DNA of 64,000 bases from positions 2,108,001 to 2,172,000 of the forward strand of contig JAYWIR010000015.1 in assembly GCA_036172245.1 (NCBI GenBank). Direction: 5' to 3'. Positions 1 to 64,000 of this stretch are shown piece by piece. The position numbers and the translations under genes were made by a program. This DNA comes from Raillietiella orientalis (taxonomy: Eukaryota). Each line of letters opens with the position of its first letter. The stretch's first letter is position 1. The notes under the pieces are model-generated. The model had not been told where the DNA came from. It saw nothing but the letters and a program-made list of their open reading frames with translations, and searched no databases.

Positions 1-504
1 CCACGCTTGGATCGCCGCTCAGGAGAACCCGACGGCGCAGTTTGCCGGCGGTGGTCTGCAAGCTGTTCGACTCACCGAGGGCGCGCGTGGATTCCTGAGT
101 GAGAGTCACCATGACATCCATTTAGGACCGGAAAATTGGTTTCCATCGAGACACCCTTCCTGGATTCTTTGACGAGAGCGCGCCAACCGAAGTTGCACCG
201 AGCGGACCGCACCAGCTTGTTTGTTACTGCTACCACCGCGAGCGTCTCCAGAAAAGAGAGGGAAAACGAAGGTGCGAGACGGATGCTGGGAACGGATTTT
301 GAGGAAACAAAAAAAAAAAACAGAGGAGGCGGAGGGAGGGAGGGGGGATTATAATGTAAAAACACTACATGGATGTGTAGAGTGTGCTTATTGCATCAAC
401 CTGAAAAGCTTCCTGGACAACCGCGCTCCCCAGCTCGAACGCCGACACTCTGACCGTCGATCGATGGGAAAAAGGTACCGAAAACGAAGGCTGCCATCGC
501 AGTT

Positions 505-580
505 TCGTTGGCATTCCGTGCGTACTGCGCTTTGGTGGATCCGGGTGCATCTGCATCCTTCCTTCCTTGCCGAGACGCAA
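505..580 (+). pseudogene. Retroviral-type aspartic protease fragment (LTR retrotransposon relic)
   Basis: One frame reads AFRAYCALVDPGASASFL (ALVDPGAS at 529-552), resembling the ALxD(S/T)GAxxSF protease motif; flanked by stops. Confidence 0.4.
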
Positions 581-899
581 ACGTACACCATGTGTAATGT
601 AACGCATGTAGGGAAGTGGTGAATAACATGCGCTCGTGCCATGAGCTTCTGTTTTCAGCTCTGTCGAATGCTCATAAGAATGCATGTTCATGCGGTTCCA
701 TACACCACACGAAATGCTGTGATGTAGGTGATGTTCACACTGCCGGCTACCCCACTCGACCCCCTTTCACTGATCCTGAATTCGATTCGATGGCATTTTG
801 CTTGTTTTACTTTCTAAAAATTGCTGTCTCACTTTCTAGAAAACTTCGCAGTCGGCTCAGCTGCCCAACAACACATAAAAGGGTGGATCACTGAGAACG

Positions 900-2040
900 G
901 CGCGCCACCCTCGCTCACCCCGGTCAACCCGAAGCGACAGTATTCTCTCTCCCTCTTTAACGGTTCCAGCGGATGCGAGTGGAAACGATCTCCAGCATCT
1001 TCGGCGCGCAGAAATGCTGGAAAACTGCTAGGATGAATAGGCGGGAATGGAGGGGAAAAAAACATTTTTTCTCCCCCATCTCGGTGAAGAGCTGGGAGCA
1101 CGGATGCCATCCGACGCTCGTGCTGCAAGGCGAGGTCGGCGAAAATCTGTTCGTGTCAGAGCGAATCCTCGAATCGCGCGGATCGTTCCCGATGGTCGGC
1201 CGCGTAGCCCAGAACCGAGGAGGGCATTCGGTTGAGTGGCAGCAGCCAGCTGATTCCATCACTCCATCACTTCCATCACAGGCAAGGAACACGATGTAAT
1301 CGCCGGGCGGTTCCCGAATGAGGGTCTTCGGGGCTGTCAGACGCACCCTGGCTGCAGCAACCTTTGGTCGAGAGAAAATGCGCAGTTCGGTGCCCAGCCG
1401 GTACGGCAGACACATGAAGCCGCGTGTCCAACGAAGCAAAGGAATGCAAGCCGACCGAAAATAACACTGCAACCTGAAATCAGATGATGCCTCCTCCCCC
1501 GCGATGGTTCCGAGAAGAGAAAATAAAAATAAAAATTCCTTCCTTTCAAGGAGAAGTCGGGACTTCAAACTCAAAAGGAACGAATGACCGTTCGTTTAGA
1601 GCGGCTGGCAGCTCCTGTTTAGATTTTGGGCTCCTCGCTTCGTTGCACAAAGAGAAAATTGATGGCGAAATCCCTGATAACTTCTGATTTCTCCTTCCCC
1701 CCCTCTCACACCTCTCTTCTCCTTTAAAGCCATGGACTGATAATCCTTCGTGGGATGAAATCCACTGGTGCGGGAGGTGCATTTCTTGGATTTTCTGTTG
1801 CACCGGGAAAAGACGGAGACTTCTGGAAGTTCAACCAGTTGCCGTACCATGATGTCTGAATGGTTTCCCTCTCCTCCGTGCTGACGGACAGCGACAGCCC
1901 TGCAGACTGCTCCATCGAATGTCGTCCTTCGAGCTTTCAAAAGATCTACGGAAGAAAAAGGGGAGGGATAGGTGCTTCTTGGATTCCAGTTCGAGTCCAA
2001 GTGCTGCATACGCTCTCTTGAACAGAAATCTGCCACGGGC
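900..2040 (-). mobile_element. Degenerate L1/Tx1-like ORF2 fragment (EN-RT linker to RT domains 1-4)
   Basis: GTELRIFSRPKVAAARVRL resembles N.D.KI.AK.LA.RL; SVGWHPCSQLF resembles QG.PLSPLLF; the linker is shared with 2629-2767. Confidence 0.5.
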
Positions 2041-2767
2041 TCACGTGAAGCTTTAGGTTTGCAAAAAGGGGTCGGCAGGTCGGACCCGAAAGGAACTTGG
2101 AGGGAGAGTCGTACACACTTTACGACTCACACGCTGTAGTCAGTGTATTCCGAAGGAGGAGAGTTTTTTTTTTTTTTTTTTGTATGGAAAAGGGAGATCC
2201 GGAGTGGAGATATAAGTTTTTGTGCGCGTTTTCCTCGTGCCCCTCGTGTTTTCAGTAAAACGGACACAGCGGTCCCGTAGGGCAGCAGCGCACCATCGGC
2301 TTGGCAAACCGACTCTGCGATTCGTCTTCCCTGTGATCCAAGGCCTGAGAGCACGTGAACCACTCGTGGTCCATCCACATGCCTCTCGCAGAGAATAAAA
2401 AGTTTCCTGCCCATTCCTGCCCTGCGCCCTTCCGATCAGGCAATCCCCAGGACGGAAGCATCAAACTCGGTGAAATCAGCAGCAGCCTCCGGAAAACGCA
2501 ATCTCTCGTCCGCGCCGTCTTCCTCTCCTCCGCACACGCGTAGTCGGCACGCGCCACGAATTTGCTCGCCCTCTCTCTAGCGGTCGCAATGCGAACTACC
2601 AAGGATAAAGAACTCTTCGTTTCTCTGCTCTTGGATTTTCTGCTGCACCAGAAAAAAACGGAGGCTTTCGGAAGTTCGACAAGCCGCCGCACCATAATGC
2701 CTGTCCGAATGGTTTCCCTCTCCTCCGTGCTGACAGACAGCGACATCCCTGCAGACTGCTCCATCGA
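1784..2767 (+). repeat. About 135-bp direct repeat pair (1784-1918 and 2629-2767)
   Basis: Both read TCTTGGATTTTCTG...GAATGGTTTCCCTCTCCTCCGTGCTGAC.GACAGCGACA.CCCTGCAGACTGCTCCATCGA with scattered substitutions. Confidence 0.9.
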
Positions 2768-2770
2768 GTC
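2250..2770 (-). mobile_element. Degenerate L1/Tx1-like ORF2 linker fragment
   Basis: GIMVRRLVELPKASVFFWCSRKSKSRETKSSLSL resembles the L1/Tx1 EN-RT linker; 2629-2767 is a direct repeat of 1784-1918. Confidence 0.45.
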
Positions 2771-3329
2771 AGCGTCAGCAATCGAAAGAGAGCCTCTGGG
2801 GAGCGCTCGCTTTCCACTCTGTTCTCCGGGCAGTGGATCTTTTCCCAGAATTCTCCACGATGATTGTTTTGTGCGTTTATTCCACTTTATTTTATGCGCA
2901 CAAGTGATCTAAAGTTATCAGGGAGCCGTTCTTTCACTTGGGCTGAAGGGAAGTTTTCGGACCCCGACCAGGAATGGTCAAAACGGATCATCTGGGTGAT
3001 CCGCTAACGCGAACGGAAATTACACGAACACCCTTCCGGGCTCCTGATCTTTGGGAAAAGGAAAGCCAGAAGCAGCCCAACGGGAAGACGCCTTCAAAAG
3101 CAAAGATCCAGAGCAAAAAGATCAGCTGGTTGCTACAACAAAGATCCCTCCCCACAGCAAAGATTTCTCGAGTTCTTGAAAACTTGCATAAAGGTGCAGT
3201 TGAGACAGCAAACAGCAACAACGCCACGGAAGTGGCGTTGTGGCACGGAAGCATCTGAAGCTCGAGTGCAGCCAAATGGGAAAACCTGCCTGTCTCCACG
3301 CCCGTGGGCTGCTTTCCAGCTGCCGACGC

Positions 3330-4050
3330 ACTCTAACTCATTCCTTTTAAGAAGTGGACTACTTTTGTCTGTCCGGAGCTCTCATGGGTCAGCGAGATTT
3401 CTAGGTGAAGCGGCGACGTACCCCTATTCGGCTAGTCAGAGCGAAGCTTGGGCCGTTCTCGTAGAAACGACCTTGCGGACAGTTCCCAGTGTGCCGGTCA
3501 ACAGCTGCAAAGATGCAGGGTGTGGAAGAAACTGGCCCAGGATGTTCGTAATAGGAATATGACAGAGCTGATCAGGAAGGGTTCCGGCTGCAGCACAGCA
3601 ATATTCTGTCGAGACAAGCTGAAAAAACCGCGGGCAAATACCACGCTGCTGACACAATCTGCGTCGGCGACCGGCACCTTGAGCCATCGAGGCGTCCTGG
3701 TCAGAAGAAGCGAAATGACTGCTGCCACCTAAAGCACTTCTTGCTTTCGGTATCATTTGGTTCGGTTGGAGCTCTGCATACCCTGACGAGACTCAGCTCG
3801 TCAGGCAGCAGGCTTCAAGAATCGTGGAATCAGCCAGAACGATCACCCGGAATGCACTCGGTTGCTTATCCGAGTGAATTGCATCCTGAGGCAAACATGG
3901 AAGAAGAAGAAAGAAGAGTCGAAGGCAAATGATTCAGAAAAGCAACAAAGTCCTTCAAGAACCTTCAAACTTGTCGTGAGGAATTGGTTTCAGATTTTCC
4001 GGTACTGGAATCCATGCTCATCGAAGGTGGACCACACGGCCGACTTCTGT
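3330..4050 (-). mobile_element. Degenerate L1/Tx1-like RT fragment
   Basis: AVISLLLT resembles RPISLLN; ELRTDKSSPLL resembles GLRQGDPLSPLL; many frameshifts. Confidence 0.45.
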
Positions 4051-4599
4051 TCCGATGCGATCCGCAACGAGAGAATGGAGGGGAGGGGGGGAGGGAGGCT
4101 AAGTTGTGCGTGACAGAAGATGAATGGACTTTGGAGGGTAGAATGAGGAACAATTAAGAAGGGCTGAGCTCCGTAGGACTTTCTGAAAAGAGAGCCGAAC
4201 TTGAGTGGGAGTCGCAGAAAGATCCAAGGATGCCTCTGCGTGAGAAGCGAAGTCATCATGGGCTTCTTAACGGTGAAGGAGAGCTCGGGCAGTGGCGAAC
4301 CCAAAAAATACCCGGAAGTAAATTGAAATTCATAGCGACCGCAGCAGAAAGATGATGGAATAGCAGACTGTTGGTTGATGCATCTCTGCATAGCAAGCCG
4401 AACAGAACGTTCGGAGTATCAGAAGGACCGAAAGGCTGTCCTGCCGCACGTGAAGCAGGGAAAAATGTTGGATGACAAACGGTGCAGTGATCTGATGAAA
4501 GATAGAAGAGCTTATGGAAAGATAGACTGAACATGCAGATAGATTCTAGAACATGCAGCTTGGAAACAAAAGAGCTTTGTGGTGGTGCTTGCATCATCC

Positions 4600-5960
4600 G
4601 CAGATAGACAAAGACTCGGGAAGCTTGGACTGTACTCTATTATGTGACGGGCTTCATGGTGCTTTCTGGACGTGCTGGAGGAGCAGCTGCACAAAACAGA
4701 GCACTTGCAAAGAAAGCGAGGAGGCGATGCGCATCTGGCGAGAAAGGAACCGCAAGTTCCTGTGACACAAAGTAATGCCTCAAGTGATCTCAAGTAATTT
4801 CTGAGAATACTGGCGAACCGAAACAAGAACAAAATGCAGACGATCAGTGCAGCACGCTGCAAGAAGAGATGTGCATGGAAAGATCACTTCACGTGTAGGA
4901 AGAGACTTATAAGGAACCGACAAGGTTTGGTTCGGAAGACTTCGTGGGCTATTGATCTCTATAGACTCTTCTTCAATAGTAAATCCATGGAGTCGAATAA
5001 CGGAAGCTGTGGTCGAGATGCAAAGCTGCCATATGATTTTGACTGGACTGGATTTGTGGGGAGCAGGAACTTTATGCAACGATGAATATTTCTACCCGAC
5101 ATTTTTTTTCTTTTTTTGCTTCAACTATGCGCCAGTAAAACACCAGTGCTGCCAACTTTTGCTGACTTGTTGCACTTTCCGGACCCGGCTGACTCAAATA
5201 TCTGTTTGACCACGTATGTTACGACATGAAGATCATCGTCTTAGCCACCTCCCATCATTATTTTCCACACTACCTACCCTTTACAGCCTGCAAGATGGGA
5301 AAGAAGCATTCGTTTCCAGATGAATGAAACGGTCAGAACTTGAAAAATTGCAAATGCAAGGTTGCAGCAGCTGGAGGCGACGGGATTGAGTTTCGCTAGG
5401 CTCAACAGTGGAACCTGCTCATAAGAACACAGTTTACAGTAACCGAAAAAGGGAGAATAAATAGCCATCCACATCGGAAAGATGTTCGAGAACAGGCTGC
5501 GCATTTTCCTCTTTGCATCTTGTAAGACGCTTGAGGAAACACGTTAGTAATGTCTGCAAGCTAAAGCCGTTGCTAATTGGGGTACCAAGTGCACAGGAGA
5601 CATGGAAATGGATGCATGCTAATCCACTTATGCAAATTATGGTTTCCAGCATAAAGTGTTTTCTGAAAGAATCCACTCCAATTCATACTGACTGGAGCAT
5701 TTTTCAAAAGAAAAGGAGTCGATGGCATTCATTCACGCCATGGTCCTTTTAAATAAATTGCGACGATCATTTGCAATTGCAAATTAATTGCTGGAAGTTA
5801 TTCAGACGGGGAGAGAGAGAGAACGAATTTCGTATTCCAAAAGCTGCAAAAAAAAATAGACGAAAATGGACATAATGGAGTATCGTCTGAGTTCCTGTAA
5901 TGGAAAACGCTCTCTATCTATTAGGATGAGAGCAGCATGAGAGAAAATGATCTGAGCTCA
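4600..5960 (+). mobile_element. Decayed Merlin/ISXO2-family DDE transposase
   Basis: Motifs appear in the expected order: DG..FWTC...C (N-terminal Zn ribbon, about 4640-4710), ESTPIHTDW (about 5670-5695), GERERTNFV (about 5810-5835), NGVSSEFL (5874-5897) and SIY*DESSMREN (about 5913-5948, matching the YLDE..WR.N C-terminal signature). No TIRs identified. Confidence 0.6.
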
Positions 5961-7132
5961 AGAAACTTGAGTGCTTTTGTATGACTGCACAAGGTGCCTG
6001 TTGACTTCAGATGCTGAAGCTGTTCCAAACAAACATGAGAGATTAAGGGCTGGCATGAGTGCTCGCGAACACACGACTGCTTCCTGAAAATAAGGAATGC
6101 AGACAGGGAGTAACCCGACGAAGCGAACTCTATGGTTTCATCACCAGGGCCATGTGACAGTCCTGGTTGTTGGGTGTTGTTTTGGCTCTTTGTTGGTAGG
6201 AATCCACCTTATCGTCTCCATGCATGATAGGAAATAGAGCAGACAGCTCCTAGGACCAGTTGTTTTGGGGAAAAAGGATTGAAAATTTTCTCGGTCTACC
6301 CCGGTTTCGGATCATGGTACAGCATAAAACGCAGATCCTCAGCTTCAGTGAGATGAGCCCATGTGCTAGTGACCTTTAAATTGTTTTGTCGTCGGAAACA
6401 ACTGTGGCCAACATCCTCTCCCATAAACAAACGAATTAAAAACAAATTTATGCAACTGAGAGGGAAGAAAAATCCACTCCTGCGCCCATCCTGCAGCTTT
6501 TACATCCCGATCGATGCCGTTTCGATTTCAGTGGTTAAATACAAAAAAAGTGCCCAGATTCAAAGCATCGGAAACGAAACAGGAAAATTATGACATCACT
6601 GGAAGAGCATATGATTTTTTTTTCCTTTTCCAACGAAGAATACTGTGTTTTGGATCTATGGGTTTCCTAACTCCGCTCTCTTCCTCTAGTGATGACCTTC
6701 GTTTATATGTCTGTCTGAGAGAACTATACAAGGCAAAAACGGTCATCCGCTTCCCGGTTTTTCATTTTTAGTACTGCTTATCCGTTTCCACAGGGATGAA
6801 AAAACTGTTTGACGGGCACACCACCAAACACCACAAAAAAGGAGTCTAAAAATTCCTCCTACGTGTAAATGTTTCACTAGTGTTTCTGCTTGAGCCTTGT
6901 TTACGACGGCACTTGGCATAAATTCACATTTCGCTCGTAAGCTCAATTCGAAACGAATTTTATTCCGCCATGTTTCTCTCGTTGCGAGTCGCAGAACCGG
7001 AAATTAATACTGTGAGAACCTTCCTATGCCATTCGTCTTCGCACTCGGTGTTTACCATATTCGTTTGAAGGAAAAAAGAAAAAGAAAAAAAACATGAGAA
7101 AAGCTGTGGCTCATATTTGAAAATGATGCGGT

Positions 7133-8130
7133 TTAGAATGGCGTAACGTGGCTCATCCTAGTGTTTGCTTGAGCCGATCGTGGCTGCTGCAGCGCTGCCG
7201 AACAAGCATGGTGCACATCTCCGTTTCCATGGCGGCACGGAACTTGTCTCTCGAAGCAGTTGAGGACTGATTCTGCATCGGTTCTTTTGCGTCTCTGGGG
7301 GCAAATCTGTTGAAGCAACTTTTCTGATGGCACCAGCCACCAAAATTCTGAGCTTTCGAATGATCGAAAGAACAGTGCAGCTTTCCTGACAGAAAATGAA
7401 AGCACAAGGCATCTAATAAGCAGCCAATTCATTAAAGTGCTCAGAATAAACAGCCGTGGAATTTCCTAAGACAATGGGTGCCCCTAGCGAAACAGCGATA
7501 ACAAAAACGTTTTTTTTTCCCCTCACTCCAGCAACGAAGAAGTTTTGTACAGAATAAGAACAGCATTGAGCCGAAAATGGTTAAAATCACGCCCATTCCT
7601 TCTGTGAGGGCAGGATCGTAAGCCTTTTTCCCGCTGTGCTTTCGTAATCTTCACATGAAAGCATCCGCAAGAGAAGCCGCATCAGCACAGTGAAACCGCG
7701 GAGAGCAGGCCGAAATGGAACCAACAACAGAGACCAACAAGAAGAGCGCCTTCCTTGGAGAGTGGAAAAATGGAATAACGACGGCTGCCATGGCTGCTCC
7801 GTCTCCAGAGCAGCCGGATCGAAACTGAGCACGTCGGCAAGGAAGTTTCTTCCCTCTGTGATTGCGACCCAAGCCTCACGCTGCGGAGGGAGCCATCCTC
7901 CCCACGAATGCTTGAATGATGCCGGAGTAAACAAGGAATAGAAGAACGTCGCTGGCGGGGGCTCACTCTTTGTGACGTGCTCTCGGTTGAATGGTTTTTC
8001 CAGCACCCGATCGAAAGTGAAGTTGTCTAAATCCAAACATGCGATGGAACGATTCTGACGGAAAATAATGGCGTTTCCGAAGGGAAGCCCTCCAATCGAA
8101 ATTAAGTGGCTGGCCATATTGCGCACACTT
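7133..8130 (-). mobile_element. Degenerate L1/Tx1-like RT plus thumb fragment
   Basis: IACLDLDNFTFDRV resembles LD.EKAFDRV; FLADV resembles YADD; LSFSVRKAALFFRSFESSEFWWL resembles LS..GK......S.LWY. Confidence 0.65.
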
Positions 8131-8689
8131 CACCCTTTCCTTTCGGTTTCCTGCGAATGATCAGCACCCGTACGGTACGTCGCTCAGTATGATACCTCGG
8201 TAACCAGATGTTACCAAATGCTCACTACATCAGTGTGGACGTCTATCTGCAAGCCTTAATCGACTCTTTCCTAATAACTTAATGTGACGTCCAGCCATCT
8301 CTTTGCGCCCAGCAACTGGCATCATTCGCCATACATTCCCGAAGAAAAAGATGTGGCACATTGCAAACGGACAGTTGGTGCGTAAAACGGGTGAAGCGAA
8401 AAGCATTCAAATAGCATGTCCAATGCATGCTGTTATGGCCAATGGACTTTAATGGCTACCAATTTGAAAAGCTCGTAGGGATGAAGCTGCAAAGTGGCCC
8501 TGATCCCTACATACAAAGGCAGTTGTTGAATTGATATTTTCGTTGACGAAATCATCAACATGCTTATCCGGCGTTTTCATCCCTACGATTTTTGTATGAG
8601 GATTGCTCTTTTGTGCCTTCCGAAAAGCTGATCTTTGTGCAATGCAAGTGTTTTTTTTTTTCCCCCCCATCATTTCCACATTTGAGCTT

Positions 8690-9560
8690 CGATTTCATCA
8701 TTCGCCTACGAGGACAATTCCTAGAATAAGGTCTGTAGCGAGTGGGTGGGCGATTCCATCCCACCAAGACTTGGAACGATTCGCACCTCCTTCAAACTTA
8801 TGTGCACGCTGACAACTCTGGGGCCTTGGGACGCATGTAAAGGCGAAAAGCAATTCGAGTATCCTCAACAGGACGTGAGACACACTGATCATCCTTGACG
8901 TCCTTATTCTGAGATGCCACCAGCGAAACTGACAGGCAACCACACACACACACACACACACACACAAACAAACACACAAACGAGTTCGTGAAAGTGCTGA
9001 ATGCTTAAGTCCAATTACCATCTTTTGCCCACGTTCTTCTGGCAGAGTATTTTGAACGAGCATCATCTGACACATAACGCAGTAATCGTGTTCACAACTG
9101 CACGTGAGGATGGATTTCGTTCAACGAAAGTCACCGCAGAATCCATGCCAGCGCCGGCAATTCGAGATGAGATTTTCGCGTCGTCGAAATATCAAAGAGG
9201 ACACTGTGATCCAACAGGGAGAGGTGAACGTGGAACATCAGGGAAGGAAGCGAGGGAACGTTAAGAACTCCCGCATGATTCGGAGCCTTGGAGTTCGTGC
9301 TGCTCCTTGTCTTGAGAGAGATGATGATGGCAGGATTCAATCACATGTGCAGTTTCCTGGAACAGGGCCCAAATAGTTCTTCGGAACGAAATCGGGAAAG
9401 AATGCATCCTGTCGAATGGGGTTCCACGGTGGAGCTTTCCGCCGTCTCGCACCGGGTTCGGGAGACGTTCCCCTTCGATTTGGGTTCACGTCTTCTTACT
9501 CAGAGACGCTCGGCGGCTGCTGCTTCTCCACGACTGAAGAGGGAGCAATCCAAATAGCGC
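8690..9560 (+). mobile_element. Degenerate L1/Tx1-like RT5-7 plus thumb fragment, containing a (CA)n microsatellite at about 8941-8978
   Basis: FAYEDN resembles AYADD; DLERFAPPSNL resembles L..F...SGL; TLIILDV resembles KILGV; SSGRVF resembles LS..GRV. Confidence 0.45.
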
Positions 9561-10329
9561 GGTCCCGGACGCAGTGCTCTGAAAAATTGCTTTGAGCTGG
9601 ATGCTTGTGATGTATTTGAGCCTGCAGAGCGAGAAAGGAGGTTTTCAGAACGAGACTTTGCTGCGAATGGAATGGAAATTCTATTCCCGCTTCTTATACT
9701 TCCACAGGTTTTAAAACTCTCTGTAGAAACCTGAGCACGCTGTCTTCCTGGGGTTTGCGTGATTTTTTTTGTTATCTTCCTTCAACCTGTGCCATGAGTT
9801 TCCAAGAGACTGACACTCGAAACCCATCTATTCCGCATTCGTAGTCATGGTACAGAGACTCTGGGTGTCCTGATGTTCACACACGAGGCTCCTCGAATAG
9901 ACAAGCAGGATGCCTCTGTCTATATAGTGGCGCTTCTCATCACAGAGTGGAGACGTCGCCACGCCTGCATCCACAGGTACAGCTTTAGTTTCTGGATGCT
10001 CCGAGCATTTCCATTTCTGCTTCCGCTTCGTGTGCTTTCGTTCCCAGAGAAGAAAAAGGAAAAGATACTGATCATCTTTCTGATCTCATGAAAAGACAGT
10101 TTCCACGTAGAGTCATTCCTCACGCGTGCTCCGAAAAAACTTCATAAGGTCTTCGTGTTTGTTTTCGAGTGTTGCCAGCATGTTGTGGCCAGCGAATGTC
10201 ACTGAGATGGAAACGAAATTTTCTTTTTTCTAATTTGAGTGTTCGAAGCCGATGGGCTGGAATCGCTCATCGTTCCCTTTTTCACTTTCTGCCACCGAAT
10301 CCACTTTTGATGATGAAGGGTATACATGA

Positions 10330-11445
10330 GAGCAGGTGCGCTTAGATATCCAAGAGAAGCCTAAGATCAGAGAAGAAGGCACACTCTACGTGGATTGATA
10401 AGGAAACACAGATGTGCTCGGAAGCCTCCACTTTTTCAAGGTGAGAGTCCGATGCAGATCGACATAAATTCAACAGATTGGAAGCTGCTCGGTTAAAGTT
10501 TTGTCTCGATGCGGATAAATAGAAATTAGTCTGAAAAGACGAATGAGCCATGAGAAGGGATCCGTCAAAGAAGCAGTGAGCGTACAACACGAATCTTATG
10601 CTGGAGAAATTACCGTAGCAATGAGGACGCTGCAATCCTTCGGCACAAAGTGTATGGCAGGATCTCAAAGGCAGACAATGAAGTGCTCCTAATCTTCTAA
10701 GATCTAACGAATTCCTGGGGAACATTACATCCGATTACTGATTCGAGAATCTGACCCTTGAACTCTTCCCACTCGAGCCAGATCAGTATTATGATAAGCA
10801 CACTGGATCGTCAATTCAGAGAGGAACAGAAGCCTCCACGCGAAGAGATGAGGACCACTACCATTTTATTTTATTTTTATACCCATAAAAAAAGTCCTAA
10901 AGCAGAATGAGAGTTATAAATAGGATTTTTGGAGCAGAGCATGAGAGTAAGCAAAGGAAGAAGCCGATCCACTAGATGTCTCCCCAGAATAAATGCTTTG
11001 GGAGAAAAAGGACCATTATGTCTTTAATATGGAAAGTAAAAGATCTGGGTAAAGGATGTGGACGTGATGGAGGAAAATTGGGACAACTCATGACGACGGC
11101 TACACATGTGATTTTTGAAAGCTTGCAAAGAGGCAGAGAATCCAGAAGCTTCCAAATCAGACTGCTGGTAGCAGGTCAGGCACCATCCTGAGGGTTCGTG
11201 AGAGGAAGAGGAGAAGACAAGTAATCGAATCACTTGGGGCTGTAGTTGGGATCCGTGTTCCTCCCAGCGAGAAACGGTTTGCACTCCGGAACTCTTGGAC
11301 GTTGGTTGTAAACAATAAACGTACATTAGTAGGACTCCAGATCCTAGCATGCCCTGTCCATAGAGGGCAGTTACCGTGTAACCATTCCGCTGACCCGCGA
11401 GATCTGCTTTGGGAAGGCAGAGAAAAGAATAAATAAATAGAAAGC
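10330..11445 (+). mobile_element. Possible non-LTR retrotransposon 3' fragment with A-rich end
   Basis: KGCGRDG...TTATHVIFES resembles the C-terminal C..C...ET..H.F..C motif; ends in AATAAATAAATAGAAA (about 11428-11443). Confidence 0.35.
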
Positions 11446-11499
11446 ATTTGTTTATTTTACGAGACGTAATGGCGAGACGTGTTGTAACAGTAGGAAAAA

Positions 11500-14400
11500 T
11501 TTCCAGGTAGAACACCGAGTTGATCTGCATTATGGATAAAAATGTTCCCCATCATCAAAAATCTGCGAATTCCTTCGCATACATCCCCATGGTGGGAGTT
11601 CTCAACGGCTCTCTTTCGTGGTTTTCGAAACTACCGGTGTTTCCAGAGTCTTTGGCATCTAGGAGGAGTTCTGGTTTGGAAGTGGAAGAGGTTTGTTTTG
11701 TGGAAGACTTGCCTTGAGCGGGACTTTGGGAGCCGACTCACCGCTTGCTTCCCCCCAAAGTGATCTCATCAAACACTTCCGAGCAGTTGAATATGGGAAG
11801 AGTAAGAGAGTACTGTCTCGTATCGAGATGTTCAGCATCCACTGGGAACCGTGGATGCTTTCACCCGAGTCATTTTCAAGGTTTCTCAGGAGATATACAA
11901 CGTAGCCAGATGCGCCGTGTCGCTGCCATTGCACCACCTTCTTGTCTTGCATGGTGTGCAAGTGAAACTCAGGGTGAGGATGCTGCAGACTGGTGTCCTT
12001 TCCGAGAGACGAGAAGGAGGATCCGTTTTCTAAAACTTCCGGGCTTCTTGGGAACTCCATCCTGATCGATTACGTCGGGATGTCGCGTTCAGGACGCTGA
12101 CTGCCCGAACGGGTCGAGGTAAAAAATAATCTTTGCTTCCCGAGCTCAGCCATCCAGGATTCGGTTTCCCCCTCGCCTTCTGTGAGGAATCCATTTTGGA
12201 AATCTGGAAGCGGGAAAGCTCCCCACCTACGCGTCTCTAGGAAGGAGTCTCATAAAACTACTGGAAAAGGAGGGTAAATGGTTTCGTAATTTCTGGGAGG
12301 CGCCTCCAATCTTGGAATGACTTCAGAATTCCCATGGCACCTCCCCCAAACTGTGATCACTTGCAAGCCAGCGCTTCGTTAAAGGAGGAGGCTGCAAAGA
12401 ATCCTGAGACGGGGGAAAGGAGGAAAGCTGGAACGGGGAGTGCTGAGAGAGCTGCACGACGGAGAGAAGGGAACCTGTCAACGGCTGAAAGACCCAACTG
12501 CAGGTGGGGAGGCCAAGGAAGCGCTCGTTCGCGCGTTCAGTCCAGAAGCCTCACTGATCGGGAGCCTAGAAAGAAACTCTAGCCTTCCAGAGCTCTCCAC
12601 CAAAGCCGGCATGGGAAGGATCGCCAGTTTTCCTGATTCCAAATTCGCCGGTCTTCAAGGAGGAATCTGCTTGTCCGCGGAAGAAGGATTCCCCGTGAGC
12701 GGAACGCTGGACCAACCCCTCCTACGTCGCCTCTCATACGAACGAGCACGTGATCCATGCATACTGGACCAATGTCCAGGATGCGGGGCAGGATGCCCTT
12801 CTCTTCCAAGGCTTCGATACGGAGGTCCTCTGGGGGATGGAATCGCGGACATCCTCATTCCTTGTCTTAACCACTTCTCGCGGACGGGAAACAAACTTCC
12901 CTCTCCCAGGGCAGTATCTCAGAAGGGCAGTACCGACTTTCGATATTGTAGCAGAGCCCCACCTCCCCTTCCCTCCTACGAAACAACTTTTGATCACATT
13001 TTCGGTGCCAAATCTTTTAAATGTCCGATTGCACGGTGCCGTTCCTGATGGGAGAATCTGAGGAAACGCCGGCGCTTGTTCGACTGCAAGCAATGAGTCC
13101 GTCCTTGATGCGTGCACGGACTCTCGTCTCCTGCCTGACTCCCATCCTTCAAAATGGTGATCGGACGATCATCCTGGGAGTTCCCTGGGAGTTTGAAAAT
13201 ACTTCTGCGCTCAGGTAGCGAATGGGCCGAAGTAACGAGACCTGACTCTCTGCATATCGACTTCAGAGGTCCAGGAGTCTGTGAAAGTTTTGTGACCTCC
13301 AGCCTGTCGGGAGATCTTGGGACCTTCGAAACGGAGAACTGCTCCCTGGGTCTCGAACAAGCGGGTTCGAACCAGCGCAACCATCGGACTTCGTTCCAGG
13401 AATGCCCGGCGGCTCTGGAGAAGTTTGTGGGGCTCATCGTGAGCTGCGAAATCACCATCTCAGAGTCGGAATGGAAGCGCCAGTTGCCAAGCAGTGGGCA
13501 GCCCTTCCCTTGACCATTGTTGGGAGCCCCTGCACTCTCTTCAGAGGTGCCGAGGCTAGGTGCGGTTACCATGAGCACGCCGGATGGTGCTCTCGAGTGT
13601 ACCCATTGGCTTGCCCATCCAATGGAAGGAGGCACACGCCAACGTCTCAAAGAAGAGGAAGTGATTCCCTCGCCGTTGCAGTCACATCCCATGGAAAAGC
13701 ACCTGGAAAAATCGATCCAAACGTCCAGATCCTTTCATGTTTTACCACTGAAGCCGTTTCTTGGTGAAGTACTACTTGAGCCTGCATGATGATTGGTAGT
13801 AGAGAAGCGAGGATGGTGGAAAAAATCGAGCTCCTAATTCTTTGTCCCAGTCTACTTCTTGAAAAAGAAAAAAAACACAAGGGTAAATCTTTTATGCACT
13901 TGAATGTCCTGAGAATTCAGACAAGATACAGATGCAAAAGAATCCAAGTTGCGATTCAGAATGCACTCCTGTTTCATCTGCTTCCTTCTTTCCTTCATCC
14001 CACGAAATCTCCAGCTCTGTTCATTGAGTAGACTGAGGGATTACATAGAAGAAAGGGAGGTAGGAACGAAGCAAGGTCTTTAAAATCTTCAACATCTCCT
14101 TGTTCTGCCCTATGAGGTTACAGTGCCCTTACCAGAAGTCCTCGGTCTATATCCACATCTGTTGGTGCCTGTTCTTGGCTGCCTATGCTCTTGACGATTC
14201 CTTCATCGGGAGAATGGCCCAGCCTGTGGGTTCAATACACATGGCTGCCATATTGAATGTTAGAGGCATTTCCTTGGGATAGCTACGAGATCTCCAGTTC
14301 TCTCGCTAACTCCTCATTATAGGATCTCGGGACCCTGGACAGCTAACTCCTAGGTCTCGTCAGGTCATCTGAACATCCATCGTCAACAAAGATAGCCAGC

Positions 14401-14800
14401 TCTTTAAATTTGGTCCTTTTTTTTCGAGGACTGCTGAACCCGCAAGGAGTGCTCTAGAAAGAGCAAGCAACTTACAGGGTAATCGTTCTTCTTCTCTTGC
14501 TCAGTGCAAGTTCCAGAAAGAGATGAGAGTCAACTTCAAGGATGAGATCTCAGGAAACCGATCCCCTCATGCCTTCCCTCACCATCTTCAACATGTGCAG
14601 GCAGCGTGTGGTGTGCCGCTGAATGCAACGAAAAATCGTTGAATAATCTTCCTAGCTGGACAGAGGATTCAGCTGCAGCTCCTTTCCCAGCTGCTGCTGA
14701 TGCAGAATTCCAGAGGGAACGATGAAACTCGCCTCTTCGACTCAGTGATGCCCTCTTGTAGGGAAAGGCATTTTGCCCACTCGATGAAGGTCAATGGGAA
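11500..14800 (-). mobile_element. Long degenerate L1/Tx1-like element: ORF1 remnant, APE endonuclease and RT
   Basis: ORF1 knuckle-like YGSHVY*THRLGHSPDE (about 14200); EN motifs QVVLHQET (about 13760), LLGNW and SQDDRPITIL; RT-like DQDGVP (about 12060), FNCSEVFDEI (about 11770) and MYAKE (about 11580). Confidence 0.6.
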
Positions 14801-14984
14801 ACTCGAGCTCCAGTGACGAAGCTTTTGTTGTTAGAATCTCGAATTTTCCTTTACGAGCCCTCTCCTCTCTCTCACGTCTCGTCTTCTATTTTCGTGAGCG
14901 GAGAACACGCGTCTGGCTTCTTGGAGAAGGAGGGCTTCTCCAGCAGGCGGGCGGCACTCGTCCGCTCTCTGAGACTCGGGTTCT

Positions 14985-15410
14985 TCTATTTCCGCCGCTC
15001 TTCCTCCAGGGTTTTTTTTTTGTTTTTGGTTCCCTGAGTTCTGAAGACCCGTTCTCTCTGCGGAGGGCTTGCGAAGTCCTTCAACGCTGTTCTTCCACGC
15101 CAACCAAGGATGCATATCACTCATCAATTTATAGGGGGTGCTCCGGAAGGAGACCACCCAATGAATCCAGGAAGGCTCCAAAGTCCGTTTCTCTCACGCT
15201 TGAGAGGGGAATCCCGAAGGGAACCCGAAAATGATCCGTTCCTGGGTTTCTCCCTCGGAGGGACTCCCGGAATGAATCCGCTCCTTGCCCTTCCTCTTCT
15301 GAAGAGAATCCCAAAGGAACTCTTCCCAATTTCTCTAAGGGATTCTCCCCGAAGGAAGCAGCAGCCCACTTCTGACACTCTGGAGAGGCACCCCTCTAAG
15401 GGGATATCAA
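14985..15410 (+). repeat. Dispersed repeat family copy A
   Basis: T-run plus TGGTTCCCTGAG (15027-15038), CTGTTCTT..., TAGGGG, core ATGAATCCAGGAAG (15161), then degenerate CCGAAGGGAAC-type sub-repeats. Confidence 0.8.
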
Positions 15411-16944
15411 TCAACCAGCGCCATGTGATGTAGCTCGATGGAGGGTCTCCTTCCGAAACTTGCGCTGGAGAACCCGATTTGAATCTCCGGTGATGAAGGA
15501 ATTCCAGGTGGCATTCCTTGAGAGGTTCGAGGGAGCTGGCAGATACCAGAAATCGAAATCACGAATCACAGGATTCTCCGGGATAAGACGCGGGCGATTG
15601 GGAGACGGCGCTGATCCTTGGTCCCTCGATCCGCGGGGATGGCGCTCGAAACACCCGGCTATGACGCAAGAAACGCCGCACCTCTGCCTCGATCCCAGAC
15701 ATCTCTGACGTGTGAGATCGCAAAGAAGCATCATCTTTCGTGCTCCCCTTGCAAAGCACCAACTGCACGCAGTGAGGTGGCGCTCATTAAGAGCTCCGCT
15801 CACCTGCCAAAAGCGCCCCGTGATGCGGGACGCGTTTGGTGACATCATTTCCATCCCCTCCTTCGGCACAGGCGCATGCTAATATCGCACGGAGATCTTG
15901 TGGGTAGCAGCGTGACATGTGATCTCGAGTCCATTACATCCGAGTGCGCCCCCGGATTCCAGAAATTCGACGGTTCGATTCGAGGGCGGCGCTGCGGGGT
16001 GGCGATCGCAGGGTCAGTCAGAAATGACCACCGATGTCCCCCGCTTCCAGGCTCGCGGAACTGCACCCATCTTCAGAAAGAAACCCTTGTGACGGCCCCT
16101 CGGCTGTTCCCCCCGGAGGCGAGTAGGCGGGGGTGCTGGGAACTTCCGCCTTCACATAACTTCACGACGTCTCGAGGACTCCGGCGTATCACACCGGGCC
16201 TCTGTGAGGCTCCGATCGCGTGCCTTCGCATCCCTGCCCACCAAGGTGCACGTATTCGGGCAAGGGAGAAACCGCCGCCAAGCAAGCCTTCCGAAAGATG
16301 ACCCGGAAGCAAGGTTCCACTCCCGGAGGAACCGCGACCCTTTCCCTTCTTAATTCGTCCCATCGGCCTCCCTGCTGATTTCCATTCGGCGCTTGCGCAA
16401 AGCACAAGATGAAGGGAGGAGATGGCGTACCATCTCACAGCACTCGCCCGTGCTCCGTCAGGTTGTTGGGAAGCTGGATGGATTCGTGATGCCATCCCTG
16501 CAGCGACCCTTCCGACGGAGGGCTCAACCCTGCCTCCACGCTCCATCCGGCAGAAGATTTCCTCGTTTCTGCTCGCTGTGGGGGAGAACCAGGCAGCCCC
16601 GAGACCCAGGCCATCGCACGCGCTGTCTTATAGAAGCGGGAGGCGTGGGACCCTCTCCACGTGCCTGGAGATGCAGCACTGTTCCTTCTCTTCGGCGCAA
16701 CCCTCTCGTCGCCTCTTGGCGAAGCTGTGTTTCCGTCTTCCTCAGATGCACCTGCATCTGAGGAAATGCCGCCAGACGAAGCGGAAATTATTTCGGTTTT
16801 TCGAGCTGCGAGCAGACGAACCCCTGGGCGAGCTCGGGTGCGCCGCAAACGTCCGTCCGCCCGCCAGGAACCGCAATCGCTAACCCACTCTGCCGGTTGA
16901 GTTTCTTTCTCTCTGTCCGGAGTGCGCGGTTCGCGGCGCCTCAC
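15411..16944 (-). mobile_element. Degenerate L1/Tx1-like RT plus thumb fragment
   Basis: SPGTWRGSHASRFYK resembles SPGPDG..AEFYK; RWYAISSL resembles WRPISLL; GRFWQVSGALNERH resembles F...SGA.LN..K; also DFWY. Confidence 0.6.
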
Positions 16945-16979
16945 CCTTCCCTCCTAGCGATCGCGGAGGGGTTAGTTTC

Positions 16980-18750
16980 CCTTAATCTGCGCGGGCGAAA
17001 ACTGCAAGACGAGATCCGGGAGAGCAGATTGTGCCGAAAAGTGTCAAAGGTCAGCTGATCCCCGGACGATCCGAAAATTCGATTTGCTTCTGGGCACTGC
17101 ATTCAGACAAGCGTACATATCGCAGAGGAGATCGGTCGGGGGGAACCATGTCGAAGCTGAGCGCTCCACTCCCCACCCCACCCCCGCCCACCGGATGCTT
17201 ACAACAGCATCCGTCTTCAACAGCAGATGCTTCCACGTAGTGTTTTGTCTGCTGAGCTGGGGTCTCTTCGGCGGAGTTCCCGGCCCGACCGACCGCGTTG
17301 CGGACGGTATCGCGAGAGTGCCCCGCGTCAGACACGCCGCCTGGACCGAAATCCCACGCTTCCTGTCGTTCTCGGACCATTGGAGAGTTCGAGCTGGAAG
17401 GAACCATCTTGCAAGGCGCCCTCAGAGTTGGATCCACTTCCGTGCTCCGTCCTCTCTGCTGCTTCGCTTCCGGCTAGGGCGCTCTCCGCCGGGTCCGCTG
17501 GCGCCCTCTTTCCGAGTACCGATCAGGTGCCCTCATTCTGTCGCCCCAGGAGAATCTTCAAGTTCGCCTTGCCGAAAGCTCTCGTGCACGAAGACTCGAG
17601 TCACCGACGCAGCTTTGGGAGCCCGCCGTTCTTCCAGAACATTCCATTTTCATTCCACTCTCTCGGATCTCGTCTTCCAGTTTTCTCCGGCGCGGATGGA
17701 GGAGAGGGGAACCCCTCCGACAAGGGTGCGGAGGGAAGCGTGGGGCGCCGCGACCAGGAGGCTCCGGACAGAAAGAAAAAAGCGCAACCGGCCGAGTAGG
17801 TTTGGGAAGGAGTGGCGGGGAAAATTCCTCTTGCAGACGCGAGGTTCTTGTCAGCCCTGACATTCTGCACGTCCTCGACTCTCGCTCCCAATAGCCGCTC
17901 CCCAAACCTCGCTTGCAGGCGTGGCGGCGCAACGGACCGCAAGGGGGAGGGCAAAGGAGCAGCTCACCTCTTTATGCCGCAGTTGCCACGAGCGTCTCTT
18001 TCAGTCTCCGATACTCGGGTTTCCTTCTCGGGGGTCCCTGGGAGATGCCTCCCTTCGGCGTGCGGAGCTCTGAAAACCGAGCACGCCTTTGCTCTGCGCT
18101 CCTCCGGAGATCCTGCGGGCAGATGGAGGAGGCTCCCTGCCCGACCACCACCCTTCCATGTTTCTTCACCTCGTCATACCCGGAGCCTCCATGTTCGGGA
18201 GTTCGCCTCCTTTCGCACGTGCACCTCTTCGCAGTGATCCTAGGGAAGGAAACGTAGGGACCACAGGAGGACCGAGCGGACGCCAGGCGTGGGTTACACG
18301 CAGGGCGCGAGGAAAACAATCGGAAGAGAACTGGCGAACGGCATCCAGGGCTTGGCCTGCGCTTGCTCTAGAGGCAGTCTCCCGCGTTGCAGTAGGGTGA
18401 GAGGGAGGGCTTGTAAAGAGACCGCGGCAGCAACAGCGGAGCGTAACACCTAGCGCTTTCGACCTTAGGGTGCGCTGACCTGGGAAATCGACCTTAGCCG
18501 CGTTCTTCTTGGGTACCATCTTTTCATCGCCTCTGATGGACAGCGCCTGCACAGATCTCATTGAGTCGCACAAGGCAGAATCTGTAATCTGCGGACCGAC
18601 GGTTGCGTTGGGTGAGCGGCAGGTAGAAAACTCCTCGAAGTCCGATGCTGCCCAACGCGGGACGAGCGTTTCGTGATGGTAGATGTCCTCCCGTGGTGAC
18701 TCTCCCTGAATCGTGAGCTCACCTTGCACCTATCCAAAGTGGAGTCTTGC
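16980..18750 (-). mobile_element. Degenerate L1/Tx1-like RT5-7 to C-terminal CCHC fragment
   Basis: DFEEFSTCRSPN, SKALGVTL (resembles KYLGV.L) and TTWKHLLL (resembles ET..HLL..C); 18031-18090 is homologous in nucleotide sequence to 21423-21487. Confidence 0.6.
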
Positions 18751-18859
18751 ACCTGTCGCCAAACTCAGCGTCGGAGTTTGGTACTTCCTTTCCGAACGTC
18801 CACTCCGCCTCAGCTCGTCCGTGCACTCGATTGCCCGCCGTCCAGACCTTCCTGACGCC

Positions 18860-19270
18860 TCCGATGGAACCATTCCATTCTCTTTTTTCCGTGGTTCGCT
18901 GAGTGCTGAAGAAACGTTTGCCTCCGTAGGGGTCCTACGAAACTCTTTATCACTGTTCTTCACCCAAGGGTGCATGCGACTCTTCAAGTTAGGGGATGAC
19001 CTCGGAGGGAGCACCCTATGAATCCAGGAAGCCTCCGGAGTCTGTTCCTCTTACGTTTGGTGGGGACCCTCGCTCTGCCTGTCTCCGAAGGGAACCTCTT
19101 CCTCGTTCTCTCCGGAGGGACCCTTGAATGGGGTCACTCCTCGTTTCTGCTCCGAGGGGAACCCGCAAGGGATCCGTTCCCTGTTTCCTCCTCTCAAGAG
19201 AAACCCGAAGAGGTGCTTCCAATTCCGTCGACCTCTTCGACGCACGGAATCCCCCGGATCTTCATACGCT
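18860..19270 (+). repeat. Dispersed repeat family copy B
   Basis: TGGTTCGCTGAG (18892-18903), CTGTTCTT, TAGGGG, ATGAATCCAGGAAG (19018), CCGAAGGGAACC sub-repeats. Confidence 0.8.
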
Positions 19271-19299
19271 GTTGGGAATGCTTGTAACCCCTTTCCCAC

Positions 19300-19860
19300 T
19301 ACGGGACGTAAAGTTTTTCGGGATAGTTCATGAACAGACGGATCTCGAAGGAAATGAAGACTGAAGCAACTGCCTATCGCGAAGTTGTCGGCCTCGTAGG
19401 GTAGGTTAGCCGAGGCATCCCTCTGACCTGTGTGTTGGCACACACCACTCCACCTGGATTGAGGTTTCTTAAAAAGTGGAATGAACGGAAAGAACACGAA
19501 GCTGGAGGATCGTTCTGGGAATGTTGGGCACGGTAGTGCCCGAAGAAAGCACGACAGTCTTGGCTCGCTTTTACGAGGAAGCCTCGTTCCTTTCGTGCGG
19601 AAGCACTCCCCAGCCTCATGCTCCCTTTTTCGTCATTGCATTGTGAGTTTGGGTCGCAATCAAGCAGGAGAGCATCTCTGGAGGTGCTCGACACCTCAAG
19701 TGAGCATGAATTTGGCGCCTTCGAAGCCGTCACGAAAAAATCTTCTACCCAATATGACGTAACCTGCTTCCTTCCGTTGTCCCGCTACCCTATTCCATTC
19801 CAGATGTGTAATGGCGGCCGTCATCTTTGTTCATTCTTCACTTGCATTGCATGGTGTTCT
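19300..19860 (+). mobile_element. Possible LINE C-terminal fragment
   Basis: LLRGSLVP...CSLFRHC...EHLWRC resembles the zf-RVT/CCHC region. Confidence 0.35.
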
Positions 19861-19891
19861 TCCTGAAAAAACCAAAAAAAATCTTCACGGA

Positions 19892-22800
19892 TAAAGATGA
19901 GAAACAGAGATAACAGTCTCCGAGACAAGAAACACCTTTTGGTTTATCACCTGATCACACCGGGACGTTTATCATGAAAAATAAATATACATGTTTAGGG
20001 CCATCAGCCTTACATTGTCCCCAAATGCTCAGAACCTGCCGAGTAACCGGCACTCACGCCGGTGAGGTTCGCCTCGGCAGCGAAGGGAGAGGGGCAAACA
20101 AAAATAGAAATAAATAATAATAAAAAAACTCTGGAGGGCACGGGAAGGGATCACTGTCTGCTGAAGGGGGTCCTCTGCATCCTTTCCAGGATGCCGGCAA
20201 GCTCCATCTGAGTATGTCCCAGGTGGGGCCATCTTGCTGCCATCCTCATGGAGCACAGAGAGAATTAGATGCCGTCCTGGCGTCCCTATCGCGCCATCCT
20301 CCTCTCGCGTAGCTCCAGGCTGCTTCAATCCCGCGTAGGCAGCAGCAAAGAGCTACAGGGGGTGCGGTAGGTGAAAGGGTACCGTGCACGAAGGAAAGCT
20401 CCATCATGTCCCTGGGATCGTCCGTCGGTGCACCAAGGGCCCTTGCGTAACGCAAGCACATGGGCCGGGGGACAACACAGTCTACGAGCAGATGCGGGAG
20501 CTGGGATTCCCATTCACGAAACCTGCAACAGTTGGTTTCGACGGCCCCCCGGGTCCAGTGAGACCGGCGGGCATTGTACGGGATACCCCAGTGCAACAGC
20601 AGAATTGCCGATTACTGCCATTTCAGGGGAAGGTCCCGATTGTTCCTCAGCTGTGAGGACCACTTGAGGTCTTCCCGTAGGATCCCCAGCAGCTCACTCC
20701 GGCGCAATAATCCTTTCGTTGAAGCACTTGAGGTCGTAGCGTCCGTGAGTTGGTCCGTGGCCCATCCACCTGATTCCTCCGCTCTTACACCGATCTCAAT
20801 CGGACTTCCCATCTGGCTGGCTGGTTCTGCCCAAGTGCTCCCTGAGGAGGGAAATGCCACAGCTAGGGAGGTTCTTTGCCCCCCCCACACGTAGCGGACT
20901 GCACGATGACATCCTGCAGCATAGAAGGGAGTGCAGCAGTCGCCGCCTTATCTCCGGTCTCGCTTCGTTGTTCTTGGCACATGTGCAAACGGTTTCCTGA
21001 AACCAGGCACTACGATTCCCAGGCCGGTAGAAGATGCAGTTGTTGGTCCTGGTCAGCTTGGCTACTCTCCGGAGCTCCAGTCCGCAACTGGACACGTTGC
21101 GTCTGCGTCGCCACTCCAGGAACGAACACAGTTCCGCGTAGCCGGTGGCTCTCTTGACCAGGTATCGTGCAGGCTCGTACCAGTTCGTGCTCCAAAGCTT
21201 GGCCACTAGGGCAAGAGTTCTCCACCGGAGCTGACGCTCCAGGCCTTTTGGAGTGTCACCTTCTAAATGCACGATAAGTTTGCCGAAGAGTTCTGCCACG
21301 AACTCGGACAGCCTTCCTCGCCTGCTGGAACGAAGCGAAGTCGTTCCTGAGTTGGCGCTTTCATTGCGGAATCTGTAGCCACGCGCAACTCTTGCCGTCT
21401 CCGGTGCTCGGTTTTCGTCTCAGGGGTCCCTGGAAGAAGCTCCTCCCCTCGGCGTGCGGAGCTCTGAACCTTCGAGCACGCCTCTGCACTGCCAGGCTGG
21501 AACCGCTTTGGCTTCTCCGTGCCGGAACGTCTTTCTGAGATTTGGGCAGCTCTCGCAATAGATAACGAGATCATTCTTCTTCACTCCATTCCACCCTAGA
21601 CAGGCCAGACTTACTTCGCCAAAATACCAGCTCCCTTGTTGTGAGCACTCAGATTCTGCAAGTCGCGAAACCGTGTTGATACCAAATGGGCAACAGGAGG
21701 TTCCGAGCTTCTTAGCTGACGGCTGCTTTCCGATAGCGCGGAAGTGGTTGAGGAGACTGTGGCTAGATCTCCATATCAGGAAAACCTGACCGGTTTGTCT
21801 CTCCAGCCCCTCTCCATCATGTGAACCGAAGAGTAAAGTTCAAAAAAAAAGAAAAAATGAGTAAAAAGACCAAAGGTGGAACAAGCAGGATGGCTCGCGT
21901 GCCGCCTAATCCAGTTGGTCTGGAAAAAGGGTCAACTATTTCACCCCTTACCAGTGAAGTAAATGTAAGGGCATGCTCCCGATTCTTGGCTTTGCATGCT
22001 CATCGGAGTGCAGCACCCGAGCGCCATCATCGATATTCAGTGTCGAGGAATTCCCACTGTTGCATAGTGGTGTGTTTCGAGATTCTGAAATAATTGAAAA
22101 TGGAGAACGTTGATGAGCATCCAGCCCCGGGAGAACCGATTATCCAAAGAAATTGAATTGGAATATGAAATTGAGTTGTTCCTGGCCAGAATGAATCCAG
22201 AGGCAACTCTAGCAGAGGTCTTCAGGGATGCTACTGTGCAACTTGGTCTCAAGAACTAAGGAAAGGGGTGAAAGACGAATCTGACCGTTTCGTGGCTGCT
22301 GGTTTCCTCCGAAGTTTTACTCAGGATAGGTGGCTTCGTCGAAGCGGAAGGAAGAAAAGAGAGTTTCGTTCGGTAAAGCGAATGATTAGAGGCCTTCGGG
22401 CCGAAGTGACCTCAGACTATTCTCAAACTTCAAAGGGAGGTCCGGCTTGCTTGAAGCTCCGTGAGAGCCGCCCAGTGGGTCCTTGTTGGTAGGCAGAACT
22501 GGTGCTATGGGATGAACCGAACATTGCGTTACGACACCCCGTGTGACGCTCATCAGATCTCATGAAAAATATCAGTTGCTCTGGGTAACAGAACGGTGGT
22601 AACATTGGAAGTCGGAACTCACTAATAGGTGTCTCTACCTACTCGCCTACCGAAGCAAGCGATCCTGGATGGCGCCCAAGCCTCGAGCCACATCCAGCCG
22701 CCGGGACAGAGCCGTTCTTGCCTTCAGGCATTCTGTAGGAGGAGGATGGCAAGTTCTCTCAGGTTCCGACGAGTAGGAAAGGGGTTTGGAGCGAGCCGCC

Positions 22801-24289
22801 GTCGGCATAGATCCCGGTGGTGGTAGCAAACATTCTGGTGAATCCCGGCGATCTGGTGTGAAGGATGGACGCGTGTGAGCAGCCTCTGGGCGTGATTCAG
22901 TTGATCCGGGATCTCCGGAGAAATCCTAGAAGCTGCAAATACGAAACACTCAGAGCCGATTCTTATGTAGAGATTTTGCATGTGTATAGGTCATAGTGCA
23001 TAGGGTAATGGCGCATAGGAAATGTAGGTCCTCAAACCCGCGACTCTGTAGAGTCCATTTCGAAACTGGGTCGATTCCGCGACGCTTCCCAATCGTCACG
23101 CGGAATTCATGCAAACAGGGAGCAGCAAGGCGGAAAGTGTAGTTCGCGTCCTTGCGGCCCCATTACGTAGAGGAATAGGAGAATTAGAGAAGGAGAGACG
23201 AATAGGAGGATTTCGCGCAACCCAACACGGGACCCACGCTGACCGGAGGACCTCCACGTATTCTCGTTCAGTGAAGGCATCACCCACAGTACAAAGAATT
23301 ACGACCGAAGGTCAACAGAGGATGCCGAAAACACTGGAAAGGTGACGCAGAGATCACATTCGCAACGACAGAAGACATCCGCGATTCCGTCAGAATCGCT
23401 CGTTTCATTAAATTAAAGCCTGCTCTAAATAAATAATTTAGGAGGGGGAGAGGGTGAAGGTTGAAAAGGTTGAACCCAGAAAATTTGGGGGGAGTCTCTA
23501 TGCCCATGCGGCAAAAGTTGGACCGCTGCACTTCCTGTTGTACGCAGAAGGGAGAGCATTTACGAAACACAGATGCACAGCTGGGACTCCAGAGACGGAA
23601 GTTGGATGTCGGAAGGTAGCCATCGCCGGAAGCGCGATAGCCATCTGTCACACAAAGAGACAGATTGCTCCGGCACGCTTGGAACCTGCGAACCTGGTTT
23701 CCCTCTCGTTCTTGCGATACTTTCCGCACCGGGTCGAAGCCCCGAAGGGTGCGACGTCTCCGCGAGTGAACGTGCAAACACTGCCCGCTTTTTCGCTGAT
23801 CTCCGTGAGGATGCGCGTCCACCAGATCGCCGCTCATCCGTCTTCGGAAGAGCGAGTGAGGAGTGCAGAGAACCTGACGCATCGTGATCTCAGTGTTGCA
23901 CTGAGGGAGCACAGGATGTGAATCCCGAAGAACTTTTCTTTTCTTCCTTTTTTTCCCTTCTCGGAGGATTTCAGTGAAGGAGGATGCACGAAGAAGGTCA
24001 AAAGCGACGCAGGACATGTCGGAGGATGTGCGCCATAGGGTGCAGTGCTGATGCAAACCGAGCGGTAAACAAACGACGCCCTTCTGTGGAGGAAATTGCG
24101 GATCTCCATTGATCGGGGCAGGAATCAGCACCCTACGGTCTCCGCGAGAAGTGGCACGGAGTCGACCCCTAGAAGATCCGAAATGTCGGGAGAGTCGCGC
24201 GTCGGCCCAAGCTGATCGGTTCAGGGACACCGACACACCTGAATCGAAGTTGCATAAACTGAAGAAGTCTTGAGATGTCGACGGAGATG
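19892..24289 (-). mobile_element. Degenerate L1/Tx1-like element directly downstream of truncated U6 (EN, RT start, thumb, CCHC, 3' UTR; internal deletion/insertion near 21600-22260)
   Basis: EN-like GSKRAGAICLF and LCFVNALP (23900-23280); LPTNKDPLGG resembles LP.NK.PG.DG (about 22480); AELFGKLIVHL resembles AL..K...RL; HWGIPYNARR...TNCCRFREWESQLPHLLVDC is a zf-RVT/CCHC motif (about 20590-20470). Confidence 0.65.
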
Positions 24290-24373
24290 TTTGCATGCCA
24301 TCCTTGCGCAGGGGCCATGCTAATCTTCTCTGTGTCGTTCCAATTTTAGTATATGTACAGCCGAAGTGTGTAC
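24290..24373 (-). ncRNA. U6: U6 snRNA, 3'-truncated (nt 1-84; probable pseudogene or interrupted gene)
   Basis: Minus strand GTACACACTTCGGCTGTAC-ATATACTAAAATTGGAACGACACAGAGAAGATTAGCATGGCCCCTGCGCAAGGATGGCATGCAAA contains the 5' stem-loop, ACAGAGA box, AGC triad and ISL. The canonical 3' part (TTCGTGAAGCGTTCCA..TTTT) does not follow. Confidence 0.95.
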
Positions 24374-24397
24374 ATATATGATGATATGAGATGAGAT

Positions 24398-24424
24398 ATA
24401 CACATATGAGATGTTTGTGATGGC
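24398..24424 (-). promoter_or_regulatory. Putative snRNA upstream promoter element (PSE-like) of U6
   Basis: GCCATCACAAACATCTCATATGTGTAT ends 24 nt before U6 +1; a second copy with 24/27 identity lies at 25369-25395. Confidence 0.5.
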
Positions 24425-24589
24425 ACCATGCGTCGCGGGTTCGAATAGTCCGGCAGAAACTGACGCCATTGCGTCGTTGGATTCCGAGTTTCTCCTGCAA
24501 TGGTGCTGGTTGGCCGAGACATTCGGGCGTGGTACTGGCGGTGGATTAAGGCGGAGGCTCCCGATGAAGGCCGGAACAATGGGAGTCGA

Positions 24590-25350
24590 CCTTCGGGTCC
24601 TTCCAGGAATCAAGGAGTGGGGAGTTCCCCCTCCGGTCGTGCAACGGAGAGAGGACCCCCACACCGGGGGGACCCCTCCGGTTTCACGATGGAACAGGAG
24701 CCCTCAAGGGCACCTCTCCAGTTGTTCAAAGGAGCGGATCACCCTGTTACGGGGGGACCCTCCGAGTCGTCGCCTTTCCACAAGAGTGCAAGGAAGCAAG
24801 CGAGAGCGATTCCCTGCGGGAGGCTGCAGAGCCCCTTTTGAGTTGCGGAAGCGGTTCTCTTCAGAGGAGTGAACAGGAGCGGTTCCCTTGCGGGTTCCCT
24901 CCGGAGAAGAAATTCCTACTAGCGGATCCTTTCCGAGTTCCCTTCGGAGAAGTTGAAATGGAGAGTACCGAAGAGACTCCGGAGAGAATGAGGAAGGAGA
25001 TTCCCTTCGAGATTCCCCTTCGGAGACAACCATGGTGGGAGTCGCGATCCCTTCCGTCGGGGGGGATCCCTCCCCAAGCGTGAGAGGAACGGACTCCGAG
25101 CCTTCCTGGATTCATAGGGCGGACTGCAATCCCGGGGTGCCCCCTATCCTGAAGAATTACACTGAAGATTACCACGCCCCCTGCGGGGTTGCACGCAGGG
25201 GAGAGGCGTGGAAACAAAACAGTGTGTTTAAAGAGCCTCGTGCACCGCGAGGCACGCGACCGGCTCTGAGGTACTTAGCGAACCAAAAAAAATAAAACTC
25301 TAAAAGAAAAAAAAAAAGTTGGAAGGAAAACAGCGAAGACAGAACCCAAG
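24590..25350 (-). repeat. Dispersed repeat family copy C (inverted, longest sub-repeat tract)
   Basis: CTTAGCGAACCA plus A-run (25274-25290), CTTCCTGGATTCAT (25102-25115), multiple TTCCCTTCGGA units. Confidence 0.8.
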
Positions 25351-25368
25351 ATTTCCATCGTCCTTATG

Positions 25369-25395
25369 ATACATATATGAAATGTTTGCGATGGC
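25369..25395 (-). promoter_or_regulatory. Second copy of the U6 upstream motif
   Basis: GCCATCGCAAACATTTCATATATGTAT, 3 mismatches to 24398-24424; weaker similarity continues about 25 bp further upstream. Confidence 0.45.
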
Positions 25396-25399
25396 CCAG

Positions 25400-26250
25400 G
25401 GATTTCACCGGTGCGAAAAGGATGCAGGTAGTAGGAAGCAGATACCGGAGCGTATGCGAGAGTAGGAACATCAGCGAGAAAATACTTGATTCTGGATGTT
25501 CCCCGGGATGCTGGCATCCGAAACTCGTGGATCGCAACTAGGTTTTGCAATGACTCCTTGATCGAACACGTGTGATATCGATCCAGAAAGTGAACTCGTA
25601 CGGAACAAAATCGGAAATGCATTTTTTTTTTTTTTTTTCATCCGTCAGGAGGAATGGGAAAACCAAAGATTTATCGGTCTGAGTTGAGGATGATTTTGCA
25701 TTTGCCATTCCCGGAAGAACCATTGCATTGCACCCACCAGATGGTATTTATATTTTGTGGCGTCTTGAATTCTGCCAGATTTCTCAGCTAGGAAAGTCAA
25801 GCTTTCGCTCCAGTTTTTCCGGATGAGACTCGAAACCTCATTTTGCACGGAAGTCAAAGGTGAACGCGCGGCGCGGCGTTGTGAAGAAGCGAATCTACCA
25901 AAGGATACGGTTGCTACATGAGCGACTTGGAAACGGCCTCGCCGCCGCGAAGCCAGACCCGAGGCGGCGAGTCGCTCGCTCCATGTGGGTGGGTCTCTGC
26001 CGACGGCTGTAGATCTGATCGTCGGCTGTTGTGGCTCTTCTCAGCATGGTTCGGTACCGATCTTGCAAATCCGAGCAGATCAGAAGGATTCTCAAGCGAA
26101 ACGCTTCTGCTGAAACAACGAACTTTCAAACGGGTGTGTCCGCGTGCTGATGGAAGCACGTGAATCCCAGATTGCACCCGAAGATGACACGAGCCTTCCA
26201 CCAGGCTGTGCTTTTGTAATCTCTACTCCGGTGCCTCCCTGGTGTTTCAA
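25400..26250 (-). mobile_element. Degenerate L1/Tx1-like RT4-7 plus thumb fragment
   Basis: ATTADDQIY resembles YADD; RKNWSESLTFLAEK resembles W....LS..GK. Confidence 0.55.
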
Positions 26251-26258
26251 CGAATGTG

Positions 26259-27629
26259 GAACAGCGCCGCGGCAAACAGTGGCAGAGAGGGCATCTGCAG
26301 ACGAAGGAACCACGAGCAAGAAGCTTTTTGAAACGCTGAGCATTTGAAGCACTCCTTGAACAACCCGCGGCAATAAAATTAGAAGTTTTCTCATCAGAGA
26401 AACCAGCAGACAATAGTGGTAGAAAGCTGAAAGCAGAATTAGAAAGATTTTCTTGCTGTGGATGGCATCGAGAAGACTTCTCCCTTCTGCTGATGGACAC
26501 CGCACTTGAGAGCTAACTTTAAGAAAAAATAGATCTCTTTGAACATGCGCTCACTTGAAATTTGCTCTCTCATCGTAGCCATGTTTCACCTTGGAATCAG
26601 AGGCTGATATTTGAATATTTGGCGCTTTCTGAAATTTAGCTGCTTGAGTCTTCCGACTATCTCGTGATTTTGTGCTCCTCACTTTGTTTCGTGCACTGAA
26701 TTTTGTAATCTCCTGGCCTTCGCCCCCTTTGGTGACCTTCCGTTCTCGTGAGCACACACCAATTGCTTGCCAAGCATGATGCCTTTTCCTCCTTTGAAAA
26801 GAATTCTGGCGAGTTTTTCAGGTATTCGTTATTTTTGCCCCCTCATCGTCGTCCTGCTGGTGATGAAACTTCCAACATCACTTTATTACCATTAAGAACC
26901 GGCTTGTATCCCCTCTTGGCCACTAAGCTTCTCAGCCTTTGATTCTACTGTCCTGTTTCAAATTCCTGAGCATGCGAAAGCCAAGTGCCAGTGGAGCTGG
27001 CTAGGTCTAGCACTGCCGGCGAAACGAAAGCGAAAGCGAAAGTGAAAGCGCGCGTGGCACGACTGCAGCGTCCGTTCTTCTCGGCTAGCCTGCGAGCAGA
27101 TTGTTTCGAACTCCTCACCCAAGGTTTCTGCCATTTATGCGCTTCTGGCCAACACCTCCAGACTGAGCTTTTCATTGCTCCGCTCAGTTCAAGTTGGATT
27201 GATGAGGTATCTCGTTCCATCTCATGGATGCTGCACAGGCCCATGCTCATTTACGAGAAAAGATTCGGGTGCGTTGCACCGACGAGGTACGCTCGAGCAG
27301 CAAGGTAGATCAGACTCTTCCACTCTCGAACCAAAATTCTTAGCCTTTCCATAACAGTAATGTGTCCATGGTAACCAAGGAAGGGTAGGGTCCAGCAGCA
27401 GAAAAGAGAAGCCTTTTCGATGCCATCCAAGGCAAGAAAATCTTTCTTATTCTGCTTACAGCTTTCTACCACTATTTTCTGCTTGTTTCTTTGATGAGAA
27501 AACTTCTAATTTTATTGCCGCGGGTTGTTCAAGGAGTGCTTCAAACGCTCAGCGTTTCAAAAAGCTTCTTGCTCGTGGCTCCTTCGTCTGCACATGCCCT
27601 CTCTGCTACTGCTTGCCTCGGTACTGTTC
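26259..27629. repeat. 240-bp inverted duplication (26259-26498 vs 27390-27629)
   Basis: Long near-identical reverse-complement match including TGAAGCACTCCTTGAACAACCCGCGGCAATAAAATTAGAAGTTTTCTCATCA. Confidence 0.95.
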
Positions 27630-28330
27630 ATGGCAACCAAGGGGTGTTCCAAAGACTCAGAGTAGCAGGGGGTTCGCAGGGTAAGTCCAGTGCTGGGAAC
27701 TTACACGAAAAGCTGGTTAGAATGGTGCTAAACGCACGAAGTGCATTGAAATGATGTCTCGAAAGCACCCGAAGAAGAGGCAACTGAACTGACTCATCCT
27801 GATAACGAAGAAGCAGGTGGATTCTCAGATCGCTCATGATGACGAAGCAAGTGGATTCTCAGCACGCGCATGATGACATAGTATCACTACGGATGAATAC
27901 ATGAAAGCATCGAACGCTCCAATGAGAGTGCAGAAGCTCCCTTGTCTCCACTTGAGAGATGTATCCGTTGCACAATCTGGATTGAGCGTATGAAACCAGA
28001 GGTTTCAAGAGTCCTGGAAAGAATGGAAACATTCATGACCCTACATCCTCTGAAAAAGTTCTCGTGTTCCCATTTCGTGCTCCACTTATTCCGAATTCCA
28101 GATTGATGTATCTAAGCACTGAGCCTGAGCTTTTCTGGATGCTCCGGGGAACCTTGTCACAAGGCGCTCTGTCCAATATCCCAGTTCAAGGACTCCGTCG
28201 AGAAGATCGAGTGGTCGGCTCAATTGAACCGGAGGTAGACAAGGGGGGAAAGAAACTACTAGTCATCCATAGCGAGGTGTACGAACGAACACCTGCGAGC
28301 AGAGAAACGAGTCGTTTAGAGGGTTTCTAG
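26500..28330 (-). mobile_element. Degenerate L1/Tx1-like ORF2 (EN C-terminus to RT)
   Basis: ADHSIF...LNWDIGQSAL resembles SDH...W.LN.SLL; FLALDGIEKASLFCCW resembles LD.EKAFD.V.W. Confidence 0.6.
27810..27877 (+). repeat. About 34-bp tandem duplication
   Basis: GAAGCAGGTGGATTCTCAGATCGCTCATGATGAC followed by GAAGCAAGTGGATTCTCAGCACGCGCATGATGAC. Confidence 0.85.
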
Positions 28331-28349
28331 GGATCTTTCTGAGAGTAAA

Positions 28350-29100
28350 AGAAAATCTGCGTCTCTTGATGACACGAACACCTGAATGGTTGCCTCTCCG
28401 GATGCATGATTCCCGGTGGTGGTTAGTGAGGCTGGTGAGCATCGAAAGCGCAAGCGATTTGTCACAGTGCGCGTTGGATTCACGAGAGCCATTCTACAGA
28501 AAGGATTCTACAGAATCGCAGGGAGGAGCGCCAGACGACAACTTCAAGGTTCAACGCGATGCGAAGAGGACCCGGAAGCTCCCGTCAAGGAAAAGGTCAC
28601 GGTGGGGAACCATTTTCGCCAGTTACGTCGGACTGCTATCCACCTGCCGCTCTCTTTTCTGCTCCACGAAACCGCACCAGTGTCTTCAAGCGGTCGACTC
28701 CAGCACGCAACCGATCACTATGGGAATCCTCCGGGAAATAAAATTCATCTGTGGAACCAGAGAGGAGAGCATACGCTGCTGGGAACGTGGAGTACCCGGG
28801 GATGAATGTCGAGGAGCTCCTGCAAGGCTAGCACTTCGTCTCAATGATGGGTGATTCTCGTGCGTCTTCTCAGTTTATCACCCATTGTGATTGCCACCGC
28901 TTCTTGTGCAGGAGGTGCTGCTTTGCACATCCAATCTTCGGACGCTACTCGGACGACCGCTGGATTGCCGGGCTCCTTCTTCGGGAAACACGGGCTGCTG
29001 GGCTCGCAGCTCTTCGTGCATCTGGTCGCGTTGGCGTTCCTTCGTCGTCGTCCTTGACTCCACAGACGCTCCTGAAACAGGTCCTTCTCCCTCTCTCTTT
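28350..29100 (+). mobile_element. Possible LINE C-terminal fragment
   Basis: YVGLLST...FICGTREESI resembles L.T...C..CG..EESI.H. Confidence 0.3.
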
Positions 29101-29119
29101 TCCTTACCCTCGGCTGTAG

Positions 29120-29550
29120 TTACCGGGATCCGTCGAGAAGTCCTGCTTCTTCTGGGCTGCGTCCCGCTGCCACAACCTGCTCCTCTGAACGAGTTAGTAG
29201 TCTGGCAAAGTGATGCGGGTCACCTATCAGTCGGAGGACGCCCGTCTTCCGGAAATGCGAATTCAACAGGTACAGGTCGCCTGCCCTATGCGGAAAAGAC
29301 ACCGAAAACCGGGAGCAGGTCCGTTCGAGCGAAACCCACAGCACGGCTGATGGGATTCGTCCGTTCAAACAGCCCCGTGTCCGCGACTTTCCAGAATGGA
29401 TTCCCCTGACGACCAGGTTTCGAGGAAAAAGAGTTTTCAAGTAGCAATAATCACGCCTCCTTATAGTTCCTAGACAGTGATATTGCCTGTGCGCGAGATT
29501 AAAAGAGAGTATGCATAGCCCAGCCTCGAATGGTGTTTCTTGTTGAGGAC
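29120..29550 (-). mobile_element. Degenerate APE endonuclease fragment
   Basis: LCILSFNLAH, DYCYLKT, LYLLNSHF and LIGDP occur in the order expected for N, LQET, NVYAP and GDFN. Confidence 0.5.
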
Positions 29551-30449
29551 TTGCAATCAAAGCCGTTCCTGCCTTCGCTGCAGTTCGTTTCTTTGAAGAC
29601 CAGGGCTGTTACCGCAAGTCCCAGAGCTGCTTGGTGGACTGCGGGCCTTTCGATTCTTCGCTCCTGGGTCTCTTGCTTGAACGGAATCTGCGGGACGTGA
29701 AAGAACGGACCGCCGACAATGTCAATCGCAAACCGTGTAAAAGCGGAAGAGCTCTCTAACGCGTGGATGTGTGCAGCAGATCCTTCCAGGGTCGCACTCC
29801 TCCCGGAGCCAAGTTCAGTTTCCGTTATAAGGTCCCAAAACTCGGGGTCCTTATTTTCTCTCCAGCCTCACGGGGAGTGCCACTATTCGTTGATCTCGGT
29901 GGAACGGGAAGAGAATCGTGCGACTGTGATGCATTGCTGTACCCTGAAGCAGTGTTGCTGCCATCGTTGCGGTGGACGGAAGCTGATGGTTTCGTCCTGC
30001 TTGGAAAGCATTACGTGTGCGTACAGCGATTTGGCACGCTTTCGACGAATTCATCCAACATTTGTATACATCAGTGATTGTCCTTCCACATCTATGATAG
30101 GCGAGACGTCATGATGGCAATCACATATGACTCCTGCTGAGATGATTCTCAGCATCGATGGTACACACGGGTGAAAAGATGAATTGTGAGGTGAGTTCTG
30201 CGGATAAAACGTGGGCAGCGTAAGGATTTATCACGGTGCATAATTCTGAAGCCAGCATCTCATCAAAGAAGATTGTCAGAGGTGATGATAAATTACTGAA
30301 CTGGCAAATGGAGTTTGCTGAAGATGGAAAGATGACCTTCGTTCATATCAGATCTTACTTTCAAGACAGACATTCGCGATGAGGATTGCACTTAAAAAAG
30401 AAGCTCTAGAGCAAGCACGTGAGAAGCAGCTCATAAAAAAAATTAGTAT

Positions 30450-30950
30450 GAACTTAAATAAATAAGAAGATCGCAGCAGCTTCCAGGTCGAAAGAGGCCG
30501 CTCTAGGTACATAGTCGAACCAGTCCTCCGAGTGTCGAAAACTGGGATGCGTGTCTCTTGGCTTTTTACCCATTTGAGAAATTGGGTGCACGCGGGAGCG
30601 CAGGTGGTGGAACCCAAGAAGATCACCTTTGGGGCAAAGCTGCCCGGGATGCCTCAGGATCTGGCGTCACCCCTTGCAAAAAGCTCTTGTTACCTTTTAG
30701 CGCGCTCACTGGAAGGAATCTTTCGGCAGCGTTCGCAGCAACTCGAAACCGTCTCTGAAGATCTCCTGGAGGTGAGCCGTCGAAGGAGGCGAACGGCGCG
30801 GAGTGTTCAAGGACTCTATCTTTCGAAGAAGCATTTCGGTTCTCTTGGAGATGCAAGGCTATTTCTCCGATCTTGGAAAATCCAGCAATGGAGTCGGTGC
30901 ATTCCAGTTTCACCTCGAATGGATGTTCAAATTTTAGTCCATAAAAGGAT
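30450..30950 (+). mobile_element. Tx1-like ORF2 extreme C-terminus
   Basis: RVSWLFTHLRNWV...KKITFG...YLLARSLEGIFRQR...FLRSW resembles the post-CCHC Tx1 tail. Confidence 0.4.
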
Positions 30951-31049
30951 GAAGCAGATGAAGAGGAGGAATTCTTATTCGCCTGCCAATCCAGCTCTTC
31001 ACAGAATTTCGGGGATTCCTCCATTCAACACACATCCAGGGAATGGATG

Positions 31050-32300
31050 ATGACCATTTCCTTCCTGCTATTCTGGATCTGCTCCTTCGGCAATTTTTTT
31101 CGGCTCTTCGTCGTCGGCCGTATCCCCAGATTCCAGGCATCCTGCCAGGAGCGAGAGCTCTTAGGGACGCGGGCGAAGGCCTGGGGACGAAGAGGAAAGC
31201 AAGCTCTCGACTCTTCTGGCGCCGATGCCGCTGCATCTTCAAAGAGGATACGTGACACCTGCAGCATGATGATGACCTTCCCTCTGCACCGGCCCTGTCT
31301 TCAGCCCTGGAACAGTCTGGTTGGCGGCTTCCAACTGCCAGCGTTGCTGGGCACAGTGCCCCGTCTTGATCCGGGTCACCAGCTCCCGGTGTCTCTCCGC
31401 GACAATCGGGGTGGTTCGGTCGTCGACGCGCCCGTCGAGGGGCGGTGCGACGTGGCATACCTCCCACCTTCCGCACACCGCGACCGGCGCCGTCCTTGGC
31501 GGGTTCTGTGCGCACGGACGGAAGGTCGAGTCGTGCCAAACGGATGAACCTGCAATCTACGAACCGACGATGTTGAGACCTGCGGTGATTCCCAACGCGT
31601 ATCTTTTCTTGGGCCGAGCGTTACGTGGCGAGAGATGCTCAAGCTGCCTTGTCTTGAATCGTGAGCGGACCGGAATGATTTTCTTCCTCGTGTGCAGCGG
31701 CTACCAAATGAGATCTCGGGTGGTTCTCCTTGAAACCTCCTCTACTGTCACTCGACTTTTTTCAGGAGTTGCCTTCCCACCATCCAGGAGCTTCTGGTGC
31801 CACTTCTAAACCAATCGCCCAGCTATTCATCTGTCGACTGTTCCTGCAGTCTCCCCCTTATCACCGTTTTCAACGCGACTTCGCACACTTTTCAATGTTC
31901 TGCTAAATGCAGTTCATCTCCAGCACCATCCTTGAACGTCTATCCCATTCGAAAGCTCTCCCACCCCTTGTCCTGCTTTCCTGTCACCTCCCCTTTCATC
32001 CTTCTTCCATCCAGGGATCTTCAGGGAGAAGTTTTCCCGATGGCGTCTCGTTTGACTTCTCGGCAGTAGAACGTTAAGGTGAGGAGGCAGAAGTAGTAAT
32101 GGAGCGGGGAAGTCTCCAAGTCGTATTCATCCTGCATCACACGCTTTCTCGAGGTCGCCGGGCTGTAGACAGACGGGCGGGAACTGCCGAAGATGCTACA
32201 GAGATACCCGATCGCGGAAACGAAACGTCTGAGCCGTTTCCGGATCGCTCGCCTCCACGGTCCGCCTTCTCTCCCCTCCCTCTTTTCCGGAAGTTAAAAG
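31050..32300 (-). mobile_element. Possible LINE ORF1 remnant with two degenerate zinc knuckles
   Basis: VCGRWEVCHVA and TRIKTGHCAQQ resemble CX2CX4HX4C knuckles. Confidence 0.3.
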
Positions 32301-34064
32301 CAACCCCATCCAGATAAAGTCCATCAGGTTTTCTTTGCGATCCTTCCCCCATCGTCGGTGAGGGGGTCTCTTGTTTCTGTAGCGGTCGAACGACGGCTCC
32401 TTTTCATGGCCGCTCCGATCTGTTCCGAAGCGCGAGCTCTTCATCCGGATGCGGGAGGGAAGGACCTCCGGTCTTCACCGATAGGGCAGGAAGAAGGCTA
32501 CGACGGCTTGGATGAAATCCAAGGCAGCCGGTCGAGGGCGGAAGCCCCCCCTTCCAGACACGCCAACTCGGGAGTCTTCCGCGAGCTGCGCGCCTGAGAG
32601 CGCCGTTGCGTTTCTCGCGCCACCAAAGACTCCCTGCCTTCTCCTGGAGAACTCGTTTATTCCACTTGTCTATAACGACCCCTGAATATGTAATCCACAA
32701 AAACCCGAAACAATGGATCAGAGAACCGCCATTTTGCGGGCCGCTCACGACATAATGGATGCACTGGTGGAGGGTCCCCATGAACTCGTGACCGCAAGCC
32801 CCCGCATCTCATTTGTGCGACCAGCGATCGTTTCGTTCGCGGCTGTTTATCCAGGATCCCCGGCGCCGAATTAGGTAGGAAAGTATCCTGCTTCTCGATG
32901 ATGATGACGGCGACTCGGCAGTTTCCGCGATCATTTACTGAACCGCTGTTTCGGACAGAAGCCGCGGGAAGGAGTCAGAAAAAAGAAAAATGGGAAGCTG
33001 CGTCCGAGGGAACCGCTTGCCTCTCCGGGTGGAACAGTGGACGGCACGGGCCGCGAGCAGAAGACAACCACGAATGTGAGCGGCGGCACTGCTCACGTAT
33101 CCCTCAATGGACCGCTGTCCAAGCCAGAGGGACTTTGCCTGCGCACTGTTTAGCCGATCCTTGACCGTGAGGTGCCAGCGGACGGGGGGGAAGGGAGGGA
33201 GGGGGGGGGGAGCGGACCCGAAAGGAAAAGGCCAACAATTAGCTCCTGGAGCTCTATTGCTCCTGGCGCGGAGCAAAGAATAGGAAATTTAATTTCCTAT
33301 TCTTTGCTACGCGTTCCTGCCGGGCAAAGTCGCCGCCTCACTTCGTCCCGGAATGCTCATGTCGCAAAGGCCAACCGATATTCCTAATTAGAAATGCAAG
33401 AAAAGTACTGAGACGAAGCAAAGCAACCGTGTCGGCTGCAAATGAAAGAGGCCATCAAAAGGATTCGCGGAGACCGCCAACCGCTCGCTTTAATGAGGAT
33501 GTGCGGTGATAATGGAAGAGAGAGATACGCACGCGCGTTTGTCGGGATAAACTTCTTTGGAGAAGCGGGGGAGGGGAAAAGCAAAAAGAAAAAAAAAACA
33601 GCCAGTAATGATGAGATTATAAAAAAAAAAAAAAAAAAAACTCTTCTCCCTCGCGCTCTCCCTCGGAGGTTTCTCGTGGGTAGCCGAGTCAGTGCAGCTT
33701 CACGAGTTCTCGGCTGGAACCGATGATGATGATGCTCTTGCAAGCCGCACTCCTGGGGAAGAGGGCATTTTATAGTACTTACGAATGTACACATTTGGCC
33801 ATATATGTGCACCTGTGGCACAGATGATTGCGCGAACTCGAACGGAGATTCTTCAGGAGTTTATGGGACTTACCCAGAGCCGAGGCAGGAGGGACCTCGG
33901 GTGACACCACGCGGACTGCGGTCGGCACGGTGAAACTCGAGGCACCGACCTCTCTGACTCTTGATTTCAGAACGAGGGTATCTCTGGAATCGAGAGCTCG
34001 GTTCCAGAAACGAGAGTGCAGGCAGTGAGAATCCTGACTGGATGGGGTAGTTTGTGTTCTGAGG

Positions 34065-36155
34065 TTGTTGCCGACGGCCTTTGGAGGTAACTTGATTGAT
34101 TGAATGAAAACCAGTTCAATCAATCAACGAAAACCAGTTAGTGGTGGGAAAATGGCGAAGGAGGCAGGCAGGGAGAAGATGAGGTTTGCCTTGATCATTT
34201 CGTCATCGGATGGGTAGTGGCATCGTCCAATCGTGGTGGCGTTTGCGATGGCAGGAAGATGATTGTATGATAAATGATGATGGTGAATTCCATCAACAGA
34301 GAAAGCCCTTGCAACGCACAGGAAGATAATGCTCATTTAAATTCATAAAACAGTGGATCGGCAGGGCTACATTTGGAAACCCAGGAGAGGTGAACAAACC
34401 ATTTGAAGCGAAGCATGAAAAACCTTCTCAACCTTCTTTAAAGCCAACCATGAAAAGCCTTGCAGGTCAGATATGAAGTCAACTTGCACCTCATTCTTGC
34501 TTAACCCTGTTCCTATAGATCGTAGGGTCATTTCTCCTGAAAAGTCAAATGTGGATTATTTTCCCCACTCCAATTTCTTCGCCCAAACACCTCTGCCTTG
34601 TGACGATTGGCATGCCAATCTGGCGATCTCACATCCACATCTCGAATGAAAACGTCTTGCATGTGGTGGTGTCGAGTTTCCCTGGCAACGGGGTGCCGGG
34701 AAACGCTATCCAACTTACGATTTCGGTGCCCCATCTTATTGTGAGCATCAATGTGAAAAGTGTGCTGGGTGTACAGCGAACACTGATGAGCACATTAAAT
34801 TTGGAATGAGAACAGAGTGGAAGAGATTCAACACAACTGGTGGGAGAATCTTCCTACCTTTGTTTACTCTGAAGAAGAAATCCATGTTCTTAATTTAAAT
34901 TGGAGATCTGGCCCGAATGTTCCGATAATCATCTATCATTTATCCTGAAGCATGCAACGGATCACACCTGTTATTTACATCACAATTCCGTCCATGGTAC
35001 AAACAAGAAATTGGCTTTATAATCGATTTTTTCTTTTAGCACGTTATAAATGATGTCTGAAGAAAAAGAATACTTAAGCAAATCAATTGATTATAACTCT
35101 CACGATAGCACAATCATTAAGCAGTGAAAGAGCAGCTTATGACTTTTGCCATGTTATCCGTAGGTGAAAAAGAGCAATTCTTGTGACACTTAAAACCATC
35201 GAATCACCTGCTCTCTCTCCATCTACCCTTCTTTTAAAACGTTAAAACTGACTGCACAAATTTTTCCATGTTTTCCGCTTCCAGACTTTGCCTTGGTAAA
35301 CCTGATGGGAAACAAAACCAAGCAGTTGCTGGAGATCAGGAAACCAAGCAGCTGCACCTTACAATCTCTTGTCTTGTCTTGCCATGGTAGTAACCACCAA
35401 AAACTATGAATCGGATCATTTTCCACTAAATTTTTAATAATTCTTAGAGAGCTTATTTTTATTAAGTCTACTATTAATTTTAATGAATTACAAAACTTTG
35501 TGTACTTGACTGTATTCTATACAGTTGCAATATTCATAAGTTAAAGCACATCTACGACTTCCTCTTCGAGATAGAATTATTAACATCATGTAAAATGTTA
35601 AGGGTCACAAAATATACTGGGTTAAAGAATAATCAACTATGTCAACACATTAGTCGTATGCACTGGTGGCTGTTTTTTATTACGTGGATTTAAAGCTTCA
35701 TGTTTCATTTATGCCGATCATAAACTAATAGTAAAGCCTGTCAACACCGTGTTCTTGGTACCTTCTTGTGAGATAAGATCGGAACCGAAGGCGCCAGAAT
35801 GGAAGAACATCACCATCCTGAGAGATGAAATTAGGGTGACGAAATGTATTCGTGTGTACTGTATCTGTGATTGTTCCATAAGAAACGTGAAAGCATTGCC
35901 ACACATTTGATCGTGTTGCCCGGGTCCCAGGGAGACGAAAGCTTATCTCACCGATGAGGGAAACTTTTCGATTCAGTACAGAAAGAAGGGAGGGGGGTGC
36001 TCCGTGTTCGTGACACTATATAGAAATTTGAATTGCCTGGACAAATTACATTTTGAGCATGTTCAATTCCTGCATGCAATGTTTGAATCCTGTTGATTGA
36101 TTGAACTGATTTTCATTCAGTCGATCAAGTTACCTCCAAAGGCCATCGGCAACAA
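34065..36155. repeat. 64-bp inverted repeat pair (34065-34128 and 36092-36155), each arm with an internal hairpin
   Basis: TTGTTGCCGAYGGCCTTTGGAGGTAACTTGAYYGAYTGAATGAAAAYCAGTTCAATCAATCAAC; 4 transition mismatches in 64 bp. Confidence 0.9.
34330..34900 (-). mobile_element. Possible APE endonuclease fragment
   Basis: HTFHIDAHNK..HRNRKL resembles N.YAPN..ER; RCQGNST resembles GDFN. Confidence 0.3.
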
Positions 36156-39100
36156 ACTAATTGCATAAGAAACTGACCTATAATTCATAAATTTGCTCCT
36201 ATGGAGCACACTTTACTGTCACGTGGGTGTTCTTTCTGATAGACAGCTTAACAGAACTCAAATTCCCTGTAACCATTTTGAAGGTATCCAGCAAAGTGAT
36301 TTCACCGTTATTTCTTTATAAGGTTTTACCAAAGTCACCTCGTTTGATCCACTATAATTGTGCTCCGTTCAAAATGCAATGTAAGATTCGAAAATCGTCT
36401 TTGATGCAGAGTGCTAGAACCTGCATCTGCATATTTGTTTTGAACGTTACAGTGACTCAGTGATTACCCTTCGTTTTGTGCAACTTCTTTCAATCACCTC
36501 CTTTTGTATCGCATCTTTCTCTGACAATGTCGTGAATGATGCACTCGTTGCTAAACATCTCTTTTTCTTGTAAAAATCCAAAGCACAAACATCAGGCCTT
36601 GTTAGAACGTATTAACTGTATCCTTTGCAATTATAGAAATCTGATCGCTTTGTTAAGGATATAAGCAGTTTCCAGTAAATTACATGTTTTATAGCATGCT
36701 CTAAATGATTATTTATCCATAAAATGTTCCGTTTCCCAATTAATTGACGTTTAATTGTTTTTTAAATCTAGGTTTTGATTAATGACTTGTCCAGAGATAT
36801 CAGAGATAAAATATGAGCAAATATTTCGAGGCAGGCAATATAAGGAGAGCATGTACGAAATTTCTCAAGTTTGGCATTCTCAAATCTAGTCAGATGCTTT
36901 TCGGATTTTGTTGCTCTTTGTCCTTGTTTGCCAGTGGTTTCCTATTGATTCAAAGTAATTTCATTTACTTTTATTCAAAGTTCAAACCTGGTTGAATGTT
37001 CAAACCTGTCATCCTTATATTTTTGAAACTTGCTTATTTTATTATTTCCTGAAAACGTTTTCGAAAAGAGTACCTTTAAAAAATTTGTGTCCTGTTCGTT
37101 CCATGCCATTCTGTTTTTTGTTATTCGAATCTTTGTAAAGAGAGGAGTTTTCCACGGTTTAATCAACCGCTTATGAAAAAAATTCTCATTTTGTGTAGAA
37201 AAATTCCGATTCAAAACCATTTGGGCTCATTCTATGGGAATTGTTCACTGGAACACGAGGTTTAAAAATTACGTGTGATATGTCCTAATCTTTATTGCAG
37301 GTATCTGAGAAATCGAAGAGACGTACATCGGTACGTCTTTAGGAAAAAGAAACTGACCTATAAAATGTAATTTTTTTAAATTCGGGTATTTCATTGAAAA
37401 AAGAAAGTATCTTGAGATCTGGGGATATGCATTGCTCAGCACTGTACAATTCTAGGATGGTCAAAGCAGTATCTTTGAGAAAGAAAGTACGGTCTCCAAA
37501 ACTTAGTATCATTCATCGGTTCCATCTGCTGCTTCTGGTCAGGCAGTTAAATACAATGATGGCATCAATAGCAGAGATGTTCAGACAGGATCTAATACCA
37601 ACTTTTCTATCTACCAATCTATTTCTAATCTACCAATTCTACTAATAAATCAACTGGAAAAGACTTTGCTTCAGAAAATGTATGTGGTCTTGTGATTGTG
37701 TAAATTTCGTAGGATTCTTTTAACCTGGAATAATCAACTTTTAGATGCACTCATTAATTTCAAATTACTGTATTTCAGGGATGCATGCAAAACAAAATAG
37801 AATTTTTCTTTATTTGTATAATGATACATTTGCACTAAATGTAGCACACTTCCACCGTATCATTATTCGGAAATTATGCTTATATCCACATGTTTCTCCT
37901 TGTTGTTGTTTTGGAAATTCTAACAAAAGTGTTTGCTGAAGTAGCTGTAAGTTACTGATGGCTAGTACATTTTTCTGTCCTCTCCCCGGTCACTCGTAAT
38001 TCGGAGCAAACTTGATTTTCCGTGATCATATAGTTTTAGGAAGATTCATTTTATTATTATTTACGTGGAATATAATCAGAAAAATGAGGATCCTTAACCA
38101 GCAGAAATTTCTAGAAGCACAGCTCTAGCCTCTGATTCAGTCCCTCCAGATGTTTCGAAGAGGCTTGACAGTCGTCAGCAAACCCGAATTTTGTGTTTGC
38201 TTGGCACCCCACGCGATAGGCGGCGGGTAGCGCCGCTTTCGAGTCCGATGGTGGTGGAGATGCGTGTGTCTGCGTGAAACCAAATGAATTTGAGGCATAT
38301 CGTTTTGTTCGATGTCTATTTCTCTTCGCGTTCACAAAAAGCTTGTCACTGTTGAATTATTGAGCATTAAGTATTCATTATTTTTTGGAATGTGATGGAC
38401 TTTTCCATTAATGCCATGTGCATTCGTGCCTAGTATTTTTGAAGCACCTTTCTTGCATGAAGGTTTATCTATCCATAACATCGGAAGACTTTTCTCCTCT
38501 CTCTTCTTACTGCCCAACTGAATACAAAGCTTTCTAGCGTTATTGAATCTCTTTATCTTTTCTTCTTTACCGGCTAAATTGAAAATATTGATTTGCATCT
38601 AACTTGAATAAATAGATTGGCTGCTTAGCACAAAAACTGTACACAAACTGCGGCTCCTATTCTAGCTGTCGGGTTCCGTTTGCTTTGTATGTTCACATGT
38701 CCAATTCACTTTCAAGATAATGAAGCAAGATTTTTCATGCAAGTTCCTTTCCTACTTTTTTCGAGTACAGTGACATGCAATTTGTATGCATACATGTTTT
38801 TAGACTTAAAAAAAAAACTTATGGTAATTTACAGCTTTTGATCATTATTAGGAATAAAATTCAGAATTTTATTCATCATATTCATATTTAATTTCTAATG
38901 TTTACAATTTGATGGCAGAACTGCCTACAATTTAGCACCCAATTTAAGATGTTTCTTTCCTACCTGTACATTTTAAAATTTGGTGAACTAGAATGTTAAC
39001 TGAGTTAACAGACTAAATCTTTAAATTAAGGGCTGCTACAGATGCAACATTGCACCCTGGTTTAACCTATCAAGGATAGGTTGAACCAAAGTTCCACTGT

Positions 39101-39692
39101 GGATCAATGGAATCTTACTATTGTAGCATGCAGAAATCTAGGAGATTGATATAACTGAGATTGTTCATTGCATTTGGTATCAAATACCCAGATTAAGATT
39201 AATTGTTGTATTCACTTCACTAGATAATGAAATGGAAAAGGTCACAGGAACATAATAAATACTTTTGAATTAAACAATAAGTATATCTCTTGAATAGTTT
39301 TTATTGTGAACAATGAGCAAATTCATTCAAACAAAACTTTCACGAACAATTCTGTAAAATTCTAATTAAGGATTTCAAAAGAAATGCAGCAAGAATCAAA
39401 TTGCACTAGATGCAAGTGACTGCTATCCACAGCCTCTTTAGGTTGACACAAAAGCACATGTTTAAAATTAATATAATGTGGAAGAGAAGTTTGAATAACA
39501 GAATGGTGAAACTGGACACCAAATAAAACTGTACTAAGTTAGGGGAAAATATAACCAAATCAACAAATTTCAACTGGAAGCAAAAAAACACTCATCAAGA
39601 GGAACAAATGAATGTGCACTTTTGGTGCAGCACAATATATGCTTTTAAAATGCCACTGCAGCCTCCAACAATTTTATGGAGTCTATAAAACT

Positions 39693-42600
39693 TTAGTGTT
39701 TAAGATAAACTGCTGTGTTTAACCGAATCCAACATTCAATTTTTTCCAAACTAGGTATGTTCAAGTGCATGAGGAATTGCTTTCTGCTGGCATTAGTGAA
39801 CACTGGAATTGGCACAGTCTTTTCATGGAGTTCAGTGTGTTTATCATGCCAGCATAGACAACAAGACTCGAGAGGTTGATTTTTAGGGCTTGTTCTAGTA
39901 CTTCTAATCAGATAACTGTTTTTGGTGGCTGCTCCTTCCAAAATTAAACCTGTTATCTTTATAAAAATGGTACTTAATTCCACTGGCTGATCATTATGCC
40001 AGGTCTGCAGCATCAGAGAATCAACAGGGATCTCCAATCGCCTGAAAAGCTTAAATGCATTGCAGAAGAAATATTGAAATTTACTTTGCAGTGTAATGTC
40101 TGAAAGCCTGTAGAAAAGCACCAGCATCAAATGGTACAGCCAAATTAATATCCTGTTGAAACAGCAATCCTTGTTGCATCAATGCTTGCCACTGATGCAA
40201 CTGAATAGTTTTTTTTGCTATAGTTTGTATATATTCCAAAATATTGGTAGGTCCTTCCCAAATATCATGCCATGTGGAAGGTATCTGAAAACACTGCATC
40301 GAAAGGATTAGTTTGAAATTCTTACTTGTTGTTCTATAAGCATTCTATATGTACTGGAAATATCTTGTAGCTGAATGACTTGATTCTGCAACATTGTGAT
40401 TAATCCAAACAAATTTTCATCAATAGCTTGAATAAGAAGCTTGGACTTGCAGAGCTCTGATGTAATGAAAGAAGTAATTGGATCCAAATACAAATCTGAT
40501 TCCGTATACGAAAACAGTAGGGGCTTTGTTTCCTTTTCAAGTAAAAGTTAGAGGAACTATGATTGCTAAATTTACCACTTTAATTTTCTCCCAAAAACTA
40601 AAGAGAGGAGACAGTTTTGTCAATATCAGTGTTTGATTTTTCAGATCTCCAATTAAACTGATATTCAATTTTTGAAGTTTAGTTACAAAAGTATTACTCT
40701 GTGGGTGAATATTTTCTGGTAAGTGAAGCATTTCTGGTGAATCCATCTCAGGTAAAGCTCGCACAAAATCCAGATATTTGCTAAGCTCATTAGATGAAGG
40801 TAAAGCATGGCCTTGAATTGAAAAGTCATTTTCTATGCAGAATATTTTTTTCACATAAGCTGACAACAAATATTTTAAGGTTTTTCTGTCAAAATGTGTT
40901 TCCATTTTCGATCCATATACAAAATCCAACAAAAGACCTTGTAAATATTCAACTCTTTGCTTTCTTTTAGAGAAAACGAGTTCCAAGCAAGCAACTGCGA
41001 TTCGTAGATCAGATGCCCCAAGCTCATACAATCGTGTCCAACCCCAAGGTACATAACGTAAACGTCCTTTGAGGATGGCATGTAGCAAGGACAAAACAAA
41101 TACACTTTGTGCACTGGCTTTGTGTTTTGATGTATTTTTTGTTAAAGATAGAAGTGTGGTGCACAAATTATCCTTGATGCTTTCAGCATGCTAGTTACAC
41201 AATGCCTATTGAAATGCACAAAACAAGTTGCCTTACCTGAATAACGATTTTATATGAATTTTGTACCAAAACATGATCCAGTCGCTCTGTGAATTCAGTG
41301 CTCAACCATAGGCGAAACTTCTTGTGTAATTCCAATGTGTACAGCTCTTTCATCAAATGTGGAAGCCATCCTGGGCTTAAATGCAAATTTTTAAGTAACA
41401 GCCACTTTCCAGTCTCAGCACAGTGATACAGAGCATTGAGAGCAGTATCAGTTTGCCCTTGTCCAAGTGCTACATCTACCAAATTTTCGGGTCCAATTAA
41501 CTTGCGAGACAATTCTCGAATTTCTTGAGAAAAATCCACATTTTGAGGTAAAATCAACAGAATAGGTTCCTGAGGTACAAACTCATCAGAAAGTAATTCC
41601 AGATTCAATATCGGTAGTTCTTCTTTAATGCCTAGAATTTCTCAAAGTTGACAGTCTTTGGACAAAGTTTTTCATTATTACCTAAAACTGAAAATGTGAA
41701 GTTTCCAACTGCATGGGATAACCTGTCAGGATTCAGAATTTGAATAATCAGAACTTTTTGAAACAAGGAAATTTTCGTCAAAATTTTCTTAGGGATATGA
41801 TTTTCTGCATATACTGAAGAAGCGAATTCCTTCCACAACAAAGCATCATTCAATTCCATTTTCTGATAGAGATCCAGATGAGCATTCTACAACGGCAGAT
41901 TCAGACAATTTTCACTACTGGAATATTCATTAAAAAAAACTACCTTGAGAGCAATCACTGCATATTTTCGTTTGGAAGATACCCATGAAGGGCATACATA
42001 TCCGTCATCATCTTTGTCTTGAACATTGTTCAGCATTTCTATGAAGAAATCCCATTCCTGTTTAAAAAATTGTATTTAAATTTCTCGAGAATTCGATAAC
42101 TTTGAGCTCTTGGCCAAGCTCATTCACCTTGGCACAAATTAGATCTGGTCGCATCTCATACGTGAGAAACATGGCGAACATCAAACGATCACATTCTTGC
42201 ATTGCCTGACATACATATCTGTAAGTCGTTGAAATCAATTCCTGTTTTAGACTTTTTACATATACATCAACATCATTTTGATTCTGTAACCAAAGTAGTG
42301 GATTAGAATGAATCATTAGAATATAGAAATTAAGCACATCAGTTCATTGTAAAATAACAGACTGCTTTCAAACCTAAAATGATTTTCACACCTTTGCTGA
42401 TGTTCCTTTTATAGTACGCCGAAAAAGACGCTTGAAAGCTTCTAAGGAAAAGCTATACAGAGGATGTATTGTAGACAACTTCAATATAGCAAAGTAAAGT
42501 ATGCTTCCTGACTCTGCAACAATATGATAAATTTCTCGTTGCTTTGTGATACTATCTTGCAGAACAATGGACTCTTTCAGAGACTGTTCAATGGTTTCAC

Positions 42601-45600
42601 TATTTTTCTTTGCATCTTGCAACACAGAAATCAGTTCCTGTAGAAAAATGTTAGTGGTAGTCAGTAAGAAATTTACTCTCACTTGGTTTTCCAATAAGGA
42701 GATGGGGCTATTAACTAATTTGTCCAAAATTAAGTCTTCCAATTGAATTAATTTAAGTTTGAGATCTTCTCCAGTTTTTGAAAGAGTGAGGTACTTTTCC
42801 TCTAATTCAGGTTTTTCAACTTCGAGAACAAGTGATAGTAACTAAATAATAAGTGATGATACAAAATACGATAAAAAAATGGGAAAACTGGATGAAACTT
42901 GCTATGCATATTTGAAGTGAAATTCAAAATAATGGCAGACATTTCTGCTTACTCCAATCCTGTATCTAATTCGCAAAAACTAACAGAGAATTCTAGGTTC
43001 AGCAAATGCAAATATCTCCAATACCAGGATTGAATTCAAATTAAAGAAAAATTATTACATTCCAAATGCTGAACTTGGAAATGTGCTGATAAATTGAAGG
43101 TATTCAAGCATGCAACTGTGAAAATTAATGCAACCATGACAATACATTAAAACATTAATCATGTATACCACACTAGTGAAGAGAACCTTAAGCTTACCTG
43201 ATTCTTTAATCCTTCAACTGAAATATTGAAATTAACAAAAGTCAAGAATGAATCGATTTCGAAAGAGATCTGTAAATTGGGATTGCGTGTTGCCAGAATT
43301 AATGCGAAATTGGGATTGTAGTCAATCACTTTGTCTCCCAAAACAAGCTTTTGCATACGTCCATTGTGGATCAGCTCCCACCTAAACAAACTTCCCCAAA
43401 ACGGGTGGAGAGCTTCAGCATCATCGAGCATAATAATTTTTCCGGTCCTAACAGCTACTTCTAATTTCAAACCAATGTTTTTGTCCGTACAGCTCAAGAC
43501 TTCTATATTTTTGGAAGCATAGTGAGCTCTGATCCATGATATGGCTTGTCCGGATGGATCGATCATCAGAGGAAAAAACATAATCTATGGGCACAAATGA
43601 GACAGTATAACAGTATAGTTACTAATCCAACAATTTGAAACCACCACAAACTTATACTCACCTTTGATGGTAAATCAATAAGCTGAAAGCAATGGATGCA
43701 TTAAACATGATTGCAATTTAGGGACATACTTGCAGAATAACTGCCATATTTTCAATGAAACGAGTATCGGAAGGTAATCTTTCCATTTTCAAAGAAAGCT
43801 GTTCACTCTCTGTTTGCAGAAATCTTCTTAAATCAAAGACTTTCAAATTTAATATATCCATCCATTTATGCATCACATCCATTCTAGTGCTTTCTGTTTC
43901 ATTGCATAAAAAAGAAATGAAAGCAGCAGCTAAAACAGTCTCAGCTGCTGCTTTCTCCATTTTCTCATCTATTAGGATAATTTCTTCTTTCCATCGTTGA
44001 TATTCAAGTTGAAGTTGTATTAAGAGATTTTCTGCACGTACAATTCGATCACGCACTTGACGTAGTTTGAATTTTATTTCAGTTACTTCATCATTCTGTT
44101 TGGACTGCTTTGATTTTAATTCAAGTAATAATTTGTCCACACTTTCCAGTCCAACATTCAAATGCTGCATTTTCATTTGGGCTTCATGTAAATTTCTGGA
44201 TTTAACATGAAACTTCAATATACAATACAACATTTGTTATTACCCTAAAAGTTCATTTTGTTCTTGTTCCAAAGGGCGAACTTTTTGCAAAACTTTGCTA
44301 AATTTTACATTAGCTTGAACCCATGCTGCTAAGGGCGCAGCAGCAACAGAGGCACGTTTAGCATTAATAGGATCAAACGAATTCGCTCTCAATTTCAGCA
44401 AGGTCTCCACACTTTGCAAACTCTGTGGTTTTATATGACGAGGATCGAAATTTCTGAAAATCCAAAACTAAAACTTAAAGATCCAGGATTCGAGTCTTGG
44501 GAATACTTGATTTCTTCTTTTACTCCTCTTTTGGCTAAAAAATTTTTCATGCTATTCCAAGAAGTATCATAAGTTCCCATGAGTCTAAGAACTCCTTCTA
44601 ATATATCTCGGATAGTGTCAGGTGGTGCACGCAAAGATCTAATTTCTGATAAACTCTCAGATTTAATGCTTTCAACAGCTTCACGGGCTTCTTGGATTTC
44701 TGGCTCTATCAATGCCAATTCATTATCCACTTTTTGTTTTCTAAACATTTGCAATGTATCAAGAAAACATTGATTGCTGATTACCTTTTCTTCAACAAAA
44801 TTTCTTTTTCTTTAGCATCTTCTGCCAAGTCATTCATTTCGTCCTTGTGAATGCTGGCACCTTTTAAAGTATCTGCAATCTCCTTAAATGTAACTTCAGT
44901 TTCTTCCTTTTTCTTTTTTAACGTTCTTTCATCTTCATTTGCTTCTAATTTAAGTTTCGTAACCAAATCTTGAGCTTCCGTTAATTTTATTATGCCGCTC
45001 TGGTTTTAATGTAGTATCTGAGCTACAAGTACCGACAATTACTTGCATAAAGCTACGACGACTTCTCAGTTTCCTAATGTACTGATCAAACAATGTTCTA
45101 CACAACTTTAAAAAATTCACAAAACGCCGCGGCGTGGAAATCTGAAAGCTTGTATCCAATGTTAACAAGAACTCTTTTATAGAATCCGAGAGCATTAAAG
45201 GTTCTTCATCTATAATGGTAGTATCCACATGACACGTTCTGAAAAACATAATTAAATAAAGAAATTAAAGAATCACTCTACCTTTTTAACAGCCGTGAAA
45301 CAATCGTCGATCGTGAACTTTCGTTCCAAGAATTTATATGAATAATATCCATATATTTGTACAGGTTTACAAACCATCCTCGATTAGAGTAAGTATGCAA
45401 ATCTTGACTGTCGAACAACAAAACCAGGTGCAAATTTTTGCGCACTCCTATCACAAATCACAGCACTCCTTGATGACGGATTCATACTCACTTGAAATAA
45501 AGTAGGAATACATGTCACCTCGAAATCCGTCTTTCTGAGCTGACTGGCGAAGAGAAGTGAGTAGAGAATCCAGCTCATCGGAGGTATAAAGTCCTGGAGT

Positions 45601-48600
45601 TTCGCCAGAGCATATTAAACTATCGATTAAAGTTAAAAAACTTTCGTCAGATATTTGAAAATCCTCTATTACAAGAACTACAGTTTCTCCATTTGTAGAC
45701 ACCCGATGTATGATCTAAAATGTATATTTATTAAAATAGATAAATCGTGAATGCATTTAGGAATACCACTTAGTTAATCACAATAATCAAAATAATACAA
45801 ATGATATTTGCTTTTGACTTTCATGCTTTCATATGGTAAATGCATTTTTGTACAGCTCATCGAGAGATATTAGGTTTTTGTTTATACATTCCACAAAAAT
45901 ATCTCTTTGAAGAACTTTTTTTAATTCTTGAAATTCCAGCATTAGGAAAAAGATGGATCAAATTGAGCAGTCATGAAAGAATTTTCAAAATACCAACCAT
46001 TGTTTACCATTACCACAACCTGTAAATTCATCAGGTATAAAAACTGTGCAACACAAATCACAGCTAGTAACAGCATAGAAAGGGACAAACAAAAAACTTG
46101 TAAGCATAAGCAGAATTAAAGCAGATAGACTCGCTATTTACAAGAAAACAATAAGTTTAACAGCATGAACACTGAACGGTACGACATGAAAACAGAACAT
46201 TATCAAAATTTCTCCAGAAAAATAAATTCCATGAAATAAAAGAAACTAATAGAAGTATCACATATCACATGCCTAATCTGTGAGAAAAAAATGAAAATGA
46301 TTTTCACATCAACATCAAGCTTATTCAATGTTTTGAAATTTTGTTCCTAAATACATTACAAGATCATGGAAAACAATTAGATTCCCAGTCAAGACCCATT
46401 ACTTTACATACCTGAAATATCAAATAAATAATTCAGAAAATATCAAAGATTTTGCATTAGTAATATACAGTATTTCATTTACATTCAATTCACCTTTCAT
46501 CACTATGCACTTTTCGTTTTTCTAATGAGACAGTCACTATTAATAGAAACAAAAGAATTCAGTAAAACATTCAAAGTAAGCTTTTTTTTTTACTTTAAAG
46601 CTGATTTTGTGTTCCAAAATCAGCTTTAAAGTAACCAAATCTTGATCACATAATCAAACATGTAAGGACATGATTCACTTATGCCAGAGAGTAGAGTTAT
46701 AGAGTAGTTCAAACACTGATCATTTGCAGATTGCATTTTATTGGTTAACTTCGTATATCAAACAACTCACTGGATTACGGGCACAAGTTGGGGCAATACT
46801 GGGTTTAAATTTAATTTTAGAGAATTCATCTTAATATAAATTAACAAGAGAACAGTGGCATTCAATGTTTTCAAGGTAATGAGTAATTACCCTGGAAGCA
46901 CTACAGATGCTGATAATGAAAAGAAAATAAATGATGCAGGAAAATGGAAAAATAAACATAAAAAGTATACAAATCAAATTGTAACTTAATAATTGAAATG
47001 AACCAAATGCATTAAATGCATGACAGAACAAATTCCATAAAACTGAACTTGATATCTAGAATGAGCTAATTTAACTTCAGTTTGTCAAAAAGCACCTAAC
47101 TTGTGTTTCTCACTTTAACTAAATTTCTCACATTAAAGGCAATGGTAATGTGGAGAGAACAGAAATAATTAACAAAAATATGCAATTTGACTAAAATAGC
47201 TGCATGTGAAAAAACATGGCACAAATTGCACAAATGATGAAATAATTTGTAATTTGTTGTTTTGAAGCAATAAGGTTGTTAATTATCTCTCAGGTTTTAG
47301 TTGTTGGGAACAGGGTACAAATGCGGCATAAGAAAGAAATTTTCGTGTATGGAAAGAAAAAGCATTCATGCAAGTGGGAAATTGAAGCTTGAAATGTTCT
47401 CTACAGCTGTAAGTAAAAGTTAGAGAAATAATAACACAAAATAAACATAAATAAAAATTTAGATAAATACTTTGATAAAAGGAACAATAAAATACAATAG
47501 AGACACAGTGAGTTTGTAAAGCAATCATACTTTAAACCCATAGGATAAATATAAAATGCTGCTAAATTTGCTGACGCTGCAAACATTAATAAACTGTTAC
47601 TTCAATGTTGATACTTCAATATGATCTGTCAAAATGAACCAGAACGTGTAATACATGAACAATCAATTTCTATTACCAAAAAATAGCTTATACAAGAATT
47701 CAGAAAATAGCATACAGCAAGAAAAAGTTCTAATATGCACTTAGTTTCAGTGCCAATTTACTTGACATGCTATTAACATTAAAGAATAACCAGAATATCA
47801 CAATTAATCTTACATTTTTTAATTGCGTTTCCACATTTTTTCTGCTCAAGTTAAGATCGGTAACCAAGTTATGGAAAGCAAAATTATGAAGCACTGAAGC
47901 AATTCCAATTAGTGATTTCCTTCCTACTCCTGATGTTCCAATCATTAAAAGAGAGCTACCTGCATGACACAGAGTTCTGTCAACATGGCAAAAATACTCC
48001 ATTATCTCAGGAAAAATAATAAGATCCACAAAATAATGATCCTTTCCTAGTAGAATTGTATGATTCTTAAACAATTCAATCACAAAAAACGATGCATACC
48101 AAACTGGATAGCTCCCTTAAGTATATAGTTCTCCAAATTTTGCTTACTTATGCAATTAAAGTTACCATTATGATTGCTCACATAGTAGCAGTCTTGAACA
48201 GAACACCATGACTTGGAATCAAAGGCTTTTTTACCTGATAAAATTGAGGCCAAGGAATAATTAAAGTGGGTTTGCAAAATTTTGTCCAGAATGCATAAGA
48301 ACTTCGATTTGCTTTCGGTACTAGGAAGTGGATCTTTGAAAAGTCTGCAGCAGTCATAAGACCAGGCTACCAATATGCCATCCGGATAGGGTTTGTTCTC
48401 GGAAATTTGATACTGACAGAAACCAACTGCCCAGGACACTAGATTGCCAGGTGTGAATTTGAAAAAATATTCTCTGTGTTCTGCATTACACAGATTTTGA
48501 ACCTACAACAAAAACTGAGTTATATATCTTCATAAAAGAATGCCTACCTTTTCATAGAGTTCGACCATTGCAGAAGAAAAAGAAACAGATGCCTTTTCCA

Positions 48601-51600
48601 CCTCACAAGACATACTGAGGTGATATTTCACAAAAGCTTGGTTGGAAAGCAGGGCATGTTTACATATGCACAACAGGTCAGTAGAACTTATTTTTCTGAC
48701 AACGATATTAAAAATAAATAATCTAATTGCGTCATGCTTACTCTAAAGCATAAACACACAAAGATGAAGAAAAGCGTCTGCAAATGGGATAGCAGCCTAG
48801 TTCTGCATTTGGCACATATGTAAAAACAAATTGTACTCCTTGAACTTGCACCCATTCTAGATCATTATTATAAAAACCTGCATGATGAATTATCTGCAAA
48901 CTCAAACATATCACTTTTCCAAAGATATCACTTTTTACCTGCTGTAAAAAGTTAACCAGTTCACATGATCCCCATTTGTCAGGTTTGATATGATTTAAGT
49001 GGCTTACAACAATAATCACTCTTTCAGCAGTTTTTGGACGCAAAATCCAACCTTTAGAAGTGAAAACCATGGAACAAAGCTTTATATTAATCAGAAAACT
49101 TTACTAAATAAAAACAGAAGATAGAAACCTGCTGTAATTTCCATTGAAAATCTTTAGCCTGAGTTCCCACTCCACACTGAAAAATGACCATTTGCACAGA
49201 TCGAAGCTGATTAAATGAATATCTCAATATGGAACTGAAAATCACATAAATAATCTAATGATTACAGTAACTTGTTAAATGATTACATTTTCCCACAAGC
49301 TCGAGGTCCAACTAGGCAAAGATGAACCCATTTTTTTGATGTGAGCCAGCTGCGGATATATTTACAACATCTGTAACATTCATGTAAAAGACTGCTAGAA
49401 ACCAATCATGGTGCATACTTTTCCATAGCAGGTATACAAACAAATGGAATGGAGGAAGTACTTGAGAAGTTTTGGAAACTGATGCATGAATCTGATAATG
49501 TATCTTCATGTGAACTGTGAAAGCTACTATCAGGACACCAAGACTTTAACTAAAAGTGAATATCATGTTAAGAACATTAGTAGCATGCTGCATTACCTGA
49601 GCAGCTAAAGAATTACGTAATTCATTCTGAAGGTTACCACCGAGACCATGAATGATTTTAAATGAGAATTCTTGAGGTGAGCGCACATTTTCTAGGTGTG
49701 ATAAAGCTCCTAGGATCCAGCCAACTTTTGATACGTCTACTATAAACTGATTTTTTGTCCACACCCAATCCATAGCTTTAATTTGTTAAGTTGAGTTTGC
49801 AAAGTAAAGCTCACCTTTAGTAAATATGGAGCGAAATTTATTTTCCCAAAGAGTTTGAACATCTTCCTCCTGACGCTTTATCCATGATGCCAAAATACTG
49901 TCTATGTTGATGTCATCATCGCTAAATAATAAAAAATCAAAATCTAATTAGATTGTCTTAGTTATACTTAAAATATAATACTCCTAAACGACTTATTGTG
50001 GCAGGAGATGCCTTTGTAAGGTCAGAAGTTTCAAAAATAAAAGAAACATTTGAGCTAAATTGAAATCTCTCTCCAGTAGGAACCGTCATCGTATGATTGT
50101 CATCCAAAACTGAATTAAGGTTCTCAATCCATTCTGGATCAATGTCTCCATCGCAAATGATCCAGTAAAGAACATCTGCTAAATTAAAACAGTATTCTTG
50201 AAACAAAATTACCATCATCGCTATCCAAACTGCTTATTTCAGATATTATTTTACGAATAATGTGACCACGAAGAATTCCATCAACCCATTCATGTCCATC
50301 AAGGTTGAAATAGCCAAGAAGACACGAATGGCTCACAGCTTTAGGGTTCAATACAAAAATTTTTACTTGTTTTCCCAACCGAACCAATGTTCTTTGTAGT
50401 AATTTCCAAACAGTTGTTTTTCCTTGAACTTAGGTCAGTTACAAAAAAAAAATTTGTTTTACCTGAACTCGCTGGCCCAAGTAGAACAATACCCATTCTC
50501 TTTCCCAACTGGAGATGAAGCTCCAGTACCTTTTGTTTCTGAATACGCATGCGAAAAATGATCCTCTTTTTTAAAACAAAAAATTAATGACGATACACTC
50601 ACTTGATTTTCTTGATATGTTAAGCCTAACTCTTTCACTGCAGATTCTATTTCATTTTGAAGCATTTCAAATTCCATTTGTTCAAAGCTTATTCCTACAA
50701 AGACGTCTTGCAGCAGAGCTCTAAATTTGTATTTATCTGGAGAAGTCAATTTGGAAACAGTGCCTTGGTATAAAGCTTCCACCACAATTTCCATTTCGTT
50801 TATACTATCTCCATTCTGTTTATGAGAATGCAACATTTTTCCAGCAATTTGCAAAACTGCTTTCAATGCTCTTAATCCCCAATCATAATGGTATTGCACA
50901 CTGAGCAATTTTCTAAATAGAATAACTTGTATAAATTTGCATGAAATTAATTAACTTAGAATGAAATCTTAGGAAATATATTAATAATGGAGAAACTGAA
51001 TTCCTTGCCAGTCCCAGCAGTGTTCAAGAATCAACTCTGAACACTGTTTATGGAATATGAATACATGATTACCATGGAATTCCACAAATTGATAATTATC
51101 AAATGTTGATACCAAAAAACGAAATGATACAATATGCAAAACAAAAATAAAAACCCTTTCAAATAAAAAACAAATAATGGAAAGTTAAAAGTCTCAGATC
51201 ATACCATTAACTTGATATGGTGAAACATATTTGCAATCTGCTAACAGTTGAAACAATTGTATTCCTTATTACATTTAACTGGATATCTTAAAATATTTGT
51301 CTGGGATAAATTTAAATTTTCAATCTGTGAAAAATATTTTTACAAATGTTTTGTAGAATGAAATTTCATATGTTTTTGTGTTTAAGCAAGAAGGAAAACA
51401 AAAAAGATGATCAAGTTAAGGCTCATTAATGCAAAGACTTTCGTCTACAAGACTAATAAAAGAAATGGTAAACAATTCCATCATTCAATACAACCTATCA
51501 AGAGTTTTTTAGCAAGCTTTTTTCAAAGTATAAGGAGAATACTCTGAAAAAAACTTGTTTTACTTTAGCCAAATGTAGAAAAGTTTTCTGAATCACTACA

Positions 51601-54600
51601 ACCTCATAAGTTAATTACAATAACCACATGCTTCGTTTGTTTTCCCGTCTATTTTGGAGAAAAGTTTTAATCAAAAAGTTTGTACATCAAAACATATCAA
51701 AAACACGATAGAAATCCAAATAGCTCTGAAAGAAATACATTGTTGACTTGAGGTTTGTTTCATTCAAAGAATCATTTCATTCTTTAATCAATTACATTAC
51801 TTTCTTGATTTTTGTTTTCAGGCAATTTTTATATCCAATATCAATATTGGTGAAGAATGAATTAAAATGTTAAGATACTTTAAGTATTTGCAAAGTAGTC
51901 TAGACCAACAGTCAATATTTGAAACTGGCATTTTCTCTATTCAAATAGGAACTGAAACGTTAAAAAAATCCACTTAGATGGAATACCAATAATAAAAATT
52001 GCACAAACTATTACGATAATTTTGCTAAATTTTACGAGTTAATTGGTAATAAACGAACCTGGCTGAATCGAAAACACAAACTGTTTTTCTTGCAAGAACC
52101 GTTGCAGTTTGAAATCCATCTGCGAGTAAAAGAATCTCGCAAATATCATTTATATTTACATAAAAAATGGCTATTGAGCAGAACAATTGTTGCACATTTC
52201 CTGGTAATCTTTGACGACCTTGATAATGCTGATCTGCAGGATTCATGGTAACAAATATCCCTGCATTGTGATTTACGTTTATCTGAATCAAATTCAGAAA
52301 AATAAAGAAACGAGAAAATGGATTTTACCATTTGGTTTTGTAACAGGACTTGATTTTTATGAAATAAAAGCGCCTCCTGAATTGATTGAATTTGTACAGT
52401 AATAACAGACATTACTCCTTCTTCCAATCTGTTAAACTCATCAAAACACCCCCAGGCTCCACACTTAATGATTCCTATGAATATACGACTGATAGCAGTA
52501 GCATCCAAGCCTTCATCACAATTAAACACAAGTACATGACGGCCCAAAATTCTTCCAAGTTCCTTGACAGTTTCTGTCTTTCCTGTGCCTGCTGGTCCAT
52601 GCAAACTACCACCCATTCCAAAAAACATGGCTTGAGCAAGAGACAAAAAACAGTTATCCATTAAAGATGTATGCACTAGATGAGATGAACAGGCCTGATA
52701 TTCATAACTATACAAAAATTCAGCATCGACTGTCCTTATGACAACTAACTTATTGTCATTCACATAAAACCGCAATTGCTTCTGCCATATCCACTCATCA
52801 ATTTGATTAACGTGGTCAGCGCATAAAGACTCAACTATGCGAATACGATGAACAAGATCTAATATCAAAGCCTTCAATTTGAGAATGAAACTGATACTCG
52901 AATCCAAATTTCGTGCATGTAAATTGGTAAGTCTATCAAGCTGTTCTTTAAGTTCTTTCAAAAACTCTGTTAATAAGTTATTTTGAATGCTTGTTTCACA
53001 TTTCTGTGTGAACCACACTGCCTCTGACAAAGTTAGTATCTGAAGAGGGAATTGTTGCAAGCTCTGTTCATCAGTTGTACTTAGCTCTAAACATTCAAGA
53101 AACATGATCTGTAACGTTTGTTGCACTTCATTGGCAAAACGTGACAACCACACCTAAAAACAGGTGAAAAATTATTGAAAAAGAGAAATTACGGTATACT
53201 TCAGCATCTGGCTCCATTTTAACTGAACTTTTTAAGGGAAGCAATTCATCTTCCTCGGATCTGATACCAACAATATGTTGATGAAGAGGTTCTCTACCTA
53301 ATTCAATTTTACAAACACCAGGAAATATCTTTTTCAAATGAGTTTGTATGATTTCCGGTTGAGTAGACTGACCAAGAATTTCAAGCAAATCGTCATCACT
53401 TATGAAATAAAATCTTGGAAATAGCTGTCTCTTATTCTGATGAAAAAAGAGTGCATCACTCTGCATTTTTGAATACCTACTTCCAGAAAGACGTGCAGAC
53501 GTTTCTGACTATGGTCCAGTTGAAACTGTAAAGATAATAATAGATTTCGAGCATCTGGAATATCTAATAATGATAACACATTGTGGGTAGTATACAAAGA
53601 CTCCAACAAATAGTTCAACTCCGAGGTACACCGTAAAAATGATTCATTGATATCTTTTTCTGGAATCAGATGACATCCGAAAACTGGTTCTAAATAACGC
53701 CATCTTGAGAAATAAGAAAATGTTTCAATACATAATATGTTTAAGGATAGATCAGATTGACTCACTTTCTTTGAATTTCATTGAGAAGATGTAAATATTC
53801 ATCCAGTTGAGCAAGCCTGATTTCCCATGCTTTGACCATATCATTAAGCTGACTTGAAAAAGCACAATTACATACACAAAACAACTGCACTTCTAGATCT
53901 CCAATCTGAAGAAAATCAGGTCTATCAAAACAAATCTGATCATGCTATGACTAGTTACTTTGTTAAACAGGCTTTTCCAATCTGTAACTAAATATACTAC
54001 ATGGCCATTAAATTTTGTATATTCTTCCATCCGAATAGAATTATCTGCTGCCCATCTCTCAATTACTGCGAGCACTCTTCGGATTTCTGCTTCATTTTGT
54101 GAAAGTCTATTTAATTCCTTCAAGAAAGATAATGTGAAGTCAAAAATTTTGAGATGACAATTTCTCCATTCTGGAGATGATGATATAATAATTGAATTCA
54201 GTAAAAAGGTGTGCGTTCCAAATAAAATTAAATACAAATCGGAATATTTTAGAATCTATAAATGAGACTTTTCTACTCGAATCATCAGTAAAACCACGGA
54301 TTTAAGAAAAAACAAACTCCAGAATAGTTTTGTGACAAAGTGTAGGGGAAAAAAAAAAACCTGTATATGCAAGCAAGATATAAATAGCACAGAATACAAT
54401 CAAATGTTCATTCATAAAGCTTAAATACATATGAAGCCCTAAACATTTTTTAAGAGAGCAAGGTCTCAAAAACGAAAGTTGTACTGACATGATTTGATGC
54501 GTTTTATCTGCAAAACAATGCAAAACTAAATTGTGGAAAAAGGGAAAATACAGGTCCAAATTCTAGCAATAACACTCTAAGTAGATGGAAACAAATGTTC

Positions 54601-57600
54601 TACATTAATAAGGTACTCACTTTAAGTTGTTCTTGGTGAAGTCTGATTTCTGAAGACACTAGCAGAATATCGGAAAAAGAAAGACTAGCAACCTCAGTAT
54701 TTGAAGGAATTCCAATTAAACTAAAACATTCTGACCAATGGAGTTCCGCAAATGTCTCACCTTTCAAAAGGGGTAACAAAGGTAGGATCATCTAAAGGCA
54801 AAAGCATTAATTCATGTCAAAAAGTACAAACTGTTGCTTTACATGCCTTATAGTTTTGAATGTCTTCTAAGATATATTTGCTAACAGGCAGTGATTCCTT
54901 TAATGGCATTATTTTGTCAGACCAATCCAAAAGGAATTTTTCAAAGGTATTAATTCGTTTTCTAAATGACAACCAATCAGTCTGTCCCAATTTCTGCAGA
55001 TCTGGAAAATGCCACTTATATGTGGTAACATAATTTATTGTTTCGAGAGTTATTTATTCTCAAATGAACAAAATTTGAGTAGGAAGATGTAACGCTATCC
55101 CTAAAAGGATAACATGGATCCTCACGATAGCACAGACATTCTACATCAAAATGGATATAACTGATCTATCTATACATTCTATCTCTCATAAGATAAGCTC
55201 TTAAATAAAGTTCACAAATCTTCAGCATATCAACTTATTACAATGAATGTCTTATAGTGTAAACACATTAAGCATTCAGATTTGTAACATAAAATTAATT
55301 ACTACTAATAATGATGGCACCAAACAGAGCATGAAGCATTCAGAGCACCAATTATGAAAATTCCCACAAAAAATATCCTTATGATCAGATTCCATCTTAG
55401 GAACAAAACTAATTCGTAGCAGTACAAATCGCAAAAGTACCTGAACTGAAATCGCTATAGAGTTTCCAGTTTTCATGCGTGTTTTCTACATTAGTATTCA
55501 TTTCTGCTAGCTCCACATGAAGAGGTTCCATTCCAATATTTTCCAGTTTATGACTACAATGCGACAAACTATCATTCAAAGACTTTACTAATCTTATAAA
55601 TGCCTGAGATCATTTTTTGTCTGAAGAATAGCCTGCCAATCGATATACAGAAGTTGAATAGTAGAAAAACTTTTGAATAACTCTTCTTTGCTACATTCCG
55701 AAGTTAAGGTCCTTGCCATGATTTCCCAATTATTTCTGAATGTCTCCACAGCTGATTCAAATTTACACACGTCTGCAGTAACTGTTCTTTTGACTGTGTC
55801 CATCTAATAATGAAACATTATCTTTCAAATGCATTAAGCTGCAATACTTGTTCTCTAAAGATTCGTTTGAGCTTTTCATGATCTTGATTATGACTGTTCC
55901 AGATTCTTTCAATCCTTTCAAGGTATTCAGTATGTGTTCCATCGTAATTTTCTAAAATGGAATATTTCTCTTTTGTTTCTTCAACAGTCATTGCAAACTG
56001 TTGTGCAATATAATATTATGGCATTCAAAAGATGACAGAAAACCTTTTTTTCCTCCTTCAGCAATATCTGATAGAACGCTGTTAACTGTTCAAACTCATC
56101 TTTACATTTCAGATTTTCATTTAGAAAATCTGAGTAATGAGCAACAAACTGCTCAATCTCACTAACTGCGTTTACGATGGATTTAGATAAGGTTGATATG
56201 AGCAAATCCCAATAATATGCATACAGGCGTTGCAACTCGGCATGTAACAGAGAAAATGATACACAGAAACATGCAACTTGTTGATTTGAACTTCAAGAAA
56301 AAAAATAAGAAAATGTATTATTACTAACTTGAAAATTAACTTTTTACCTTGGAATTTTCGAAATTTCATGTGCAAAAAATGTGGCTGCCTTGAAATTTAT
56401 TTTCCAATCATCAGGTTTTTGCAAGTGAATTTCTGCAAGATACTGGAGATCAACAGCACCTAAAGCCGCCAAACCAACGAACTTGTTTTTGAAATTCATC
56501 AAAACTGGAAAGAAGTTTTCAACAGTTTCATAAACAGATGAAAGCAACTTCTTGTTTCTGAACAGAACACATTTAGAGAATGTACATTCAACTGCCCCTT
56601 ACTTGTCCAATACATTAGTAAATAATCTAACTTGAGATCTGTCAGTAAATCCCTTGCAATTTATGGGAATCATAATCAGTTTTCTTACTTCTTGATAGCA
56701 AAGAAATTTCACTTCTTCTATAGGTGGATAAAATTGTAAGGTGCCATGCCTATTAATATTAAATAATAATTACAACAGTTTATGTAATCTTACCTTAAAA
56801 CCAAAGATACATCTAATACAGGGAAATATCTTTCTATGTGCCTTAATCCGATCTGATATTGCCAATCAAGAACTTTGGATAACTGCACATTCCAATGACT
56901 TTTCCAAGCTTGTTGATCACAGTACTCATTTTGTTCCAATTCAGTCATTAGCTCACGAATACGCTGAATCTCAATTTTCCACTTTTCAAAGTGTTGAAAC
57001 AAGTCCAAATCAAGCAAAGAGGCCATTCTCGCACAAATCTGATGATGATAATGCATTAACTTGTTGTTATCTATTGCTAAACGTTCAGCAGCTTTTTCGA
57101 GTTCAAGAATACATTGTTCTACACTCTCTAAATTCATCCAAGTAATTCTTGTCTGCTCATCAATGAGATGAGAAAAAACTTTGGATGATTTCAACATCAT
57201 TGGACGCTGTGAAGGTATCATCCTTTGACCAATGGTATTATGAAAAACAACAATCTAATAAGAATACTCTATAAAGTAATTATATGACCAAGTCTACATT
57301 ATTTACTCTCTCAAGAGTTCTAGCATGACTTGAAAATTTTTTGGCTTCTTCAGCTACAGAAGTGATTTGCATGGGAACTTGGAATCCCAAGGACGACAAC
57401 TGTCTTACATCTTGAATAAGAACTGCTAATTGGCTGTCATAATTAATGCTTATGCGTTGGTCGTGTTTAAAGGAGATCATAGGTTTGTCCAAAAGTAAAC
57501 TAAACAGCTGTCTAAGAAAAAACAATTCAATACCTTCATACCCAAAATTTTTCGTTTTAATTTTGTTGATAATATAAGCAACCCAAGATTGGAAATAAAT

Positions 57601-60600
57601 TTGTCTAGAGTTTTGAATATGTTTCAACAAGTCTTGCATTGTTTCATTCACTGAAGCAAACTTGTTCTCATCGCTGAAGCCAAGAGTTAGTATTTTGCTC
57701 AGGTATTCCATCTATGAAAAGATTAATATATAAGTTAAGACAATAAGAAATGATCATGTGAAAATATGACCACTGAGAAAAACAATTCAGTGCAAAAACA
57801 TTTTCTCAAATTGAGTAATAGAACTTTTTCAATATTTCCATTATTCAGTTGGATCAGATCATTTGCGAATTGTCTTCCCAAGAGGTTTTACGACTAAACA
57901 ACAACATTACTTTGTACACAACCAGTGCAACTGCTTACTTCCTTTTCACCAATTAAACTATTCATGAAAAAAATTGGTAAGTTCCGATTTTTAGGTAATA
58001 AGGACAAGGTAATCTAATGACAAAAACTAAACTGAAGGAAAAAACTTGAAGAAAATAAAAATACAGAAATAGCACAAAATAAAGAAAGAAATGAGACAGC
58101 TTCAAATCTTTAGATATTTTTCCCGAATATTTTATTTTGCATCACATGTGTAGAATAATCTGAGATTTAGACCAGAGAAAACAAGAATTCACTTCATGAA
58201 ATAATAATCTGAAAACTAAGCTCAAGACTAATCAAAAATTAGTGTTCCCTAGATCCCAGTTTGATTAATGCACATCTTATCTAGATCTCATTTATTTTAT
58301 TTTTTTTTATGATTCTTGAACTTCACAGGTGAAAGCCTTAAAAAATAAGAAAATATTGTCTTGCATAAGCTTAATGACTAATTTTGTCTTAGGGACAGGA
58401 AAACACTGTATTATTGGTAATAGTTACCAAGATTTCTAAAGCATCAAATTTTCCCAAATTTTCCATTATAACATTCTTAATTGCTGAGACTGTAAATACC
58501 AAAATATTGGAAACGAAAACTAAAAGTTCCTTAATGAAACTTTTAGTGTTTATTTCCTTGAAACAAAAATTCATCTTGGGAAAAAATGAAATTTTAATTG
58601 TTTCTTACTCTGAACAAAATGTTACAGTGTAGGAATGAAGAAAAATAAACTCAGAATTTAAGAAAACTATGAACAATTGTTATGATTTCTTGCCTTTAAA
58701 AAATGATACACAAAAAGTACGAGATCCTCGTGAATACCAAATCTTTAGAAATACATAAACATAACTGAAAAGAGCTTTCTTTCAAATTTTAACAACCAGA
58801 TGACTGCAGTAAATGTACACTAAGTAGCAAGGAGTTTTCAGCAAAAAATACCATCATATGTCAAGATTCAAAATTCTTCAAAGGCTTTCTAAAGGTGCTA
58901 TTTAATTATAAGAGACTATCACTTAATTGCAATTAAGTGTAAAAACAAAAGTAATAAAGAAACCAAACCTTTCTGATCTAATTTCATTATCTACCCCACT
59001 TCTAACTCTACTGTTGCAAAAACCCTGCATTAAAGACTCAGGGATGAAGTTGAATTAAGATAAAAACAATGAAAGAAAAAAAAAGTCAAGGTACCAACAC
59101 AAATTTTCAAATTGGCAAAACATGAAAATCAACTGGTTGAGAAATTGAAAAACACAAATTGATCAAACTAGCTCAAGGAACAAGTAGATTAGACTATTCA
59201 GAGAAAGAATGTATTGTCTCATGTACAATCAAATACAGCAATGTAGTGTAAGGATAGATAATCCCATAGAGTGAAAAGACCAAAAGCTTGGATTAAGATT
59301 ATTTAAAACGTTTTAAACATAAATTATTTTAAACATGAAAAAAAAATTGGGGGTTAAAAATGAAGATGTAAACATTCTTCAGCATGATTGGTTCTGAAGC
59401 ATCAACCTCTTTGGAAATCAGAAAACGCCATTACAACCATCAATCACAAAAATTAAAAAAATGATAGCCTTCATAAATTTATACAATAGTGACAAAGAAC
59501 ACTTAATGCATATTGAGTCAGCAGTAACTGTTTTCACTATACCAAATTCAAGGTCCAATATTGTCAATGTAATTGGAATTAAAAAATGAATGATGAACTG
59601 AACGACTAACCATTTTGCATTGGGTCTGAAGTACTACTTTAAAATAATCAAACTGAATGTAACCATGGCAGAAATAACTCATGATAATACATTGAAATAG
59701 CCATGCATCGGAATAATGGGATGCATAAAGGTTCAGCTCCACAAAAAATTCACTAAGTCTTATATTTTTCAATTCTTTAAATATTTAGCTTTTTTCTACA
59801 ATCTCCAAAATCAAAAACCGTTTGATTAAAGTTGGATAAGCAACTGTTTACTTCAAACATTTTTACTTCAAACTTCAGTTTCACAACCTGTTCTGTTTAA
59901 AGCAAACTCCCGATGAATTCTTCAAAATATATTCAATATCATGATTGTAAAAGCTTATATATTTTGAATAACCGAATTAAATTAATATAAATATTGAGTT
60001 GACATCACAAATAAAAGAAAAAAAAAACAAGCACTATAAAAGGAAATAGTTGATGGAAACAAAAAATACTTTTCAGAAATTCTCCTGCTGTCATTCTAAA
60101 CTGAAGATGCTCAAAGAGATCCTGGACTCCAAAATCAATCTCAAGTTTGCATGCACATTAATTGAATGTAAATGAAAGTCTGTAGGTCATTCAATTCAAA
60201 AATCCATCCATTTCTGGATGAACAATTCAAAACAAAAAAAAATTCGAATGTTTAACCAAATGCAAGTCAATGAAAAAATGAACAGAAAAAACAAATTTCA
60301 TGAAATTGCACGTATACCCTAATTCTAATTTGCTCCAAATGCATGATGGAACTGACAGTGAGTTCTACAGCATTCTTAAGATTTTCTTGTTGTAGTTCTT
60401 CCCTAGCATCACATATGTAGGAAACAATGTGATCAAGAAAAGCATCTCTTTCAGGTGCCAAGTGAGACTTGATTCCATCTAACAGAGTTACATCTGCAAA
60501 TTTGCAAAACTGATCTGCAATCTAAAAAACAATCAAAAACTAAATCCTCAGCAAAAAACTGACCTTGAAAATGTTTTCTTTACTGTTGGTCAGTAGTTGT

Positions 60601-62501
60601 TGCAGAACACTGCACAACAATGGAAATGATGATTGTAACATCAAATGAAATTGTTGGACAGCAGCAGTCCATAAAGGTTCCAAGTATGAAGAGCACAATA
60701 AAAAATTTGAACCTTTAAATGGATTAAACAGCTGATTTAATTTCAGACGTTCATGCTCCTCACTAGGGACTAACTGAAGCACTTGTTGATGAATTCTGCG
60801 TAATGCTAAAATCTGTAGAAAATTGTGTTTAACTTATGAATATTCAGTAGATGCACCTTATATGCTGATGCCAGTGTCATATATAGTAAAGTGCAAAATA
60901 ACGCTAATCTAACGTAGTTCCCTTAGATTAGGAGCATGCTCAAGTATATTAGTGCAGCCTCATCATAGTTGGTGACATAACAAGACATGTGCTAATGTAC
61001 CTGTTTATAACGCATACACATCTGTTCAATCTGATGTGGTTTATAAGCACCACCCTGCCATTTATAAGCTTCACAAGCTGGCCAAAATACTGAAGTTAGT
61101 TCACAACACACATCCTGCCAATGCTGACACACATTCATCATCCTGCATAACTTTTCTTGTACATGATTGTACACATCACTCCAAATAGAAAGCCCCTCTA
61201 ATTCATGATAAATTCTGCTGGCCAGAGTAGTACCTTTAAAAAAAAAAATTCATAGCACCAAAGGCACTGAAGTTCTTATTCACGAGCTTTGAAATCACTT
61301 TATTGAATACAGTACACATCATGCTCATTCTTATACCAAAAAGATCCAAAAGAATTTGCATCCTTTTTTGTGAGTATAATGGTGAAGATAATTTCCAAAG
61401 TTTATCCAATATTTCTTGTGTACTGACAATCAATTGTTCTAGGTCCATCCCCGAATTACACTGATAAGCAGCCACTAAAGGTTTCAGTAAAAACAATGAC
61501 TGCCTGGCATCTTCCTTGCTGCTTTCCTCTGATGTATGGCTTTCATATATACTCTCCAAATAATCAATTTCTTCCCTGAGACATATGAACTCTACAAAGC
61601 ATACTAACAATAATGCAGCAATTAATATTTAAATGATACCTTCATATTTTGTAGCATCAGCATTTGCTTTAATAATTTTCCTAAGACTATCTTCAAGTTG
61701 CTGAACCTGTAGCTGCATTTCTGGGCTTAAAATCTGACTCCACGGCCCATCCTATACCCAAAACAAACAATAAAGACGCAATATAAAGAAAGGATTTCCC
61801 ACAAATAAATATGTTTTATACCACCAACCTGCAACAATAATGGGCAATAAATTCTGTGCAACACACAATATAAAGTAGCAACTGGAGATCCGAACATAGA
61901 AGACACTAAAATATCATGGTGGATTCTATTTGGCTGAATAACCACTGCTTTATTTTTAAAAAAAATTAAAACTTTATCAACATTCCCGTCCATAAACAGC
62001 TACAAAGAAAAAACAATTAATTAAAACACAAATACATATCACTTTAATTATGTGTATGACAAAGATTTTGTGCAACTAAATTAGCTACAAAAAAATCAAC
62101 GAATAGAAAAAACTATAACCAATCTTTTCAGTGATGGGAAACTCAGATTTAAGAAGGTAAACCCTGACTACACTGCTTTCCAAATATCACGCATTTCCAA
62201 AGAACTGTATCGTATCTCTTTTTATTGCATGAACCATATCTTATCATATCTTATTTCATTTTAAGCAATCTTACCGTTATATCCAGTGTCAAATTCTTTG
62301 GGTTTTGCTCGTAATGTGCTACCAACGTTACGGCATCACTGGTATCCAAAAACTTCTCCAAATATGGATTAGATATCAAATTGGAAACGCACGGTTCATC
62401 GGGGAAAATGCAAAAATAATTGGCTAAAAGAAACACTCTTCACTACTTGACGTAATATACTTACCAATAGTGTGTATGATAAACTGCTTTCTATCATCCA
62501 T
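39693..62501 (-). CDS. DYNC2H1: Cytoplasmic dynein-2 heavy chain (IFT retrograde motor), multi-exon, about 55-60 introns
   Basis: Spliced N-terminus [16 protein letters not shown]...DKVLIFFK...[15 protein letters not shown] and tail motif [10 protein letters not shown] match dynein-2 HC. P-loops: AAA1 GPAGTGKT with [13 protein letters not shown]2 [11 protein letters not shown]3 GPRACGK, AAA4 GTSGVGRK. Also [33 protein letters not shown], stalk/[15 protein letters not shown]...[20 protein letters not shown] and [12 protein letters not shown] at 62499-62501, stop TAA at 39693-39695 after [12 protein letters not shown]. Exons could be joined by eye with GT(GC)-AG introns. Confidence 0.95.
43662..43682 (-). 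CDS. 21-nt phase-0 microexon (LIDLPSK) of the dynein-2 heavy chain
   Basis: Minus strand reads ...CATTGCTTTCAG|CTTATTGATTTACCATCAAAG|GTGAGT. It lies between the exon ending VILQ (donor at 43729) and the exon starting [11 protein letters not shown] (acceptor at 43585), with flanking introns of 47 and 77 nt. Confidence 0.75.
46590..46634. repeat. Perfect 20-bp-stem hairpin in a large dynein intron
   Basis: TTACTTTAAAGCTGATTTTG-TGTTC-CAAAATCAGCTTTAAAGTAA. Confidence 0.9.
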
Positions 62502-64000
62502 CGTTAAAGGGACACCTCATGTTTATGCTTCCGTAAGACCTACACCATTAAACATACGCTTCGTCGAGAGAATTTTTGTTTCTTTTTGTCTTCTTGAAAA
62601 AGGAATATGAATTGAATGGATATATACTGACTTATACCATTATGTACGAGGACGTTACACAAATACAACGATCTCACACGGGAACGTTGGCTTCGATGCA
62701 CACTGGCCCAACACATTTTATGCACGCAACTGAAGATATAATTGACCACTAATCAATACCAGGCAATTATTAGAAATTAAAAATCAGCTTGTTTTCGTTC
62801 GAACCCTTGAGCAAAACCGTGAGCCTCATGGGATTACTCCTGTGCTCATACAAAATATGAAATTTTTAAGCATAACTACAACTTCTAGGCGTACTTCCCA
62901 AAATATCATTGATGAAATCGTTCAATAGATGATAACTGATACTGGAAAGGGACTCACTAGAAATTAATTCCTACTATGAAGATGAGAAGAGAATGAGAAG
63001 TATGGACTTATCTTTTGTTATGTTAAAATAGTTGTATGAAGAAATGAAATATCCAGAGAAGCGTACGACAGGAAGGAAAAAAACAAGCTTATGGGAATGA
63101 GGTGATCATTGAGCTCGATTCTAATCTTAAAAACAAAAACTACTGAATTTGCAGGATGCTTTGCTTCGTGAATTAGAATTCTTATGCAATATGATCTTAA
63201 ATAGCAACTCAGCCTGCCAAAATTTCTCCTTTAGCTGAACATTTGTACACTAACAGGTAATCTTCTCTTTTTTCTTGTCTCTTTTTCTTCAAAAACAAGA
63301 AAATCTTTGGAATCTAAGGAAAATTGTTAGTGTGCTGCTGCTAACTGGATCTGGCCTTTTAGTCAGAAGGATCCATGAGAAACCAAACTCTAACTAAAGC
63401 TATAAGTGCTGCTTCAGTAATCAAGCCCTAACTCTTACCGTGTCTTCTGAGATAATCAGAGTACATGAAATTCATGGTTGGTTGGTTGATACTCAATGGA
63501 AACTGTGATGAAAAATTAATAGCTTAATTTACATCTTGTTGATAGTTGCATATTTCAAACCGAGGACATGTAGAGCAGTGAGAAAAGTTGCTAGTCTATT
63601 CGAGCTTTTTAAAAATATGTATATTATTTTTTTTGTAAAAAAAAAAAAGACAGTTGCTAACGAATTATTATTTGTTTTAAATTTTGGGTGCTAAGGATGG
63701 GCATCACAATGTACTTGTAGTGCTCTTACATTCTGATGTCCATGAAGACCAATATGAAAGTAGCAAATATAAAATTTGATATAAATATCAAATGCAAACC
63801 ATTAATGCAGAATAAGGGCTCATTCCTGAATAGTCACAATATTGCAGTGCTGTTCAAATCCGTTGACTCAGAACGTGGGCGACTGAGAATTGCTTAACAT
63901 GGAAGAAGGTTAAGTTAAGTTGAGTTAACATCATGAATTTTCAAGTACCTCTCTTAAACTATCAGATAACAGCTTGTAATTAAAAACGTGGCCTAAAAAA

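Follow-up and report, generated by a model that had tools for sequence, protein, structure and literature searches.

In the dynein-2 heavy-chain gene of Raillietiella orientalis, a 21-nt segment lies in the intron that directly follows the codons for VILQ, at the start of the AAA5 region. The strength of its splice sites and the inserts seen in homologous proteins make it very likely that this segment is a real exon, and that it is orthologous to an old and widespread cassette exon that was probably present in the bilaterian ancestor. Judging orthology from the position and phase of the intron, the length of the exon and part of its sequence, we estimate a probability of about 0.65 that it is a cassette microexon orthologous both to the microexon of vertebrate DYNC2H1 and to the inserts of molluscs, an annelid, crustaceans and insects.

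The window, i.e. the whole stretch of DNA that was analysed, is 64,000 nt long and comes from assembly GCA_036172245.1 (contig JAYWIR010000015.1, positions 2,108,001-2,172,000, forward strand). All positions given here are positions in the window.

The vertebrate exon is well described. In the account of Vig 2020 (PMC7708302) the human microexon is exon 64, has 21 bp and adds seven residues to AAA5, predominantly in the retina; a stop codon inside it, p.Ser3279*, causes non-syndromic retinal degeneration. Ciampi 2022 (PMC9303857) lists the same exon as VastDB HsaEX0021304. Its inclusion, its tissue specificity and its dependence on SRRM3/4 are shown in these articles (PMC7708302, PMC9303857). 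Further, the retinal microexon programme is traced in Ciampi 2022 to jawed vertebrates, and the DYNC2H1 exon is stated there not to be conserved in zebrafish. The evolutionary depth of the exon is not described in the literature that we searched: the work on DYNC2H1 and dynein-2 microexons gave no description of it outside vertebrates, and the literature search gave no paper describing seven-residue isoforms of invertebrate dynein-2.

The dynein-2 gene and its surroundings

Dynein-2 is the motor that hauls cargo back down cilia (retrograde intraflagellar transport, IFT). By sequence comparison, the gene on the minus strand of the window is its heavy chain, an orthologue of DYNC2H1 / DHC1b / CHE-3 / btv.

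39699..62436, minus strand: heavy-chain gene of dynein-2 (IFT dynein); the limits of the coding exons are approximate (tblastn and coding segments)

Residues 99-4360 of a damselfly dynein-2 (P0057, 4361 residues) are found in order by tblastn over window positions 61972-39699, and coding segments free of gaps extend from 62436 to 39699. The colinearity covers the full length of a heavy chain of dynein-2 (about 4300 residues), the AAA5 region included. When the two exons that flank the candidate microexon are compared with the PDB, dynein-2 chains are matched at E-values of 4e-21 and 1.7e-22 and dynein-1 at 3.6e-08 and 6.8e-17, while axonemal chains score far under dynein-2 for both exons. Of 20 matches that were looked up, 13 have a source name, and all 13 are named as cytoplasmic dynein 2 heavy chain, as cytoplasmic dynein heavy chain or simply as dynein heavy chain. 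An earlier reading of the sequence alone (the sequence-only reading) had assigned the gene to dynein-2, and this assignment is borne out both by PDB matches that are nearer to dynein-2 than to dynein-1 or axonemal chains and by the full-length colinearity.

The protein is divergent. Its identity to each dynein-2 in the comparison is about 35-40%, and the identity of the upstream exon to any protein of the 50%-cluster library is at most 38% among the best 150 of 263 HMMER matches. In a tree of 48 taxa and 2344 columns the window sequence is placed on a long branch within animals, beside a glass sponge and nematodes, a position that is probably the result of long-branch attraction. The identity to that glass sponge is not above the identity to others, and an assignment to a phylum was rejected. 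Judged from its sequence, the source is a fast-evolving metazoan.

The base composition shifts within the window: the G+C fraction is 0.45-0.61 in positions 1-34000 and 0.29-0.35 in the dynein-bearing part, 34000-64000. No protein-coding gene was recognised in the first 34 kb. In addition, two structural RNA matches, a ribosomal RNA fragment (all three in the G+C-rich part) and two repeats were recorded:

22127-22817, plus strand: large-subunit rRNA fragment, model positions 666-1454 of 3401
24265-24373, minus strand: U6 snRNA, full-length match, 83.4 bits
29375-29500, minus strand: U4 snRNA, match just over threshold, 47 bits
26259-26507 and 27381-27629: inverted repeat of 249 nt, 90% complementary, arms 873 nt apart
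1784-1918 and 2629-2767: pair of direct repeats, about 847 nt apart

Anatomy of the VILQ junction

The region around the candidate exon is read on the minus strand as follows, in the direction of transcription:

43730..44195, minus strand: upstream exon, which passes from the last part of the stalk region into AAA5 and ends in VILQ (translation; acceptor at 44196)
43683..43729, minus strand: intron A, 47 nt, canonical GT-AG, GTATGT...TGCTTTCAG (ends TTTCAG)
43662..43682, minus strand: candidate cassette microexon, 21 nt, phase 0 on both sides, seven residues, stop-free (translation, splice-site scores, homologue inserts)
43585..43661, minus strand: intron B, 77 nt, canonical GT-AG, GTGAGT...CCCATAG
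43198..43584, minus strand: downstream exon, core of the AAA5 large domain, beginning just before the conserved ...IDPS strand (translation; donor GTAAGC at 43197)

The upstream exon has its 3' end at 43730, where GTT ATT CTG CAA encodes VILQ. It aligns to residues 2261-2415 of the human dynein-2 chain 4rh7_A (E 4e-21) and has a weak match to the Pfam stalk family PF12777. The downstream exon matches Pfam AAA_9 (PF12781) at its positions 27-151 with an E-value of 9.9e-31, and aligns to 4rh7_A 2419-2542 (E 1.7e-22). A branch-point-like site, TTAAT, is present in intron A, 19 nt ahead of the AG.

Inclusion of the 21 nt preserves the frame, and removal of all 145 nt (43729-43585) likewise does. 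In the human short form, 4rh7_A, VILQ occupies residues 2412-2415 and residue 4 of the downstream exon corresponds to 2419, so that the reading without the 21 nt is in exact colinearity with the canonical human protein.

When the minus strand was read again, the coordinates, the TTTCAG and GTGAGT sites, the frame and the TGC directly ahead of TTTCAG all came out as in the sequence-only reading, and the downstream exon translates from 43584 as it had been given there. The claim that the site is that of the vertebrate insert agrees with the phase-0 intron, which is found directly after VILQ and before the ...IDPS strand of AAA5. The heptamer IIGLKSW, which the sequence-only reading had given as the human insert after VILQ, is present directly after VILQ in mouse isoform X1 (= Isoform 2; P0398) and in the long forms of panda, cat and seal. 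Against the mouse sequence, the three identities that had been noted between it and the window insert, LIDLPSK, are found at positions 2, 4 and 6. In a 4314-residue long form the sixth residue of the insert is serine 3279, matching the human p.Ser3279*.

Splice-site strength and chance expectation

Splice-site weight matrices were built from 18 short introns of the gene with canonical ends, each recovered by at least one of three automatic runs and most by at least two. These introns were picked by hand because the three automatic mapping heuristics are noisy, and the site scores and decoy statistics below depend on this hand-picked set. The control introns have a median length of 45.5 nt (range 39-108).

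The acceptor of the microexon scores 7.9 and its donor 10.0, to be compared with leave-one-out medians of about 4.6-5.1 for acceptors and 7.7-8.1 for donors. The acceptor is higher than all 18 leave-one-out acceptor scores (maximum 7.8), and both sites are at the top of the range of the gene. The 47 nt of intron A are a typical size for the short introns of this gene and, given the median of 45.5 nt, a split into 47 and 77 nt suits the gene better than a single intron of 145 nt.

The 145-nt interval was shuffled 200,000 times, counting frame-preserving and stop-free segments of 3-30 nt with comparable sites. Such a pseudo-exon was obtained in 0.36% of the shuffles by strict and in 3.9% by lenient settings. 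Further, 13,473 nt of long introns and AT-rich flank were scanned on both strands (26.9 kb) for stop-free segments of 3-30 nt: no equally strong decoy was found, and three segments reach the rounded median thresholds (acceptor 4.0, donor 7.9).

Two stop-free segments with above-median site scores are located within long introns of the dynein gene on the minus strand, at about 51587 (24 nt) and at 46623 (30 nt). They could be small exons overlooked so far, or decoys.

The seven-residue insert in other species

The upstream exon was used in a HMMER search, of which the best 150 of 263 matches were studied. The junction is spanned by 87 of these, and most of them are colinear with the skipped form. 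In five of the best 150 (tsetse, three Lepidoptera and one further contig), six or seven residues are added exactly at the junction. In 22 of the 26 exon-sized fragments examined a GTN codon follows directly after the equivalent of VILQ, which fits with an intron at this position in many species.

Named full-length proteins were collected from the best 120 of 335 and the best 120 of 521 word-index matches, with sister isoforms added from one cluster look-up. The tally took in 455 proteins; 342 of them are 400 residues or longer, and 282 of the 342 are anchored on both sides of the junction; proteins from Lepidoptera are not anchored by the pattern used in the tally. The number of extra residues at the junction is distributed as follows among the 282 anchored proteins:

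0 extra residues: 196
+1: 13
+2: 5
+5: 2
+6: 2
+7: 62
+12: 1
+13: 1

The seven-residue insert is found in molluscs (oysters, Potamilus, Biomphalaria, Haliotis), an annelid (Owenia), crustaceans (crayfish, prawn, amphipod) and insects (cockroach, psyllids, tsetse). Among mammals it is carried by mouse, panda, cats, seal, camel, wallaby and echidna, and among other vertebrates by frogs, a shark, a sturgeon and many teleosts. The deep conservation proposed by the sequence-only reading has support from annotated isoforms of molluscs, an annelid, crustaceans, insects and vertebrates. Models without the insert include those of damselflies, beetles, ticks, nematodes, a sponge, chytrids and algae. That most homologues have no insert (196 of 282) speaks against the main reading, and it is weak evidence since microexons are often missed in annotation.

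In nine invertebrates sister isoforms with and without the seven residues are annotated: Crassostrea virginica, Magallana gigas, Ostrea edulis, Biomphalaria glabrata, three Haliotis species, Periplaneta americana and Procambarus clarkii. Among fish the same is seen in Solea and Carassius.

The sequence of the insert is variable. Positions 3-5 of the window insert are identical to those of tsetse and to those of Haliotis asinina (counted identities), while crustacean inserts have little in common with it. Fish, shark and mollusc inserts have their first two residues in common. In general, a large hydrophobic residue is found almost without exception at position 1 and in most cases at position 4. 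A stretch of seven residues is too short for its sequence to prove homology.

A few models depart from this picture. In oysters (P0195, P0314, P0315) a second, alternative insert of six residues occurs at the junction, and one isoform of Ostrea edulis contains both (13 residues). One isoform of Haliotis rufescens (P0328) has a different insert of 12 residues. There seems to be more than one small alternative exon in the dynein-2 VILQ intron. Among cyprinids, models of Carassius and Garra (P0255, P0256, P0259) have the seven-residue insert and a Danionella model does not; the Carassius and Garra models contrast with the lack of conservation in zebrafish as stated in Ciampi 2022 (PMC9303857).

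Alternative explanations

The 21 nt might be a chance look-alike within a single intron of 145 nt that is never included in the mRNA. They are known here from genomic sequence alone, the skipped reading is the common form of the protein, and 3.9% of the lenient shuffles contain some frame-preserving pseudo-exon. However, the strict shuffles give 0.36%, the 26.9 kb of decoy sequence hold nothing equally strong, and a 145-nt intron would be three times as long as the median short intron of the gene. The segment is also exactly 21 nt long at the one intron where 62 proteins have seven extra residues, and three consecutive residues are identical to those common to the tsetse and abalone inserts. 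We therefore find a look-alike very improbable. A real exon may, on the other hand, be constitutive in the source organism, always spliced in and with no switch between isoforms. Strong sites and an ordinary 47-nt intron are as compatible with constitutive as with regulated splicing: the acceptor (7.9) and the donor (10.0) rank at the top of the leave-one-out scores, the length of the upstream intron is close to the median of 45.5 nt, and a genome with short introns favours efficient removal of both introns. In tsetse, psyllids and Lepidoptera, too, only models containing the insert were seen. We nevertheless consider constitutive inclusion rather unlikely, as both forms are annotated wherever several RefSeq isoforms per invertebrate species were available (nine species), and as the skipped form is in frame and colinear with 196 of 282 homologues.

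It is also conceivable that the exon is real and arose independently, the dynein-2 VILQ intron having gained short exons repeatedly, so that the match to vertebrates would be convergence. Torres-Mendez 2022 (PMC8797185) gives only four eMIC exons at positions common to fly and mouse (in spg, EndoB, unc-13 and unc-104), and convergence is favoured there for three of the four. The second insert of oysters, which falls in the same interval and is combined with the first in one Ostrea model (13 residues), and the different 12-residue insert of one Haliotis rufescens model would fit repeated gain. So would the strong differences between the inserts of crustaceans, insects and vertebrates, and the models of many lineages that have no insert. 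Against this, the size of the insert is sharply fixed, with seven residues in 62 of the 68 anchored proteins that have at least five extra. Position 1 is nearly always, and position 4 usually, large and hydrophobic; the first two residues are the same in fish, shark and mollusc inserts, and each of the three bilaterian superclades has members with the insert. An independent origin is in our view unlikely.

Possible role of the insert

Under the preferred reading, that of an orthologous cassette exon, inclusion would make the link between the last helix before AAA5, which ends in VILQ, and the first conserved strand of AAA5 (...IDPS) longer by seven residues. This is suggested by the positions of the Pfam AAA_9 match, the alignments to solved structures and the general AAA+ architecture. 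Skipping would give the form common to most dynein-2 proteins. The insert would be found where the module that carries the stalk meets AAA5, and it may tune how movements of the ring are passed to the microtubule-binding stalk. The result could be a variant of the motor for a subset of cilia, and in the source organism the exon would then be included in some cells only. By a 2024 review's account of Niekamp 2019, the exon is said to weaken microtubule binding. On transmission from ring to stalk, a similar suggestion is made in Ciampi 2022 (PMC9303857).

Regulation

The sequence-only reading had put forward a UGC motif upstream of the exon as an eMIC enhancer. The motif itself is present: a TGC is located at -9 to -7 from the acceptor AG of intron A, with two more TGC farther upstream; of these three, two fall within -22 to -3 of the acceptor, that at -9 to -7 being one of them. 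As an argument for an enhancer it is weak, and the upstream UGC is uninformative by itself, because in 5 of the 18 control introns, too, one or more TGC lie no farther than 20 nt from the acceptor.

According to Torres-Mendez 2022 (PMC8797185), the eMIC exons of the fly have a weak 3' splice-site region that needs the factor. Such a weak site is not seen in the window, where the acceptor score of 7.9 is above all 18 controls. The fly dynein-2 gene (btv) is absent from the main text of that article. One of the supplementary files has no entry under btv, CG15148 or beethoven, and the tables may use other identifiers.

Evolutionary significance

In its widest form the proposal would be that a single cassette exon from the bilaterian ancestor has persisted in the retrograde IFT motor for over half a billion years, that it marks the cilia of sensory cells in invertebrates, and that it is switched by eMIC (Srrm234/SRRM3/4) as in the human retina. 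We regard this as tentative and as possible rather than probable. If it were true, this would be the first ciliary exon common to the microexon programmes of arthropods, molluscs and mammals, and it would belong to a very small set of exons, ciliary or not, that these three have in common. Further, the origin of the "retinal" microexon programme would then be placed far below jawed vertebrates. The insert of the same length at the same site in molluscs, an annelid, crustaceans, insects and the metazoan studied here suggests an ancient, specialised isoform of the IFT motor, and one that is amenable to study in tractable invertebrates.

Comparison with known microexons

The nearest likeness among invertebrates is to the RefSeq isoforms of Haliotis asinina (X1/X2), Biomphalaria glabrata (X1/X2), Crassostrea virginica (X1/X4), Periplaneta americana (X1/X2) and Procambarus clarkii (X1/X2), which have an insert of the same size in the same place. 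Of these inserts it is that of Haliotis asinina to which the window is identical at positions 3-5, and the most similar insert overall is that of the tsetse model. These isoforms are predicted proteins from annotated genomes, known here as protein models alone.

With the microexons that fly and mouse share under eMIC control (SRRM3/4, fly Srrm234) the window exon has in common that it is very short and frame-preserving, that its position is shared across phyla and that a UGC is found near the 3' splice site. Its 3' splice site is not weak, in contrast to those of the fly eMIC exons in Torres-Mendez 2022 (PMC8797185).

The differences from the DYNC2H1 microexon of human and mouse are that the source is not a vertebrate, that the protein is only about 37% identical to theirs, and that the window introns are of 47 and 77 nt with splice sites that are strong by the standard of the gene itself. 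In other respects there is a close resemblance: the gene family is the same, the intron is the same one directly after VILQ, a UGC is again found near the acceptor, 3 of the 7 residues are identical to the mouse insert (positions 2, 4 and 6; counted identities), and in both cases 21 nt encode seven residues and preserve the frame.
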